Positions 1 to 64,000 of a stretch of 64,000 nucleotides of DNA are shown here, piece after piece. Numbering within the stretch: position 1 is the stretch's first letter; every line of letters begins with the position of its first letter. The notes beneath the pieces were generated by a model. It did no database searches. It was given only the letters and a program-made list of their open reading frames with translations, and was not told where the DNA came from. Both the position numbers and the translations under genes were made by a program. The DNA is taken from the sequence record NZ_CP031103.1; one strand, written 5' to 3'. The DNA comes from a plasmid.

Positions 1-79
1 AGCTATGGAAAAACAGCCACCAACATTACCGTTTAACGCCCGCCCTGCTTATGCTGAAGTAACGAACCGGAGATGAGCC

Positions 80-259
80 ATGAACATTGATCGAGTGATC
101 GCGCTGTTTGAAGGCAACGAGATTGAAGCACAAAATTGGATGAGTCAGCCTAACAGGGCCCTGAAATGGAAGACGCCATCAGAGTTGATGGCGTCCGAAG
201 CGGGGACCGATGAGGTTATGAAACTGATCACTCGTCTGGAGCACGGTGTGTACTCCTGA
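80..259 (+). CDS. DUF2384-like (Xre/MbcA/ParS antitoxin C-terminal domain) small protein
   Basis: 59-aa ORF MNIDRVIALFEGNEIEAQNWMSQPNRALKWKTPSELMASEAGTDEVMKLITRLEHGVYS. It fits the DUF2384 toxin-binding domain pattern (A..W...P...P.EL....G...V..L..R.E.GVY). It is not in the ORF track because it is under 60 aa, and an in-frame stop lies just upstream. Confidence 0.4.
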   Translation: MNIDRVIALFEGNEIEAQNWMSQPNRALKWKTPSELMASEAGTDEVMKLITRLEHGVYS

Positions 260-903
260 GCCTCTGCGGGCCTACACGGGGCACTCATCACTGGCCGCAC
301 GGTTGATGAAGTAAGTCCATTCACTTCCTCTGCAGCGCTCCCTTCCATCGTCTCGCCGTCATTGAATATAAGCGACTTCCCCATTACCCAGGCGAACTGG
401 GTACGGCCTCCAGACAGCACCAACAACACCTGCCCATTAACGAGCTGGCTGATGGGCTCAATCACCGCAAAGCCCGTTGAGGTATCCAGTATTTGGGTGT
501 CGATGCCAACGCCGCAGATCTTCTCTGGAGTGAGCCTGCTCTCTACGTAGTCGTTAGCGGGTGATGCGAAGGCCATCAGAGCACCCTCCCCATAGTACGC
601 AGCATCCAGAGTTTATTCTGGCTGTCATCGGGTGTCTTATCGACGAAAAACGTCTGGTTTTGCTCTATCCAGTTGTTGGCGTCTTGCCAGTTGAAGTGCC
701 AGTGAACTTTCGCCAGCTGGCTGATGAAATCGTCAGTGCGCACACACTGAAAACCCTTCGGATTGTTATGTATTGCTGCGACAAATGCGCTATGAATTTC
801 GTATCGGCGGACCATGATCTACGCTCCTTTTCACTGTTTTTATATACAGTATTTTTTATGAAAGTGTAGATCAAGGTGGTTTACAAGATAGGCTGCTCTG
901 TTC

Positions 904-1320
904 TTAATCGATGAAAAGCGCAGGTGAAATTCCAAAGCGCGCTGCCAGCGCTTTGATATGGTCTAATGATAATTTACGCTCGCCTTTAAGCACGCGAGAT
1001 ACCATCGATTTTCCGCCAATCTCCGGTAAGTCGGAGAATGTTAAATCATGTTGGCTTATAAGAGTGCGTAATACCGCAACGCCTGTAGGGATCGCGGCTA
1101 ATCGCGCGTTAAATTCTGCATATTCCGGCGCGGTACTTTCGTATTCTTTAATTTTCGCAGCGACGATCTCAAAGAGTGGGTTGTCTGTATCGTTCGCGTC
1201 GAAAAGATTTTCTACAAATTCCAGCGCGGCGGCGTGCTGTTCTTCGGTATGAATCCCAGCGATGAAAGGCGCAACGGCAAAAAGCGCCGCGCCTGCTTTA
1301 GTGATTTCTGGCATGTTCAT
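904..1320 (-). CDS. higA: HigA antitoxin (XRE-family helix-turn-helix)
   Basis: 138 aa with a C-terminal XRE helix-turn-helix (LPEIGGKSMVSRVLKGERKLSLDHIKALAARFGISPALFI). Its start overlaps the upstream toxin stop in an ATGA arrangement. Confidence 0.8.
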   Translation of the reverse strand: MNMPEITKAGAALFAVAPFIAGIHTEEQHAAALEFVENLFDANDTDNPLFEIVAAKIKEYESTAPEYAEFNARLAAIPTGVAVLRTLISQHDLTFSDLPEIGGKSMVSRVLKGERKLSLDHIKALAARFGISPALFID

Positions 1321-1556
1321 TTTATCTTTCCTTTCTTCGCTTTGGCGTTGAATACGTCATACTCTTTATGAGTAAAAATACCTTTTACGAAAACGATTTG
1401 ATTAACAAAGTCGATTTTCAAAACAGCTCGCCATTCGTTATGACCGATATCGATAATGTAGTGTCTATTCAGATCCTTATGGTTGTCCAACGAGCGGAAA
1501 AATTTTCTTAGGTCTTCCGGCGTTGCGAAAGAGCCCTTTTCTATCGTCTTAGCCAT
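1317..1556 (-). pseudogene. higB: HigB toxin with its 5' end split off by IS1 (first 5 codons remain at 2393..2407)
   Basis: The 79-aa ORF MAKTIEKGSFATPEDLRKFFRSLDNHKDLNRHYIIDIGHNEWRAVLK..THKEYDVF aligns with E. coli HigB from about residue 25. Upstream sequence reads in-frame as ...HLISRKTIREAAEKFPRAAAELIE, which matches the HigB N-terminus MHLITQKALKDAAEKYP. The initiator ATG plus codons H-L-I-S lie across the IS1 at 2393..2407. Confidence 0.7.
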
Positions 1557-1639
1557 TTCGATAAGCTCAGCAGCCGCGCGCGGAAATTTTTCTGCTGCCT
1601 CCCTGATCGTCTTCCTTGAAATTAGGTAATGACTCCAAC

Positions 1640-2143
1640 TTACTGATAGTGTTTTATGTTCAGATAATGCCCGATGACCTTGTCATGCAGCTCCACCGAT
1701 TTTGAGAACGACAGTGACTTCCGTCCCAGCCTTGCCAGATGTTGTCTCAGATTCAGGTTATGTCGCTCAATGCGCTGAGTGTAACGCTTGCTGATAACGT
1801 GCAGCTTTCCCTTCAGGCGTGATTCGTACAGCGGCCAGCCATCCGTCATCCATACCACGACCTCAAAGGCCGACAGCAGGCTCAGAAGACGCTCCAGTGT
1901 GGCCAGAGTGCGTTCACCGAAGACGTGCGCCACAACCGTCCTCCGTATCCTGTCATACGCGTAAAACAGCCAGCGCTGACGTGATTTAGCACCGACGTAG
2001 CCCCACTGTTCGTCCATTTCAGCGCAGACAATCACATCACTGCCCGGTTGTATGCGCGAGGTTACCGACTGCGGCCTGAGTTTTTTAAGTGACGTAAAAC
2101 CGTGTTGAGGCCAACGCCCATAATGCGTGCACTGGCGCGACAT
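1640..2143 (-). CDS. insB: IS1 InsB (transposase C-terminal part, normally made as an InsAB' frameshift fusion)
   Basis: 167 aa. It diverges from copies 2 and 3 at several residues, for example MSRQCTHYG versus MPGNRPHYG. Confidence 0.9.
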
Positions 2144-2337
2144 CCGACGCCATTCATGGCCATATCAATGATTGTCTGGTGCGTACCGGGCTGAGAGGCG
2201 GTGTAAGTGAACTGTAGTTGCCATGTTTTACGGCAATGAGAGCAGAGATAGCGCTGATGTCCGGCAGTGCTTTTGCCGTTACGCACCACGCCTTCAGTAG
2301 CGGAGCAGGAAGGACATCTGATGGAAATGGAAGCCAC
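2062..2337 (-). CDS. insA: IS1 InsA
   Basis: 91 aa beginning [40 protein letters not shown]. Confidence 0.9.
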
Positions 2338-2407
2338 GCAAGCACCTTAAAATCACCATCATACACTAAATCAGTAAGTTGGCAGCATTACCTGAAATTA
2401 AGTGCAT

Positions 2408-2460
2408 TTCGAGCGCTCTGTGTTGTCTGTATGTCAACAGAATATCTTTTTGTTGCCTAA
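2408..2460 (-). promoter_or_regulatory. Putative native higBA promoter, now separated from most of higB by IS1
   Basis: On the minus strand: TTGACC, 17 bp, TATTCT, then about 25 bp to the higB ATG at 2407. Confidence 0.4.
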
Positions 2461-2461
2461 T

Positions 2462-2710
2462 GGTCAACTTTATGCGCACAAAAAACCGCCCTTTGTGGGG
2501 GCGGTAGAGCTCCGGGGAAAGTTCGGCTGCGACCCTCTCGCACCAGGACGCAGGTACCAGCGGATTTTCTGTCGCCTTGCTGCGAACGGTATAGTAATAC
2601 TCATCCATAGGGGCGTGCTGCGTGTCGTAGAAATAGCCCTCGTTCAGGTACGCTTCGGACACCATCAGCAGGCGGTTGTCCTCTTCAGTGAGGCCCCCCA
2701 GCAGCGCCTT
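2462..2710 (-). pseudogene. Orphan C-terminal gene fragment, truncated upstream by the partial IS3-family element
   Basis: Good codon usage for ...LLGGLTEEDNRLLMVSEAYLNEGYFYDTQHAPMDEYYYTVRSKATENPLVPASWCERVAAELSPELYRP. There is no stop codon before a strong hairpin plus T-run at 2485-2515. Confidence 0.3.
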
Positions 2711-3352
2711 CAACGCCGAATCGGGTATCCGACCTGAGCCTTTATCCCGACACGTTTCATCAGTCGCCAGACTCTGTTGACTCCGCACTGTTGCCCGCTG
2801 TCCCGCAGATCCAGATGGATCTTGCGATAACCATAGACGCATCCCGATTCCAGCCAGAACTGTTTAATCTGTCCTGTCAGTCTCAGGTCTGCCCGATGGC
2901 GTTGTGAATGCGGCTGCTGAAGCCATGCGTAAAAGCCACTGGGATGAACATCCAGCACCCGACAGAGCAGGCGAACAGGCCAGCAACGGGCGTTGTCACG
3001 GATAAAGGCGTACCTCAGTCGGACAGTTTTGCGAAGTACGCCGCGGCTTTTTTTAATATGTCCCGTTCGTCAGTAACCCGCTTCAGCTCTTTCTGGAGAC
3101 GGCGGATCTCGGCCTGAGCATCTGACTGTTCTTTATGAGTGGAGGAATCCGGACCGTACTTCTTTATCCAGGCGTAAAGGCTGTGGGTGGTGATATCGAG
3201 ACGTGTTGCAACGCTGGAAACAGAATAACCACGATCAACAACCTGTTTGACTGCTTCAGTTTTAAACTCTTCGGGATAACGCTTACCGCTCATGGGCACC
3301 TCTCTTTAAGCCATCTTAAATGACTCTGAGGTGTCTGTTAAACCCGTGGCGA
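2710..3352 (-). mobile_element. Truncated IS3-family element (intact orfA, only the first ~82 codons of orfB)
   Basis: The left end TGAATCGCCACGGGTTTAACAGACACC... sits at about 3352. OrfA is 94 aa. OrfB starts MLDVHPSGFYAWLQQPHSQRHRADLRLTGQIKQF... and stops abruptly at about 2710. Confidence 0.7.
3015..3299 (-). CDS. IS3-family OrfA (helix-turn-helix transposase subunit)
   Basis: MPMSGKRYPEEFKTEAVKQVVDRGYSVSSVATRLDITTHSLYAWIKKY...ILKKAAAYFAKLSD, a typical IS3 OrfA with a leucine-zipper C-terminus. Confidence 0.8.
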   Translation of the reverse strand: MPMSGKRYPEEFKTEAVKQVVDRGYSVSSVATRLDITTHSLYAWIKKYGPDSSTHKEQSDAQAEIRRLQKELKRVTDERDILKKAAAYFAKLSD

Positions 3353-3421
3353 TTCATTTTTCCCAGTGATGCCAAACACTGGTCCCCTGAGAACTATGTA
3401 TGTCTATCAGCTGGAGGTCAT

Positions 3422-3742
3422 ATGTCTTTACGTGGTACTGGAGAGTTTGTCCGTGACAGCATAATGGCTAATCGTCTGGCATTTAATGCACATAAAGAGC
3501 TTTATCATTTTCTTATGGCCGCTAATCAGTACGGCTTAAAAGCTATTGTAGATGAAACGACAACTTTGCTAATGGAAAGGGGTTATGACTATTTGTCTGC
3601 GATCAACATGTCGGTCTCGCGGGCAAATTATTTATTTGAACTAGCAAAAGGCGAACAGAGGATTTATCAGGAGGTTAGAGGCCGCCTGGATAATTCTGGT
3701 GGTTTTCCCAGCGACGCCCCTTCACCAGATTGGCCAATATAG
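3422..3742 (+). CDS. Hypothetical protein
   Basis: GGAGG ribosome-binding site then ATG at 3422. The 106-aa product begins MSLRGTGEFVRDSIMANRLAFNAHKELYHF. It converges on a bidirectional terminator. Confidence 0.45.
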   Translation: MSLRGTGEFVRDSIMANRLAFNAHKELYHFLMAANQYGLKAIVDETTTLLMERGYDYLSAINMSVSRANYLFELAKGEQRIYQEVRGRLDNSGGFPSDAPSPDWPI

Positions 3743-3753
3743 CATCCAGATGT

Positions 3754-3779
3754 AGCCCCGCTTGGACGGGGCTTTCGTT
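3754..3779. terminator. Bidirectional intrinsic terminator between convergent genes
   Basis: agccccgcttggacggggct hairpin with T-rich flanks. Confidence 0.6.
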
Positions 3780-3780
3780 A

Positions 3781-4086
3781 TTACTTCCGAGTATTCCAAT
3801 CATTAACTACTGATTGCATTGCCTTTTCATACTCTGAAAGCGCTTCCGCCTCTGTTCGCATCAAAGATGCCGTTTCGTGATATTCTCCTTTCATTGATGC
3901 CCCACAGCAACACTCGATCCAAAACACTGCAGTGCTGGTGATATTGCTGAGTTCCAAGTTATCTTTTTCCCCGCAAAAAGGGCATGGCTTGAGGGTGTGA
4001 CCATAATGTGAACCGTCATCCGAATAGCTCCCGCTATAGTCACCGGGAAGGCCATAAATTTGAATTTTTTCAGCACTGCCACACAT
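3781..4086 (-). CDS. Lar-family restriction alleviation protein-like
   Basis: LKPCPFCG plus a downstream Cys cluster (WIECCCGA), as in Lar. AGGAGAA ribosome-binding site before the ATG. Confidence 0.5.
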   Translation of the reverse strand: MCGSAEKIQIYGLPGDYSGSYSDDGSHYGHTLKPCPFCGEKDNLELSNITSTAVFWIECCCGASMKGEYHETASLMRTEAEALSEYEKAMQSVVNDWNTRK

Positions 4087-4289
4087 TATTATGTTCTCCT
4101 ATCGCTGTGTTACTTCAACCAACCTGTCTGCCAAAATTTTACAGAGCGCGGACTCAATTTTTTCTCTAGCCCGTCCTGCCAACAATACAATCTTAATGTA
4201 TTCAGTGCAGTATTAATTGCGATCCATGCCAGTCGCTGGGAAGAATCTTAGTCACAACACTAAAAAACGAGCAGGAACGTTTAAATAGG

Positions 4290-4430
4290 GTTTACTCAAA
4301 AACTCAAATGAGTAAAAACACATTTATTCATTTACACATTCATTGTGATGCGATAAGGTTGGCACTCAAAAACTCATAACAGTAAATACTCATTTACTCA
4401 TGAGAGTAAATGTAATGAAAAATGAGGCGC
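4290..4430. repeat. Partition-site (parC/parH-like) repeats upstream of parF
   Basis: Multiple ACTCA(A/T)TTAC and GTAAATGAGT motifs in direct and inverted orientation. Similar repeats recur at 5055-5100 and 5341-5390. Confidence 0.6.
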
Positions 4431-4433
4431 TAA

Positions 4434-5051
4434 ATGAAAGTTATCTCTTTTCTGAATCCTAAGGGCGGAAGCGGTAAAACTACCGTGACAATCAACGTTA
4501 GTACCAGCATTGCAAAAAAACATCGCGTAGCAGTTGTCGACACAGATCCACAGCAAAGCCTGGCTAACTGGAACAAAGCAGAAAAAGCAAACTTCGATGT
4601 TTTTACTGCAGCATCTGAGAAAGATGTCTATACCATCAGAAAAGAACTGGCGGACTATGACTATGTCATCATCGATGGTGCTGGCGCTCTTTCTGTTATA
4701 ACTGCAGCTGCTGTGATGGTTAGTGACTTGGTCATCATTCCGGTTACGCCGTCACCTCTTGATTTTTCTGCCTCGGGTGCAGTTATCAGTGTTCTTGAAG
4801 CACAGTCGTATAACAGACCGGTAGAATGCCGTTTCCTTATTACTCGCAAAATCGAGCAAGCAACAATGCTCACTGTGTTACGGGAAAGTATCGCTGCAAC
4901 AGGTATCGCTTCCTTAAAGACTGCAATCACGCAGCGGCAGAGCTACGTTAAATCTGTGCTTGATGGCGAAACTGTATTTGATACCAACGATGGTGCAGCG
5001 AAAGGCGAGATAGAAGTTCTGGCAGGTGAAATCCTCAAGTTAGTTGATTAA
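4434..5051 (+). CDS. parF: ParF-type (type Ib ParA) partition ATPase
   Basis: MKVISFLNPKGGSGKTT deviant Walker A. 205 aa, close to ParF of TP228. Confidence 0.9.
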   Translation: MKVISFLNPKGGSGKTTVTINVSTSIAKKHRVAVVDTDPQQSLANWNKAEKANFDVFTAASEKDVYTIRKELADYDYVIIDGAGALSVITAAAVMVSDLVIIPVTPSPLDFSASGAVISVLEAQSYNRPVECRFLITRKIEQATMLTVLRESIAATGIASLKTAITQRQSYVKSVLDGETVFDTNDGAAKGEIEVLAGEILKLVD

Positions 5052-5103
5052 ATACACATTTACACATAAACTCAAATGAGTAAATGTGTATTGGAGTAAT
5101 TCG

Positions 5104-5343
5104 ATGAGTTTAATAAAGCAGAATCGCAATCAGCCACCACCTGCAAAGGTGATGACTTTCGGTGAAAACAGAGACTTAAATAAAGTCATTTCGACAGCTC
5201 CCGCGGCTGTACAAAAGCGTGTGAACTTCAACATGCCAGAAGATAAACATCAAAGACTGAAAGCCGCATGTGCTCGAAAAGGAGCATCGATTTCTGACGT
5301 GATGAATGACCTTGTCGATGCATGGCTAAAAGATAATGAGTAA
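5104..5343 (+). CDS. parG: ParG-type ribbon-helix-helix centromere-binding protein
   Basis: MTFGENRDL...KRVNFNMPEDKHQRLKAACARKGASISDVMNDLVDAWLKDNE resembles ParG. GGAG ribosome-binding site before the ATG at 5104. Confidence 0.85.
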   Translation: MSLIKQNRNQPPPAKVMTFGENRDLNKVISTAPAAVQKRVNFNMPEDKHQRLKAACARKGASISDVMNDLVDAWLKDNE

Positions 5344-5612
5344 ATGAGATTTTACTCCTAAACTCATTTACTCAAATGTTCATCGGGCTATTTGTCTACG
5401 CTTATCTAAATTGGGTTATGGTCAATGTTAGTTAACAAACCAAGAACTACGAGTCCGGTTCGAAGGATACAATCGTAGTGCTCGCCACAGCCTGTGACCG
5501 GGTTTGCCCGCGAACAGGCGAGGAAGCGCAATTGCTTAAGGATCTAAGGTAGCACTTACGCTCGAAACACGACCTTGCATATGCTTCTGTAGCATCATGA
5601 TTACTATCAATT

Positions 5613-5621
5613 TTATCCACA
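5613..5621 (+). promoter_or_regulatory. DnaA box (TTATCCACA) in the replicon origin region
   Basis: Exact consensus 9-mer. It is followed by an AT-rich tract at 5640-5730. Confidence 0.5.
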
Positions 5622-5730
5622 TATCCAACGGATAGATCAATTATTCAGATCAATATATAGATCATGTAAGTACAAAAGAGATCACCCTTTCTATAAGCAT
5701 ATGATCCATAATTAAAAAAATAGGATCCTG

Positions 5731-5836
5731 ACGGTTACTTTCATAAGAAAAGCGGTTACTTTCATGACCGTAGCGTTTACTTTCATAACTGAGGCGGTTA
5801 TTTTCATAACCTAGATGCGGTTACTATCATAATCAT
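5731..5836 (+). repeat. Iterons: five direct ~21-bp repeats (g)CGGTTACTTTCATAA upstream of repA
   Basis: Repeats start near 5733, 5754, 5776, 5797 and 5820 with 21-22 bp spacing. Confidence 0.8.
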
Positions 5837-5865
5837 GGCTGCTTTTACTCACTGGATGTGGATAA

Positions 5866-6738
5866 ATGGAAAATTCTGAAGCGCAGCAAAGTCCTTTTGC
5901 TATCAACAAGAAAGATTCTGGAGAAAGTTATGAACTGACTCCGAACAGTAATAAGACAGTTCAGCCTGTAGCTCTGTTACGTCTTAGCGTGTTTACTCCT
6001 GTGTCGCCAAAGGAAAAGGGAAAACGCGATTTTCTGATTGATGCTTCTGAAGAACTATCCAGCCTGGAGGTGGCTCGACAGGAAGGCTATACCAACATCA
6101 AAATTCAGGGCGCAAAGCTCGGCATGTCAACTGACTTTAAAACCTGGATTGGCATCATTTCTGCTTTCTCCAAGTACGGATATACTGCGGATAAAATTTG
6201 TCTGCCGTTCTCTGAGTTTGCGAGGATGTGCGGCCTCCGGCCAACAGACATCAATGGGCGTGCCCGTAACCGGTTAAGTGAGGCGCTGTTTAATCTGTCC
6301 AGCGTTACTCTCTCGTTTCGTAGCCAGGATGGAAAGCGCAGCCTCGTTACCCACCTTGTGCAGCGTGCCCAGCTGGACATGGATACTAATATGGTCGAAT
6401 TAGTCGGTGACCCAAGCCTCTGGGAATTATATCGCTACGATCATAAGGTTCTGCTTGGTCTGAAAGCACTCTCGGCACTCTCACGTAAGGAGTCTGCTCA
6501 ATCTCTCTATGTCTATTTCGAAAGCATGCCAGCAGGTACGCTGTACGTCTCTATGAAGCGTCTACGTGAAAGGCTTGCTATGGAATCTCAGGTTAAAGAC
6601 CAGAATTCAACCATACGACGTGCGATGAAGGATCTGAAGGGCATTGGTTATCTTGATTACAACGAAACCAAAAAAGGTCGGGAAATCATGTTCATTGTTC
6701 ATAACCGCTCGCCGCGACTCGCGTTGACCGTCGCGTGA
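5866..6738 (+). CDS. repA: Iteron-binding replication initiator RepA (RepFIB-like)
   Basis: 290 aa, flanked on both sides by iterons, with a DnaA box and AT-rich region upstream. Confidence 0.8.
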   Translation: MENSEAQQSPFAINKKDSGESYELTPNSNKTVQPVALLRLSVFTPVSPKEKGKRDFLIDASEELSSLEVARQEGYTNIKIQGAKLGMSTDFKTWIGIISAFSKYGYTADKICLPFSEFARMCGLRPTDINGRARNRLSEALFNLSSVTLSFRSQDGKRSLVTHLVQRAQLDMDTNMVELVGDPSLWELYRYDHKVLLGLKALSALSRKESAQSLYVYFESMPAGTLYVSMKRLRERLAMESQVKDQNSTIRRAMKDLKGIGYLDYNETKKGREIMFIVHNRSPRLALTVA

Positions 6739-6739
6739 A

Positions 6740-6960
6740 GGCGGTCACATTCATAACAATGACGCTACAAGGCGGTCATATTCATAATATTCCAATTAAA
6801 AGCGGTCGTTTTCATAAGTGCAGTCTATTCTGAGGGCTTTACGCCGGTCAGATGAGCCGAGTTTTATGAACGCAGCGATACCTTATCTATGATCATGTTA
6901 TGAAAGTAACCGCCAGTTATGAATGCTCCCGCCCATTTATGATAGTGACCGCTTTCCGTT
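6740..6960. repeat. Downstream iterons (direct, plus inverted copies at 6895-6960)
   Basis: GGCGGTCACATTCATAAC, GGCGGTCATATTCATAAT and AGCGGTCGTTTTCATAAG, then inverted TTATGAAAGTAACCGCC and TTATGATAGTGACCGC. Confidence 0.7.
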
Positions 6961-6995
6961 GGATGTTAGTTAAGCCATTTTTAACGTGAACAAGG

Positions 6996-7763
6996 CTAAC
7001 GATTGCCGCGCAGGAGCTGCAGCGCATCCTGAGTATCGAGTGAGAACCGGACCTGCTGACTGGCGGCCACATCGAGCGCAAAAATTTTCGTATACACCTC
7101 AGTCGACTCAAACTTCTCGTGCCCCATCAGGCCCTGGAGAACCTTGGGATGAACATGGCCATATAACAGGTGCATCGCGAAGCTGTGTCTGAACGTGTGC
7201 GGGCTGACCGGAATACTGAATCTCACCCCGTCCCGTTCTGCTGCCTCGACGGCACGCTCAAGCCAGTTGCGCACCGTGCGGTCGGTAACGCCCCAGACCG
7301 GCATGGCCCGGCGTTCACCTGTTAGCTTGTCGTCCTCGAATCTTTCCCGCGTGCTCGCAAACAGCCGACGCATTTCATCCACGTATCCGGGATCTGACAG
7401 CGGGATCACCCGGTTCGCACTTTTTCCCTTTTTCGGGCGACCGCCAGCTGTGCGGCGTTGTTTAGCCGTACGGACCACCACGTGCGGGATCTCATCATTG
7501 AGGTGAAAGTCCCTTCTTCTGAGTGCCAGTGCTTCGTTGAGGCGTGCGCCGGTGTTCCACAGCGTGTTAATGAACGCGTGCTGGTTCCAGTCAGGAAGGT
7601 AATGCAGCAGGCCAGCCACTTCCGGCGCCAGAAGGTACTTCGGCATCTCGGTATAGTGCTTGGCCATTTCCCGTAGCGACAGTGCCCGTCCGTAGTCAAA
7701 CGGTGCAGAAGTGGCAGTCACCTGCAGGGCAGGGGAGTGATGAACAAAAGCGGGCAGATTCAT
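6996..7763 (-). CDS. Tyrosine site-specific recombinase (plasmid multimer-resolution or integrase type)
   Basis: The C-terminal catalytic region HTFRHSFAMHLL...GH...TEVY carries the tyrosine-recombinase R..HxxR..Y signature. Confidence 0.8.
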   Translation of the reverse strand: MNLPAFVHHSPALQVTATSAPFDYGRALSLREMAKHYTEMPKYLLAPEVAGLLHYLPDWNQHAFINTLWNTGARLNEALALRRRDFHLNDEIPHVVVRTAKQRRTAGGRPKKGKSANRVIPLSDPGYVDEMRRLFASTRERFEDDKLTGERRAMPVWGVTDRTVRNWLERAVEAAERDGVRFSIPVSPHTFRHSFAMHLLYGHVHPKVLQGLMGHEKFESTEVYTKIFALDVAASQQVRFSLDTQDALQLLRGNR

Positions 7764-8323
7764 AACGCTCCTGGCGATAAGGATGCGCTACGCAAAATCT
7801 GGCCCGATAACCCCCGTTAACCGTGTCATTTTTCACGTAGCGCAATCTGGTGAAGTTCTGGTGCCATTTTCGCCGCCGCCGGCGTCGGAAACCACGGAAA
7901 AAACCCGCAGAGCCGGGATCTCACATTTTCCTGTTTCTGGAAATATACCATAAAAAGGAAAGAGAAAGTCTGGCAGGACGATCTGAAAAGGATCCAAAAA
8001 GGATCCTTTTGCCCTGGATGATGTGGTGATTGGGTGGTGGAAAGGGCCATATGATGTGTTCTGTGACAAAATACCCCCGGTGAGGCAGTGCTTCCTGAAA
8101 ATACAGAAAGCGGAAAGGGGGCAGGAAGGAGACGCTATTGCAAAGCCGTCGCGAACCAGTCTGAGCTTACACCGACGTTCGGGGACGCTCTGTTATACGG
8201 GCGGAAGCAGGTAAAGTGGAAGGGAATGGAAGCGATTAATATTTATGTATGAACGCCGGATGTGAATTCTGTACTAAGATCATGATAAAACCAGCCCGTG
8301 GTGTTTTATCCGCCTGAGGATAA

Positions 8324-8586
8324 TTGATGAGAGCAATTATTGCTGTTGTCTGCCTGACATCCGTTTCATGTACATCGCCTTATCCGAGTGCCATTCCGGA
8401 GCCGGTTTTCCACGGCTCAATAAGTTGCGATCCGAAGAAAAATAAATCTGAATGTATAAATGAGGGTAAAAGCGAATATGAGAAGGCTGCAAATTACGTC
8501 AAAATTTACGAAATGCAGTTAGGGGAGAAAGAACAGCAACTGGCAACTCAAAAGTATGCATTAAGCGATACCAGTGCTACAGGTGC
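8324..8586 (+). pseudogene. Lipoprotein gene interrupted at its 3' end by IS1 copy 2
   Basis: Signal peptide with lipobox LTSVSC. The ORF runs into the IS1 terminus at 8587. Confidence 0.5.
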
Positions 8587-8601
8587 GGTAATGACTCCAA
8601 C

Positions 8602-9105
8602 TTATTGATAGTGTTTTATGTTCAGATAATGCCCGATGACTTTGTCATGCAGCTCCACCGATTTTGAGAACGACAGCGACTTCCGTCCCAGCCGTGCCAG
8701 GTGCTGCCTCAGATTCAGGTTATGCCGCTCAATTCGCTGCGTATATCGCTTGCTGATTACGTGCAGCTTTCCCTTCAGGCGGGATTCATACAGCGGCCAG
8801 CCATCCGTCATCCATATCACCACGTCAAAGGGTGACAGCAGGCTCATAAGACGCCCCAGCGTCGCCATAGTGCGTTCACCGAATACGTGCGCAACAACCG
8901 TCTTCCGGAGCCTGTCATACGCGTAAAACAGCCAGCGCTGGCGCGATTTAGCCCCGACGTAGCCCCACTGTTCGTCCATTTCCGCGCAGACGATGACGTC
9001 ACTGCCCGGCTGTATGCGCGAGGTTACCGACTGCGGCCTGAGTTTTTTAAGTGACGTAAAATCGTGTTGAGGCCAACGCCCATAATGCGGGCGGTTGCCC
9101 GGCAT
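8602..9105 (-). CDS. insB: IS1 InsB
   Basis: 167 aa. Confidence 0.9.
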
Positions 9106-9299
9106 CCAACGCCATTCATGGCAATATCAATGATTTTCTGGTGCGTACCGGGTTGAGAGGCGGTGTAAGTGAACTGTAGCTGCCATGTTTTACGGCAGTG
9201 AGAGCAGAGATAGCGCTGATGTCCGGCGGTGCTTTTGCCGTTACGCACCACCCCGTCAGTAGCTGAACAGGAGGGACAGCTGATAGAAACAGAAGCCAC
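9024..9299 (-). CDS. insA: IS1 InsA
   Basis: 91 aa. Confidence 0.9.
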
Positions 9300-9354
9300 T
9301 GGAGCACCTCAAAAACACCATCATACACTAAATCAGTAAGTTGGCAGCATCACC

Positions 9355-9627
9355 CGAGTTTTTGGTGCATTCAAAGCTGTTCACCATGAACAGATCGACA
9401 ATGTAACAGTTGAACAGCATGTAACACCTAATAGAACAGGTGAAACCAGTAAAACAAAGCAACTAGCACATGAAATTGAACACCTGAGACAACTTGTTAC
9501 AGCTCAACAGTCACACATAGACAGCCTGAAACAGGCGATGCTGCTTATTGAATCAAAGCTGCCGACAACACGGGAGCCAGTGACGCCTCCCGTGGGGAAA
9601 AAATCATGGCAATTCTGGAAGAAATAG
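9355..9627 (+). pseudogene. C-terminal fragment (~90 codons) of a gene cut by IS1 copy 2
   Basis: The open frame directly abuts the IS1 end: ...FGAFKAVHHEQIDNVTVEQHV...SHIDSLKQAMLLIESKLPTTREPVTPPVGKKSWQFWKK*. It is out of frame with the lipoprotein fragment on the other side of the IS. Confidence 0.3.
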
Positions 9628-9862
9628 CGCTTTCAGCCGGCAAACCGGCTGAAGCCGGATCTGCGATTCTGATAACAAACTAGCAACACCAGAACAGCCC
9701 GTTTGCGGGCAGCAAAACCCGTACTTTTGGACGTTCCGGCGGGTTTTTGTGGCGAGTGGTGTTCGGGCGGTGCGCGCAAGATCGATTATGTTAAAAACGA
9801 CAGGATTCATGAAAATTATCAGAATTGTGCAGGATGGGAAAACCATCCTGCACACCCATTGA

Positions 9863-12800
9863 TTAGATATCTAATTTAGGGAGGTTATTGACAATTTTCT
9901 GAGTTTCCAGACTGACAGTGATAACTCGTAGGAACAGCTCTAATGGGTATCTAGGGTTATCCATTGTTTCTATTGCCCAGTCATTAGCATCGTTCACAAT
10001 ACCGCTATCTTTATGGGTAGAGACACCTTGCCGCTCCATCACCCATTCAAGCGCAGGTTTTCCATTCACAATGTAGTCATAGGCTTCAATTGGAATGTTT
10101 TTTATGCGAATTTTACTGTTATAAATGACCGTGTCTTTTTCACCTTTTTTGGCAAATTTCATCTTCTCAACATAGAAATCGTCTTTACTCAACTGTGAGT
10201 AACTCAAAGAACCTGTGTCGATATCAGCTTTGTAGGGTTCAACTGTTTCATATTTTAAATGCAATTCAGCCAACTCACGACCAAAATTGGAAAAAATCAA
10301 AAAGTCATCAAATTTTTTAACACATGGAATGCGAGGTAATTCCTTAGTTAAATTATCAGCATATCTAAACCGATACTCCTCTGAGTGCAAAAGACCATAA
10401 ATATAATAAAAAATATCTTCTTTTTTTATTATATTAGCTCCAGAGTAAAAATCATTGAATAACTTCAGGCAGTCATCAGTTATCGCATCAAACCTTTCCA
10501 CATCATCAGACAATTGTTTTTTACTATACAAGTACAATGGAAAGCATTGAGCACCAGCATCCATTGAATTTAAATCAAATATACAATTTGATATTATTGC
10601 TGAAAACCCTTTCTTACCACCAAGCCCCGTGATACAGATAATTACATTATCAGATTCATTACTCGGGAAGATCTGTGGCATTTGATAAACACAGTTATTG
10701 AAGTGTCTATTGAAGTACATATGTTGTTTTGTGAAAGGCCTGTATAGTGATACTCTGAAATCATCATTTGAAATATCATGATAATATCCCTTGGATACAT
10801 CATTGAAAACTTCCCTTGTCCAACTCATTCTTTTTGAGTCTAATATAACAAAATCCTTTGGCTCATCAGTACCATTATATTTGCTATATCTTTCGACCTC
10901 TTCATTGTAGAAATGAATCATCCTTGATATATTTTTTTTAAGAGATGAAAGAGAATATTGATAGCACCAAGCATCTCTATTGGTTTTAACTCCATTGGAG
11001 TAGTTTTCAAAAACAAAAAAAGCACTTTTATTTTTTTTACTACCTAATTCAATAAAATCATTGAAGCTATCATCTCGCTGATTCAGCCAATCGTTGTAGG
11101 CATCTGGTGTGATTTTCTGCCAGCCATGCGTTTTCTCAATACCGTCAATACTGCCAAAATCGGAAATCGTCTCCAGCTTTTCTTCTTTTGTCAGGTAATC
11201 ACCAATATCATGAAAATAAATCTGACCCGTCTGTGTTGCTACCGGATTTTTTACCAGAATAGCAATCACAATCGGCGTTCTTGTTCCCTGACCAAAAACG
11301 TTATCTTTTTCTTTGCGGCGAACCTCTCCTGACGTTCTAGCATTCCCTCTCAGATGGAAAAAATACAGGCTACTGAACTCTTCCGCCAGACACTTACGAA
11401 GTCCATCAGCCGAGTTAGAGTCGATATACCCGCCATTCGTGACAAATCCTATAACACCTTGTTCACCGATACGATCACTCGCCCAGCGTATTGCACGTAT
11501 ATATGAATCATAAAGCGAACTTTTCAATGTTGCAGTTGTGTATTTTGCATAGGTTAATTCAATTCTTTTATCTAGAAGAGGATATTTTACATTAGCATTA
11601 TTATCATTCCCTACACTTTGGCCTGACGAGTAAGGAGGGTTACCGATAATCACCCGAATATCCAGAGCCTTCTGCCGTTTACGACGCTCACTGTTATCGA
11701 CCAATACCGCACTGACCAGATCATCCTTCTCATACATTTCAAAGGTGTCAGTCAGACAAATCCCTTCAAACGGCGTGTACTCTGATTCTTCCGTGATGCC
11801 GTGATACACCGCCTCAATATTAATAGCGGCAATGTAATAGGCTAACAGGACGATTTCGTTGGCATGGATTTCATTTTTAAACTTGTAAGCCAGTTTATCT
11901 GACGGGATCAGACCACTTTGCAGCAGACGGGTGATAAACGTACCGGTGCCGGTGAACGGGTCAAGAATATGCACACCTTTGTCGGCGAGTGTTTGTCCGA
12001 ACTCCTGTTTCAGCACGTCATTCACGCTGTGAATAATAAAATCAACCACCTCAACAGGCGTATACACAATGCCCAGACGCTCCGTCATTCTCGGGAACGC
12101 ATTTCTGAAAAACTTATCGTACAACTGTACGATAATCTGCTGCTTACCTTCTGCGGTGGTAATGCCGTCCGCACGCATTTTTACCGACTCATAGAAGCTG
12201 TTCAGCGTGCTGGCTTCTTTTTCGAGATGATGCTCCTGCAACGTGTTAAGCACGTTCTGCATCGCCATACTCATCGGGTTATGGTCGGTAAAATTGTAAT
12301 CCGCAAACAGGGCATCAAAAACCGGCTTGGTTATCAGGTGCTGAGCCAGCATTTCAATGATTTCATCATCGGAAACACTGTTATTCAGGTCATCACGCAG
12401 TTCATCTGCAAATGCCCTGAAGGCACTGATTTCTATTTTATTCCCCGGATTTTCGAGAATGCCGTGAATGCGGTCGATATGTGTGCGGGCAATTTTAGCA
12501 ATATCGTTCGCCCAGTCTTCCCAGTGATGCCGGTTACCGCATTTTTTAACGATTTTTGCGTACAGGGCGCGCTCAATCTCACCAACGGAAAATTCAATAT
12601 CAAACTGCTCAGGAGCGGGACTCACGGCTGAACCAATGCCACTGCTTTTACGCGCTTTTCCTGCTATCTCAGATTTTTTCGTCTGCCGTTTGGTTTTCTT
12701 CACCACTTTATCGGCTACCGCGATCACTTCCATTCTGCCGGTATCTTTACCGTTAAACTCCAGCTTGTTGATCATGGCATCAAAGCGGTCATCATGCGCC

Positions 12801-14752
12801 CTGAGTGCATTCAGCACCTGCCAGACAACACGGTAAGCCTGATTATTGTTCAACGCATTCTCCGGCTCTTCTCCGGCGGGAATGACAACCGGCAGAATGA
12901 CGTAGCCCAGCTCCTTACCTTCAGCACGCCGCATCACACGTCCGACAGACTGCACCACATCCACCTGAGAGCTTCTCGGCGTTAAAAACAACACCGCATC
13001 CAGAGAAGGCACATCCACGCCTTCAGATAAACAACGGACGTTAGACAATATCCGGCAGACATTTTCATCCGTGTCCGCTTTCAGCCATTCAATTTTGGAT
13101 TTTTTCTCAGTGGCATTCATGCTGCCGTCAACGTGCTTCACCTGACACTGAAGTTTTAATGATGGGTCAATCGCCTTATCCGGTGCGGTTTCCCTGAGAA
13201 GTTCGATCTCGGATGCCTGATAAGCCTCAACCACTGCTCCGAACATTTCCGTGATCAGTTTAGAACTGACCTTATGCGTCTTTCCGCGAAAGTCTTTTTC
13301 TATCACCTGACAGAACGCAACAGCCCGTTTCATCGCATCAGGGTGAACGCCATCTGCCCCCGCCAGTCCCTGCTTTGCCAGTGCTTTCCAGCAACCCACA
13401 ATCTTTGCCGCATCATCGACTTTGAGCTGATTATTTTCATCCTTCAGCAGAGACTGAATGCGGCGGCTGACATGCTTTTCTTCCACGGCAAGCACAATAA
13501 CTTTGTAATCACACAAAATGCCCAACTGGACGGCTTTAGAGAAGGTAATGACATACAAATCATCCCCATAAAGACTTTTGTCATCCATTGAGCATAGGGT
13601 AACTCCCTCAGTCTCTTTCGCATCATCTCCAAAAATTCGTGGGGTCGCGGTCATGTACAGGCGTTTTTGACCGGCAATATAGGCATTGTCGTGAATACGA
13701 ACAAAGGCAGACTCATCATCCCCTTCAAAGGTGGCACCCGTTGTACGGTGGGCTTCATCACAAATGATGAAATCAAACGCAGGAAAACCCAGCTTTTGCG
13801 CCTGATGGATAACCTCAACAGAGTGGTAGGTAGAAAACACCACGTTCATATAAGGCGGCTTATCACTGCCGAAAATATCCGGCTGATTAAACGCTTTGAC
13901 GAGGCTGTTCGCATTCGTGGTCGCCGGATATTTCAGGTCGCTGATACCAACAACGACATTGTCATCATGGTTTTTCTTACCCACATCACTGTCAGAGCAG
14001 ACAGCAAAACAGCGCAGGTCTATCAGCGTATCCTGTGTCCATTCATCCAGCGTCTGACTCAACAATGCCAGACTGGGCACAAGGAACAGTACGGTTTTAC
14101 CTCTTCCGGCAACGGCTTCAGCAATACGCAGAGAGGTGAAGGTTTTTCCTGTGCCGCACGCCATAATGAGCTTGCCCCGATCGGCAGTCGCCAGCCCTCT
14201 TTTAACGGCTTCAAGCGCGGGAGTCTGATGAGGCCGGAGTTGCTTTTTGGCTTTCATCACCGGCTTGTATGCCGGATCAAAATCGAATTGTGACCAGTCC
14301 AGTGCACTTTGTTCAAGGTCTGTCAGGCTTAACGCAGTGACAGGAACGGCCTTGTCACGCAGCATGTTTTTGGCTTCTTCCGTCCAGTTGTCCGTAGAGG
14401 CAACGATATAGCGAAGCGTAAAATACGTTTTATCGGAGGCAGCCAGAAAACTATCAATATCCTTTTTGGCGATTTTAGTCTGATTGTAGTTTTTGCACTG
14501 GATAGCATGAAACTCCCCCGTTTTGGTTACGGCGACCAAATCAATGCCATCATCTTTTTTCTTCGTGATCCCAACGGTTTCACCGTACTGAGAAACCCAT
14601 CCGCCATAGCTCAGCACGTCACTGTACAGCTCGGCATATTTAGGTTCATGGAGGAAATACTGCACACAAAGGTTTTCAAAGGTTGTACCTTTGTCCCGCT
14701 GTGTTGGTGAAGCCTGTTCAATTTTTGTCAGCAATGCAGAAAGTGCATTCAT
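9863..14752 (-). CDS. Type ISP restriction-modification enzyme (single polypeptide, LlaGI/LlaBIII-like)
   Basis: 1629 aa. Mrr-like PD-(D/E)xK motifs (DDGIDLVAV...EFHAIQCKNY). SF2 motor with Walker A MACGTGKT and DEAH ICDEAHR. Gamma-type N6-adenine methyltransferase motifs DPFTGTGTF and NPPYS. C-terminal target-recognition domain. Lower GC than its surroundings. Confidence 0.8.
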   Translation of the reverse strand: MNALSALLTKIEQASPTQRDKGTTFENLCVQYFLHEPKYAELYSDVLSYGGWVSQYGETVGITKKKDDGIDLVAVTKTGEFHAIQCKNYNQTKIAKKDIDSFLAASDKTYFTLRYIVASTDNWTEEAKNMLRDKAVPVTALSLTDLEQSALDWSQFDFDPAYKPVMKAKKQLRPHQTPALEAVKRGLATADRGKLIMACGTGKTFTSLRIAEAVAGRGKTVLFLVPSLALLSQTLDEWTQDTLIDLRCFAVCSDSDVGKKNHDDNVVVGISDLKYPATTNANSLVKAFNQPDIFGSDKPPYMNVVFSTYHSVEVIHQAQKLGFPAFDFIICDEAHRTTGATFEGDDESAFVRIHDNAYIAGQKRLYMTATPRIFGDDAKETEGVTLCSMDDKSLYGDDLYVITFSKAVQLGILCDYKVIVLAVEEKHVSRRIQSLLKDENNQLKVDDAAKIVGCWKALAKQGLAGADGVHPDAMKRAVAFCQVIEKDFRGKTHKVSSKLITEMFGAVVEAYQASEIELLRETAPDKAIDPSLKLQCQVKHVDGSMNATEKKSKIEWLKADTDENVCRILSNVRCLSEGVDVPSLDAVLFLTPRSSQVDVVQSVGRVMRRAEGKELGYVILPVVIPAGEEPENALNNNQAYRVVWQVLNALRAHDDRFDAMINKLEFNGKDTGRMEVIAVADKVVKKTKRQTKKSEIAGKARKSSGIGSAVSPAPEQFDIEFSVGEIERALYAKIVKKCGNRHHWEDWANDIAKIARTHIDRIHGILENPGNKIEISAFRAFADELRDDLNNSVSDDEIIEMLAQHLITKPVFDALFADYNFTDHNPMSMAMQNVLNTLQEHHLEKEASTLNSFYESVKMRADGITTAEGKQQIIVQLYDKFFRNAFPRMTERLGIVYTPVEVVDFIIHSVNDVLKQEFGQTLADKGVHILDPFTGTGTFITRLLQSGLIPSDKLAYKFKNEIHANEIVLLAYYIAAINIEAVYHGITEESEYTPFEGICLTDTFEMYEKDDLVSAVLVDNSERRKRQKALDIRVIIGNPPYSSGQSVGNDNNANVKYPLLDKRIELTYAKYTTATLKSSLYDSYIRAIRWASDRIGEQGVIGFVTNGGYIDSNSADGLRKCLAEEFSSLYFFHLRGNARTSGEVRRKEKDNVFGQGTRTPIVIAILVKNPVATQTGQIYFHDIGDYLTKEEKLETISDFGSIDGIEKTHGWQKITPDAYNDWLNQRDDSFNDFIELGSKKNKSAFFVFENYSNGVKTNRDAWCYQYSLSSLKKNISRMIHFYNEEVERYSKYNGTDEPKDFVILDSKRMSWTREVFNDVSKGYYHDISNDDFRVSLYRPFTKQHMYFNRHFNNCVYQMPQIFPSNESDNVIICITGLGGKKGFSAIISNCIFDLNSMDAGAQCFPLYLYSKKQLSDDVERFDAITDDCLKLFNDFYSGANIIKKEDIFYYIYGLLHSEEYRFRYADNLTKELPRIPCVKKFDDFLIFSNFGRELAELHLKYETVEPYKADIDTGSLSYSQLSKDDFYVEKMKFAKKGEKDTVIYNSKIRIKNIPIEAYDYIVNGKPALEWVMERQGVSTHKDSGIVNDANDWAIETMDNPRYPLELFLRVITVSLETQKIVNNLPKLDI

Positions 14753-15093
14753 CGTTGATATCCTTAATGTCCTTTATTTGCTGGGGTTATCAGATCCCCC
14801 CGACACGTTTAATTAATGCTTTCTCCGCCGGAGATCGACGCACAGCGTTCTGTGCTCTATGATGTTATTTCTTAATAATCATCCAGGTATTCTCTTTATC
14901 CCCTTTATCACCATACGTAGTGCGAGTGTCCACCTTAACGCAGGGCTTTCCGTCACAGCGCGATATGTCAGCCAGCGGGGCTTTCTTTTGCCAGACCGCT
15001 TCCATCCTCTGCATTTGGGGTTTGAGGAGTAACGGAACAGTAAACGCCGTTAAGAAGTCAATTTAAATAGCCATTAATATACTAATCAATAAA

Positions 15094-15652
15094 TTACCCC
15101 TCTTCATTGAAAACTCTCAGCTCCCCCTTACTGACGGATTCCGGCACTGTAAATGAATAGCGGGACTCCTTGTATTTGATGCCCAGCATCTTGATAGCCA
15201 CCATCACCAGCGACAGGTGCTCCGGATCTTTCATGGCAAGCCGGGCCATTTCGGCATCGGTCGCCAGCGCCTGGAAGCCCATCGAGAAGACCTCTGTTCT
15301 AGTTGTGCCCTCAATGCCCAGTTCGCCGTAGACCTTGCCCACATAACCGGTTCGGCGCGTTTATCGGTGTGCCGTAAGGCAGGTTGACAGTCGTGGCCAG
15401 TTTGTTGGTGACTTTCACTTTGCCGACGAGGGGTCCGGCCCGGTTCACGACGGGAGGACGGCAGATCGGGAAGGTCACTGGCGCGGGTGGTTCGACCCAC
15501 GCCCAGGCGGCTGCTACGCGCGCGCTCAGGACCCGACTGGCGGCTCTTTCTGCGCGGGCCGGTTTCCCTGTCTGCAGTACGGCCAAACGGTCTCTTACCC
15601 CTGCCTTTGGTACCCTTCCGGCCCTTACGGCCACGCTTATCCCCCCTTTCAC
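15094..15652 (-). pseudogene. Frameshifted ORF remnants in a GC-rich decayed segment
   Basis: ORFs 15311..15652 and 15094..15342 join into ...VKVTNKLATTVNLPYGTPINAPNR/YVGKVYGELGIEGTTRTEVFSMGFQALATDAEMARLAMKDPEHLSLVMVAIKMLGIKYKE... only with a +1 shift near 15345-15360. Confidence 0.35.
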
Positions 15653-16424
15653 CGATCCAGTCCTTCACCTTGTCACCGACCACATCGGTCAGGCTGCGCG
15701 GCTTCGTTTTGGACGAATCAATCAGCGCGTCCAGACGGTCGATCACCTCGCTGTGCTGCTCTTTGCTCTGCGCATCCTCCTTACGGCGGATCGCGTCCAG
15801 GCGGGCGCTTTCGGTTTGCTCCTGGTTTTTCTTCTCCCCGATCCCGATGGTGCTGGCGGGCTTCGGTTCGGCGTTGGCCGCATTCGCTGGTGTGGCTGGT
15901 GGCGTGTCCGGCGTGGCATCACCCGCGCCCGGTTCGCTCCCGGCCTGTCCGCCAAACGGCCGCTTGAGCGCGCCCCATAGCTTCAGCGCCTTATCTTTGG
16001 CGTAGGCTTTAGCGCGCTTCGTACTGCTGATATCACGCTCGGAAAGCGCTTCCTTGACCTCATCCGCCATACCTTTGGCTTCTTTGGCGGCCATCCAGAA
16101 AGAACTTCCCACGGCCACGCCTGCAGTATCTGCCGCCTCGGTTCCGGCCAGTTGGTTTCCATCCTTGCCACCCAGCAGACCTACCGCCCGTTTCAGCAGT
16201 GACGATGAGCCACCAGCTGATGACTCCTCATCGTCGTCGCCGCGACTGGAGCTGCGGTTAAAGCGGCGGATCTCCACCTTGTTGGCAAAGCGGCCGTCAT
16301 CACCCAAATAAAATCCGTTGGCGCGGTTGCCATTCCGTGGTGGTGAATCGGCGACAGTGCGTGCGGGTTTTGGTGTCGCGGGTGCAGCCTCATCGGTCAG
16401 GTGGAGTGCATCGGTCCTTGGCAC
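15231..16424 (-). pseudogene. Frameshifted ORF: low-complexity, charged, Ala/Gly/Lys-rich protein
   Basis: 397-aa frame. Codon usage is good to about ...KGRGKRPF and then degenerates. It merges by frameshift into the 15311..15652 frame. Confidence 0.3.
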
Positions 16425-16474
16425 ATCGCCCCGTAAATCAGCAGCAATACACGGGACTCGTCACGCAGCTGAGC

Positions 16475-16696
16475 CTAGTCGATTTCATATACCGCCTTAC
16501 CGTTGTCGCCCGGGTAATACAGACCGCCCATTGCCGTCAGCGCGCGGTAACGCTCCATGGCCAGCGCGAGAACCGGCCGATCGTCAGCTGTCTTGTCATC
16601 GAGGCGCACGCGGTAACCCAGACCGGTCATCAGCCCCGTCGGGTCCTCAATCATGATCGTGGCATCGAACGCGCCTGACGCGTTACGCACCGCCAT
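16475..16696 (-). CDS. Hypothetical 73-aa protein
   Basis: Strong third-position GC codon bias. ATG lies 4 nt after the stop of the upstream small ORF. Confidence 0.4.
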   Translation of the reverse strand: MAVRNASGAFDATIMIEDPTGLMTGLGYRVRLDDKTADDRPVLALAMERYRALTAMGGLYYPGDNGKAVYEID

Positions 16697-16699
16697 AGC

Positions 16700-16858
16700 T
16701 TACAGACGCTCGCGGATCTTCACAATCGAGCCTGGTAGTGGTGTCAGGGCGATAACGTGAAGGGCGTTGGTGGTGAGCGTACCGGTCAGCATGACAGGTG
16801 CCTGCCGGGTGGCCAGTGAGACGGCCACTACGTTAATGGGCGCAGATGTTGATTGACT
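16700..16858 (-). CDS. Hypothetical small ORF (TTG start, AAGGGG ribosome-binding site), preceded by a leader hairpin
   Basis: MSQSTSAPINVVAVSLATRQAPVMLTGTLTTNALHVIALTPLPGSIVKIRERL. The sequence is low in complexity, so the gene is doubtful. Confidence 0.2.
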   Translation of the reverse strand, partial: SQSTSAPINVVAVSLATRQAPVMLTGTLTTNALHVIALTPLPGSIVKIRERL

Positions 16859-17251
16859 CAAAGTTTGCCCCTTAAAAAAAGAGCGCCCGAAGGCGCCTAA
16901 ACCGTTACCGTTAATGAGTCGAAAATAGAACGGAATTACTACAACAGAGGTGACGGCTCCTATCGTCTTTCGGGCCGTCAAAATCAATGTTACACAACAA
17001 GGTTAGGATGTGTAAATTGCCAATAACCCCAGTTTGTGACACCGCGCACGCATGAAGGGCGGGGCGCCTCGCAGCCATGTCGGGCTGGTGGCCAGCGCCG
17101 CGAACCGAACACAACACGGAAAAAGCATTGTATTTGCTCGCGTCATCCTCTACGAATTCCTTGCTTCTTGATGCGGACCTGCTGCAAAGCAGGACACCGG
17201 CTCAATTACGACCCCCTGGCCTCGGCCGGGGGTTTTCGTTTCTACGGCCGG

Positions 17252-17892
17252 TTACGCCGTCTTATCAGCCTCACCACCCTGACGTTTCTTCGCCGCGCGG
17301 CTGCGTGATTTCCGCGGGACTTCTGTCGGTTTCTCCTCCGCATTATCTGCCTCCACGGGCGGCGCCGGTTGTGCCACTTCAGGCTCCACTACCGCCGGGT
17401 TCGGGTTACCTGCTGCGAGTGTAGCCATCCGCTGGGCGATAAATTGATGGCGGTCATAGTCCGCAATGTCCTTCATGCGACCCAGCGTAGCGTTGAGATT
17501 GCCGTTGCGGGACATATGGACACAGCCCAGCATCCCATCAGCATTTCATTCACTGGCGTCTGGTCAACACGGACTTCGCCGATCGAACGGGCGACGGCAT
17601 CGAGCACAACTTCGAAGTGATCCGGGCTGAGACGGAAGATAGCCACCATCAGGCTGGAAATGGCGTTTGCTACACCAACAGAGAGGGGATCACGGCCGTG
17701 GGACTTGTCAGCCACCGCGTTATTGACGCAGTGCTGCAGGAAGTTGCCTGCCATCGCGCTGCGCAGGACCTCTGACGGGTCTGCCTCTTCCATGGCCTGG
17801 GCCGATTCTGGCAGTGGATTCGGGTCCTGTGGTGGCAATGGCTGCAGGTCGGTTTCAGCAATGACTTCTGGCTGAGTTAATTCTTGCATGAT
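17252..17892 (-). pseudogene. Frameshifted gene: acidic N-terminus, basic C-terminus
   Basis: ORFs 17473..17928 (probable start MQELTQPEVIAETDL at about 17892) and 17252..17533 overlap and need a frameshift near 17520 to fuse. An intrinsic terminator-like hairpin follows at 17200-17235. Confidence 0.35.
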
Positions 17893-18041
17893 TATTCCTT
17901 TCGGGGCTGGGTTATTTACACTACACAATTATGATCTGCGTCTTAGGATGTTTTGTGCAGCATATCTGTCTGTAAGTCCTGAGCAAGGGGCCTTTTGTCT
18001 TTAAGCGTTAATGGCCACCAGCTCATACACTCGGAGAGCGC

Positions 18042-18920
18042 ATGATCCTGACCCAACCGAAAAAGACCGCTGTGCTGTACCACAACGACGCCGACGGCTT
18101 CGCGTCAGCCCTTGCCGCCTGGCTTAGATACGGCGAGGAGGCCCATTACATCCCGGTTCGCTACGGTGAGCCGGTACCGCCGCTGCCGAACGGTACCCTC
18201 GAGGTATTCATCCTTGATTTCAGCTACAACCGCAAGACGTGTGACCATCTGGCCAGCAAGTACCTCCTGCAGGTGATCGATCACCACCAGACCGCGCGTG
18301 ACGAACTGGCCGGGGCCGTGTATGCCATCTTCGACATGAGTCGCGCCGGTTGTGAGCTCGCCTGGGCGTTTTTCCACCCGGATAAGCCGCTGCCGGACCT
18401 GCTGGCCTACGTCGCCGATCGGGATTTGTGGAAATGGGCGCTGCCGAACTCGCAGGAGGTCAACGCCTGGGTGGCCATCCTGCCGCCGACCTTCGAACGC
18501 TGGGCGGAGGTGCTGCGCGACGGCATCGGTGAGCGGGAAATGACGATGGGCTCGGCGTTGCTGGCCAACCAGGAGCGCCAGCTGCACGCCCTGGCCCGAC
18601 AGGCCCGGTTTACCATCTTGTTCGGCAAACCGGCCGCCGTGGTGAACAGTGCGCTGCTGCATTCCGAGCTGGGCCACCTGCTGGCCACTATGCACCCGCA
18701 GCTGGCGCTGGTGGCGGTGTATAACGATCTGCCGGACGGCTCGCGTAAGTATTCCCTGCGTACCCACCGTGACAACCTCGATGTGAGCGCGCTGGCGCGC
18801 CAGTTCGGAGGCGGTGGCCATCGCCGGGCAGCGGGCTTCGTCCTGCCAGCTAACCTGGAGCAGCGGCTCGGCGGCGAACTGGCCACGAACCTGCAGGCGG
18901 CAAAAGGAGTCGAATCATGA
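18042..18920 (+). CDS. DHH/DHHA1 family phosphoesterase (NrnA-like nanoRNase / pAp phosphatase fold)
   Basis: LYHNDADG (DxD motif), VIDHHQT (DHH motif), GGGGHRRAAGF (DHHA1 GGGH motif). 292 aa. Confidence 0.75.
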   Translation: MILTQPKKTAVLYHNDADGFASALAAWLRYGEEAHYIPVRYGEPVPPLPNGTLEVFILDFSYNRKTCDHLASKYLLQVIDHHQTARDELAGAVYAIFDMSRAGCELAWAFFHPDKPLPDLLAYVADRDLWKWALPNSQEVNAWVAILPPTFERWAEVLRDGIGEREMTMGSALLANQERQLHALARQARFTILFGKPAAVVNSALLHSELGHLLATMHPQLALVAVYNDLPDGSRKYSLRTHRDNLDVSALARQFGGGGHRRAAGFVLPANLEQRLGGELATNLQAAKGVES

Positions 18921-19153
18921 TCGGCTGGCTGAAGGAAAGGATCAAATGGTGGGTAGACGGTAAAGAAATGGCGGAGCTCAACCGCTGGCGCTTCCAGCAT
19001 AACTATTACCGCTTGTGCCTGTATGACATTCAGCCGATACGCGAAACGCTGGAAAGCCTGCAGGCCCGGGTAAACATGAAGTCCGTAGACTTCGGCCCTG
19101 GGCCTTATGGTGTAGACGGTATCCGGGCTCGCTGGCAGGCAACCCGTAAATAA
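18917..19153 (+). CDS. Hypothetical 78-aa protein, translationally coupled to the DHH gene
   Basis: ATGA start/stop overlap with the upstream gene. Trp-rich. Confidence 0.45.
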   Translation: MIGWLKERIKWWVDGKEMAELNRWRFQHNYYRLCLYDIQPIRETLESLQARVNMKSVDFGPGPYGVDGIRARWQATRK

Positions 19154-19333
19154 ATACGAAATAATATAATTGCATTACAAATAAGTCTTACTTGTAACTA
19201 TTATTGCGAGTAAGACTTTAATTATGCCGCCGTCTGCTGGCGATGGTAATAGCTATGCGTAATAACATCCGTATCTGCTTAATAACTTCTCTTTTAACGC
19301 TCTCTACGTTGAATAGTCATGCCTTCGATATTG

Positions 19334-20100
19334 GGTAATGACTCCAACTTATTGATAGTGTTTTATGTTCAGATAATGCCCGATGACTTTGTCATGCAGC
19401 TCCACCGATTTTGAGAACGACAGCGACTTCCGTCCCAGCCGTGCCAGGTGCTGCCTCAGATTCAGGTTATGCCGCTCAATTCGCTGCGTATATCGCTTGC
19501 TGATTACGTGCAGCTTTCCCTTCAGGCGGGATTCATACAGCGGCCAGCCATCCGTCATCCATATCACCACGTCAAAGGGTGACAGCAGGCTCATAAGACG
19601 CCCAGCGTCGCCATAGTGCGTTCACCGAATACGTGCGCAACAACCGTCTTCCGGAGCCTGTCATACGCGTAAAACAGCCAGCGCTGGCGCGATTTAGCCC
19701 CGACATAGCCCCACTGTTCGTCCATTTCCGCGCAGACGATGACGTCACTGCCCGGCTGTATGCGCGAGGTTACCGACTGCGGCCTGAGTTTTTTAAGTGA
19801 CGTAAAATCGTGTTGAGGCCAACGCCCATAATGCGGGCGGTTGCCCGGCATCCAACGCCATTCATGGCCATATCAATGATTTTCTGGTGCGTACCGGGTT
19901 GAGAAGCGGTGTAAGTGAACTGCAGTTGCCATGTTTTACGGCAGTGAGAGCAGAGATAGCGCTGATGTCCGGCGGTGCTTTTGCCGTTACGCACCACCCC
20001 GTCAGTAGCTGAACAGGAGGGACAGCTGATAGAAACAGAAGCCACAGGAGCACCTCAAAAATACCATCATACACTAAATCAGTAAGTTGGCAGCATCACC
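19334..20100 (-). mobile_element. IS1 copy 3 (767 bp, insB frameshifted by a 1-bp deletion)
   Basis: Nearly identical to copy 2 except gcccc->gccc at about 19600, which splits insB into ORFs 19349..19594 and 19591..19851. insA 19770..20045 is intact. Confidence 0.9.
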
Positions 20101-20201
20101 GAAGGCAGGATAGATTTGTTAATCGCGATCGGAGATCATCAGTCACAACAGAGCTCCCTGCGTTATGAGGGGTCGTCTCAGAATTCGGAAAATAAAGCAC
20201 G

Positions 20202-20657
20202 CTAAGGCGTAGTCACCCCGTGACTCCCCCGCGCCGATGCAGCGAGCTTCGTTCCGTCTTGCAGTGACGCAATCAGCGGGCAGGAAACGTTCCCTTTCCG
20301 CGCATGGCAGGCGCACACCAGTTCAGACAGCACGGCCTCCATGCGTGCCAAGTCGGCCATCTTCTCGCGCACATCCTTGAGCTTGTGCTCGGCCAGGCCG
20401 CTGGCTTCCTCGCAATGGGTGCCATCCTCCAGCCGCAGTAGCTCGGCGATTTCGTCCAGGCTAAAGCCCAGCCGCTGGGCCGATTTCACGAACCGCACTC
20501 GTGTTACATCCGCCTCGCCATAGCGGCGAATGCTGCCATAGGGCTTGTCTGGCTCCGGCAGCAGGCCCTTGCGCTGGTAGAACCGGATGGTCTCCACATT
20601 GACCCCGGCCGCCTTGGCAAAAACGCCAATGGTCAGATTCTCAAAATTAATTTGCAT
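20202..20657 (-). CDS. merR: MerR Hg(II)-responsive regulator
   Basis: MerR-family helix-turn-helix plus the C-terminal Cys triad. Divergent from merT. Confidence 0.9.
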
Positions 20658-20728
20658 ATCGCTTGACTCCGTACATAACTACGGAAGTAAGCTTAAGCTA
20701 TCCAAACCAAATTTGAAAGGACAAGCGT
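20658..20728. promoter_or_regulatory. mer operator/promoter (PmerT with MerR dyad)
   Basis: TTGACTccgtacataactacggaagTAAGCT: a 19-bp spacer containing the TCCGTAC..GTACGGA dyad. Confidence 0.8.
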
Positions 20729-21124
20729 ATGTCTGAACCACAAAAGTCTGAACCACAAAAGTCTGAACCACAAAAGTCTGAACCACAAAACGGGCGCGGC
20801 GCGCTCTTCGCCGGTGGGCTGGCCGCCATTCTTGCGTCGGCCTGCTGCCTGGGGCCGCTGGTTTTGATCGCCTTGGGGTTCAGCGGGGCATGGATCGGCA
20901 ACCTGACGGTGCTGGAACCCTATCGCCCGATCTTCATCGGCGCAGCGCTGGTCGCGCTGTTTTTCGCCTGGCGGCGCATCTACCGCCCGGCGCAAGCCTG
21001 CAAACCGGGTGAGGTCTGCGCGATTCCCCAAGTGCGAGCTACTTACAAGCTCATTTTCTGGATCGTGGCCGCGCTGGTCCTGGTCTCGCTCGGATTTCCC
21101 TACGTCATGCCATTTTTCTATTAA
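20729..21124 (+). CDS. merT: MerT mercuric ion transporter (N-terminus extended by tandem repeats)
   Basis: 131 aa, against about 116 aa for the canonical protein. The N-terminus MSEPQK SEPQK SEPQK SEPQN comes from four tandem 15-bp units. Confidence 0.9.
   Translation: MSEPQKSEPQKSEPQKSEPQNGRGALFAGGLAAILASACCLGPLVLIALGFSGAWIGNLTVLEPYRPIFIGAALVALFFAWRRIYRPAQACKPGEVCAIPQVRATYKLIFWIVAALVLVSLGFPYVMPFFY
20732..20791 (+). repeat. 4 x 15-bp perfect tandem repeat (tctgaaccacaaaag) inside the merT 5' end
   Basis: Units at 20732, 20747, 20762 and 20777; the last ends ...aac. Confidence 0.9.
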
Positions 21125-21139
21125 TCACAGGAGTTCATC

Positions 21140-21415
21140 ATGAAAAAACTGTTTGCCGCCCTCGCCCTCGCTGCCGTTGTTGCCCCCGTGTGGGCCGCCA
21201 CCCAGACCGTCACGCTGTCCGTGCCTGGCATGACCTGCGCCTCTTGCCCGATCACTGTCAAGCACGCGCTTTCCAAGGTTGAGGGCGTGAGCAAGACCGA
21301 CGTAAGTTTCGACAAGCGCCAGGCCGTCGTCACCTTCGACGATGCCAAGACCAACGTCCAGAAGTTGACCAAGGCGACCGAGGACGCGGGCTATCCGTCC
21401 AGCCTCAAACGCTGA
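21140..21415 (+). CDS. merP: MerP periplasmic Hg-binding protein
   Basis: Signal peptide plus the GMTCASC metal-binding motif. Confidence 0.95.
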   Translation: MKKLFAALALAAVVAPVWAATQTVTLSVPGMTCASCPITVKHALSKVEGVSKTDVSFDKRQAVVTFDDAKTNVQKLTKATEDAGYPSSLKR

Positions 21416-21442
21416 TCCGTTAACCGAACTCGGGAGCGACAC

Positions 21443-23592
<2,150 letters not shown>

Positions 23593-23609
23593 GGAAAAGG
23601 AGGTGTTCA

Positions 23610-23975
23610 ATGAGCGCCTACACAGTGTCCCGGCTGGCCCTTGATGCCGGGGTGAGCGTGCATATCGTGCGCGACTACCTGCTGCGCGGATTGCTACGGC
23701 CGGTCGCGTACACCACGGGCGGCTACGGCTTGTTCGATGACACCGCGTTGCAACGGCTGCGCTTTGTACGGGCTGCCTTCGAAGCGGGTATCGGCCTGGA
23801 CGCACTGGCGCGGCTGTGCCGGGCGCTGGATGCTGCGGACGGTGACGGTGCGTCTGCGCAGCTTGCCGTGTTGCGGCAACTCGTCGAGCGTCGGCGCGAG
23901 GCCCTGGCCAGCCTCGAAATGCAACTGGCCGCCATGCCAACCGAACCGGCACAGCACGCGGAGAGTCTGCCATGA
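23610..23975 (+). CDS. merD: MerD co-regulator
   Basis: MerR-like helix-turn-helix N-terminus [29 protein letters not shown] ribosome-binding site before the ATG at 23610. Confidence 0.85.
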
Positions 23976-24208
23976 ACAGCCCAGAGCACTTGCCGTCTGA
24001 GACGCACAAACCGATCACCGGCTACTTGTGGGGCGCGCTGGCCGTGCTCACCTGTCCCTGCCATTTGCCGATTCTCGCCATTGTGCTAGCCGGCACGACG
24101 GCCGGCGCGTTCATCGGGGAGCACTGGGGTATTGCAGCCCTCACGCTGACCGGCTTGTTTGTCCTGTCTGTGACGCGGCTGCTGCGGGCCTTCAAGGGAA
24201 GATCATGA
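23972..24208 (+). CDS. merE: MerE
   Basis: 78 aa, two transmembrane helices with a CPC motif. ATGA overlap with merD. Confidence 0.85.
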
Positions 24209-24273
24209 CCGCTTCCCAGCCAGCCGAGAGTGGGCAGCTTTGAGCTTCGCTACCAATCTGGAGGAGTACCACC

Positions 24274-24486
24274 ATGAACGCAAACGCCCCGAACACTGCC
24301 AGTTGCACCACCTGCTGCGTATGCTGCAAAGAAATTCCGCTCGATGCCGCCTTCACCCCGGAAGGCGCGGAATACGTCGAACATTTCTGCGGGCTGGATT
24401 GCTATGAACGCTTCCAGGCACGCGCCAAGGCCGCGACAGAATCTGACATTGCGCCTGTCCCTGGCGGTTCGCAGCCGTCAGATTGA
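24274..24486 (+). CDS. urf2 (orf2) of Tn21-family mer transposons
   Basis: Cys-rich 70-aa ORF between merE and res. Confidence 0.6.
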
Positions 24487-24615
24487 GGCATACCCTAACT
24501 TGATGTCAGATGCCATGTGCAAACGATGTCAGAATAGAGTTAAATTTCCTATTGATTGACATATTCCGTCAAAGGTAATAGATTTCATCCTGACACTTTT
24601 GCCTTTGGAGGCATC
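24487..24615. promoter_or_regulatory. res site (resolvase binding subsites I-III) upstream of tnpR
   Basis: Repeated TGTCAGA, TGTCAGGA and TGACA motifs in about 130 bp directly upstream of tnpR. Confidence 0.6.
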
Positions 24616-25173
24616 TTGCAAGGTCAACGCATCGGCTATGTCCGCGTCAGCAGCTTCGACCAGAACCCGGAACGGCAATTGGAGGGTGTTCAGGTGGCGC
24701 GGGTGTTCACCGACAAGGCTTCTGGCAAGGACACCCAGCGTCCCGAGCTGGAAAGGCTGCTGGCCTTCGTCCGCGAGGGCGACACCGTGGTGGTGCATAG
24801 CATGGACAGGCTGGCACGCAACCTTGATGACCTGCGCCGCATCGTCCAAGGGCTGACACAACGGGGCGTGCGCATGGAGTTCGTCAAAGAAGGGCTGAAG
24901 TTCACCGGCGAGGACTCACCGATGGCCAATCTGATGCTGTCGGTCATGGGAGCCTTCGCTGAGTTCGAGCGCGCCCTGATCCGCGAACGTCAGCGCGAGG
25001 GAATCGTGCTGGCCAAGCAGCGCGGTGCCTACCGGGGACGAAAGAAATCGCTGAACAGCGAACAAATTGCCGAGTTGAAACGGCGAGTTGCGGCAGGCGA
25101 CCAAAAAACCTTGGTGGCCCGTGACTTCGGCATCAGCCGCGAAACCTTGTACCAGTACCTGCGGGAAGACTGA
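24616..25173 (+). CDS. tnpR: TnpR serine resolvase (Tn501/Tn21 type)
   Basis: Probable TTG start after GGAGG, giving (M)[20 protein letters not shown]. Catalytic Ser and a C-terminal helix-turn-helix. Confidence 0.9.
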
Positions 25174-25175
25174 CC

Positions 25176-28148
25176 ATGCCACGCCGCTCAATCCTGTCCG
25201 CCACCGAGCGCGAAAGCCTGCTGGCACTGCCAGATGCCAAAGACGAACTGATACGGCACTACATGTTCAACGAAACCGACCTGTCGGTGATCCGTCAGCG
25301 TCGCGGCGCCGCGAATCGATTGGGCTTCGCTGTGCAGCTTTGCTACTTGCGATTCCCTGGCACCTTTTTGGGCGTCGATGAGCCTCCGTTTCCGCCCCTG
25401 TTGCGCATGGTGACCGCGCAACTCAAGATGCCAGTGGAAAGTTGGAGCGAGTACGGCCAGCGCGAACAGACACGGCGGGAGCACTTGGTCGAGCTGCAAA
25501 CGGTTTTTGGGTTCAAGCCCCTCACCATGAGCCACTATCGGCAAGCCGTGCATACATTGACCGAGCTGGCCTTGCAGACCGACAAAGGCATCGTGCTGGC
25601 GAGCGCACTTGTCGAGAATCTGCGGCGGCAGAGCATTATCCTGCCCGCCATGAATGCCATCGAGCGCGCAAGCGCCGAGGCCATCACCCGTGCCAACCGA
25701 CGCATTTACGCGGCGCTGACCGATTCTTTGTTATCACCCCACCGTCAGCGCCTGGACGAACTTCTCAAGCGCAAGGACGGCAGTAAAGTGACGTGGCTGG
25801 CATGGCTGCGCCAGTCGCCTGCCAAACCGAACTCTCGCCACATGCTCGAACATATTGAGCGCCTGAAATCCTGGCAAGCACTTGATCTGCCCGCAGGCAT
25901 CGAGCGGCAGGTTCACCAGAACCGCCTGCTCAAAATCGCTCGTGAAGGTGGCCAGATGACGCCTGCTGATCTGGCAAAGTTCGAGGTGCAACGACGCTAT
26001 GCCACGCTGGTAGCGCTGGCCATCGAAGGCATGGCCACCGTCACCGATGAAATCATCGACCTTCACGATCGCATCATCGGCAAGCTGTTCAACGCGGCCA
26101 AGAACAAGCATCAGCAGCAGTTCCAGGCTTCCGGCAAGGCGATCAACGACAAGGTGCGGATGTATGGGCGCATCGGTCAAGCGTTGATTGAGGCCAAGCA
26201 AAGCGGCAGCGATCCGTTCGCCGCCATCGAGGCCGTTATGCCCTGGGACACCTTCGCCGCCAGCGTCACCGAAGCGCAAACATTGGCGCGGCCTGCCGAC
26301 TTTGATTTCCTGCACCACATCGGTGAAAGCTATGCCACGCTACGCCGCTACGCGCCGCAGTTCCTGGGCGTGCTCAAATTGCGGGCTGCGCCCGCCGCCA
26401 AGGGTGTGCTCGATGCCATCGACATGCTGCGCGGCATGAACAGCGACAGCGCGCGCAAGGTGCCCGCCGATGCGCCAACCGCATTCATCAAGCCGCGCTG
26501 GGCAAAGCTGGTTCTGACCGACGACGGCATCGACCGGCGTTACTACGAGTTATGCGCCCTGTCGGAGCTGAAGAACGCGCTGCGCTCCGGTGATGTCTGG
26601 GTGCAGGGTTCTCGCCAGTTCAAGGACTTCGACGAATACCTGGTGCCGGTCGAGAAGTTCGCCACTTTGAAGCTGGCCAGCGAATTGCCGCTGGCAGTGG
26701 CCACCGACTGCGACCAATACCTGCATGACCGGTTGGAATTGTTGGAGGCGCAACTCGCCACAGTCAACCGCATGGCTGCGGCCAACGACTTACCGGATGC
26801 CATCATCACCACCGCGTCAGGCCTGAAGATCACGCCGCTGGACGCGGCAGTACCAGACGCCGCGCAAGCCATGATCGACCAGACAGCTATGCTGCTGCCG
26901 CACCTCAAAATCACCGAGTTGCTGATGGAGGTCGATGAATGGACGGGCTTCACCCGCCACTTCACACACCTGAAGACCAGCGACACGGCCAAGGACAAAA
27001 CCTTGCTGTTGACGACGATCCTGGCCGACGCGATCAACCTGGGTCTGACCAAAATGGCCGAGTCCTGCCCTGGCACCACCTACGCCAAGCTGTCTTGGCT
27101 GCAAGCCTGGCACATCCGCGATGAAACCTATTCGACGGCGCTGGCCGAGCTGGTGAATGCGCAGTTTCGGCAACCCTTCGCCGGCAACTGGGGTGACGGC
27201 ACCACGTCATCGTCGGACGGCCAGAACTTCAGAACCGGCAGCAAAGCAGAAAGCACTGGTCATATCAACCCGAAGTATGGAAGCAGTCCAGGACGGACTT
27301 TCTACACCCATATCTCCGACCAGTACGCGCCCTTCAGTGCCAAGGTGGTCAACGTGGGCATTCGTGATTCAACTTACGTGCTTGATGGCCTGCTGTACCA
27401 CGAGTCGGACTTGCGCATCGAGGAACACTACACCGACACGGCAGGCTTCACCGATCACGTGTTTGGCTTGATGCATTTGCTGGGATTTCGCTTCGCGCCG
27501 CGTATCCGTGACTTGGGCGAAACCAAGCTATTCATCCCCAAGGGCGATGCCGCCTATGACGCGCTCAAGCCGATGATTAGCAGCGACAGGCTGAACATCA
27601 AGCAAATACGCGCCCATTGGGATGAAATTCTGCGGCTGGCCACCTCCATCAAGCAAGGCACGGTAACGGCTTCGCTGATGCTGCGCAAACTCGGCAGCTA
27701 CCCGCGCCAGAACGGCTTGGCCGTGGCGTTGCGCGAGCTGGGGCGCATCGAGCGCACGCTGTTCATTTTGGATTGGCTGCAAAGCGTGGAGCTGCGCCGC
27801 CGCGTCCATGCGGGGCTGAATAAGGGCGAGGCGCGCAACGCGCTGGCCAGGGCGGTCTTCTTCTACCGATTGGGTGAAATCCGCGACCGCAGTTTTGAGC
27901 AGCAGCGCTACCGGGCCAGCGGCCTCAATCTGGTGACGGCGGCCATCGTGTTGTGGAACACGGTATATCTGGAGCGTGCCACCAGTGCTTTGCGTGGCAA
28001 CGGCACGGCGCTGGACGACACATTGTTGCAATATCTGTCGCCGCTGGGGTGGGAGCACATCAACCTGACCGGCGATTACCTATGGCGCAGCAGCGCCAAG
28101 GTCGGTGCGGGGAAGTTTAGGCCATTGCGACCGCTGCCACCGGCTTAG
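25176..28148 (+). CDS. tnpA: Tn3-family transposase TnpA
   Basis: 990 aa. Its stop lies immediately before IRtnp. Confidence 0.95.
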
Positions 28149-28160
28149 CGTGCTTTATTT

Positions 28161-29487
28161 AATGAGATGGTCACTCCCTCCTTCCCGGTACTATGCTGAG
28201 GACAGGCTTTCATTCGGAGAACTATCATGGAAAACATTGCGCTCATTGGTATCGATCTGGGTAAAAACTCTTTCCATATTCATTGCCAGGATCGTCGCGG
28301 GAAGGCTGTTTACCGTAAAAAATTTACCCGGCCAAAGTTGATCGAATTTTTGGCGACATGCCCCGCTACAACCATCGCAATGGAAGCCTGTGGCGGTTCT
28401 CACTTTATGGCACGCAAGTTGGAAGAGTTGGGGCATTCCCCAAAGCTGATATCACCACAATTTGTCCGCCCGTTCGTTAAAAGCAATAAAAACGACTTTG
28501 TCGACGCCGAAGCTATTTGTGAAGCTGCATCGCGTCCGTCTATGCGTTTTGTGCAGCCCAGAACGGAATCTCAGCAGGCAATGCGGGCTCTGCATCGTGT
28601 CCGTGAATCCCTGGTTCAGGATAAGGTAAAAACAACCAATCAAATGCATGCTTTTCTGCTGGAATTTGGCATTAGCGTTCCCCGAGGAGCTGCCGTTATT
28701 AGCCGACTGAGTACCATTCTTGAGGATAATAGTTTGCCTCTTTACCTCAGCCAGTTATTGCTGAAATTACAACAGCATTATCACTATCTTGTTGAGCAGA
28801 TTAAAGATTTGGAATCCCAGTTGAAACGAAAGTTGGACGAAGATGAGGTTGGACAGCGCTTGCTGAGCATTCCCTGCGTCGGAACACTGACAGCGAGTAC
28901 TATTTCAACTGAGATTGGCGACGGGAAGCAGTACGCCAGCAGCCGTGACTTTGCGGCGGCAACAGGGCTTGTACCTCGGCAGTACAGCACGGGAGGTAGG
29001 ACGACATTGCTGGGAATTAGTAAGCGAGGTAATAAAAAGATCCGAACTTTGTTGGTTCAATGTGCCAGGGTATTCATACAAAAACTGGAACACCAGTCTG
29101 GCAAATTGGCCGATTGGGTCAGGGATTTACTGTGCCGGAAAAGCAACTTTGTCGTCACTTGTGCTCTGGCAAACAAGCTGGCCAGAATAGCCTGGGCCCT
29201 AACGGCACGACAGCAAACTTATGTAGCATAACGGCAGAAATACACCGGTTTAAAGAATTACTGATCTGGTTTTGCGAATACTGATATTGATGATACTAAC
29301 GGCCCACCGGCCTGTTGAGGAACCTGTAAAACGGAAAGGCTCATTGAAGCCGTATATTTTCTGGAGGTTCATCAGGCGCGGAACTCATCAAGGCGCGGGA
29401 ATAAAATCCCATTCAGACGCCGGATAGATTCAAGCAAGCCAACTTGTCGTCAAAATCGGTGTTGCAAAAACGGGAGTGACCATAGAT
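28161..29487 (+). mobile_element. IS110-family IS (IS4321/IS5075-like, 1327 bp) inserted at the characteristic position inside the 38-bp IRtnp
   Basis: The 38-bp inverted repeat is split at CTTTATTT|TCCG. This size and target are characteristic of IS4321/IS5075. Confidence 0.85.
28227..29231 (+). CDS. IS110-family transposase (DEDD)
   Basis: 334 aa beginning MENIALIGIDLGKNSFHIHCQD, an N-terminal RuvC-like DEDD domain. Confidence 0.9.
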   Translation: MENIALIGIDLGKNSFHIHCQDRRGKAVYRKKFTRPKLIEFLATCPATTIAMEACGGSHFMARKLEELGHSPKLISPQFVRPFVKSNKNDFVDAEAICEAASRPSMRFVQPRTESQQAMRALHRVRESLVQDKVKTTNQMHAFLLEFGISVPRGAAVISRLSTILEDNSLPLYLSQLLLKLQQHYHYLVEQIKDLESQLKRKLDEDEVGQRLLSIPCVGTLTASTISTEIGDGKQYASSRDFAAATGLVPRQYSTGGRTTLLGISKRGNKKIRTLLVQCARVFIQKLEHQSGKLADWVRDLLCRKSNFVVTCALANKLARIAWALTARQQTYVA

Positions 29488-29936
29488 TCCGTTTTCTGAG
29501 ACGACCCCTACACGCTCGTAAGCGGCCCTGACGGCCCGCATAACGCGGAGATACGCCCCGACTGCGGCTCTGCCTTGTCGGGACCACTCCGACCGCGCAC
29601 AGAAGCACCTGAGTCGCTACAGGCGGGTATGGCTTATCAGGGCGAAGGGATGGATTGGTGGAAACTATCAACTCTGTAGCCGGCTTCGCCGGGTGACGGC
29701 GCCATTCAGTAGCAGAGACATCCTCAGCAACTGCTGGCGCCTCCATGCGCCTGCAGCGCATCACAAACCCACCATATTTATACTTTTAAATCATGAGATT
29801 ATTGATCCTCAGGATGATTTAATGCGATATGCTCACCGGCGTGACCTGGTGAAAGCGTCACCACCTTCAGTAAACCGTTTCGTCCGGGCGGCCTTAAGCA
29901 TCACCTGATTCTGGCTCGCCTGGTAAACCCGTATCG

Positions 29937-30950
29937 ATGAACTGCAGAAAGGAGTTGCCTGTGGCAGATAATTCAGGAAGGAGAGGTTCTGTTGAAATAC
30001 CCGAGATCGTCAGAGCACCGGCATGGCGCAGGGTTCTTGACTGGTCGCGTGAGGAGCTGCTGCACCGCCTTGGGCAGCCGGCAGGGCTTGAACGAGTAAT
30101 AAAAACCGGCGTGCTGGTTCCCTGTTCCATAACACCACCTGCGGATACGTTCTGGACACGGTCAGTAACCGCCTGGGATACGTGGCTGGATCCTTCATCT
30201 TCTTATTTTGCCCGCCCCTATACGCTTGATTACCGTAAACCCGACGGCACAGGCCATCTTGAAGGGCATCTGATTACGATCCCGGAGGCTGAAAATCTTA
30301 TTCAGGAAGAGACAATTCACGATTTTCAGTGTGACATCAGTTTACTGAGAGGGATGTCCAGTTCGAAATCAGAGAGCCATAACATCACCGATATTAACGA
30401 TCTTGCGGTGCTGCGCAGTCCCGAACTGGCCGAACCCGTCACCCCGGAACATCTTCAGGAGAATATGTCTCATGGCGGGTTGCGCCTCGATCAGATGCGG
30501 TTTGCGGAGTATCCGTGGTCTGAACGCCGGTACTACTGGCACAATAACGACGGCTCCCATCATTTCAGCGCTGCCCGCTATCAGGCTGGTCGCCTGCAGC
30601 AGCCTGTTCCGCTGACAGGGGCGCTGCGCCGCTACAGTGTGAATGTGCAGATGGTGCCTGTATTGCGTAACAAATGGCAGATGTTTGTGATCCCGAAGGA
30701 AGAACTGTTCGGCAGTTTTTATGAATCAATGAAAGCCTTTGAAAGCCCGTTTGCCTGGTCAGCGTTACCTGAGAACATGCACGATCCGAGGACGAGTGGC
30801 ACAGAGTTGTGCATCGTATGGCTGGAAAGGGATAATGCCAGAGCATGTTCCGCGGCAAACGTTCTGGCCAGATATGGATTCCCGGACTTCGGCGAGATGC
30901 TGACAGAACTTGCCAGATACGGGCAAAGGGATTCAGTGCTGGCCGGTTAG
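29937..30950 (+). CDS. Hypothetical 337-aa protein (possible partner of the downstream ART-like protein)
   Basis: Long ORF with no motif I can recognise. The true start may be an internal Met. Confidence 0.4.
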   Translation: MNCRKELPVADNSGRRGSVEIPEIVRAPAWRRVLDWSREELLHRLGQPAGLERVIKTGVLVPCSITPPADTFWTRSVTAWDTWLDPSSSYFARPYTLDYRKPDGTGHLEGHLITIPEAENLIQEETIHDFQCDISLLRGMSSSKSESHNITDINDLAVLRSPELAEPVTPEHLQENMSHGGLRLDQMRFAEYPWSERRYYWHNNDGSHHFSAARYQAGRLQQPVPLTGALRRYSVNVQMVPVLRNKWQMFVIPKEELFGSFYESMKAFESPFAWSALPENMHDPRTSGTELCIVWLERDNARACSAANVLARYGFPDFGEMLTELARYGQRDSVLAG

Positions 30951-31138
30951 TTGTCGCTTTTTTGCTTCTTCCGCCAGGCTGAAAGTTCTGTACATCCCTT
31001 ACGGCCATGGGTTTTCGCTAAATGGAACTAAATTATCCTAAGTTATTCTCAATGTAGGATAATTTCCGAATTCCGGGCGGACCCCAGTTAGCATATCGTC
31101 ACGGAGTGCATGGCTCCTCTTAACAGAAGGTATATTCA

Positions 31139-31669
31139 GTGCAGCTTTTCCACGGAACCCGGCAGCGCTTTGACAGATTTGATGTCTCATTCTGGGGGAC
31201 CGGTGAGGCCGGCAGTATCAACGCCTGCTGGTTTACCGATAACTTTAAAGGGGCTTGCAATCATGCCTTGTTAAAAAACAGGAACCCCGGAAATCCGTTG
31301 GTTTACCGGTGCACATTGAAGAAAGGCTGCGTTATCGCAAATCATCGCCAGCTGCTTTCTGAGCAACCTGATATTGCATCACGTCTCAGGACTGGTCTGC
31401 CCGTAAGTATCAGCAGCCAGCTAGGCAGGGGACTGGACTGGCACGCCCTGAATGAACCCCGGTATACATATTGCAAAGGAAGTCTGATTTACGAGGGAAA
31501 CCGCCACGTAGAGCCCGCTGAACTAATCAGCCTGTATTTGTCATGTGGTATTCAGGGGGTGTATGACTGGGAGGGTATCTTTACAGACAGCTATCTGCAC
31601 GGGACGACGACTGTAATATTCGATACGGATGTGCTCGATATTCAGGAAGTTGTTGAGGTGCAGTTCTGA
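31139..31669 (+). CDS. Putative ADP-ribosyltransferase-fold protein (diphtheria-toxin-like H-Y-E signature)
   Basis: N-terminal LFHGT (compare DT YHGT His21) then WFTDNFKG (compare DT FYSTDNKY) 26 residues later. A candidate catalytic Glu sits in IYEG at about residue 119. 176 aa. Confidence 0.4.
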   Translation: MQLFHGTRQRFDRFDVSFWGTGEAGSINACWFTDNFKGACNHALLKNRNPGNPLVYRCTLKKGCVIANHRQLLSEQPDIASRLRTGLPVSISSQLGRGLDWHALNEPRYTYCKGSLIYEGNRHVEPAELISLYLSCGIQGVYDWEGIFTDSYLHGTTTVIFDTDVLDIQEVVEVQF

Positions 31670-32118
31670 ACCTCAACCTTCGCGCAACGAGGCTTGCCGA
31701 CGCTCATAGCGGTCAATGCCTGCCGCGAACGCTGGCCAAATGGCTGTGCTTTTTCCGGAGCATCGATGCTGTTCAGCCTACTTGTGCAGAACAGCACATG
31801 ATTTAATTTTTGTCATCGCAATCTGTGGTCACGATCATTCGTGTTCTTAGCCAGTCCCGGGATGCAGCCTGGCATGAACCCTGGAAATAAATGACCAAAC
31901 TTATGATTATAATTTGCTTTAATTATCAATGGCTTAGTTCGCGTAATCTGTCTTATGTTAAATTTAGTCCGTCGCTCATTTATTTTATACCCGACCGCAG
32001 ACTACGATTAGTCATACACAGATATACTCTTTCATTTAGTTTAAAAAAACGCTCCCTATCAGGAGCGTAAGCCAGTAACTTCGGCGTCAAATGAGGGTCT
32101 AACAAGTGGAGCTGCGGG

Positions 32119-32553
32119 TTAATTCTGGGTGATCTGACTGCGATGTTTATCAGCCTGCTGCTGGTGAACAACGGAAGACTGACCATTATTCGCCTTCTCA
32201 TGCACAACTGCGGCCTTCTCATGCTCGCTCATTTCAGAAAATGACTTTGCTGTTTCGTTGGTAGCTCCTGGTTTAGCTTTCATCATTTTTTTATGCATTT
32301 CAGCCATATCCTGGTGGGCAGCAGAATTGCTGTTTTGCATCATGTCATGGGACATTGCGGCCTGATCGTGACTGCTCATATCCATCATTGTCATGCTGTC
32401 TCCCTGAATTGCACTTTTTTCAGCAGATGACTGCATCTGGTGGGCAGGTGCCTGTGCATTATTTACCTGGTCATGCATGTTCATTGTCTCTGCAGCCATG
32501 GCAGATGAAGCGGCAGCCATAATGGCAACAAATGATACAAGGATCTTTTTCAT
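32119..32553 (-). CDS. pcoE: PcoE periplasmic copper-binding protein
   Basis: Signal peptide MKKILVSFVAIMAAASSAMA. Met/His-rich with MxxH and HxxM repeats. Confidence 0.85.
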   Translation of the reverse strand: MKKILVSFVAIMAAASSAMAAETMNMHDQVNNAQAPAHQMQSSAEKSAIQGDSMTMMDMSSHDQAAMSHDMMQNSNSAAHQDMAEMHKKMMKAKPGATNETAKSFSEMSEHEKAAVVHEKANNGQSSVVHQQQADKHRSQITQN

Positions 32554-32770
32554 GGTTGGGTCTCCGGTGTTTTCATACCCAAACAATCAACGGCTTATGA
32601 CAGAGAAAGCATTTGATCTCAGGGCGGGTTATTCATCACTCCAGGAACCAGGTGATTGCGTTATCACCCTGCTCCTGATTTATGAATGATTATAAAAAAC
32701 CGCATCTGTTTATCGCGTGACTGGATGATGACAATTTTGTCACCTTCCAGGTTTCTCCTGAATAACGGAG

Positions 32771-34171
32771 TTAATCCATTAACAGGCTCACTTTGAACAC
32801 AATTTCCCGCCCCTGCTGTTCTGCTGACAGCTCGCCGCCGTGAGCATGAATGATTGACCTTGTAATTGATAATCCCAGCCCCGCGCCTTCCGTGTTGTGG
32901 ACCCTTGATGAGTCTGCGCGATAGAACCGGTCAAACAAACGTTCAAGATTAGCGGGAACCGGGCCAGACATCGTATTCGTAATCATCACGTTCACACAGT
33001 CACCGTCATGCTCAAGGCGTATCGCTGTACAGGTGTTATCGGGAGAATACTTGATTGCATTCGAAAGCAGGTTACTGAAAGCACGTCGCAGCATATCGCT
33101 GTCTCCGGCAACAACGCCCTCTCCTTCAACCGTGATTGTCTTTCCTGTTTCGTCTGCCAGGGGCTCGAATAACTCACGTAATTCATTCAGTTCGGCGGCC
33201 AGATCCACATCATGTTTATCCAGCTGCAGCAGACCATGCTCTGAACGTGCCAGAAAAAGCATGTCACTGGTCATTCGTGACAACCTTTTCAGTTCTTCCA
33301 GGTTAGCGAATAAAATTTCGCGGTAATGCGAAACATCCCTTTCCTTAGCCAGTGCAAACTGCGTCTGCATCATCAGATTACTGACCGGTGTGCGCAGCTC
33401 ATGCGCGATGTCAGACGAGAAATCTGACAGTTTCCGGAATGAACCCTCCAGGCGATCGAACATGTTATTGAATTCCTGCATGGTCTCAGAGATTTCCGGC
33501 GGAGCCAGATCGGGATTAAGACGCTGATCCAGGCTGTGTACGGTCATGGAGGAAGCCAGACTGGTCATTTCCCGTAACGGTTTCAGACCAATGCGTGTGG
33601 TCAGCCAGCCCAGAAAAACAGAAATAAAAACCAGACCGATATTGAACCAAAACAGCCAGGTACTGAGCTTATCCATAAATAGGGTGTGATACCCGGTATC
33701 CGTGGCAACCGTAACGATGAAATGTTTGCTTTTACCCTGTTCCGGCGTCACGGCAACCCGCCGCGAGATACTGCGGTATACGGTGTTATTTTCTTCCGTC
33801 TGGATCATATAGTCGAGAATATCCCCCGACTTATTTAGCAGGACCGCTGGAACAACAGAATTTTTGGCATACAGTTCCACCAGTTTTTCATTTTCCATAT
33901 TTTTTATAGAAATGAATAAGCCATTGTGCCCCACCATCGCATCGTTTATTTTTTCTGATAATGACTTTATATCCGTTTTGTTCCTGAACGTCTCTGTTTT
34001 AAGAAACTCTTCGGTGAGCTGAAGTTTACCAGTCAGAAAATCGCGATCCTGATTATCGAAATAGCCATTAAGGGTGCTAATCAGGATAAAACTTGATAAC
34101 CACCATACCGTAAGCATCACTGCAGAAAAAATCAGGCTCAGGCGTGTGGTCAGGGAAATTTTGAGCCTCAC
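32771..34171 (-). CDS. pcoS: PcoS sensor histidine kinase
   Basis: 466 aa, 2 transmembrane helices, HisKA/HATPase_c domains (H-box AHELRTP). Confidence 0.85.
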
Positions 34172-34848
34172 TCTTCTCTGATCTCCAGGACATATCCGGC
34201 ACCGCGAACGGTATGGATCAGTTTTGGTTCAAAGTCATCATCAATTTTACTTCTCAGACGTCTCACGGCGACATCAATCACATTCGTATCACTGTCAAAG
34301 TTCATATTCCAGACCAGGGACGAGATAAGACTCCTGGGTAACACTTCTCCGGTGCGTTGCAACAGCAACTCAAGCAGAACGTATTCTTTACCGGTGAGAT
34401 GGATCTTCTTCCCCGAACGGATCACGGTTCGGCGCACCATATCAACGGTCATATCGGCGATGGTGCAAACCGTTGCGGACTGCGAGCGTGCCCGCCGCAG
34501 TAAGGTTCTTACACGTGCAACCAGCTCCGTAAAATCGAAGGGCTTAATCAGGTAGTCATCTGCACCAAGCTCCAGTCCTTTCACTTTGTCCCGCACGTTG
34601 TCTTTTGCGGTTAAAAACAGGACCGGTTCTTCGTGCCCGGACTTCCTCAGTGCGCTGATGATTTGCCACCCGTCGAGGAAAGGCAGCATCACGTCCAGTA
34701 TTATCAAATCATACTGTCCCTTCGACGCGGCCCCAAGACCATCGCGGCCATTATTAAAGAGATCGGCCTGATAGCCTTCCTCAACCAGTCCCTGCTGCAG
34801 GTAACGACCTGTTTTTTGTTCGTCTTCAACGATTAAAATACGCTGCAT
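34168..34848 (-). CDS. pcoR: PcoR OmpR-family response regulator
   Basis: [17 protein letters not shown].... Confidence 0.9.
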
Positions 34849-34902
34849 GGTCAACTCGCTGATATGAAAGTAAAAATCGCACGCGTGAGCGTTGGTTGTC
34901 CC

Positions 34903-35832
34903 TTAGCTGACCTGAGACGGAGCAAGCATTCCGAGCCACGCTACGGCACCCAGAATGATAATCGCAACAACGAATTCTGTCAGGATGCTGTTTCGCATCA
35001 GGGCAACGCTGCGATCATAATTCCCTTCCCTGACCATAACTTCAAGCCGGGGACCCAGGTGAAACCGGTTTGCTGCAGCCAGAAGAAGCATCAGAACAAA
35101 CAGAGCCGTCTTAGCAAGCAATATTCCCCCCCAGGAGCTGTTGAATAAGGGGGTTAAGTTACCTTCAGCAATATACAGATAGTTGACCATCGCACTCAGG
35201 ATCAGGGCTACAACAATCACCGTACCTGCCGTGGCAAATTTTGCCAGGGAGTCAGATATCACAATGACGCTCTGTGCATTGTGCGCGTTTCTGCGCATCA
35301 GCAGGATAGCAAATGCAACCAGAGCACCTGTCCAGGCACCTGCAGCGCCGAGATGAGTTAGATCGCTCAGTAAATGGAGATAGTAATGCAGACCGTCATG
35401 CATGACGGCGTGTCCTCCCCAGGCAAGTGTAGCCAGCGCCACGCCCCCACTCATCGTCATCAGCAGGCAGGACAATAGTCTCTTGTTAGTGTAAAGGAAC
35501 AAAGCACCGAGAGTGGTAAACAGTGCACAGAGTCTGACAATCCAGCTAATACCTACATCAGTTTCTTCTATAACCATCTCGATAATATGGATGGATAATT
35601 CCCTGAGATCAGTAACTCCGCTCATGGCATTAGATACCAGGAGCATATTAATGCCAGTAAGAATGATGCCTGCAACAACAGCAAAGGTTATAAACGACCT
35701 GAAATTAGTCAGGTTATAGGTTTCATGTCTGACACCGCTTATTCCATATATCTGAAAAAATGGCAATCCAAATATTACCATCAAATCCAGATAAAGAAGA
35801 AAACGAATAACAATCATAATCAGGTCGTTCAT
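34903..35832 (-). CDS. pcoD: PcoD (CopD) inner-membrane copper protein
   Basis: 309 aa, polytopic. Confidence 0.85.
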
Positions 35833-35836
35833 AATA

Positions 35837-36217
35837 TTACTTCACTGTAAAGGTGTAATTACCGGTAATAGGGTGCGTATCTGAAGAAACCGCGCGCCAG
35901 TCAACACGATAAGTGCCAGCGGGTAAAGGCTCTCGCGGAATAATGACCATCGATTTAGGGTCAGCGCCTGGCGCCACTTTTGCCGCGACCGGCATCGGAG
36001 AATGTGATGACATGCCTTTCATACCCGTCATCGTTAATTTTGCACCTGAGAATTTCACGGTCAGATTTTCCGAGAAATTAAGCTGAATCTTTTCCGGGGC
36101 CGCTACGGCTGAATCAGCCTGTGGCACAGAGCTTTTTAATTCCGGATGGGCCATAGCAGAGAAAGCAACGCCCATAACGAGGCCACCTGTAAGAATGGCT
36201 TTATTTAAAATCGACAT
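35837..36217 (-). CDS. pcoC: PcoC (CopC) periplasmic copper chaperone
   Basis: 126 aa, signal peptide, Met-rich loop. Confidence 0.9.
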
Positions 36218-36256
36218 TTTATTTACCTGTTTAGTTGAGTGTTTTATATCAGTGCG

Positions 36257-37156
36257 TTAAAACCAGATTCTGGCTCCCGCCAGGAATACTACCTGATGGT
36301 CTTTCTCACCTTCTCTTTTCGCCATATCGGATGTTTTCCCGTAAAGTTGATTCCAGGAAACGCCTATATAGGGTGCAAACTCACGGCGTATTTCATAGCG
36401 CAGCCGGAGCCCCAGCTCTGTGTCAGTCAGTCCCCTGCCGCGACCCCGCGATTCATCATCCTGACTGTAGAAATTCACCTCATAGGATGGCTGGAGTATG
36501 AGCCGGTTAGTCAGTAAAACGTCGTATTCTCCTCCCAGACGAAGGGCTGCTTTTCCGCCATTACTGACAAAACCCGTAATTTCAGACTCAAAATTATAGA
36601 GTGCCAGCCCCTGAAAACCGACAGCAGCCCAGGTCCGGGCAGAAGCAGGTCTGAAATCCTGCCTGACACCCGCAACCAAATCCCACCATGGGCCAACCGC
36701 ATGTCCCCAGAGTAACTGCGCTTCAGCCGCCTCCGTTTCCCCATTGCTTCGTTCACCTTCACTCTTTAGCCAAATCCGATCTGTGTCGCCTCCAATCCAG
36801 CTGTTAACACTCCAGCTGAAATTGTTGGTGTTATCCGACCGTTGCCATTCCAGTTGATCCAGCAGAACCAGATAATTAATCGCACTGTCGTGAATCGCAT
36901 GCCCCTGTAAATTGCCGAATGCAGCCTTCCGGTCGGCATCGGTAACAGGCGGAATTGGCGTTCTGCTCTCAGTTACAATGGGCTCCATTGACGTCATCTC
37001 AGTGAAATTCTCATCTGCTGGCATCTGCATGGCAGACATGTCGTGCCCGGCGTGGGGATCTGCAGAGACGGAGCCCGCCGCAATAGAAAGCTGTGAGGTA
37101 AACAAACCGGCGACCAGAACAGGTATGGCCTTCAAATTTCTCTTCATTCGCATCAT
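36257..37156 (-). CDS. pcoB: PcoB outer-membrane copper protein
   Basis: 299 aa ending ...RIWF. Confidence 0.9.
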
Positions 37157-38970
37157 TCCTCCACCCGGACTTCACGAAACATTCCCATTTCCATGTGATA
37201 GAGCAAATGGCAGTGATACGCCCAGCGGCCAAGCGCATCTGCTGTCACTCTGTAACTGCGTTTTGTACCAGGGGGAACATCTATTGTGTGTTTACGAACC
37301 ATGAAATTACCGTTTTCATCTTCCAGATCGCTCCACATACCATGCAGGTGAATGGGGTGAGTCATCATGGTATCGTTGATCAGCGTGATCCTGAGCCGCT
37401 CACCGTATTTCAGCAGCACCGGTGCGGCATCTGAAAACTTGATTCCGTTAAATGACCAGGCAAACTTTTCCATGTGGCCGGTTAAATGCAGTTCTATGGT
37501 ACGGCCAGGTTCACGTCCGTCAGGATCCTCAAAGCGGCTTTTCAAATCCGCGTACGTGAGAACCTTTCTTCCGTTATTTCGAAGACCAATACCCGGATCA
37601 TTTAATTTCGGAGAGACGCTCATCGCCTGCATATCAACCAGTGGGTTATCCGTTTCTGACGCAGGATGACTTTGCATACCCGGCATTCCGGCCATCCGGG
37701 AATGATCCATACCGGCCATGCTGCTGTGATCCATGGGCGCGGAGGATGTCCCGCTATCCGGAAGGTCAGCACCGTCCATAGACATCATCTCTCCGCTGTT
37801 ATCCATGCCTCCCATCTGGCTGTGGTCCATTCCTGCCATATCATGTCCCATTCCCCCCATACCCATATCTTCCATGGTCAACAGAGGACGGGGATCGAGG
37901 GGGGGAACGGCAGCACTTAACCCCTCTCTCGTGGCCAGTGTCCCTCGAGCGTAACCGGTCCTGTCCATGGATTGTGCGAAGATGGTATAGGCCTCACCCT
38001 GAGGCTCCACAATGACATCATAGGTTTCGGCAACGGCAATCCTGAATTCGTCAACGGTAACCGGGTTTACATACTGGCCATCTGCAGCCACGACCGTCAT
38101 TTTCAGCCCGGGGATACGGATATCGAAATAGGTCATTGCCGAGCCGTTGATAAACCGTAAGCGTATCTTTTCACCGGGACGGAACAGTCCGGTCCAGTTT
38201 TTCAGCGGGGCCTGCCCGTTCATGAGATAGGTGTAGGTGTAGCCACTGACATCCGCGAGGTCAGTCGGATTCATTTTCATTTCAGCCCACATTTTCCGAT
38301 CGGCAATGGTGGCTGACAGCCCCCTGGTATTCACGTCGCGGAAAAAAGAGCCAACGGTTGGTTTATTGAAATTGTAGTAATCCGACTGTTTTTTTAATTT
38401 TTTCAGCAGGCTGTGAGGATTTTCATCGGTCCAGTCAGACAACATGACCACATGCTCACGATCGTAAGCAAACGGTTCTGGCTCCCTGGCATCGATGATA
38501 ATGGCACCGTATACCCCCTCCTGTTCCTGCAGACCGGAATGGCTGTGGTACCAGTAAGTCCCGTTCTGCTTAACCTTAAAGGTGTAAACGTAGGTATCAT
38601 CAGGCTCTATGCCCATAAAACTCAGCCCCGGAACACCATCCATATTGGCCGGAAGAATAATGCCGTGCCAGTGAATGGACGTCTGTTCATTAAGACGGTT
38701 TTTGACCTTCAGGGTAATGGTGTCACCTTCTTTCCAGCGAAGAACGGGCCCCGGCAGGCCTCCATTGATTGTTTTGGCCTGACGCTCACTGCCCGTGATA
38801 TTGACGGCCGTTTCACCAATGGTCAGGTCAAACTGAGTACCCTGCAGGGATGCGGCAACTGGCAGGCTCAGACTGGAACGCGCATTGAAACTCCATACGC
38901 CAAGACTTCCGGCTACGCCAGAGAGGGTTAACCCCTTCAGGAAAGTTCGTCGAGACGTTTTCAACAGCAT
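37153..38970 (-). CDS. pcoA: PcoA multicopper oxidase
   Basis: Tat signal SRRTFLKG. Cu-site motifs HWHG and [12 protein letters not shown]. Met-rich insert. Confidence 0.95.
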
Positions 38971-39204
38971 GCGCATTCCCTTATTTAAAGTATGGTTACT
39001 GACAGAATTCGAGAACCGATTTAAATTAAATTACTGGTTCATCCACTTACAATGAAATGAATCTAGCACACCTTAAGAAACAAATTCATTACAATCGTGT
39101 AATGTACATAGCTGTATTACATTTACGTCATCTTCCCCACAGGTTGATTATTTTTATATATGATCATAAGGACATCTTTTATGTACCTCAGAAGGTAATT
39201 ACAC

Positions 39205-39657
39205 ATGAATATATTAATCACGACCACTGCGTTTACAGCTTTATTTTGTGGGGCAGCTTTTGCTCAGTCCAGTGATATTGCCCATGAAGCACATCGATTT
39301 GTTAATAATGCCTCAGCCGTCAGTCATGTGAATTCCTCGACGCATGAAAACTTACCGGACAGGGTTAATAAAAACAACACGCCCTCATTCTCTGAAATGA
39401 ATGAACATGAAAGGGCCATTGTTGCTCATTCATTTATGAACAACAGCGCGTCCTATGCGCATCAGAAAATGATTGAGGAACATAAAAAAATGCTGTCCGG
39501 CAGTGATGCAAATTCAAAGACCTCGTCTTCTTCTTCTTTTAACGAACTGAATGCCGGAGAAAAAGCCGCTCTCGTGCATGAGCAGGTCAATAATGCCGGT
39601 GCGGAAGCACATCAGACGCAGGCAAGAAAGCTTCGCGGGCTGTATTCGACCAGGTAA
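39205..39657 (+). CDS. SilE/PcoE-family periplasmic metal-binding protein paralogue
   Basis: Signal peptide, HExxA/H-rich repeats (EMNEHERAIVAH, AGEKAALVHE). Confidence 0.7.
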   Translation: MNILITTTAFTALFCGAAFAQSSDIAHEAHRFVNNASAVSHVNSSTHENLPDRVNKNNTPSFSEMNEHERAIVAHSFMNNSASYAHQKMIEEHKKMLSGSDANSKTSSSSSFNELNAGEKAALVHEQVNNAGAEAHQTQARKLRGLYSTR

Positions 39658-39945
39658 CTGCAGGCGGGTTAGTGCTTAGCGTCAGGTGCGCAGCAGGGCT
39701 TTACTGACGGGTTACGTAGCAGGACATGAGCCCCATATTGCTCTGCCGTAACCTGTTTCAGTCCCGTTAATCATCACCGTCGGGCTGGTCATACAGTTCC
39801 CAGAGCTTCCGGAGCAAACGGGAAACAAGATATGTTACAAAAATGACGACCATCAACGGTGCTCCCGATTAACTGACAGATGACACGCCTCCTGAAAACC
39901 CCTAGCATACGCCGCAGTGTTCATGCTAACGGCGAATTCCAGTAA

Positions 39946-40683
39946 ATGTATTCTACCGATGTCGTAAAAGAAAATGCCTACCTTTCAGCCACCCGCTCGG
40001 GGCTGGAATCGAACGAGATCGCTACTCTTCAGCGCTCCTTGCCTTCCCGGTTTAATCTGCGGCATTTGAAAAAAAATGAATCATTAAAACTCGTACTGCA
40101 AAAGAAAGCGGGAAAATCACGTGTCGTGGCCTATAAATTTACGTCCGGTTCATTTAATTACACGGCGTATCGTATATCAGATAAAAAGTTCTATAACCTT
40201 TCCGATACTTCCGGGAAAGGCAGTCTCGATTATCCGTTACCGGCCACAGCAAGACTCAGTTCGCCTTTCAATCCTGCAAGACTTAACCCGGTATCGGGAA
40301 AAGTGAGTCCCCATAATGGCATTGATTATTCCATGCCCATGAACACGAAAATAGTCAGCGTCATCGACGGAAAAATCACCCGGGCCGAATACAACAGTAC
40401 CATGGGATATTTTGTTGAAGTAACGGGAAAAGCCGGTGTTAAAACTCGCTATCTCCACCTCAATAAAATACTCGTTACTAAAGGGGCCAGGGTTACCCGG
40501 GGAGACGCTATTGCGTTATCCGGTAACAGCGGACGTTCATCCGGTCCTCATCTGCATTACGAGCTGGTCATCAATAACAATCCTGTTAACTCACTGGCGT
40601 TCCGGACGGCGGCACCCGCTGATAACAAACTCGAACAGCATGCCTTTGCGCATGCCAGAGACTACGAACGATACCTGGACTGA
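39946..40683 (+). CDS. pcoG: M23-family metallopeptidase (PcoG-like)
   Basis: HNGIDY...HLHYE LytM/M23 motifs. Confidence 0.7.
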   Translation: MYSTDVVKENAYLSATRSGLESNEIATLQRSLPSRFNLRHLKKNESLKLVLQKKAGKSRVVAYKFTSGSFNYTAYRISDKKFYNLSDTSGKGSLDYPLPATARLSSPFNPARLNPVSGKVSPHNGIDYSMPMNTKIVSVIDGKITRAEYNSTMGYFVEVTGKAGVKTRYLHLNKILVTKGARVTRGDAIALSGNSGRSSGPHLHYELVINNNPVNSLAFRTAAPADNKLEQHAFAHARDYERYLD

Positions 40684-40716
40684 TAACGGGACCGCGACGC
40701 GGTCCCGTCTGCCGGA

Positions 40717-40914
40717 TTAATTTTTTTTATCGTTTTCACTTCCGTGATGTTGATGATCTCCATGCCCCCCGTGACCGTGGAAAAGATGCATGAGCGGACA
40801 AAGCAGCAGTAACAGATATGGCCAGTAGCCTGCCACATGTGACCAGTGTTCGCGCAGGAGAGCAAATGCCGCAATCGCGGCGACAGCAATAAGCGCATAG
40901 GTTGTACTTTTCAT
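40717..40914 (-). CDS. Small His-rich membrane protein (DUF2933-like)
   Basis: 65 aa, one transmembrane helix then HGHGGHGDHQHHG. Confidence 0.5.
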   Translation of the reverse strand: MKSTTYALIAVAAIAAFALLREHWSHVAGYWPYLLLLLCPLMHLFHGHGGHGDHQHHGSENDKKN

Positions 40915-40954
40915 ACCGGACTCCTTCTGTTCGTAACAGCCCCTTCACTCAGTG

Positions 40955-43402
40955 TTATTTCCCGAGCCTGACACTTTTCAGACGCAACGCATTTGCAATG
41001 ACGCTAACGGAGGAAAGGGCCATGGCCGCCGCCGCAATAACTGGCGACAGCAGTATTCCATACACAGGATAAAGCAGACCTGCAGCTACAGGCACCCCAA
41101 GAGCATTGTAGATAAACGCAAAAAACAGATTCTGCCGGATATTTTTCATGGTGATCTCTGACAGATGACGGGCCCTGTTGAGTATCATCAAATCGCCTTT
41201 GAGAAGGGTAACGCCAGCACTTTCTATTGCCACATCTGTACCCGTTCCCATGGCTATACCCACGTCAGCCGCTGCCAGCGCCGGGGCATCATTCACACCG
41301 TCTCCGGCCATCGCAACCACATGGCCAGACTCTTTCAGTCGGGTTATCACTGCTTTTTTGCCATCCGGCAGAATCCCGGCTTCAACCTCATCTATTCCCA
41401 GTTTCCGTGCGACTGCTTCAGCAGTAAGCTGGTTATCCCCGGTGAGCATAACAATGCGGATCCCCGCCTGACGCAAAGCTTTAAGCGCATCCGGCGTGGT
41501 TGCTTTCACGGGATCCGAGATAGCTATCAGGCCTGCAAGGTTCCCGTCTGTGGCCACATAGATAACGGTAGCGCCTTCCATCCGCAACGTATCCGCAACG
41601 GCCTTTTGATTATCAATAACGATACTGTTTTCCTGCATAGCCAGTTCATTACCAATAACAACCCGTTGACCTTCGACATCGCCTGAGACACCTTTCCCCG
41701 ACGGGGCATTGAAATTACTGACGGCAGGTATCACGATCCCCTTTTCATGCGCGGCTCTGACAACAGCCATACCCAACGGATGCTGCGAACCTTTTTCCAC
41801 TGCAGCTGTTACACGTAAAAGAGATATTTCCCCACCCGGACTGAGACTGATAATCCCTGTCACCGTAGGCGAACCTTCCGTGAGCGTGCCTGTTTTGTCG
41901 ACAACCAGCGTGTCCACTTTTTCAAGACGCTCAAGGGCTTCGGCATTCTTGATTAACACCCCGGCCTGGGCGCCTTTGCCCACCCCCACCATTATCGACA
42001 TCGGCGTGGCCAGTCCCAGCGCGCAGGGACAGGCAATAATCAGGACCGACACAGCCGCAATGAGACCGTGCGCCATCCTGGGCTCGGGCCCCCAGACAGA
42101 CCAGATCAAGAAAGCAACAACCGCGATAAGTATCACCAGAGGAACAAACCAGCCTGAAACGCTGTCTGCCATTCTCTGGATGGGGGCACGCGAACGCTGT
42201 GCATCAGCGACCATCTGAACAATTCGTGAGAGCATCGTTTCATCACCGACTTTCTCTGCACGGATGATAAGACTACCTGTCTGATTAATCGTCCCCCCAA
42301 TGACAGGGTCACCCTTCGTTTTGGTAACCGGCATAGACTCCCCGGTCACCATCGATTCATCCACGGTTGTTTTGCCTTCGATCACGATACCGTCGACCGG
42401 AATACTCTCTCCAGGTCTGATGCGGAGCTTATCGCCAGGCAGGACATCTTCCGCATTAATATCCGTTTCATGACCGTCATGATCCAGCCGTCTGGCGGTT
42501 TTGGGGGCAAGGTTCAGAAGCGCAGTAATGGCGCCTGAGGTTTGTTCCCGTGCCCGCAGCTCAAGAACCTGTCCCAGCAGAACAAGCACCGTAATAACTG
42601 CTGCGGCTTCAAAATAAACGGCCACCAGGCCATCCATGTTTCTGAACGATGCAGGAAACCAGGAGGGGAAGACGGTTGCAATGACGCTGTAAACCCAGGC
42701 TACGCCGGTCCCCATTGCAACAAGGGTAAACATATTCAGGGAGCGGTTACGTAACGACATTCCGGCCCGGGCGAAGAATGGCCAGCCACACCACAACACG
42801 ACAGGGGAGGCCAGAAGCAACTGCAGCCATGTGTTGTACTGTGGCGGTACTGTATTCCTCAAGTCGGGAAACAGATGAGATCCCATTTCGAGTACCAGAA
42901 CCGGAAACGCCAGCAACAACCCCAGCCAGAAGCGTCTTGTCATGTCGTGAAGTTCATCACTCGGCCCCGTGGATGCCGTAGCTACGAGCGGCTCCAGTGC
43001 CATTCCACAGACAGGACAGCTTCCGGGACCACTGCGGCGTATCTCCGGGTGCATCGGACATGTCCACACACCTTCAGAATTCTCTTTTTCCGCCTGGTTG
43101 TGAGGCTGTTTTATCTGATCAGGGCTGACTTCGTGATGATCGTGGTGATGGTGATGGGAATGTTCACTGGCATCTTCGGTAAAATAATGATCGGGATGGG
43201 CTTTAAATTTGCTCTCACAGCTGGCGGAGCAGAAATAAAGCTGATGGTCCTGGTATCGAATGCTGCTGTGCGCCTTGTCAGGCAGGATGACCATCCCGCA
43301 CACGGGATCTCTCACCTTATGCAATACGTGGCCCTCGTCCGGGGATAATGTCTGCTCAGAAGCAGTCTGGTTGTTGTGTTGCACTGCATTGTCATTTTTC
43401 AC
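40955..43402 (-). CDS. silP: SilP Cu/Ag-translocating P1B-type ATPase
   Basis: CPC, DKTGT and GDGVND motifs plus N-terminal His-rich and CxxC regions. Confidence 0.9.
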
Positions 43403-43528
43403 AGTAACTCTCCTTATGCATACCGAAGCATCTTCTGTCTTCAGGGTATGTCATGGATGCGATTACCACGAATATCGCCGGCACAGGAGTGCCTGCTACC
43501 GGCGTCCCGTTATCAGCCGTTCCGCTGA

Positions 43529-43975
43529 CTATTTGATTCGCTGGAAGATCTTTTTACTGCCCTCCGGGGAGAATGCGATAACATCGTAAGCCTCTTTACG
43601 GGCCCCCATCTCCATTCCCGGGCTTCCCGCAGGCATGCCGGGGGTGGCAAGGCCATAAATCCCTGAACCAGACTGCATTGCCTTATGTATCGTGGCTGCA
43701 GGCACATGACCTTCAATGATCAAATTACCAGTAACTGCGGTATGACAGCTTCTCAGTCCAGCAGGAACAGCATATTTTTCTTTCAGGGCTGACAGAGCCT
43801 GATCATTCATGACGTGGGTCCGCACCTCAAACCCGTCCTTTTCCATCGCCTTGCCCCACAGGGAACAGCAACCACAGTTTTCAGACTTGTACATGTCTAT
43901 TACTTTTTCACCTGCCATTGCCGGCAGTGAAAGGCCAAAAGCCAGGGTCATTAAAATTATTTTTTTCATACTCAC
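43529..43975 (-). CDS. DUF411 periplasmic metal-binding protein (sil ORF105-like)
   Basis: Signal peptide and CGCC motif. It lies between silP and silA as in sil operons. Confidence 0.6.
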   Translation of the reverse strand: MSMKKIILMTLAFGLSLPAMAGEKVIDMYKSENCGCCSLWGKAMEKDGFEVRTHVMNDQALSALKEKYAVPAGLRSCHTAVTGNLIIEGHVPAATIHKAMQSGSGIYGLATPGMPAGSPGMEMGARKEAYDVIAFSPEGSKKIFQRIK

Positions 43976-44054
43976 CTCTGTATGTTATCGATATAAACCC
44001 TGACGTCAGGGTGAATTTATGCAAAAGGACACCTGCAGGGGTGTCCTTTCAGGG

Positions 44055-47000
44055 TTATGACACGCTCTTTTTATGTCTGCGCAGCCAGATGAGTTTATAG
44101 GCGGCAGGAATAATGAACAGGGACAGCAGCGGAGCTGTGGTCATCCCGCCAATCATGGGGGCCGCAATACGGCTCATGACTTCTGAACCTGCGCCGGTTC
44201 CCCAGAGTATCGGCAGCAGACCCGCGATGATCACCGCCACGGTCATGGCTTTCGGGCGGACACGCAGCACGGCACCATGATAAAGGGCTTCATCAAGACC
44301 TTCCGGTGTGAACGTTTCCTTGTTTGACAGTTCCGGATGCGCTTCAATGGCATGACGCAGATACATCAGCATGACCACGCCAAACTCTGCTGCCACACCG
44401 GCCAGGGCGATAAACCCGGTTCCGGTTGCGACTGACATATGGAAGCCCTGCCAGTACAGGAACCATATCCCGCCAACCAGGGCGAACGGCAGACTCATCA
44501 GGATCAACAATGCTTCATCAACCCGGCGGAACGCCAGATACAACAGGATGAAAATGATCATCACCGTCATCGGCACCATCAGTTTAAGTTTCTTGTTGGC
44601 GTGCTCAAGCAGTTCAAATTGTCCGGAGAATGACACGCTGGTACCCGGTCTCAGTTTCACTTTCTGACTGATAGCCGTTTTAATATCATTAACCACCGAC
44701 ACCATATCCCTGCCGCGCGCGTCAATGTAAATCCAGCTGGCTGGACGGGCATTTTCCGTTTTCAGCATAGTCGGCCCTGAAACGACCTTAATATCCGCGA
44801 CATCGCCCAGCGTGATCTGCTGCTTCATCGGGGTCAGGATCGGCATCTGTTTCAATGCATTTGGACTGTTCCGGTAATCCTGCGGATAGCGAATATTAAT
44901 CGGGTAGCGGGCCACGCCTTCAACCGTTTCCCCTGCCGTTGCGCCGCCGATGGCTGATGAGACAAACAGCTGTACATCACCGACAGTCATACCGTAACGG
45001 GACGCTTTTTCCCGGTTGATATCGATATCGATGTAACGCCCGCCTTCAAGTCGCTCAGCCAGGGCAGACACCACGCCCGGCACGGTTTTGGCTACCGCCT
45101 CGATACTCTGCGCAGTCGCATCAATATCGGCCAGGACAGTCCCTGAGACCTTGATACCTATCGGGCTTTTGATCCCGGTTGAGAGCATATCAATACGGTT
45201 ACGGATTGGCGGAACCCACAGGTTTGCCAGACCCGGTAAACGGACGGTCTTGTCGAGTTCTTCAATAATCTTGTCAATCGTCATACCCGGACGCCACTGA
45301 TCCTCAGGTTTGAGCTGGATCGTGGTTTCCACCATTTCAAGCGGTGCGGAATCCGTTGCGGTCTCTGCTTTACCGGTCTTGCCAAATACAGAGGCCACTT
45401 CAGGAACGCTTTTGATTAACTTGTCCGTCGTCTGCAGGAGTGCTGCAGCTTCTGCCGGAGAGACGCCAGGCAATGTTGACGGCATATACAGCAGGTCGCC
45501 CTCATTGATCTTCGGCAGAAACTCCCCCCCCACCTGACTCAATGGCCAGATAACGGTGAAAATGGACAAGGCCGCAACCAGCAGGGTTGTTTTTGGCCAG
45601 TGGAGGACCCGCAGCAGCAATGGATGATACGCTTTGATCAGCACCCGGTTCAGGGGGTTACTGGTCTCGGCAGGAATTTTTCCCCGGATCCAGAATCCCA
45701 TCAGGATCGGAATGACAATGATGGCCAGCGCGGCCGCGCCCGCCATGGAGTACGTTTTCGTGAATGCCAGCGGGCCAAACAGACGTCCTTCCTGACCTTC
45801 CAGGGTAAAGATAGGAATAAAGGACAGGGTGATGATCAGCAGGCTGATAAACAGTGCGGGTCCCACTTCCACGGAGGCGTCGGTAATCACCTTCCAGCGG
45901 GTGGCGTTGTCAATCTGCTCACCCGGATGCTGATGATCCCACTCCTCTAGCCGTTTATGCGCATTCTCAATCATCACAATGGCGGCATCCACCATCGCAC
46001 CGACGGCAATAGCTATCCCTCCCAGCGACATGATATTGGCGTTCAGTCCCTGGAAGTGCATGACGATAAAGGCGATACACAGGCCAAGCGGCAGAGAGAT
46101 AATCGCCACCAGGGCAGAACGTACGTGCCACAGGAACAGGGCACAGACGATGGCCACCACGATAAACTCTTCCAGAAGTTTGGAACTGAGGTTATCAATC
46201 GCCCGGTCGATTAACTGGCTGCGATCGTAGGTGGTCACGATTTCAACACCTTCCGGCAGACTGGCCTTCAGTGTCTCCAGTTTATCCCTCACTGCCGTGA
46301 TTACGTCACGCGCGTTTTTACCCGACCGCAGGATCACCACGCCGCCAGCGACTTCCCCCTGGCCGTTCAGTTCGGCAATACCACGCCGCATTTCAGGCCC
46401 TGTCTGCACGCGGGCAACATCCCGCAAATAAACCGGCACGCCGTTCTCGCCTGTTTTCAGGACGATGTTATTAAAATCATCAATGCTCTGCAGATAGCCG
46501 CTGGCGCGGACCATATACTCCGCTTCGGCTATTTCAACGGATGAACCACCGGCCTCCTGGTTAGACGATTCAAGAGCCTGTTTCACTTCGGGAAGGCTGA
46601 TCCCATACTGGGACAGTTTTACCGGATTGACCTGAATCTGGTACTGCTTCACCACGCCACCAACCGAGGCTACCTCAGCCACGTTCGGGATGGTCTTCAG
46701 TTCAAATTTCAGAAACCAGTCCTGCAAAGAACGCAGTTCTGAAAGGTCGTGTTTTCCGCTGCGATCGACCAGGGCATATTCAAATATCCAGCCCACTCCC
46801 GTAGCGTCCGGGCCGATTTCAGAGCTCACACCCGCAGGCAGTTTGCCCTGAACCTGATTCAGGTATTCCAGCACGCGCGAACGGGCCCAGTACAGATCGG
46901 TCCCGTCTTCAAAAATGACATACACATACGAATCACCGAACTGTGAAAAGCCACGCACGGTTTTTGCGCCAGGTACGGACAGCATGGTGGTGGTAAGCGG

Positions 47001-47201
47001 ATAGGTGACCTGGTTTTCTACAATCTGCGGGGCCTGTCCGGGATAGCTGGTTTTAATAATGACCTGCACATCTGACAGGTCAGGCAGCGCATCGACCGGC
47101 GTGTTAATTATCGTCCATGTGCCCCAGATGCTGAGAAACAGTGCGCCCATCATGACCAGGAAACGGTTGGCGACAGAGCGCCGGATAATCCATTCAATCA
47201 T
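44055..47201 (-). CDS. silA: SilA RND efflux pump (CusA-like)
   Basis: 1048 aa, 12 transmembrane helices, heavy-metal efflux family. Confidence 0.95.
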
Positions 47202-47211
47202 CGTCGTCTCC

Positions 47212-48504
47212 TCAGTGCCCTGAATGCATATTTACAGGCTGCTCAGACATTGCTGGCATACTGTTTTCTGTTTTTTCAGGGTGGCGCATACGTTCCAGCG
47301 CGCCCGTAATATTGGCTTCGGAGTCAATGAGGAACAGGCCACTGACCACCACGGTATCGCCTTCATTAAGACCGGAGCCAATGCCAGACTGTTGCTGTGA
47401 TTCATGCAGAACGTGGATCTGTTTCGGCACAAACTTGCCTTCATCATCAACAGTAATCACGCGCTGTTCTTTGCCGGTATCGATAACGGCCTGGCTTGGT
47501 ATCAGCAGCATCTCCTGACTTTGGGTATTCAGTTTGAGATAGGCATTCATGCCCGGCTTGAGAAACTCATCCTTGTTAGTAACCTGGAGGCGGACCTGAA
47601 GCGTGCGGGTTGTCTGATCCACGCTGGGAAGAATGTTCCATTTTTCGACATGGAATGTTTTATCCGGATAAGCCGGTACCGAAATTTCAAACTGCGACGT
47701 ATCTTTCAGCAGATAGGCGATAGATTCTGGCACTGCAGCGCTGATCCAGACCGGGTCCATCCCCTGAATCTGAGCCACCACCTTATCTTTCGAAATATTC
47801 ATGCCTGTGCGCAGGTCAAATGCAGTAATGACACCATCAATAGGTGCTTTAATGGTAAAACGGGTCTGGATTGTGCGGGTTGAACGCAGCCTTTGAATAT
47901 CCTCTTCCGGCATACCAGCCAGACGAAGTCGCTCCAGAACCCCTTTTATCTGGGTTGGCGTACCGCCTGTACCGGATAACAGCAGAAACTCACTTTGTGC
48001 CTCAACCCATTCAGGAATGGTGATATCGATAAGCGGAGTGCCTTTCTTCACATGATCGCCAATCGTCAGGGGATACACTTTTTCGACGAAACCGTCAGAA
48101 CGCGCCTGCACAATGACAAACTGATATTCGTTGTAACTGACATTAGCCGGGATTGTCTGAGAATAATTCAGCATTCCTCGCGTGACTTTTTGCGTTTTTA
48201 ATCCCAGATTCTGAACCTGAGTTGGATCGATACGGATCCCGCCACTGCTTTTATCGCCACTTTCATCAGCATATTTCGGCACCAGGTCCATATCCATAAA
48301 GGGAGATTTTCCGGGTTTATCAAATTTGGTATCCGGTTTCATCGGGTCATACCAGAAAAGTACCTTTTTCTCCGGTGCCTTTTGTTCTGCTGGTACTGTT
48401 TTTTGTGATGAGTTTAAATACTGCCAGGCAGTAACCGATATCAGCCCTCCTGCTATGAGGCTGCTGATAATTATTGCAGCATATTTTATCTTTAAAGAAG
48501 CCAT
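47212..48504 (-). CDS. silB: SilB membrane fusion protein (CusB-like)
   Basis: 430 aa. Confidence 0.9.
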
Positions 48505-48617
48505 ACAATTTCTCGCTGAAAAATCAAAACACCTGGCATATGCGCCCGATCATTCATTCATAGTAATCCCATAATGAATGTTCAGGCGCACTGGATGTAT
48601 TCGCTCCGGACTGTTAA

Positions 48618-48971
48618 TCAGGATTGCGTAACGTTAATGCTTTTGAGTAAGGAGATATTGCCCTGCTGAATAAACGAGAAATCGACATGGTTGCCGGTTT
48701 TCAGGGCATTGATAGCGTCGTCTGCATTAACAAAAGTGAAGCGCATGGTCATTGCAGGCCAGCCCACCGCCGGGATTGCTTCGTGCGAAATGGTAATCTT
48801 TTTACTATTCATATCAATGTCTTTAACGATACCGGTGCCCTTGATAACCTGCTGTACCGAAGCATCACTGGCAGCATTCATATCGCCATGCTGATGTGTT
48901 TCAGCATGAAGACCGGCAGAAAACATGACAGAAAAGGCACCAAATAAAACGGCTTTAAGTGAATTATGCAT
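48618..48971 (-). CDS. silF: SilF periplasmic Ag/Cu chaperone (CusF-like)
   Basis: 117 aa, signal peptide, Met/His/Trp metal site. Confidence 0.85.
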   Translation of the reverse strand: MHNSLKAVLFGAFSVMFSAGLHAETHQHGDMNAASDASVQQVIKGTGIVKDIDMNSKKITISHEAIPAVGWPAMTMRFTFVNADDAINALKTGNHVDFSFIQQGNISLLKSINVTQS

Positions 48972-48999
48972 TTTTAATTTCCTGATTAATTGAATAAAT

Positions 49000-50385
49000 T
49001 TACTCTACCCAACCGCCACCCAGCGCGGTAAACAGATTAATTTCGTTAACCTGTCGGGAATAGGTAAGATCGAGAATGGTTTGCTGCGTCGCGAAGAGGG
49101 AACGTTCTGCATCCAGCACTTCGATGTAACTGACAGCACCACTTGCATACAATCCTCTGGCACGCTGTAGAGTTATCTGAAGTGAATCAAGATAACGCTG
49201 CTGTGACTCAAGTTGCTGGCTAAGGCTGTCGCGCAGCGCAAGCGTGTCGGAAACATCCTTAAAGGCTGACTGAATTTTTTGTTCGTAATTAACCACGGAC
49301 TGTTGCTGGCGAATTTCAGCCAGCTTCAGATTGGCTTTGTTCCTGCCAGCATTAAATATAGGAATTTCAATTTTAGGAATAAAATTCCACATTCCACTTC
49401 CTGACGTAAAGAGGCTGGACAGCTCCGTACTGCTTGAGGAGAGGCCACTGGTCAGGGTAATGGACGGGAAAAAAGCCGCTCGCGCTGCGCCAATATTAGC
49501 ATCAGCCGCTTTCAACTGGTATTCCGCTTCCATAATATCCGGACGCTGCAGCAATATTTGTGACGACAGATTTGGTGGCAATTTTACTGGTGCGATCTCC
49601 CCACCTTTCATCCCTTTTTCTGACGGAACTGCGCGGTACGTTCCCAGCACCAGTTGCAGGGCATTGTTTGCCTGAGCCAGATCGCCTTCTCGTTTGGCTA
49701 TTTCGGCGCGGGTACTTTCGATTTGCCCCCTGGCTTGTTCAAGCGCCAGAACGTTCGTACTCCCGGTCACCAGTTGTTGCTCAACGAATGCATAAGACTG
49801 TTCATAATTTTTCAGCGTTTCCCGCGCAATACGGAGTTGTTCGTACGCCAGTTGCTGGCTGAAATAGCTCTGTGAAACGTTGGAGACCAGCAGGATGTGT
49901 ACGGCACGACGGGCTTCTTCGCTGGCAAAGTAGTTCTGGCGATCAGCCTCACTCATGTTCTTAAGTTTGCCAAAAAAATCGAGCTCATAGCTGAGCTCCA
50001 GACCCGCGTCGTACTCCTGTGTGGTCGGCTTGTCACCTTTCAGACCACCGCTGTATGTGATCCCGGATGAGGCATTCAGTTGGGGATAACGATCTGCATC
50101 CGTGACGTTGAACTGGGCCCGGGCCTCTTCAACCTTCAGGGCCGCCATTCTCAAATCACGGTTATTATTCAGGGCTTCACCGATCAGCCTGCTGACCTGG
50201 GGATCGACAAAAAAGTTTCGCCAGCCCGTATCCTGATAGCTGTTTACCGCAGGCGTCAGACTGTTTTTAGACAATGAAAACTGCTGGGGAACCGGAGCTG
50301 GCGGACGCTGATATTCAGGTGCCAGAGAAACACAACCTGCCAGGATGAATATGGTACTGATGCTGAGTAATTTTAATTTGAACAT
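49000..50385 (-). CDS. silC: SilC outer-membrane factor (CusC-like)
   Basis: Lipoprotein signal MFKLKLLSISTIFILAGC. TolC family. Confidence 0.9.
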   Translation of the reverse strand: MFKLKLLSISTIFILAGCVSLAPEYQRPPAPVPQQFSLSKNSLTPAVNSYQDTGWRNFFVDPQVSRLIGEALNNNRDLRMAALKVEEARAQFNVTDADRYPQLNASSGITYSGGLKGDKPTTQEYDAGLELSYELDFFGKLKNMSEADRQNYFASEEARRAVHILLVSNVSQSYFSQQLAYEQLRIARETLKNYEQSYAFVEQQLVTGSTNVLALEQARGQIESTRAEIAKREGDLAQANNALQLVLGTYRAVPSEKGMKGGEIAPVKLPPNLSSQILLQRPDIMEAEYQLKAADANIGAARAAFFPSITLTSGLSSSSTELSSLFTSGSGMWNFIPKIEIPIFNAGRNKANLKLAEIRQQQSVVNYEQKIQSAFKDVSDTLALRDSLSQQLESQQRYLDSLQITLQRARGLYASGAVSYIEVLDAERSLFATQQTILDLTYSRQVNEINLFTALGGGWVE

Positions 50386-50571
50386 AACGCTTCTCGTACA
50401 GGCAGACCTGGTAAATGGTTCAAACGAAGTCCAGAGTATTGATAGGGATACTTTACCGAACGCTCTCTGTTTGCCGGGTGACAGGATAATGACAATGTTG
50501 TCATTTTTGCTGTAATCCGTTGATAACGATCGTGGGCGCAATAAAATGACATTAGTAGCCAGCCGGGGAGC

Positions 50572-51255
50572 ATGATGAAAATATTAATCGTTGAAGACGA
50601 AATTAAAACAGGTGAATATCTCAGCAAGGGGCTGACAGAGGCGGGGTTCGTCGTGGATCATGCTGATAATGGTCTGACCGGATATCATCTTGCCATGACA
50701 GCCGATTATGATTTAGTCATCCTGGATATCATGCTGCCTGATGTAAACGGCTGGGATATCATCCGTATGCTGCGCAGTGCCGGAAAGGGGATGCCGGTAT
50801 TACTGCTGACGGCCCTTGGCACGATTGAACACAGGGTCAAAGGACTTGAGTTGGGTGCGGACGATTATCTGGTGAAGCCCTTTGCGTTTGCTGAACTGCT
50901 CGCCCGGGTAAGAACCCTCCTCAGGCGGGGAAACACGATGATCACGGAAAGCCAGCTTAAAGTGGCTGACCTCTCGGTTGATCTCGTATCCAGAAAAGTC
51001 AGCCGCGCCGGGAACCGCATTGTGCTCACCAGTAAAGAGTTCAGCCTGCTGGAATTCTTCATTCGCCATCAGGGAGAAGTTCTTCCCCGCTCCCTGATTG
51101 CCTCTCAGGTCTGGGACATGAATTTTGACAGCGACACTAACGCGATTGATGTCGCAGTAAAGCGACTCCGCGCTAAAATAGACAACGATTACGGGACAAA
51201 ACTGATCCAGACAGTGCGGGGCGTGGGCTACATGCTGGAGATCCCGGATGCATAG
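50572..51255 (+). CDS. silR: SilR response regulator
   Basis: [16 protein letters not shown], OmpR family. Divergent from silC. Confidence 0.9.
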
Positions 51256-52723
51256 CAAACCGTCCAGACGACCTTTCTCACTCGCTCTGCGGCTGACCTT
51301 TTTTATCAGCCTGTCCACAATACTGGCGTTTATCGCCTTCACCTGGTTTATGCTCCATTCTGTTGAAAAGCATTTTGCCGAGCAGGATGTCAGCGATCTG
51401 CAACAAATCAGCACCACACTGAGCCGTATACTCCAGTCCCCGGCAGATCCGGATGAAAAAAAAGTAAGCAAAATAAAGGAATCGATCGCCAGCTACCGCA
51501 ACGTTGCCCTTTTGCTCCTCAATCCCCGGGGTGAGGTGCTGTACAGTTCTGCGCAGGGGGCAGCACTACGCCCGGCCGTGAATTCAGCCGATTTTAGCGA
51601 GCACAGCCGCGCACGGGATGTCTTTCTCTGGACGGTGGAGGATCCTGCGAGAGCGATGGATACCGGGTCTGGAATGAAGATGGAAACGTACCGGATTATC
51701 GCCTCCTCTGGCCAGGCGACATTTCAGGGCAAACAGCAGAACTATGTCATGCTGACTGGCCTCTCCATTAATTTCCATCTCCATTACCTCGATGCGCTGA
51801 AAAAAAATCTGATTGCGATTGCCGTCGTGATAAGCCTGCTGATTGTTCTGATCATTCGCATTGCTGTCCGTCAGGGGCACCTGCCCCTTCGTAATGTCAG
51901 CAATGCCATTAAAAACATCACCTCCGAGAATCTTGATGCGCGGCTGGAACCGACACGCGTTCCCATTGAGCTGGAGCAGCTGGTTATCTCGTTCAATCAT
52001 ATGATTGGAAAGATTGAGGATGTTTTTACCCGCCAGGCCAATTTCTCTGCCGATATCGCGCACGAGATCAGAACCCCCATCACCAATCTGGTGACGCAGA
52101 CTGAAATAGCTCTGAGTCAGGATCGAACGCAGAAGGAACTTGAGGATGTCCTCTATTCCAGCCTTGAAGAGTATAACCGGATGACCAAAATGGTCAGCGA
52201 CATGCTGTTCCTGGCACAGGCGGACAATAATCAGCTGATACCTGACAGGGTTCGGTTTGACCTCAGAGCAGAAGTCATGAAAGTCTTCGAGTTTTTCGAA
52301 GCCTGGGCCGAAGAACGCAATATTATGCTCAAATTTAACGGGATGCCCTGCCTGGTTGAGGGAGATCCACAAATGTTCAGAAGAGCGATCAATAATCTGT
52401 TATCCAACGCCCTGCGTTATACCCCAGAGGGACAAGCAATCACCGTCTCAATAAGGGAGCAGGAGAGTTTTTTTAATCTTGTGATTGAAAATCCGGGGAA
52501 ACCAATCCCTGAAGAGCATTTATCAAGGTTGTTTGACCGTTTTTATCGGGTGGATCCGTCCAGACAACGAAAAGGAGAAGGCAGCGGCATCGGCCTTGCG
52601 ATTGTGAAGTCAATCGTGGAAGCACATCACGGAAGAGTGCAGGTGGAATCGGACGTACACTCAACGCGTTTTATCTTATCCGTGCCCAGACTGGAGAAAA
52701 TTATTCCGGACACCCAGTACTGA
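51248..52723 (+). CDS. silS: SilS sensor kinase
   Basis: 491 aa. Overlaps the silR stop. Confidence 0.9.
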
Positions 52724-52973
52724 GAATAAAGATTTAAATGACAAAGATGTCATTAGCCTGTCATGCAGCAAACAGAAGCCATTCGATATAATTAGTGCAA
52801 CTTATCAGGAAGGCTGGATTGCTTTATCAATATCCGGCGTCAGTGTACGCCAGGAAATGAATATCCAGTCCCCTCCCGGAGAAATAAACACTTCCGAACC
52901 TGTTTCAGTTATGGAACTGAAAACACCGGTTGTACTCCCCCGGACATCACTAATTAAGAAATGGAGAGTTATC

Positions 52974-53405
52974 ATGAAAAATATCGTATTAGCATCCTTG
53001 CTGGGCTTTGGCTTAATTTCTTCGGCCGGGGCCACTGAAACCGTGAATATCCATGAGCGGGTCAACAATGCACAGGCACCTGCTCACCAGATGCAGTCTG
53101 CTGCGGCTCCTGTCGGGATCCAGGGGACTGCACCTCGTATGGCCGGTATGGACCAGCATGAACAGGCCATTATTGCTCATGAAACCATGACGAACGGGTC
53201 GGCGGATGCGCACCAGAAAATGGTGGAAAGTCATCAGAGGATGATGGGAAGTCAGACCGTTTCCCCTACCGGGCCGTCGAAGTCATTAGCGGCAATGAAT
53301 GAGCATGAAAGAGCTGCAGTTGCCCATGAATTTATGAATAACGGTCAGTCTGGCCCACATCAGGCCATGGCCGAAGCGCATCGTCGCATGCTCAGTGCAG
53401 GCTGA
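52974..53405 (+). CDS. silE: SilE periplasmic silver-binding protein
   Basis: MKNIVLASLLGFGLISSAGATETVNIHERVNNAQAPAHQMQ..., consistent with SilE of pMG101 from memory. Confidence 0.9.
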   Translation: MKNIVLASLLGFGLISSAGATETVNIHERVNNAQAPAHQMQSAAAPVGIQGTAPRMAGMDQHEQAIIAHETMTNGSADAHQKMVESHQRMMGSQTVSPTGPSKSLAAMNEHERAAVAHEFMNNGQSGPHQAMAEAHRRMLSAG

Positions 53406-53552
53406 CGGCTAGGGAAGTATCTGTGCTGTCCTTATTTCCTTGATAGATTTTTCCGTAACCGGATATATGGCAACATCTTTGCCCCCTACAGGGGGCATTT
53501 TTATCAGATTCTGCTACAGTTAACGGGTATCAACGCTAAAAGGATATTTTTT

Positions 53553-53903
53553 ATGAAAGCCAGAAACACTTTATTTGCAGTATTAATGTTATCCCTGCCA
53601 GCGATTTCAGCAGAACATTCAGAAATGAAAATGACTGATATGTCTACCTCGGCTTCGTCACAGGAATATATGGCTGGCATGAAAGACATGCATGACAAAA
53701 TGATGGCTGCCGTAAATGAATCCGATCCCGACAAGGCTTTTGCGAAAGGCATGGTAGCGCACCATGAAGGGGCAATAGCAATGGCTGAGACCGAGCTAAA
53801 ATACGGAAAAGATCCGGAAATGAGAAAGCTCGCGCAGGACATCATTAAAGCTCAAAAAGGTGAAATTGAGCAGATGAATAAATGGCTTGATAGTCAAAAG
53901 TAA
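53553..53903 (+). CDS. DUF305-family periplasmic protein (CHASRI-associated)
   Basis: Signal peptide, HHEGAI motif, 116 aa. Confidence 0.6.
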   Translation: MKARNTLFAVLMLSLPAISAEHSEMKMTDMSTSASSQEYMAGMKDMHDKMMAAVNESDPDKAFAKGMVAHHEGAIAMAETELKYGKDPEMRKLAQDIIKAQKGEIEQMNKWLDSQK

Positions 53904-53980
53904 ACATTGCAGAAACGTCACGACAAGCGTGATTTTACATCGCTCCTGGGCGCGGGAGTCTGTTAATCTTTATATAATTC

Positions 53981-54010
53981 AAACCCGATTAATTTCGGGT
54001 TTTGTATTTT
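53981..54010 (+). terminator. Intrinsic terminator
   Basis: aaacccga-ttaatt-tcgggttt hairpin followed by tgtattttt. Confidence 0.6.
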
Positions 54011-54088
54011 TACGCGCCAAATCGGTAACTACCAGGAAATAATGACCTTCTCTGCAAGCAAGGTAAAAACATTACTATTGAATAACAC

Positions 54089-54997
54089 TCACCTGTTCTC
54101 GCCTTTATAATAGCGAATCAAATCCTCCAGAGATATATCGATAGCTACCTGTTTTAATAACTCCTTTCTCTCATTATATATTTTCTCAAGCATTTCTTCA
54201 TATCCCTGGCCGAGGTGAATTTGCTTATGGCAATTGCAACACAGCGATATTATATTTTCTTCGACGTCAAGCGAAGTGTTAAAATCATCCTGTTTGGACA
54301 TAGGTACAATGTGATGAGGTTCAGTATAATTCAGGGAAGAGTTACGCCTTCTGAAGGTTGGGTGTTCACCATCGACTTCACATCTGTAACCTGCTTTGTT
54401 CAGTGCATTTTTCGAAACCCCTTTATTTCTTGGGTACGAGACGCCATTTTTTACTTCAATTGCATGTTTCTTTGGTTTAGCTTCCCCTGTATATTCAAAT
54501 GTCTGGGCGATATCAAATGTATTATTCGCTTCCATGGCGTTGATCAACTCATCGTCTGAGCAATACTCATTGATGGTTATTTCTTCCGCACCAAATAAAT
54601 CTAGCTCTTTAATTGCCTGAACAAGTTCATCACGAATAGTCCATAAGTATCTTTTTGGTTTTTCACCGGTTTCTTTACTCTTCATGACTGTAATGAATTT
54701 TGTGCCAGGTGCTATATTACCGATCCCTTTAACTTCAAACCTTCCTAGCTCTTTTTGAACTCTACCACCGAGCCCGTTAATAACGCCATTAGCACTCATA
54801 CTGTGCTGGTCGTACTTTTTGCCTATATCAAAACATGTGCAGGAATGATTTGGTTCAATATACCATTTTTTTAACGCCTCAATACTTTTAGAGTCAAAAA
54901 CCTTTTCATTCATTAACAGATTTTTCCATTCTTCCACACTGATATCAATGTCGCAGACGTACTCCCCGTCAATTACCTGGCAAATCTTATAGATCAC
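54089..54997 (-). CDS. HNH endonuclease with an unassigned N-terminal domain (McrA-like restriction or defence nuclease candidate)
   Basis: C-terminal HHIVPMS...NIISLCCNCHKQIH HNH motif. Probable GTG start at 54997 after GGAGGGGG. AT-rich gene. Confidence 0.6.
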   Translation of the reverse strand: MIYKICQVIDGEYVCDIDISVEEWKNLLMNEKVFDSKSIEALKKWYIEPNHSCTCFDIGKKYDQHSMSANGVINGLGGRVQKELGRFEVKGIGNIAPGTKFITVMKSKETGEKPKRYLWTIRDELVQAIKELDLFGAEEITINEYCSDDELINAMEANNTFDIAQTFEYTGEAKPKKHAIEVKNGVSYPRNKGVSKNALNKAGYRCEVDGEHPTFRRRNSSLNYTEPHHIVPMSKQDDFNTSLDVEENIISLCCNCHKQIHLGQGYEEMLEKIYNERKELLKQVAIDISLEDLIRYYKGENR

Positions 54998-55543
54998 GAT
55001 CACCCCCTCCTGTAATAAAAAAATCATCACAATACACAGTCCGTTACCCGGTATGAGTGCAGTCAGGTAACATCTGCAGTATGCCATATTTTCAGCTCTG
55101 GTAAATCAGAAAAACCATTGTCATGGCATCTCAAATTAAATTATTTCTGAAATTACTAAACTTCAGCATCCATCACCGACTATACCATGTTTTCTGTCTG
55201 GCCAAGATATAATGGACAGTTAATTCCGCTCATTATCCGCGATGATGAAATAGTCTCCGGTCAATAAAACCGTACAATGTTTTCAATGACCTGCACTTTT
55301 AACTGAACAAGTGAAAAACCATCCAGAACTTAAAATGTTAACAATAATTTCATGCTGGCGTGTATGCCACATTATTCACATTTTGCGAATGAAAATAACT
55401 GGCATAATTGAATTTAATGATAATGTTACATATTGTCAGCCAGGTTCCGGAAAGCGAGAACCGGAACCGCACCTGTCCAGCCGGTATTTCCGTCGATGAC
55501 CCTCGCTTTTTACTGATTTGTGCCCTACTGAGAAGCAGCTAAC

Positions 55544-56566
55544 TCAATTTCGGAATCGGCGCAGATGAGTTTCCGGAACAAAATAAATGTTGCCGCGCGC
55601 CCGTGAGCATGCCACGTACAGCCTGTTACGGGACGACGGTGGAAGGGCTGCCAGTTCCTGACGGGTCAGAAGCTTCCAGTGGGCGGGCCCCATCACAATG
55701 CAGACATCCTGAAAGTGATCGAGCCCTTTGCTGACGCCCCAGTTCATGGAATAGCAGCCGTAACGGTGATGTTCACGATAGAAGAGCTTAATCACCGTAT
55801 TATCGGCGTGCAGGGTGGCTGTGTGCTCTGCATCTGTGATCGTTTCAATCAGGGTGGCATGTATCCCATGGGCAGCGATACGGATGTTCAGTTGCCCGGT
55901 GATAAACTCGCACACCGAAGCCGAGCAACGCCATGTTCGGTTGAGCGTGTTGCGGTCAACCATGAAACCTGCTGCGGCGAAGCGGGCCTCATATCGCGTA
56001 ATGTCATCGTGCAGCGTTGAATTAACGTTGCCGTCACGGCTTGTATCAAAGGTATGCTGATAAAAATCACCGCAACACAGCACAGTGATTTCCGCACGGC
56101 AGAGCTCCAGCAGAAAATCAAAGTCATGTCCGGCAAAGTCCTGGACTTCATCGAGAAGCAGTTCATCGTAGTAACGGGCAAGCCGGGTACGGATATCCGG
56201 CAGCAGCCCCCGGGCTGTCAGCAAGTTTGCGAGCCTCCGGTGATATAGCCGTCCGGCGGGATCCTGATAATGCCGGGCATTCGTGCGCGGTATTCCGGGA
56301 GGGGGTCGGTCGAAGCTCAGGCCACGCGATGCCAGCCGCTCCTGCAGGAAAGGCCGGAAGCAAAAACCGTGCAGAAACTCAAACCAGGTCATCACCCTGA
56401 TCCCGTCCGGGATAAAGCCAAAACGTCTGATAATCTGCGCCCGCAGATGCGCTTCATTATTCACGGTGAAGGTCAGGATCAGCGTTCTCCGGTCCTCACT
56501 CAACCGCCGTATCAGCAGCGTGGTCTTGCCCGAGCCGGCAACCGCAAATATCACTCTCTTATCCAT
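55544..56566 (-). CDS. Compact UvrD-like SF1 helicase (GajB-like)
   Basis: Walker A AVAGSGKTT, Walker B DEVQD, motif VI LYVACSRAR. 340 aa. Its start overlaps the upstream OLD-family gene. Confidence 0.65.
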   Translation of the reverse strand: MDKRVIFAVAGSGKTTLLIRRLSEDRRTLILTFTVNNEAHLRAQIIRRFGFIPDGIRVMTWFEFLHGFCFRPFLQERLASRGLSFDRPPPGIPRTNARHYQDPAGRLYHRRLANLLTARGLLPDIRTRLARYYDELLLDEVQDFAGHDFDFLLELCRAEITVLCCGDFYQHTFDTSRDGNVNSTLHDDITRYEARFAAAGFMVDRNTLNRTWRCSASVCEFITGQLNIRIAAHGIHATLIETITDAEHTATLHADNTVIKLFYREHHRYGCYSMNWGVSKGLDHFQDVCIVMGPAHWKLLTRQELAALPPSSRNRLYVACSRARGNIYFVPETHLRRFRN

Positions 56567-58113
56567 GCCAGTGCCTCCTGAATATAATCAGGTACCGTCA
56601 GCTCTTCGGCGTGCAGCTGTAACAGCCGGAATGCTGCTTCTGCCTTATTGGCCAGCATGTATTCCTGCACCGTGAGTGTTCGGCGGGTTCCGCGGAAAAG
56701 CGCGTCACACAGAGCAGCGTTATCCTGATACAGGCAGATTTCAAATGTGGATCGGGTGTTGTCGCGATCAGCAAATACCCGGGTGCGGGAACACAGCACG
56801 TCAGCATAGCGTTCATCGCAGTTTTGCTGATAGTTTCCGTCATTATCACGAAGGGCCGCGACGCGATTTTCCAGAAGACGGGCCAGTTCAAGATAACGAC
56901 GGAAACTCGTTCCGCCGATAGCGATGATGTGAACCCCGTCATCCTCCGGCGCCCTGCCATACAGGCGGCGATAAAAGGCCTCAATCAGAATAAACTCAGC
57001 ATCCCCCTCCACGAGCAGTACACGTCTGGCCAGCGCAAATTCCAGCACGTTATTATCCGGTGCTTTCATGAAGAAGGCGGCAGTCTCAGCGGAAAGTTCA
57101 TTCATCAGTACCGGCCGGGTAGATCCGAGGAGGATTGCCTTACGCAGATCGAGGCGGGAGGAGATATGGCTGCTGTGTGTGGCAATAAATACCTGCGTCT
57201 GCCGTTCAGTGGCAAGCTGATTAACTAGCCTCTTCATACTGACATGGCTGAGATGATTCTCCGGCTCCTCAAGCAACAGTGCGTGGAGCTCTCCCTGCTG
57301 CTGATGGCGCTGCAGCGCAAACTCTGTTTTGATGAAGCACTGCCTTCCTTTTCCACGGTGACGAATGGAAATACCGTCCTCGGTAATGTCCAGATTCGCC
57401 TCAAGACCTGATTTAGCACCGGAACGCACGCCAAACTGATACGTTTCCAGCGTGTCGTTTATGGCTGACAGATGCCGGGTGCAGAAGAGCATTTTCTGTT
57501 GCCGGTAACTGTTTTCAAGCCGGTAACGATCGGCCACCGGCACATTGACGCTGTAAACTGTGCGCGTATATTCCTGTGCGGCGTGCTCGTTATCGATGCG
57601 TGCACTGTCTAACAGCAGATGGCGCAGATAGCGTCTGAAGCCGGCGAAATGACCACCGGAGAAGGTGCTGAACCGCACGGAATAGTATTCATAGGGAAAA
57701 TTATCGGGATCCTGCTGTAGTACATTGTGAATATCCTGACCGTATTCCTCCGTCATTGGTGCAATGCGCATTCTGAGTCCATCCGCATCGATACCCGCCA
57801 GATTTTGCCTGCCGTTCAGGTCAGGATCTCCCCCATTACTCAGGAAAACGTCAGCTGTCAGCACGGGTAACAGCTCGGCGCGGCGCTCACCTTCCTGAAA
57901 ATGCCTGACTGCTGACTGGGACAGGAGCGATTCCACACCCAATGCCTCGACCCGGTGCCGGCTGTCACTCAGCACAAGGTCAAGGGCCAGCAGAATCGTG
58001 CTTTTCCCGGACTCGTTGTCACCGACCAGAATGTTACGGTCATGAGTGAAGCGCAGATCCAGTTCCGGAAACTTTTTAAAGTTTTGCAGCATAAGCCGCG
58101 TGATCAGAGGCAT
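56551..58113 (-). CDS. OLD-family ATP-dependent nuclease: ABC-type ATPase + Toprim (GajA-like)
   Basis: N-terminal GDNESGKST Walker A, LLLEEPENHLS Walker B, IATHS H-loop, C-terminal Toprim LLVEGDAEF...IAIGG. 520 aa. Confidence 0.7.
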   Translation of the reverse strand: MPLITRLMLQNFKKFPELDLRFTHDRNILVGDNESGKSTILLALDLVLSDSRHRVEALGVESLLSQSAVRHFQEGERRAELLPVLTADVFLSNGGDPDLNGRQNLAGIDADGLRMRIAPMTEEYGQDIHNVLQQDPDNFPYEYYSVRFSTFSGGHFAGFRRYLRHLLLDSARIDNEHAAQEYTRTVYSVNVPVADRYRLENSYRQQKMLFCTRHLSAINDTLETYQFGVRSGAKSGLEANLDITEDGISIRHRGKGRQCFIKTEFALQRHQQQGELHALLLEEPENHLSHVSMKRLVNQLATERQTQVFIATHSSHISSRLDLRKAILLGSTRPVLMNELSAETAAFFMKAPDNNVLEFALARRVLLVEGDAEFILIEAFYRRLYGRAPEDDGVHIIAIGGTSFRRYLELARLLENRVAALRDNDGNYQQNCDERYADVLCSRTRVFADRDNTRSTFEICLYQDNAALCDALFRGTRRTLTVQEYMLANKAEAAFRLLQLHAEELTVPDYIQEALAWIRE

Positions 58114-58186
58114 CTTTTATTCCTTTATATACCGCTGACTGAAAGAGTGTCCGGCAGCGCCAGACCGCCTGTTTTGTATTACAGCG

Positions 58187-58603
58187 TTATCTTACCCAGT
58201 CTTCCAGCACCAGACCCGGCACCCGCTCAAATTCCCGCACATTATTCGTCACCAGCACCGCGCCGGCGGCAATGGCGTGCCCGGCGATCGCCGTGTCGTT
58301 CGGCCCGATCGGTGTACCCGCGAGGCGCAGCGCCACCTTGATTTCTGTAGTCGCATCCACCGCGGCGCGGTCCCAGGGCAGGATGGCATCGAGGCGGGCG
58401 CAGAACGCGTCGACCAGCTCGATATGCCGCGGTGAGGCCTTCGGCCCGGTGGCGCCGAAGCGCATCTCGGAATAAGTGATGGCCGAGACAACGATGCGCT
58501 GGCTGCGCAGCACCGCCTGCTCCAGGCGCTTCAGGACGGCTTCCGGCTGCTCGCGCATGATGAATGAGCAGATGTTCGTGTCGAGCATATAAATCTTGTT
58601 CAC
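58187..58603 (-). CDS. vapC: VapC PIN-domain toxin
   Basis: MLDTNICSF...D...E acidic PIN residues. ATGA overlap with vapB. Confidence 0.85.
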   Translation of the reverse strand: MNKIYMLDTNICSFIMREQPEAVLKRLEQAVLRSQRIVVSAITYSEMRFGATGPKASPRHIELVDAFCARLDAILPWDRAAVDATTEIKVALRLAGTPIGPNDTAIAGHAIAAGAVLVTNNVREFERVPGLVLEDWVR

Positions 58604-58830
58604 AGGTCAAATCGTCCTTCGTCGGTGACAACGTCCTCACGCTCCGCCATAAAGTCCGGATCTGCTTTTTCCAGCTGCGCGAACGAGCCCCAGGTCGGCC
58701 GGACAGGGCGCAGGATGATGCTGTCCCCTTCCCGGACGATCTCCAGCTCGCTCACCCCCTCAAAATCCAGATCGCGGGGCAGACGGATGGCGCGGTTGTT
58801 GCCGTTTTTAAAAATGGATACTGTTCTCAT
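58600..58830 (-). CDS. vapB: VapB antitoxin (AbrB/SpoVT-type)
   Basis: MRTVSIFKNGNNRAIRLPRDL..., 76 aa. Confidence 0.8.
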   Translation of the reverse strand: MRTVSIFKNGNNRAIRLPRDLDFEGVSELEIVREGDSIILRPVRPTWGSFAQLEKADPDFMAEREDVVTDEGRFDL

Positions 58831-58839
58831 GGTGTTCTC

Positions 58840-59040
58840 TCCCGAGTCTGTGTGGATATGTGGCACATATCCGAAACGATGTTCATTGCACCGGGTGTGT
58901 ACATATGCCAAGTATAGGCAGATGCATAGCATATGTATAGGGGTCACATATGCAGATGTGATAGATATGCGTATGCCTGACTTATGCAGATGCCAGGCAT
59001 ATGGATATGTGATGTATAGGCTTTCGACTCTCTTTTAATG
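58840..59040. repeat. CATATG/TATGCA-rich repeat array upstream of vapBC
   Basis: At least 8 copies of (G/A)CATATG(C/T) or TATGCAGATG-like units within 200 bp. Confidence 0.5.
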
Positions 59041-59358
59041 CTGAGATCCGAAAAAAGGTAGTCCCGGATCAACCTTGTGTTTTACTCAGATTTATGAAAC
59101 GTAAAACATAACCATGGTACAATATAGACAGTTAGCAGAATTTAACGGGTAGGCGTTACGGGTGTTGTAGTCAGGATGTAAGCATAGTAGAGAACTTCCT
59201 GCTTCCGGATAATTGAAATAGGAAGATTTTCGGAAGTTCCGGCTATGGTCGTCCGGTAATTCCTATGCGTCACATTACGCGTGCTAACTTTAGACCACTT
59301 AGCGACATGAAGTCATTTGGTATAAATATAAACGTTCAACTGATAAGGATATCAATTA

Positions 59359-59672
59359 TGAACAAAGTAATGATTAGTTTTGTAACTGCATATGCAGCAG
59401 TGAGTTTTCTTCAGGACCGTTTAGGTCATCGTCGTATCTGGATCACCAAGTTTTATGTGGGGGTTGCTGGCGTCGGTTACTACTACGCTCTTGTTGATTG
59501 TAATCACCGTGTGCTTGCCGACTGGGATCAGGATACATGTTGTTGGGATTTACGCTCTGAAGCTTGGATTATTGTTCCGGAAAGCAGAGACTACCTTCCG
59601 GAAGATGTGCTGACTGAGGTCATTTCAAAATGGCAACTTTTTCAGCTTTCCATGTTGGAAGGTTTTGCATAA
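59359..59672 (+). CDS. Hypothetical protein
   Basis: AAGGA ribosome-binding site. The 104-aa product begins MNKVMISFVTAYAAVSF. A strong terminator follows. Confidence 0.4.
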
Positions 59673-59676
59673 TCCA

Positions 59677-59703
59677 AGAGGGGCTCGACCCCTCTTTTTT
59701 TAT
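59677..59703 (+). terminator. Intrinsic terminator
   Basis: agaggggctcgacccctct hairpin followed by a T8 run. Confidence 0.8.
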
Positions 59704-59782
59704 GATTATCTTATAGCCTGATTTCTTTAGCGCAGGGCCCAGTGATAAACGGGCTCTTCGATTCGGTTAATTTCTTTATAGA

Positions 59783-60065
59783 TCATGACGTTATGGGAAG
59801 TGCAAAAGATAACATGCTGGATAAAGATTCGATATCTGTCTGGCGTAGCTCAGCGCGGATAACTTCCAGCTGGCGGTTATTAACTCTGATCCATTCATTG
59901 CTGGTCATTCCCTCGTGTGCAAACACCTGTACGCGCCATTCGGTGCTTTCCCATTTAGCGATTAGCTGGACGTTCTCAATGCCGAAATAGGACAGCGGGA
60001 AAATACGAAAATAACGTTCCCATACTACATAGGCAACAGGAACGGGGCGATGATAAGTGCGAGTA
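59783..60065 (-). pseudogene. ORF whose 5' end runs into the IS407-group element terminus (likely truncated by the insertion)
   Basis: The ORF 59783..60106 overlaps the IS inverted repeat that starts at 60066. Confidence 0.3.
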
Positions 60066-60109
60066 AGATTTCCATTCATGTGACCTGCCCCCAGGATTAG
60101 ATACAACCT

Positions 60110-60943
60110 TCAGTTAGTAATGTCGGTTGGTTTTTCTTCATATTTCCCGTTTCGCCAGTCCGCTGCAAATTCAGCCGGAGTCTGGTAGTTCAGCGATGAA
60201 TGTGGACGACACTCGTTATAATCCTGCCGCCAGTCATTAATCGTTTTCCTGGCGTGAACTATATCGCTGAACCAGTGCTCATTGAGCCACTCATCCCTGA
60301 ATCGTCCGTTAAAACTTTCAATAAATCCGTTCTGTGTTGGCTTGCCCGGCTGGATAAGCCGCAGCTCCACCCCATGCTCATAAGCCCACTGGTCAAGTGC
60401 TCTGCAGGTAAACTCCGGCCCCTGGTCCGTTCTTATCGTCGCCGGATAGCCTCGAAACAGTGCAATGCTGTCCAGAATTCGCGTGACCTGAACGCCTGAA
60501 ATCCCGAATGCGGCGGTAATCGTCAGACACTCCTTCGTGAAGTCGTCCACGCAGGTCAGGCACTTGATCCTGCGACCGGTGGAAAGTGCGTCCATGACAA
60601 AATCCATCGACCAGGTCAGATTGGGCGCCGCCGGACGGAGCAGCGGCAGACGTTCTGTTGCCAGCCCTTTACGACGTCGTCTGCGTTTTACGCCCAGCCC
60701 GTTAAGGTGGTAAAGGCGGTACACGCGCTTGTGATTAACATGAAGGCCTTCACGGCGCAGTAACTGCCAGATGCGTCGGTAGCCAAAACGCCTGCGCTCC
60801 AGTGCCAGCTCAGTGATGCGCCCTGATAAATGCGCATCAGCAGCCGGACGGTGAGCCTCATAGCGGCAGGTCGACAGGGATAAACCTGTAAGCCTGCAGG
60901 CACGACGTTGCGACAGACCGGTCGCATCACACATCAACACCAC
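60110..60943 (-). CDS. IS3-family OrfB (DDE integrase core; normally fused to OrfA by a -1 frameshift)
   Basis: 277 aa with the DDE region ...TDQGPEF...[14 protein letters not shown]. Confidence 0.85.
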
Positions 60944-60966
60944 AGCTTCCCGCTTCTGGTCTGTCG

Positions 60967-61230
60967 TCAGTACTTTCGCCCCAGAGCCACCTGAAGCGCC
61001 TCCTTATCCAGCATGGCTTCAGCGAGCAGCTTCTTGAGGCGGGCGTTCTCTTCCTCAAGCGACTTCAGGCGCTTAACTTCAGGCACCTCCATACCGCCAT
61101 ACTTCTTACGCCAGGTGTAAAACGTGGCATCGGAAATGGCATGCTTGCGGCAGAGTTCACGGGCGGGTACCCCAGCTTCGGCTTCGCGGAGAATACTGAT
61201 GATCTGTTCGTCGGAAAAACGCTTCTTCAT
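60967..61230 (-). CDS. IS3-family OrfA
   Basis: [47 protein letters not shown].... Confidence 0.85.
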
Positions 61231-61490
61231 GGGGATGTCCTCATGTGGCTTATGAAGACATTACTAACATCGGGGTGTACTAATCAACGGGGAGCAGGTC
61301 AGAGGTGCATGATTACTTGCTTGATAATTACGTCAGCTATTTCCAGACTTGTGGTTTCGAAAATGAAGTAGGTGGTGATGAAGGCTATGCGCTTGCGTGG
61401 GAGTTCAACCAACACCTGTCAAAAGATGTCCAAAGGCGTTTCCGCAACATGATCCTGCGTGCGTAGTAGCAGCTCCGAATGGTCATAATG

Positions 61491-61513
61491 AAAAAGGCTC
61501 CCAGTGGGAGCCT
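61491..61513 (-). terminator. Intrinsic terminator for the small minus-strand ORF
   Basis: On the minus strand, an aaggctcccac-tgggagcctt hairpin followed by ttttt. Confidence 0.7.
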
Positions 61514-61538
61514 TACTGTCTGATCGGGATAATGAATA

Positions 61539-61712
61539 TTATCCGTGGCTTACTGGCTTTACGCCTTTCTTCGGCCCGACCATATCCATGTCTTTTTCCT
61601 TCAGGCCTACTCTGGCAAGTTTGTTGCCGTCGATGGAAGCCCAGAAGGCGAGAGAGCGTTTCGCACCAGCAATAGCTTTATCAGAAGTGATTCTTTTTTG
61701 TTGTTTAATCAT
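61539..61712 (-). CDS. Small hypothetical protein (57 aa), not in the ORF track
   Basis: GAGGT ribosome-binding site then ATG. MIKQQKRITSDKAIAGAKRSLAFWASIDGNKLARVGLKEKDMDMVGPKKGVKPVSHG. An intrinsic terminator follows directly. Confidence 0.4.
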   Translation of the reverse strand: MIKQQKRITSDKAIAGAKRSLAFWASIDGNKLARVGLKEKDMDMVGPKKGVKPVSHG

Positions 61713-61802
61713 TTTTAACCTCTTTGGCCAGAGCCTGTACGACTAATTTTATAACAAACGCGTACATTAAACAAACAGCCTGTCGACTGCTGGTTTCGGT
61801 TG

Positions 61803-62375
61803 TCATTCTTCATCAGGGTTAACGCCATTCACCTTCATGCGTATGGTATCGAGCACGTCGAGCGCACTTGCTGACATCTTATTGTGGTCATCCCATACCT
61901 GAGCAAATCCATAACTGCGATAACGTGGTTTTGCATCGTCTGTCGGATCTTTAATATAAATGTCGTCAAGATCAGCGATTTCGCAGAAAGTTGTCGCGTA
62001 GATGAGAGCAATAATTAATACATTGCCTGTCAGTTCAGTTTCTTCATCCGAAATGAAATTTTCTAACATGCAAATTAAAAATTGCTCACGGCGCTGATCG
62101 TATTTACAAATGATAACTGCCTGCAGCTCTTCTGGCGCGTCGCGGTCGCTCAGCTTTAAGGTTATATCCAGTATTCCGTCATCAGCGTTTCCGCTATAAG
62201 CCTCCATTGCCCATCGCCAGTTCAAGTTACTTTGTAAGCTAGCGTCTTCAAGCTGGCGTTTTTCTTCTTCACTTAATATGCCAACTTCGATATTAGTCCA
62301 CCCAATCACTTCAATAGCTTGTTGTGTAGTGGCAAGGCAATGCTCGTGGAGTTGCTGTGTGGATAGGATGCTCAA
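61803..62375 (-). CDS. Hypothetical acidic protein
   Basis: 190 aa with no recognisable motif. Confidence 0.4.
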   Translation of the reverse strand: MSILSTQQLHEHCLATTQQAIEVIGWTNIEVGILSEEEKRQLEDASLQSNLNWRWAMEAYSGNADDGILDITLKLSDRDAPEELQAVIICKYDQRREQFLICMLENFISDEETELTGNVLIIALIYATTFCEIADLDDIYIKDPTDDAKPRYRSYGFAQVWDDHNKMSASALDVLDTIRMKVNGVNPDEE

Positions 62376-62461
62376 TTAATGTCGTCCTTTATCTTAAGCC
62401 TGGAGCAATTATATCGTCCGGGCGTATCAAAGTTAACCATTTACGGCTTCCCGGTACGCTG

Positions 62462-63583
62462 CTAATACTTTCTGGCACGGCGACGCGCCATTGCCGACTC
62501 TCCGGCCAGAATGTCACGGCAGTAACGGATCACCATCCTTTCGCTTGTCCAGCGCCCGGCCTGCATGATCTCCAGCGTGTTGTACCCCTCGGCCGCCAGG
62601 TCCTGCGAGGCCCCGACCCGGGCGGAGTGTCCCGACCAGCGCGGGATCCCGAGCGTCTCCAGCCCGAGCGCCTTCCAGGCCCGGGCGAAGATATTCTCCA
62701 CCGTATCGACCGAAAGCGGGCCGCTGACATAGGCGGCATTATTGTGTTTCGTCACCTTGCCGAACAGGTACTGATCGCCCTCGAGCTTGCGACCGGCGGC
62801 CGTCAGGTAGTCCAGCAGCACGCGAACTCCCTGGCGGGAAAGCGGGGCCTTGTCCGGTTCGCCGGAGTGGTTAGTTTTCGTGATGGGGATCGTCAGGATG
62901 GCGGTGCCATCACTGGATATGCGCAGGTGACTGCAGCGGATACGCGCCACCTCCGACGCACGCAGCAGGGTTTCATACGCCACCACCAGCAGGGCCAGAT
63001 CGCGCCTGCACACCAGCAGCGGCGATTCACGCCACAACTCCACCAGCTGATCGAGGTGCAGCTCCCGCAGCGCCGAGGCCTGCTCGGTCGTTTCCTCCGC
63101 CTGCACCTTGGCCCGCACCAGGGCGGCGAAGGTGTCCTTCAGGCGCTCATCCGTCGTGGGGTCCGGGCAACCGGCGGCGCGGCTTACCCGGCCGATGGCC
63201 CAGCGGTCGATCGCCAGGGTGTTGCGATGCACCGAACCGGCACGCTCGGTCAGGTAGGCTTCCACGTCGGCCACGTCTGCGGGTAATGGCGACCGGTCAT
63301 CATATTGGCTGCACCAGGTGACGTAACGCTGCCAGGCACCGGTGAGCGATTCCAGCGTGCGATCGGAGTAGCGACCGGCGCGGAACTGAAACGCCTCGAG
63401 GTTCTGCCTGATGGCGTCCTGGATGCGCGGGTGCTTTTCGATACGATGGCCATGCAGCCGCGCGCGGCGAATGAGGTCCCCGAGGTCACCCGGCGAAAAA
63501 GCATCGAGATCCAAACTATCAATGCTGCTTATGATTTCAGCCGGAAACAGTTGCCCGGCGTCGGGATTAATGAGCTGCGTCAT
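62462..63583 (-). CDS. Tyrosine recombinase / phage-type integrase
   Basis: 373 aa with C-terminal R...HSARVG...GRW...Y catalytic residues. Confidence 0.8.
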   Translation of the reverse strand: MTQLINPDAGQLFPAEIISSIDSLDLDAFSPGDLGDLIRRARLHGHRIEKHPRIQDAIRQNLEAFQFRAGRYSDRTLESLTGAWQRYVTWCSQYDDRSPLPADVADVEAYLTERAGSVHRNTLAIDRWAIGRVSRAAGCPDPTTDERLKDTFAALVRAKVQAEETTEQASALRELHLDQLVELWRESPLLVCRRDLALLVVAYETLLRASEVARIRCSHLRISSDGTAILTIPITKTNHSGEPDKAPLSRQGVRVLLDYLTAAGRKLEGDQYLFGKVTKHNNAAYVSGPLSVDTVENIFARAWKALGLETLGIPRWSGHSARVGASQDLAAEGYNTLEIMQAGRWTSERMVIRYCRDILAGESAMARRRARKY

Positions 63584-64000
63584 AAAGGAAATTCCACTTT
63601 TTTGTAATTATTAGGCGCGTCGGTTGCGCTTGTGTATTATGGGGTCAAATCGGAATAACTGCCATTAGTCCGAATTGATAAATAAGTCTTTTTATGAGGG
63701 TAGTGTGTTCGTCCGAATCAATCTCGATGTTACCCTGTGTCAACTTGTGTAAGTTTTATATTGTGAGCCGGTTCCTGTTTTACAGGGGCCTGATGTAGTT
63801 AACCCTGCAAATATTAGTGATATCTGTCAGTATTGGCGGCAGTGCCATCGCACCGGGAAACCGCTCGCACGCCCAGTAATATGACAGAATAAGATGACCC
63901 ACCCGCCAGCTCGGGTGAAACATGTTGAGGTCGAAGGAATGGAAGTAAGAGAAATGGTAAACAATATTGACTTTGTTTACAGCCGCGCCACCGGACGCAA

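Follow-up and report, generated by a model that had tools for sequence, protein, structure and literature searches.

A plasmid-borne higBA operon with an IS1 copy in the toxin gene and an intact antitoxin gene

Organization of the locus

The window analysed here is a 64,000-nucleotide stretch of a plasmid (sequence record NZ_CP031103.1). Near its beginning, on the minus strand, it carries an intact higA antitoxin gene preceded by a higB toxin gene that is split after its fifth codon by a copy of IS1, referred to below as IS1 copy 1 (Table 1). The stop codon of higB and the start codon of higA overlap as ATGA (1317-1320), the toxin gene being upstream of, and translationally coupled to, the antitoxin gene. 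The higBA cassette, with its terminator, promoter, higB and higA (about 908-2499), adjoins a Rep3 replication gene, parA/parG, a Lar-type gene and a phage-type integrase gene, a position in keeping with a maintenance module. Upstream, the cassette is preceded by the 3' remnant of a backbone gene, cut at about position 2727 by a remnant of an IS3-family element, and the remaining window is a mosaic of two more IS1 copies, a segment resembling small mobilisable plasmids, and sil, pco and mer genes. The terminator-like hairpin marks the upstream edge of the cassette: homology to the distant intact locus L003 starts at 2499, and homology to the backbone of a Leclercia plasmid resumes at 2497.

Table 1. 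Coordinates of the features of the interrupted higBA locus, as positions in the window.
Feature	Coordinates	Strand	Remarks
higA	904..1320	minus	138 aa, intact; ATG overlaps the higB stop codon
higB 3' fragment	1317..1624	minus	codons 6-104 and stop, preceded by the duplicated part of codons 3-5
Residual 79-aa ORF	1317..1556	minus	starts at HigB Met26; not a natural gene form
Target-site duplication TGAAATTA, higB-body side	1617..1624		8 bp, exact
IS1 copy 1	1625..2392	minus	768 bp; transposase genes co-oriented with higB
Ends of IS1 copy 1	2392 (IRL); 1625 (IRR)		IRL is insA-proximal
insB' frame	1640..2143	minus	167 aa; NF033558, 147.9 bits (cut-off 100)
insA	2062..2337	minus	91 aa, GTG start; IS1/IS1595 zinc-binding domain, 41 bits (cut-off 28)
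Target-site duplication TGAAATTA, promoter side	2393..2400		8 bp, exact
higB 5' stub	2393..2407	minus	codons 1-5 (ATG CAC TTA ATT TCA); runs directly into the IRL end of IS1
Predicted higBA promoter, TTGACC-17-TATTCT	2439..2467	minus	9/12 match; now faces the IRL end of IS1
Intrinsic-terminator-like hairpin, ACCGCCC-N7-GGGCGGT and T run	2475..2505	minus	just upstream of the higBA promoter; hairpin itself at 2505-2485

Residues 4-138 of the window HigA align with residues 5-138 of the HigA chain 5IFG_B (phmmer, E 7.8e-49), and the region best conserved with E. coli K-12 HigA, residues 103-135, scores 22.5 bits against Pfam HTH_3, just below the 23-bit cut-off. The identical protein was found in 124 blocks of a public collection index; among genome representatives, a relative was found in Buttiauxella noackiae only (78% identical), and none was found in viral contigs. 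No NCBIfam model matches HigA or the HigB reconstructed below, and the window holds no second higB or higA.

The IS1 copy and its target site

IS1 copy 1 has the size and ends expected of the IS1 family (some 768 bp, bounded by imperfect inverted repeats of about 23 bp): it is exactly 768 bp long, and its terminal sequences, GGTAATGACTCC... and ...GGCAGCATTACC, match as inverted repeats at 20 of 23 positions. Its insA and insB' frames are intact, and the A6C motif at which a -1 frameshift gives the InsAB' transposase is present (TTAAAAAACTC / TTAAAAAAC). The InsA protein scores 87.7 bits against the NCBIfam model NF033558 (transpos_IS1), over model positions 1-81, where the cut-off is 100. In a megablast search with IS1 included, which matched more than 5000 IS1-bearing plasmids, this copy was 99.4% identical to the IS1 of many enterobacterial plasmids. 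With the two other IS1 copies of the window it shares only 91% identity, which rules these out as its origin. In size, terminal repeats, insA/insB' genes with an A6C site, AT-rich 8-bp duplication and the simple interruption of a coding sequence, it resembles classical IS1 insertions; unlike them, it is a sequence variant, as its divergence from the other copies in the window indicates.

On the plus strand, the junctions read ...CTTCCTTGAAATTA|GGTAATGACTCCAACTTACTGAT...(IS1)...ATCAGTAAGTTGGCAGCATTACC|TGAAATTAAGTGCAT.... The two exact 8-bp repeats that the earlier note had described around this element are borne out; an 8/8 match at a fixed position has a chance probability of about 1.5e-5, and target duplications of 8 or 9 bp are reported for IS1 (PMC12428005). 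A single copy of the repeat is present in the public contigs with an empty site (see below), and TAATTTCA likewise occurs once in each of two intact loci that are more distant (L002 and L003, 87% identical in nucleotides). When IS1 and one repeat are deleted in silico, a 315-nucleotide ORF is obtained, encoding a protein of 104 aa, MHLISRKTIREAAEKFPRAAAELIEMAKTIEK...KGKIK (full sequence: MHLISRKTIREAAEKFPRAAAELIEMAKTIEKGSFATPEDLRKFFRSLDNHKDLNRHYIIDIGHNEWRAVLKIDFVNQIVFVKGIFTHKEYDVFNAKAKKGKIK). The insertion point thus falls between codons 5 and 6 of higB, and the duplication covers codons 4 and 5 and part of codon 3. The 5' stub continues into IS1 as a 13-aa ORF, MHLISGNAANLLI (2407-2366, minus strand), which forms the tail of the ORF listed at 2366..2842, and the 3' fragment, 99% identical to residues 2-104 of the reconstructed protein in a tblastn comparison, is separated by IS1 from its own start codon and promoter. 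The 768 bp that had been given as the distance from the start codon to the body of the gene is essentially right, the distance to codon 6 being 776 bp (768 + 8).

Identity of the reconstructed toxin

The reconstructed protein exceeds the 27-bit cut-off of the Pfam HigB_toxin family (PF09907) with a score of 66.3 bits (E 3e-18), and its residues 1-99 align collinearly with residues 1-99 of E. coli K-12 HigB (5IFG_A, E 3.3e-26), in agreement with the claim that reading across the removed element restores the N-terminus of HigB. An AF2 model of a homologue (P0001, 94% identical to the reconstructed HigB, pLDDT 84.5) superimposes on 5IFG_A with TM scores of 0.89/0.93 and an rmsd of 1.2 A, and its residues 1-25 are predicted to form beta1 (2-3), alpha1 (6-15) and the first half of alpha2 (17-32). 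Its sequence and predicted fold place the window locus in the HigB/HigA family of E. coli K-12 (YgjN/YgjM; PDB 5IFG and 6KML), with which it shares a toxin-first operon, a 104-aa HigB of PF09907, a HigA of 138 aa with a putative HTH at its C-terminus, collinear alignments over the full length, a predicted toxin fold with a TM of about 0.9 to 5IFG_A and a sigma-70-like promoter just upstream of higB. In K-12, HigB has been shown to cleave mRNA in a ribosome-dependent manner and to inhibit growth, and it is neutralised by HigA (PMC2814082). The window locus differs from that of K-12 in the identity of its HigB with the K-12 protein, which is only about 47%, in its location on a mobile Rep3/ParA-ParG backbone rather than at the K-12 chromosomal site, and in the splitting of its toxin gene by IS1, which makes the system defective. 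The window does not hold an intact, expressible higB coding sequence, the ORF being split after codon 5, and its higB is a pseudogene rather than a functional member of the family.

The earlier note had also considered the opposite case, in which the 79-aa form starting with MAKTIEK is the natural full-length toxin and the in-frame similarity upstream is coincidental. The alignment with HigB homologues that it had proposed gave nothing in favour of this case: six database homologues, 49-94% identical to the reconstructed HigB, measure 104-105 aa, as does E. coli K-12 HigB, and all start with MHLI or MRLI, with M1, L3, I4, K7, A12, P17 and L23 invariant in the N-terminal segment. These homologues, the collinearity with 5IFG_A from the first residue and the identical, uninterrupted 104-aa allele carried by nine public contigs leave a naturally short toxin with a virtually negligible probability.

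Uninterrupted alleles

Ten distinct public contigs (ENA, NCBI, JGI and Logan; L005-L014) were fetched by an exact-sequence look-up of the window HigA. The empty-site set comprises 11 fetched loci (L005-L015) on these 10 contigs, since L015 lies on the same contig as L009. The contigs are 99.5-100% identical to the window over 7096..2393 and 1627..1, and the two alignments abut with an overlap of 11 bp, showing that IS1 is absent from all of them. A 35-mer across the uninterrupted site is present in all ten, and the corresponding 35-mer across the IS1 junction is present in none. The toxin gene is continuous in 9/10 contigs, where its product is identical to the reconstruction at all 104 residues; the 95 bp upstream of higB, promoter included, are also identical in these nine. 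The full-length reconstruction, its identity with these nine alleles and the intactness of higA all support the view put forward in the earlier note, that the toxin was inactivated by IS1 and the antitoxin kept.

The IS1-bearing allele was not found in PLSDB, in E. coli complete genomes or in the fetched public contigs. A query with the IS-less reconstruction gave one partial match in PLSDB (Leclercia plasmid pM17-63) and none in E. coli complete genomes, and an exact look-up of the 79-aa ORF matched only the frameshifted allele L015 (see below), with no second IS1-bearing copy. A scan of metagenome contigs yielded 0 matches to the IS1::higB junction; it is uninformative, because the control 35-mer for the empty site also yielded 0, despite its presence in JGI contigs.

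Given the near-identical uninterrupted alleles in public contigs, the insertion appears as a recent, lineage-specific event on a widespread element. The higB 3' fragment carries no secondary mutations, and the event thus looks very recent. The locus is best read, with a probability of about 90%, as a type II higBA operon of the K-12 type in which IS1 entered higB between codons 5 and 6 by simple transposition, with an 8-bp duplication, and made the gene a pseudogene. None of the observations speaks against the insertion itself.

Transcription and translation across IS1

The promoter-like TTGACC-17-TATTCT site described in the earlier note is present; its -35 hexamer lies 2-7 bp beyond position 2460, at which that note had ended the locus. 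A counterpart, TTGACT-17-TATTGT, precedes higB in the intact loci L002 and L003 (87% identical), and conserved GGCAAC/GTTGAC/GACAAC motifs around the -10 hexamer, spaced as GGCAAC-N13-GTTGAC and GTTGAC-N5-GACAAC, are candidate operators only. The higBA operon of E. coli K-12 has a single promoter, located upstream of higB and repressed by HigA, with no 5' end detected upstream of higA (PMC2814082). By analogy with this autoregulated promoter, the site in the window would drive higBA, and HigA would both repress the hig promoter and neutralise HigB (PMC2814082). In the interrupted allele, the hig promoter and the higB start codon would now yield only the 13-aa peptide before reading into IS1.

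Between IS1 and higA, no sigma-70-like site with a match of at least 9/12 was found on the minus strand. A relaxed scan gave only two 8/12 sites (1529-1502 and 1348-1319), neither of them at the junction between IS1 and the higB fragment. With no site of at least 8/12 at the junction, a promoter in IRR, whether hybrid or outward, was rejected, and the suggestion in the earlier note that the toxin might be re-driven from an outward IS1 promoter is not supported. To reach the antitoxin gene, transcription would have to cross IS1, from the hig promoter, a weak insA promoter or both, or else start at weak cryptic sites. Since IS1 insertions are classically polar, the expression of higA is probably reduced. 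No intrinsic terminator is predicted within IS1 on the minus strand, and read-through transcripts covering the higB fragment and higA may thus exist.

The frame of the higB fragment is open for 24 codons into IS1, with no in-frame ATG, GTG or TTG between the IS1-internal stop codon and Met26. A translational fusion of InsB to the higB fragment was rejected, as InsB is read in a different frame and ends at a stop codon of its own, at 1640. The Shine-Dalgarno match is weak (GAG) at the native higB start and at Met26 alike; translation from Met26 is thus possible on ribosome-binding grounds. The 79-aa ORF is devoid of beta1 (2-3), alpha1 (6-15) and residues 17-25 of alpha2, as delimited in the model of P0001, and a product initiated at Met26 would miss the N-terminal strand and about 1.5 helices of the RelE-like fold. 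A functional toxin seems very unlikely to arise from the window allele, because the promoter is cut off, there is no start codon before Met26 and insB is in another frame.

An attenuated or re-wired toxin may be envisaged nevertheless, in which transcription leaving IS1 (by insAB' read-through or from a hybrid promoter at IRR) would express HigB(26-104) together with HigA and keep the module active under the control of IS1. The common orientation of IS1 and higB, the lack of a predicted intrinsic terminator in IS1 on the minus strand and the undamaged remainder of the higB frame are consistent with this, as is the 79-aa ORF itself, which still scores 63 bits against the Pfam HigB model and retains the conserved C-terminal residues R68, T87, H88 and Y91. 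Such a scheme would, however, have to do without any promoter-like site of at least 9/12 between IS1 and higA, or even of 8/12 at the junction, without an in-frame start before Met26 or a usable insB frame, and in the face of the polarity of IS1 insertions; beta1, alpha1 and half of alpha2 would be missing from its product, together with the invariant K7, A12, P17 and L23, and this short form is absent from all the natural homologues compared. A re-wired toxin is, on this evidence, highly improbable, and inactivation of higB by IS1 is the preferred reading: the window allele would make no functional toxin, and post-segregational killing by its higBA module would be abolished, as far as can be predicted from its sequence, the fold model of the 94%-identical homologue and the analogy with K-12 higBA.

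Other higB lesions and the fate of the antitoxin

Two further lesions of higB were encountered among related loci. In the locus L009 (= L015; JGI 3300011827), a 4-bp CGCG deletion in a CCGCGCGCGG run, at codons 18-19, frameshifts higB, and the HigA protein is identical. The Leclercia adecarboxylata plasmid pM17-63, in which the shared backbone is about 95% identical, carries a deletion of the counterpart of window positions 1356-2496 (most of higB and the promoter); what remains is the final 35 bp of higB and an undamaged higA of 138 aa. Together with the window allele, these make three independent inactivations of higB with higA intact.

In the decay of toxin-antitoxin systems, the toxin is lost first, because loss of the antitoxin first would be lethal. 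The three toxin lesions, each with the antitoxin kept, fit this usual order of decay, of which the window locus would represent the first stage. Orphan antitoxins from degrading toxin-antitoxin pairs are reported to be abundant in Klebsiella genomes (PMC7192599). The window locus resembles the orphan antitoxins and degrading loci of this Klebsiella pneumoniae complex survey (PMC7192599) in that an antitoxin is kept beside a disabled toxin in its original context and in that independent toxin lesions recur in relatives; it differs from them in that both the ancestral allele and the exact lesion are known to the base.

The retained antitoxin might instead have a function of its own, the loss of the toxin being final and higA being selected as an anti-addiction or immunity factor against related higBA systems that enter the cell, or as a transcription factor. 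The intactness of higA in all three independent higB-defective alleles is compatible with such a role, as are the anti-addiction roles proposed for orphan antitoxins (PMC7192599) and the hig promoter facing the IRL end of IS1. Toxin-first decay would, however, be expected even if the antitoxin were not under selection; the insertion of IS1 looks recent, its flanks being 99.9% identical to those of the empty-site contigs, so that higA has had no time to degenerate; the window holds no second higB for HigA to neutralise; and the only promoter predicted for the operon is lost to higA. A selected role for higA is very improbable. With a single IS1-bearing sequence, the selected loss of the toxin and a neutral, recent hit are indistinguishable.

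Little credence can likewise be given to a more elaborate scheme, in which the HigA-repressed hig promoter reads into IRL and insA, with higA downstream, to form a feedback loop joining HigA, its own synthesis and the transcription of the IS1 transposase, or in which an orphan HigA confers immunity against related higBA plasmids. If the loop operated, the stress-induced degradation of HigA would raise read-through into IS1 and change transposition.

Neither inactivation by IS1 nor the orphan state of an antitoxin is a novelty, and the window allele, an ordinary pseudogene-forming event, points to no new mechanism; it is a new instance only. It matters chiefly for annotation, in which the label of the 79-aa ORF should be that of a pseudogene fragment of higB, and that of higA an orphan antitoxin. 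The predicted loss of a post-segregational-killing module bears on predictions of replicon stability. The locus is also a clean case of toxin-first decay with an ancestor known to the base.

Lesions of higB in related sequences

Two close relatives were found to carry higB lesions that are independent of one another. The IS1-free public contig L009 (JGI 3300011827; the same contig as L015) has a 4-bp deletion (CGCG) in codons 18–19 of higB, at about position 4750 of the contig, and in the Leclercia adecarboxylata plasmid pM17-63 (L001), in the region 4764–4856, most of higB has been lost by deletion together with its promoter. The antitoxin gene, higA, is intact in both of these higB-damaged relatives.

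A 35-mer spanning the empty, IS1-free site in higB had no match in a scan of the metagenome contig collection, although JGI contigs retrieved separately, from a different collection, do carry it. Negative results from scans of the metagenome collection are, thus, weak evidence, as the contents of these collections are not the same.

Reading frame upstream of higB

Public gene calls include "HigB_toxin" proteins of 206, 249 and 363 aa. These calls arise because the frame of a truncated upstream backbone gene remains open across the terminator hairpin and the promoter into higB, both in the window (2408–2842, minus strand) and in the ten IS1-free public contigs encoding the same HigA (L005–L014). 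The long proteins are most likely a gene-calling artefact rather than a real fusion. The truncated gene adjoins the remnant of an IS3-family element at about position 2727, and this junction is also found in IS1-free public contigs.

Other features of the window

The remaining features are listed in the table below.

Coordinates and strands of additional features in the window
Feature	Position	Strand	Remarks
ORF of 59 aa, Xre/MbcA/ParS C-terminal toxin-binding domain alone	80–259	+	PF09722, E 6.5e-14
IS3-family remnant	2710–3299	-	
orfB of the remnant	2710–2958	-	fragment only
orfA-like ORF of the remnant	3015–3299	-	intact
Rep3/ParA-ParG/Lar/integrase segment	3300–7096		
IS1, second copy	8587–9354		
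IS1, third copy	19334–20100		
Silver (sil), copper (pco) and mercury (mer) resistance genes, Tn3-family transposases	20000–44000		

The PF09722 ORF, which has no adjoining RES-type toxin gene and is common to the window, the Leclercia plasmid and public contigs, is possibly another orphan antitoxin fragment.

Many public contigs, including a 4.6-Mb NCBI contig (GCA_019584355.1), are 99.9% identical to the Rep3 segment, for which neither PLSDB nor the set of complete E. coli genomes gave a near match; the element bearing this segment may integrate into chromosomes.

Identity between the second and third IS1 copies, which have the same orientation, is 99%, but the IS1 within higB matches them at only 91%. 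The second and third copies lack matching target duplications, and the approximately 10 kb between them, which resembles small MobX/type ISP restriction-enzyme plasmids, is possibly a captured small plasmid. Plasmids of Klebsiella, Salmonella and E. coli match the metal-resistance block at 93–96% identity.

Follow-up and report, generated by a model that had tools for sequence, protein, structure and literature searches.

Gene and domain architecture

The window analysed here, namely the whole stretch of 64,000 nucleotides taken from a plasmid (NZ_CP031103.1), carries an intact Type ISP restriction-modification gene on its minus strand at 9863..14752. In the ORF listing it appears as a single ORF with an ATG start, which encodes 1629 aa and is by far the longest of the region; the translation has no internal stop, and the chance of 1629 stop-free codons is arithmetically about (61/64)^1629, roughly e^-78. 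These coordinates and this length are exactly those of the original prediction, to which only the minus strand, left unstated there, has to be added, and the plasmid setting that it named agrees with a ParA / Rep3 (RepB-family) replicon at 4434-6738. The protein is identical to RefSeq WP_114388509.1, already named a Type ISP restriction enzyme. As reference enzymes we use LlaGI (pEW104; PDB 5ffj) and LlaBIII (pJW566; PDB 4xqk), the Lactococcus lactis prototypes of the type.

In Pfam, all six modules of the protein score above the curated cut-offs, and they follow each other in the order of residues 36-158, 170-609, 743-869, 872-1126 and 1247-1606. The first is an Mrr-family nuclease domain (aa 36-158, 14279..14647, minus strand like all that follow; Mrr_cat_2, E 9.3e-33), with motif I GTTFE at 22-26, motif II DDGID at 67-71 and motif III AIQCK at 83-87, the last being the Q-x-K variant, not E-x-K. 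Residues E38, D74, D78, Q92 and K94 of LlaGI matter for cleavage (PMC2790908); their equivalents here are E26, D67, D71, Q85 and K87, and the motifs align with those of LlaBIII. An SF2 helicase-like translocase comes next (aa 170-609, 12926..14245; ResIII 170-372, Helicase_C 533-609), with its motor motifs intact, namely Walker A GTGKT at 200-204, DEAH at 332-335, TATP at 368-371 and motif VI QSVGRVMR at 601-608. It is followed by the Type ISP coupler domain (aa 743-869, 12146..12526), which matches PF22240 ISP_coupler with E 7.9e-49 over profile positions 1-126 of 126, and by a gamma-class N6-adenine methyltransferase (MTase; aa 872-1246, 11015..12139; N6_Mtase at 872-1046, Eco57I), in which motif I DPFTGTGTF (FxGxG) at 931-939 comes before motif IV NPPY at 1038-1041. 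The target-recognition domain (TRD) is C-terminal (aa 1247-1606, 9935..11014), as seen from PF18135 Type_ISP_C (E 1.5e-108) and from the alignment to the TRDs of LlaGI and LlaBIII. In two sources (PMC3874165; PMC4666363), a Type ISP enzyme is defined as one polypeptide with an Mrr-like nuclease, a translocase, (a coupler), a gamma-MTase and, at the C-terminus, a TRD, and the Pfam domain order found here is the same. The claim that nuclease, motor, methylase and TRD lie in one chain of Type ISP therefore stands, in agreement with the two domains diagnostic of the type, ISP_coupler and Type_ISP_C, and all the motifs that it named are present. Between the window allele and the allele of plasmid pDY612-5, codons 1-1000 differ at 78 codons synonymously and at 7 non-synonymously; thus the gene is under purifying selection, with every catalytic motif conserved and the architecture intact and colinear.

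Comparison with known enzymes

The alignment to the prototypes that had been proposed as a check was run, and it agrees with the assignment. By phmmer against PDB, residues 14-1629 align end to end with residues 26-1576 of LlaBIII (4xqk) at 1259 bits, and residues 165-1629 with LlaGI-deltaN (5ffj) at 1216 bits, each in a single alignment stretch. Against the lactococcal LlaGI-family enzyme on pJM4E, the identity is 43% over 1638 columns, and 36-55% per domain. On the whole, the window enzyme resembles LlaGI and LlaBIII in domain order, catalytic motifs and full-length colinear alignment, and in being plasmid-borne and stand-alone, while it differs from them in its overall sequence (about 43% identity, as measured against the pJM4E member), in its Proteobacterial host and in the residues with which the TRD reads DNA.

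PADLOC returns two full-length single-chain REase-MTase models, and the better of the two (2276 bits) bears the label 'REase_MTase_IIG', which would favour, instead of Type ISP, an enzyme of Type IIG/IIL that resembles MmeI or DrdV, or a methyltransferase like PglX of BREX. In the same direction, residues 781-1625 match the Type IIL enzyme DrdV (7lo5) with E 5.9e-148, and the MmeI-family Type IIL/IIG enzymes indeed have a homologous unit of coupler-like domain, gamma-MTase and TRD; they also methylate one strand of an asymmetric site, as Type ISP enzymes do (PMC3874165). However, the match to 7lo5 is limited to the coupler, MTase and TRD part and has no counterpart of the motor or the nuclease, and the label is a name given by the PADLOC database, the second-best model (1472 bits, Type I label) being likewise full-length. 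Residues 1-640 form a complete Mrr nuclease and SF2 motor, with Walker A, DEAH and motif VI intact, which is absent from Type IIG/IIL and PglX proteins. The Type IIG/IIL enzymes such as MmeI, DrdV and BpuSI are chains that have no ATP-driven translocase and cleave at a fixed distance, and they are ruled out by the complete SF2 motor; PglX, an MTase without nuclease or helicase that belongs to a pglZ/brxC/brxL cluster, is ruled out by the presence of both domains, and the flanking ORFs tested match no defence model of PADLOC, BREX partners included, and none in Pfam or NCBIfam. The domain order of a Type IIG or PglX-like protein, which the original prediction had named as a refutation, is hence not what we find, and we give this reading almost no probability.

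An equally negligible probability goes to the view that the protein depends on partners as one part of a multi-gene system, for instance as the HsdR-like subunit of a classical Type I system or as a Dnd-associated restriction enzyme. NCBIfam does give weak matches to Type I R subunits and to dnd_restrict_1, the latter scoring 78 bits where 600 are required, but these are far under the curated cut-offs and cover the generic helicase region only, and the protein has its own MTase and TRD. Furthermore, the source plasmids described below have no hsdM, hsdS or dnd genes; when intact, these small plasmids carry besides the ISP gene only traD, mobA, mobX, an HTH gene and rep, and among the neighbours in the window no R-M partner genes are found with Pfam, NCBIfam or PADLOC. 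We are therefore highly confident that the gene product is self-contained and belongs to the LlaGI/LlaBIII family of Type ISP restriction-modification enzymes, with a mechanism expected to be that of the prototypes.

Such enzymes had been described as known mainly from Gram-positive hosts, so that a copy on an enterobacterial plasmid seemed noteworthy. Our survey does not bear this out, given the RefSeq entry and the many Proteobacterial relatives; the lactococcal origin applies only to the characterised prototypes. At least 22 enterobacterial plasmids carry enzymes that are at least 99% identical over the first 1000 residues, and close relatives labelled by PGAP are found on 27 PLSDB plasmids from Escherichia, Klebsiella, Citrobacter, Salmonella, Proteus, Morganella and others. 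More distantly, full-length homologues with 57-64% identity exist in dozens of Proteobacterial genera, and a scan of species-representative genomes gives 282 relatives, of which the best 80 come almost all from Proteobacterial taxa. Already in 2016, 552 Type ISP sequences were brought together in one study, with targets mapped in Helicobacter and Mycobacterium (PMC4872093).

The small-plasmid fragment and probable expression of the gene

A ColE10-type MOBQ mobilisable plasmid of about 9.5 kb is the source of the 5.66-kb piece that bears the gene and is caught between two direct IS1 copies. Plasmid contig L093 matches positions 9355-15016 with 98.1% identity, 5662 bp that run unbroken through the TRD. 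At the left end lies the 3' remnant of an HTH_17-like gene of the small plasmid, cut by IS1 (9355..9627, plus strand), as seen from the L093 gene positions and from the L093 homology that begins at 9355. At the right end, just upstream of the ISP start, lies the 3' remnant of mobX (14865..15016, minus strand), the homology to L001, L092 and L093 stopping at 15016. We also considered this shared junction as a recombination hot spot, a candidate rejected on the IncN copy, which matches mobX for 87 bp further. The intact plasmids of about 9.5 kb, L092 and L093, carry the same allele (P0129), with the TRD core 100% and the N-terminal 1000 residues 99.7% identical, and their DNA is 98.1-98.7% identical to window positions 9355/9526-15016; they retain the traD-mobA-mobX and HTH-rep3 genes, while the window has only the 5.66-kb fragment. 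Two further alleles, WP_274413140.1 (E. coli pDY612-5, ColE10, MOBQ, 9.6 kb) and WP_088475159.1 (IncN pOSUMEAT2), are 99-100% identical over residues 1-1000 and have the same flanking DNA on both the mobX and the HTH side and the same GC profile, but their TRD core is only 51-56% identical to that of the window allele; in contrast to them, the window gene has been separated from its replicon and lies between IS1 copies. No Rfam family matches within 8000-20500, where we looked for ColE1-type and other replicon RNAs and for regulatory RNAs.

Nine nucleotides past the ISP stop, folding reveals a hairpin with a 12-bp perfect stem (9826..9854, minus strand; -24 kcal/mol, z -5.4, none of 200 shuffles as stable), which is a probable transcription terminator, found by folding only and not picked up by the consensus terminator scan. 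That scan, for promoters and terminators over 9300-15300, gives counts no higher than expected from shuffles.

In the source plasmids the ISP gene follows mobA-mobX on the same strand, and in the window this operon is cut 264 bp upstream of the start codon. Consequently the gene might be Type ISP by descent and yet be silent or act as a methyltransferase only, the IS1 capture having removed its native upstream operon. The truncation at 15016 of mobA-mobX, which precedes the gene on the small plasmids, speaks for it, as does the coding strand upstream, which has no good promoter match; over 14753-15016, a simple promoter scan finds no convincing sigma-70 site. At least one sister allele, moreover, is a pseudogene (L004, with a premature stop at codon 970), showing that decay of copies does occur in this family. 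Against it, the ISP ORF and all its catalytic motifs are intact, and the 264 bp upstream, conserved with the source plasmids, have been kept and may hold a promoter of the gene itself. ORFs upstream on the same strand could also provide read-through transcription, and among at least six independent contigs the segment keeps an identity of 99.6-99.98%, so that no decay is visible. We consider loss of expression or of cleavage unlikely; the expression of the gene, its enzymatic activity and its target sequence are inferred.

IS1 copies and mobility of the segment

The fragment is abutted by IS1 copy B (8587..9354, minus strand), 768 bp long, with IRL at 9332-9354 and Pfam matches to InsA and the IS1 transposase besides the BLAST match. 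Copy C (19334..20100, minus strand) is 99% identical to copy B by BLAST and has the same orientation. Between the fragment and copy C lies a co-travelling cargo of 4.3 kb (15017..19333), fused to the ISP fragment and comprising a 397-aa ORF, small ORFs and a DHH phosphoesterase. The last, at 18042-18920 on the plus strand, is the only neighbour recognised by family searches; the 397-aa ORF at 15231-16424 (minus strand) has no family match, and for the neighbours at 15094-17928 no significant match comes from Pfam, NCBIfam, PADLOC or PHROGs. In contigs L005-L009 the cargo is always linked to the ISP gene, with 99.6-99.98% identity.

One of these contigs, L005, is a Leclercia chromosome, where the same segment lies within a 15.8-kb island bounded by IS1 (4571-20396). 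The island is flanked by a 9-bp target duplication, AGAAGCCGG, and contig L096 has the matching empty site, uninterrupted. The IS1-associated segment has thus transposed into a Leclercia chromosome, this chromosomal copy having all the marks of an IS1 composite transposon, i.e. two IS1 ends, a duplication of 8-9 bp and an empty site. The chromosomal version also carries a PDC-S06 candidate defence ATPase. In the window, two direct IS1 copies bracket the segment, and no target duplication exists around either copy (B or C) or around the two as a pair; among the IS1 copies there, A alone has one, of 8 bp, TGAAATTA. The window copy may have reached its plasmid through transposition and a later rearrangement, through cointegration by IS1 or through homologous recombination. 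Within PLSDB, window positions 1-25000 are covered to at most 29% by any plasmid, the matches being mer, IS and integron modules only, which indicates that the host plasmid is not in PLSDB.

The TRD allele and its target

The TRD of the window gene is a distinct allele. Against its sister alleles, residues 1-1000 are 99-100% identical, the TRD core 36-75% and the last ~130 aa 94-95%, with the closest other allele (P0122) at 75% in the TRD core. Sliding identity, the allele comparison and the GC profile together delimit an allele-specific variable region of about aa 1050-1480 (10313..11605, minus strand). LlaGI and LlaBIII share this evolutionary pattern of a conserved N-terminal chassis, a variable MTase-C/TRD and conserved last ~100-130 residues; the pattern of conserved chassis and variable TRD agrees with that published for the two enzymes (PMC3553950) and for the family as a whole (PMC4872093).

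The base composition follows the same division. The first ~1000 codons have a GC content of 0.44-0.52, against 0.513 in the whole window, and the last third of the gene falls to 0.31-0.39, with 0.31-0.33 in the core of the variable region. Since the same profile is repeated in three other alleles, the low GC, common to all four alleles compared, belongs to the variable MTase-TRD region as a feature of the family. The original prediction of a recent AT-rich import has therefore to be dropped, the low GC being restricted to the variable MTase-C/TRD third. Horizontal transfer did bring the gene here, the evidence for it being the IS1 and small-plasmid context, not the base composition.

A distinct TRD allele on a nearly identical N-terminal chassis, as in LlaGI versus LlaBIII, leads us to expect a specificity that differs from the sister plasmid alleles, and judged from its sequence the window enzyme probably has a target different from theirs. 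A target different from those of LlaGI and LlaBIII is also expected, because the reading residues of the TRD differ. For a guess at the target we used the partial code of PMC4872093, with LlaGI positions mapped by hand through the LlaGI/LlaBIII TRD alignment. Under this code, A at LlaGI position 1118 and N at 1131 would leave position -1 unread, in conflict with R at 1125, which the paper predicts to read G at -1. N at 1368, as in LlaBIII, would give A at +3; K at 1226 and N at 1228 would give G or A at +4; and, both uncertain, N at 1326 would give T at +5 and R at 1286 with C at 1327 would give G at +6. The target might then be something like 5'-TNA(G/A)TG-3', a guess from a partial code with conflicting signals that is rather improbable and on which we do not rely.

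Expected mechanism and implications

The mechanism is carried over from the prototypes, as described in PMC4666363, PMC3553950 and PMC3874165; the literature searched holds no functional data for the window protein or any enterobacterial Type ISP member. The clamp of MTase and TRD would read a short, continuous and asymmetric target of 6-7 bp, and host DNA would carry m6A on one adenine, in one strand only. On unmodified DNA, target recognition would activate the SF2 motor, and the enzyme would depart from its site and move downstream at 1-2 ATP per bp. When two enzymes from head-to-head sites collide, their Mrr-type nucleases would make multiple nicks, which together would break both strands somewhere between the sites, at no specific position. 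Replication would leave one site of each head-to-head pair methylated, which would be enough to protect the host.

Overall, the window gene is a defence gene of an ordinary kind, rightly identified and carried on a mobile segment bounded by IS1, and its protein is already known; the importance beyond right annotation is limited, in that the family mechanism is well understood and automated pipelines already name the exact protein correctly. What the analysis documents, by a target duplication and an empty site, is that a complete R-M system of one gene has been moved into a chromosome by an element bounded by IS1. Beyond this we propose tentatively, and with more doubt than conviction, that the TRD allele may set an uncatalogued recognition sequence, that the IS1-bounded segment of 10-16 kb may be a transposable defence cassette, and that the co-travelling DHH phosphoesterase, 397-aa ORF and small ORFs are possibly linked in function to the enzyme. 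If true, the cassette would move a Type ISP enzyme among plasmids, both small ones and large ones with metal resistance, and the chromosome. The window case is one more change of specificity by a swapped TRD on a conserved chassis, here within a clinically relevant pool of enterobacterial plasmids, where such enzymes could act as a barrier to the exchange of plasmids and phages, and mapping the target of this allele would extend the partial recognition code of the TRD by one data point.

Identification of a Type ISP enzyme

The gene under study (9863..14752, minus strand) starts with ATG and comprises 1629 codons, an open frame with a chance probability of about e^-78 by our own arithmetic. 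Its coordinates in the original prediction are exact, and all motifs named there are found in the translation. The protein carries the Mrr motifs GTTFE (residues 22-26), DDGID (67-71) and AIQCK (83-87), the SF2 motor motifs Walker A GTGKT (200-204), DEAH (332-335), TATP (368-371) and motif VI QSVGRVMR (601-608), and, in the MTase, the AdoMet motif DPFTGTGTF (931-939) and the catalytic NPPY (1038-1041). As a refinement, motif III of the Mrr-like nuclease is not of the E-x-K form but of the Q-x-K form, which is the signature of Mrr and Type ISP nucleases (PMC3874165; PMC2790908). Residues E38, D74, D78, Q92 and K94 matter for cleavage in LlaGI, as shown by mutagenesis (PMC2790908), and their counterparts here are E26, D67, D71, Q85 and K87.

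Six Pfam modules, each over its curated threshold, follow one another in the Type ISP order: Mrr_cat_2 (residues 36-158), ResIII (170-372), Helicase_C (533-609), ISP_coupler (743-869, E 7.9e-49), N6_Mtase (872-1046) and Type_ISP_C (1247-1606, E 1.5e-108). In a PDB sequence search, residues 14-1629 align in one stretch with LlaBIII (4xqk, 1259 bits) and residues 165-1629 with N-terminally deleted LlaGI (5ffj, 1216 bits), whereas the next match, the Type IIL enzyme 7lo5, reaches residues 781-1625 only. Against the lactococcal LlaGI-family enzyme on pJM4E, identity is 43% across 1638 aligned columns, with 39% in the nuclease, 44% in the motor, 38% in the coupler, 55% in the MTase and 36% in the TRD. 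NCBIfam matches to Dnd-associated proteins and Type I R subunits are weak, far under their cut-offs, and cover the generic helicase core only. The domain order of a Type IIG or PglX-like protein is not seen; the Pfam order, the alignments and the conserved cleavage residues all argue against it, and therefore the identification of the predicted product as a Type ISP enzyme stands.

Alleles, composition and proposed mechanism

Compared with its sister alleles, the protein is 99-100% identical over residues 1-1000, drops to 36-62% at about residues 1150-1450, and returns to 94-97% in the last ~130 residues. The same conserved/variable/conserved relationship is known between LlaGI and LlaBIII (PMC3553950) and in the Type ISP family as a whole (PMC4872093). 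Within the clade of at least 99% N-terminal identity, at least three TRD groups are found: the first is the window allele, the second (E. coli and Providencia, 1625 aa) has a core 75% identical to it, and the third includes several alleles with cores of 51-56% identity. The window TRD is absent from the PLSDB plasmids, where the best match is 56%. Between the window allele and that of pDY612-5, codons 1-1000 have 78 synonymous but only 7 non-synonymous differences, which indicates purifying selection and hence what appears to be a working enzyme. A sister allele on a 9.6-kb plasmid contig (L004, 2244-7121) has a premature stop at codon 970, separating the coupler from the MTase, so the gene is inactivated in some copies of that plasmid family.

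The gene has a G+C content of 0.437 against 0.513 in the window, and had been regarded as probably a recent AT-rich import. This argument fails: the first 3 kb have 0.44-0.52 and the shortfall lies mostly in the last third, with 0.31-0.39 from about codon 1200 on, and the same profile is seen in three other alleles. The low G+C content is therefore a property of the variable region of the family and no sign of recent arrival.

The mechanism would follow the prototypes, from which its steps are carried over (PMC3553950; PMC3874165; PMC4666363). The MTase-TRD clamp would read a continuous asymmetric target, and an m6A-type modification would be placed on one adenine of one strand only. At an unmodified target, the enzyme would hydrolyse ATP, let go of the site and translocate downstream, spending 1-2 ATP per bp; where two enzymes that set out from head-to-head sites meet, a collision complex would form, in which the Mrr nucleases would nick repeatedly until a break arises at a variable position. 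After replication, one site of each head-to-head pair would stay methylated, and the host would thus be protected. Mapping the partial recognition code (PMC4872093) by hand gave partly conflicting signals, and the resulting target, of the form 5'-TNA(G/A)TG-3', is a guess that we consider unlikely to be correct.

Capture from a small plasmid

The gene lies in a block of 5.66 kb (9355-15016) that is 98.1% identical, unbroken through the TRD, to the ~9.5-kb plasmid-like contig L093; a second such contig, L092, shows 98.7% identity from 9526 onward. Both have the gene order (traD-)mobA-mobX-ISP-HTH-rep3, and the TRD core of their enzyme (P0129) is 100% identical to that of the window allele. Of the neighbouring genes, only remnants of two survive in the window: 152 bp of the mobX 3' end (14865-15016) and, at 9355-9627, the 3' portion of the HTH gene, which IS1 copy B (8587-9354) severs. 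On this sequence evidence, the block is a capture from a small plasmid. Apart from the ISP gene, no relevant gene is encoded on the source plasmids, and the putative enzyme is shown to be self-sufficient. The upstream mobA-mobX operon is gone, 264 bp of upstream DNA being kept, and a consensus scan finds no clear promoter in them, which makes expression the chief reservation about the enzyme here. After the stop codon, a hairpin (9826-9854) with a 12-bp perfect stem (-24 kcal/mol, z -5.4) probably acts as a terminator.

IS1-bounded segment and chromosomal island

At 15016 the block is fused to 4.3 kb of other cargo (15017-19333), and the segment of 9979 bp runs to IS1 copy C (19334-20100), which is oriented as copy B. 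The cargo is always linked to the ISP gene and nearly missing from PLSDB (24% matched, in one Leclercia plasmid only). It contains a DHH/DHHA1 phosphoesterase (18042-18920, plus strand; phrog_4771, E 1.6e-65), a 397-aa ORF (15231-16424, minus strand) with no significant match in Pfam, NCBIfam, PADLOC or PHROGs, and several small ORFs.

Besides the window, six assemblies have the ~10-kb segment with 99.6-99.98% identity. Among them, three are ~10-kb contigs with IS1 ends on both sides, one is a shorter contig (L010) that has the segment's ISP side and terminates in an IS1 end, one is a mer-linked contig laid out as the window, and one is a 4.62-Mb Leclercia chromosome contig (L005). In the last, the segment is part of an island of 15,826 bp (4571-20396) inside a terminator-like hairpin, with IS1 ends facing outward and a perfect 9-bp direct repeat, AGAAGCCGG, at its flanks. 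The metagenome contig L096 has both chromosomal flanks joined with one repeat copy (97.5% identity), that is, the empty site. Judging from the repeat and the empty site, the island reached the Leclercia chromosome by IS1 transposition.

Around IS1 copies B and C in the window, no duplication is found; the segment may have entered the plasmid through IS1 cointegration, through homologous recombination, or by transposing and later being rearranged. IS1 copy A (1625-2392) shares only 91% identity with copies B and C and has an 8-bp target duplication of its own (TGAAATTA), so it is a simple insertion that arose independently. At its right-hand IS1 end, the island is 99.5% identical to this divergent copy. 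The island also has a 733-aa AAA_13/SMC-like ATPase (17120-19321, minus strand), matching the PADLOC candidate defence family PDC-S06 (E 4.7e-236), and a 118-aa ORF without family match (16072-16428, minus strand); the window lacks both and has 8120-8586 in their place. In addition, window positions 7567-8119 match the island interior (19427-19979) over 553 bp with 99.3% identity, overlapping the 5' end of the tyrosine recombinase gene and reaching upstream, which suggests that island and plasmid share a history beyond the ISP segment.

The host plasmid

The plasmid setting of the original prediction is borne out by ParA (4434-5051), a Rep3/RepB-family initiator (5866-6738) and a tyrosine recombinase (6996-7763, minus strand); this module (4434-7763) has counterparts of ~95% identity in Leclercia, Lelliottia and Citrobacter plasmids. 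Of the window's first 25 kb, no more than 29% is covered by any PLSDB record, and the plasmid is therefore a mosaic absent from that collection. A mer operon (20200-28150 region) with a Tn3-family transposase (25176-28148) and a pco/sil copper-silver resistance cluster (32700-52750 region), comprising a multicopper oxidase, a P-type ATPase, an RND/MFP/OMF efflux system and two CusS-like sensor kinases, mark the replicon as a heavy-metal resistance plasmid. It also has a Gabija-like gene pair (55544-58113, minus strand), in which a 520-aa AAA_15 and OLD-type TOPRIM protein matches GajA (E 1.4e-101) and the overlapping downstream 340-aa gene matches short GajB models (E 1.1e-46). Beside the pair, an AT-rich patch (G+C 0.38) encodes a 332-aa HNH-domain protein (54089-55087, minus strand) whose match to a Type IV methyl-directed restriction enzyme model is weak (E 3.6e-08); since the two adjoin, they may form a second small defence cluster.

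Occurrence of the family

The identical 1629-aa sequence is already in RefSeq, named there as a Type ISP enzyme (WP_114388509.1; also AXF67338.1 and MBW9402166.1). By megablast, 27 PLSDB plasmids carry the gene, most of them with the PGAP label already; the majority are ~9.5-kb ColE10/MOBQ mobilisable plasmids from Escherichia, Klebsiella, Citrobacter, Salmonella, Proteus, Morganella and Raoultella, and a few are IncN and other large plasmids. By tblastn, proteins of 22 plasmids have at least 99% identity over residues 1-1000, and 12 of 5426 complete E. coli genomes have the gene. A scan of one genome per species gives 282 relatives. Among the best 80, most are full-length, the identity is 57-64%, and nearly all belong to Proteobacteria, with Pseudomonas, Paraburkholderia, Stenotrophomonas, Acinetobacter, Nitrosomonas and Geobacter among the genera. 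An earlier compilation of 552 Type ISP sequences, with targets mapped in Helicobacter and Mycobacterium, is that of Kulkarni et al. (2016; PMC4872093). The view that such systems are mainly Gram-positive is true only of the two biochemically studied prototypes. As databases already list this very protein by name and the family occurs widely among Gram-negative bacteria, the finding is neither novel nor surprising; what is new here is the context only, namely a distinct TRD allele, the capture from a small plasmid and the IS1-bounded mobility.

Follow-up and report, generated by a model that had tools for sequence, protein, structure and literature searches.

The window we analyzed is a 64,000-nucleotide stretch of a plasmid (sequence record NZ_CP031103.1), in which two adjoining genes on the plus strand separate a Tn21-like inverted repeat (IR) from pcoE. 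The upstream gene (29937..30950, ATG start) encodes a 337-aa DUF6685 protein. The downstream gene (31139..31669, GTG start) encodes a 176-aa protein with the N-terminus MQLFHGT, which we assign below to the ADP-ribosyltransferases (ARTs) as a stand-alone, divergent member of the ART-PolyVal/Tox-ART-HYD2 group. The coordinates of both ORFs and the translated MQLFHGT start agree with a first-pass annotation of this DNA, which had described the pair as an unannotatable two-gene cassette. That description suits the 176-aa protein, a "hypothetical protein" in RefSeq, but not its neighbor, which RefSeq already labels "DUF6685 family protein"; NCBIfam, PADLOC, and PHROGs returned nothing useful for either. 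The genes are separated by a spacer of 188 bp (30951..31138) that differs by a 13-bp indel from the corresponding Leclercia plasmid. The sequence AGAAGG, which resembles a Shine-Dalgarno site, lies 8 nt 5′ of the GTG start of the ART gene, and a consensus scan detected no promoter in the spacer. Between 28.1 and 32.2 kb, scans for promoters, terminators, and repeats gave nothing bearing on the genes above the shuffled expectation.

The two genes were correctly placed by the first-pass annotation at a junction between mobile modules, as cargo. On the left, a Tn21-type IR is interrupted by an IS4321/IS5075-like element, so annotated in matching plasmids: the inner part of the IR occupies 28144-28160, the IS110-family transposase ORF of the inserted element 28227-29231, and the outer 22 bp of the 38-bp Tn21-family terminal IR (…TTCCGTTTTCTGAGACGACCCC) 29487..29508. 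This outer end forms the left junction of a backbone fragment, as homology to the Leclercia plasmid p16005813A begins at 29510 and runs for 2.27 kb, to about 31780. On the right lies pcoE (32119-32586, minus strand). The right end of the fragment falls inside a thermonuclease (SNase) remnant on the minus strand (31693..31779), which retains 29 codons, corresponding to residues 64-92 of about 176, and is 90% identical by tblastn to the thermonuclease of a related plasmid, L002. At L002, DUF6685 adjoins an intact thermonuclease gene and ART is absent; together with the 29-codon remnant, this arrangement indicates that an ART segment of ~740 bp was acquired separately, replacing the 3′ part of the SNase gene. 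The 2.27-kb segment as a whole is a remnant of a Leclercia/Enterobacter plasmid backbone, trapped between the Tn21-type IR and the pcoE end of the pco/sil island. Because it is decaying backbone scrap with no recognizable promoter, the ART gene may not be expressed in this window. The locus is a passenger and is irrelevant to the mercury and copper/silver resistance modules that flank it.

A search of 5.8 billion proteins yielded 38 homologues of the 176-aa protein, all of about 175-205 aa and mainly from Enterobacter, Leclercia, Klebsiella, Erwinia, Serratia, Rahnella, and Pantoea. Against Pfam, the protein gave one match, to ART-PolyVal (PF18760; E 2.4e-4, 22.3 bits), which aligns the N-terminal 50 residues alone (residues 2-51) and falls below the gathering threshold of 31.2 bits. 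The same match, likewise weak and sub-threshold, recurred at E<0.01 in 34/34 aligned family members (best E-value 1.8e-6), with scores of 19-26 bits in four members. We therefore excised 11 canonical ART domains from polyvalent proteins and compared them, as a profile, with the 176-aa family using hhalign, which aligned the two over 165 columns with 99.3% probability (E 1.8e-20). Both profiles contain the motifs FHG[ST]xxxFxxFD, GTGE, G-x-[WY]-F-[TA], A-x-x-[HY]-A, VY, PLSEQP, GIxG, and VxFD. The AF2 model of the protein has a pLDDT of 91.9 and an ART fold was found. Taken together, the Pfam matches and the alignment to canonical domains bear out the fold proposed in the first-pass annotation, here an ART of the H-Y-[EDQ] clade (diphtheria toxin/PARP); we consider an ART fold and ART-PolyVal membership almost certain. 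By sequence, the protein is placed in the H-Y-[D/E] clade, within Tox-ART-HYD2/ART-PolyVal and in the same superclade as diphtheria toxin and the PARPs. An exhaustive profile search with the ART family against 1.84 billion representatives retrieved only 84 proteins at E<=0.001, and the more distant of these are giant multidomain proteins (762-2413 aa) in which the domain occurs once or several times.

According to Iyer et al. [quoted passage not shown] Searching PDB sequences with HMMs of the close and wider ART families returned noise only. The canonical ART-PolyVal protein P0144 likewise matched no PDB sequence, and presence of the domain in 9k3a_B was unsupported by sequence. An ART goes unmentioned in the A4 phage paper, and in the literature searched we found no enzymatic activity, target, or phenotype for a member of the 176-aa subfamily or for any ART-PolyVal domain.

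Conservation among the homologues was used to locate a candidate active site. In the close family (34 homologues), H5, G6, R8, W31, F32, H42, Y56, W144, and E145 are invariant and T33, D34, and N35 nearly so, whereas in the wider alignment (19-37% identity) H5, G6, G22, E23, A39, H42, Y56, and G137 stay invariant. H5 (codon 31151-31153), invariant in the close family, the wider family, and the canonical polyvalent-protein domains alike, corresponds to the strand-1 His, as the reading of MQLFHGT in the first-pass annotation had it. Its second motif, WFTDNFKG (residues 31-38, 26 residues past H5), also held up as the strand-2 segment, in which W31 (31229-31231) would occupy the position of the strand-2 Tyr; in relatives, this column usually holds an aromatic residue (W, Y, F, or H), single sequences have E or S, and the canonical domains have Y. 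The alignment places H42 (31262-31264) opposite the consensus Tyr of the canonical domains, and we assign it putatively to the position of the second, nicotinamide-stacking Tyr. W31 and H42 lie 11 residues apart, as do Y54 and Y65 of diphtheria toxin and Y896 and Y907 of PARP1.

The acidic residue is harder to place. The first-pass annotation had proposed E119, in the IYEG motif (residues 117-120), as the catalytic Glu; we reject this residue because its column is unconserved, holding S, Q, L, V, T, M, and others among the 34 homologues. The best candidate is instead E145 (YDWEG; codon 31571-31573), at a position that is E, D, or Q throughout the wider alignment; the exceptions are the four sequences that diverge most, which are not reliably aligned. 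E145 follows the first Gly of GIxG by 8 residues and precedes the Phe of VxFD by 16, as does the Asp in canonical domains such as that of P0128. This assignment is tentative, since hhalign opens a gap that puts D150 rather than E145 opposite the canonical Asp and D143 is also well conserved, leaving the acid ambiguous between E145 and D150. Of the H/Y/E pattern expected of homologues, the His is borne out, W31 stands in the Tyr column, and the candidate acid is E145. The resulting candidate residues form a modified site, H5-W31-H42-E145; because a Trp replaces the strand-2 Tyr and a His the second Tyr, we regard NAD+ binding as plausible, and no more than that. A site of similar kind, H-F-H-D in place of the canonical H-Y-Y-E, has been reported for AcrIF11Pae1 (PMC12421852).

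Turning to the upstream gene, the 337-aa protein matches Pfam DUF6685 (PF20390) with an E-value of 7e-53 and 179.9 bits against a threshold of 24.6. The first-pass annotation could place no motif in it. DUF6685 homologues begin about 8 codons further in than the window ORF, so that the GTG at 29961 is a possible alternative start. Two motifs stand out strongly in their alignment, D-I-x(6)-S-S-S-K-S and N-x-x-G-S-H-H-F-x-A-A-R. A confident AF2 model was obtained (pLDDT 88), and a DUF6685 profile matched no PDB sequence. A Foldseek comparison of the model with viral models gave weak matches only, many of them of the ParB/sulfiredoxin type, and a relation to sulfiredoxin received no support in a direct test. 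The model gave no indication of a macrodomain, an ARH, or a known antitoxin fold, so the suggestion that this protein is an immunity partner found no structural backing. The literature searched does not mention the family. DUF6685 would reasonably merit study on its own account because it occurs on ~1.2% of PLSDB plasmids, has two strongly conserved motifs, and has no solved-fold relative.

Whether the two genes belong together was addressed through their distribution, using 17 ART loci and plasmid counts, which is less than a full census. The first-pass annotation had read them as an ADP-ribosylating toxin with its immunity or regulator partner. In favor of such a toxin/immunity or effector/regulator cassette, the genes lie side by side in the same orientation, with 188 bp between them, both in the window and in two records from Leclercia, and both are uncharacterized plasmid cargo. 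Their distributions point the other way. By tblastn, ART homologues are present on 93 of the 72,556 PLSDB plasmids and DUF6685 on 895 (about 1.2%). DUF6685 is about ten times more frequent on plasmids without ART. A DNA query spanning both genes was matched over >=80% of its length by one PLSDB plasmid, the Leclercia plasmid p16005813A, and the pair is absent from all 5,426 complete E. coli genomes (5,426/5,426). We fetched 21 loci, 17 with an ART homologue and four with DUF6685 and no ART. DUF6685 stands beside ART at 2/17 ART loci (L001 and L003), both of them Leclercia DNA at least 96% identical to the window; at the loci fetched, adjacency of the two genes is thereby confined to near-identical Leclercia DNA. 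Elsewhere DUF6685 is found alone beside repA (IncI-gamma/K), ars, mer, or orphan methylase genes, and the thermonuclease remnant marks the insertion of the ART segment beside a pre-existing DUF6685|SNase junction. We therefore hold a two-gene cassette to be highly improbable and conclude that ART and DUF6685 are very probably not a pair. DUF6685 is an independent, unrelated, and far more widespread plasmid gene, a chance neighbor of ART in one Leclercia-type backbone.

The ART gene itself is autonomous plasmid cargo that moves between backbones on its own. In Dot/Icm-type plasmids of Serratia, Pluralibacter, and Erwinia, it follows the nikA-nikB relaxase genes by 14 nt; in Klebsiella, it stands solitary after repE; and in Erwinia, it lies between parM-stbB and umuDC, with an orphan methylase and ArdA-type leading-region genes nearby. 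A 205-aa homologue in Enterobacter overlaps a DUF6710 gene by 47 nt and is followed by DUF4225. Across the differing backbones examined, we found no recurrent partner, and at the loci examined no macrodomain, ARH, or antitoxin neighbor. PADLOC matched no known defense system. The small ORFs beside ART had no family matches, and an aca-type regulator was not found nearby.

Based on these data, we propose that the 176-aa ORF would encode a small solo NAD+-dependent ART. With NAD+ as its substrate, the enzyme would ADP-ribosylate one specific kind of macromolecule of the host, of the recipient cell, or of a competing element, in the manner of T4 Alt or AcrIF11, and this modification would favor plasmid establishment or maintenance; it would not be a self-poisoning toxin in need of a cognate immunity protein. 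Modification of host or rival to the benefit of the element has been proposed for polyvalent-protein ARTs (PMC5512222), and modification of a target has been shown for T4 Alt (PMC5512222) and for AcrIF11 (PMC12421852). As a whole, the explanation, namely a solo ART with a modified site, carried as autonomous plasmid cargo, held here in a trapped backbone remnant and acting on a target, is in our judgment somewhat probable. The host- or defense-modifying role taken separately, which is argued by analogy, is a serious possibility that falls a little short of probable.

Several other readings of the ART gene were weighed against this one. The gene might encode a TA or abortive-infection/defense toxin like DarT, ParT, or RES, whose antidote lies elsewhere, is specific to each backbone (e.g. 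DUF6710), or was lost here. The Tox-ART-HYD2 relatives in polymorphic toxins and one TA class (PMC5512222) would fit this, as would the operon-like 47-nt overlap with DUF6710 in Enterobacter; yet the lack of a recurrent partner across contexts, the lack of a PADLOC match, and the intact solitary copies on many plasmids (e.g. repE then ART), which fit an unneutralized toxin poorly, make it unlikely. It is more doubtful still that the ART is an inactive pseudo-enzyme, or a functionless decaying remnant in the window. W31 and H42 do stand in for the canonical Tyr residues, the backbone fragment is truncated and has no promoter match, and one homologue, from a MAG (L009), is fragmented. However, the window ORF has its full length and shares 96-99% identity with copies on intact plasmids, the constellation of His, aromatic residue, second His, and acid is kept across widely divergent relatives, and the same kind of substitution, H-F-H-D, is active in AcrIF11 (PMC12421852). 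Action on a small molecule or nucleic acid, as by an Arr-like antibiotic ADP-ribosyltransferase or a Tpt1/KptA-like RNA 2′-phosphotransferase, is barely credible: no Arr or PTS_2-RNA Pfam match appeared even at E<=10, alignment with Arr and Tpt1 covers 77-84 residues only, the homology is specific to ART-PolyVal, and the gene lies between backbone remnants and is not a gene cassette.

We favor the target-modifying solo ART. Enzymatic, sub-stoichiometric anti-defense proteins are few, with AcrIF11 the best-studied ART case. If our explanation is true, the present family would be a second, sequence-unrelated family of solo ARTs, located on clinically relevant resistance plasmids of Enterobacter, Klebsiella, and Leclercia; it would offer a candidate route by which plasmids modify recipient cells, one that is concrete and cheaply tested, and a first experimental handle on the large, uncharacterized ART-PolyVal domain family. 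A bolder extension, which we consider rather doubtful, is that the H-W-H-E ARTs (84 of the 1.84 billion representatives; ~93 enterobacterial and Vibrio plasmids) are new enzymatic anti-defense or host-takeover effectors, parallel to AcrIF11 and with a different target, the nikAB-linked copies perhaps being co-expressed or translocated with the relaxase.

Compared with known systems, the window ART is distant from diphtheria toxin and the PARPs, whose catalytic domains share 13-14% identity with it and gave no Pfam match. Their tetrad is H-Y-Y-E, whereas the window ART has W and H in place of the two Tyr residues, and E119 is not the equivalent of E148 of diphtheria toxin. The toxin also possesses translocation and receptor domains that are absent here. 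Membership of the diphtheria toxin family was accordingly rejected, there being no Diphtheria_C Pfam match and no T/R domains. The T4 enzymes Alt, ModA, and ModB belong to the R-S-E clade and have no sequence-level homology to the window ART; they serve as a conceptual model, in which an ART carried by an invading element reprograms host proteins.

AcrIF11 (PDB 6KYF, 8DWQ), an anti-CRISPR ADP-ribosyltransferase of phages and plasmids, inhibits type I-F CRISPR by ADP-ribosylating Cas8f. The predicted H-W-H-E site resembles the H-F-H-D of AcrIF11Pae1. Using the AcrIF11Pae2 sequence given in the methods of PMC12421852, we collected 82 homologues for a profile; hhalign gave this profile a 6.3% probability against the wider ART family, over the N-terminal 57 columns only, and BLASTP gave no match between AcrIF11 and the window ART. 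Sequence homology was thus not supported, and the two families differ even though their host genera overlap. Because of these two results, AcrIF11 is to be regarded as a functional and structural analogue in the same broad clade and not as a demonstrable sequence relative. The nearest known system is ART-PolyVal (PF18760) itself, a domain of giant multidomain proteins, whereas the window ART is a single-domain ORF of 176 aa. Relative to the canonical domains, it has Trp for the strand-2 Tyr, His for the next Tyr, and, on the tentative assignment of E145, Glu for the Asp, as well as an additional beta-hairpin/helix insert at about residues 69-135. The 176-aa solo ART and its homologues are a small, previously undescribed branch of a known domain family, one that is computationally defined and experimentally untouched.

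At the left junction of the DUF6685-ART segment, the 38-bp IRtnp of a Tn21-family transposon is interrupted by an IS110-family, IS4321/IS5075-like element (window 28144-29508). The inner part of the repeat occupies 28144-28160 and the outer part 29487-29508, with the transposase gene of the insertion at 28227-29231; this is a classic case of IR targeting by such IS elements. Three plasmids that are unrelated to one another carry a metal-resistance module 200-430 bp upstream of DUF6685, the gene for the 337-aa neighbor of the ADP-ribosyltransferase (ART): in the window it is the end of the mer transposon (29508/29510), in comparison locus L002 merR (4799-5012) and in comparison locus L016 arsR (4695-4986). 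Insertions may recur in the DNA upstream of DUF6685.

The right junction carries 29 codons from the interior of a thermonuclease (SNase) gene, on the minus strand at 31693-31779; they share 90% identity with residues 64-92 encoded by the complete gene in plasmid p707804-1FII. Neither end of the gene is retained, one having been lost at the junction with the pco-flanking DNA and the other at the start of the ART segment.

Homologues of the ART were found in several other settings. About 28 Enterobacter plasmids, including pEho7-2 (L011, 6001-8045) and that of L005, encode a 205-aa homologue with a C-terminal extension; its gene and a DUF6710 gene overlap by 47 nt, and DUF4225 comes next. These three genes possibly form an operon, an arrangement not present in the window. 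In an Enterobacter MAG (L009, 8001-8516), the homologue was recovered by tblastn in four pieces, probably reflecting a pseudogene or an assembly error. In L006, L007, L018, and L019, from Pluralibacter, Erwinia, and Serratia plasmids, it starts 14 nt after the stop codon of a nikB-type relaxase gene, and cotranscription of the two is plausible. DUF5983, DUF932, and nikA lie upstream, and the opposite strand carries a PLD-family nuclease gene and Dot/Icm-type transfer genes.

Compared with the copy in Leclercia plasmid p16005813A (L001), the window has 13 additional bases in the DUF6685-ART spacer (31004-31016) and lacks one codon near the ART C terminus (at 31661-31663), giving 176 rather than 177 aa. 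The Leclercia region around the two genes is rich in conflict-type genes: an RES-family NAD+ phosphorylase is encoded 4 kb downstream of the ART, and a PBECR2 nuclease-fold gene (L001 4100-4615) lies between the relaxase gene and DUF6685. PBECR2, too, is a domain originally described from polyvalent proteins.
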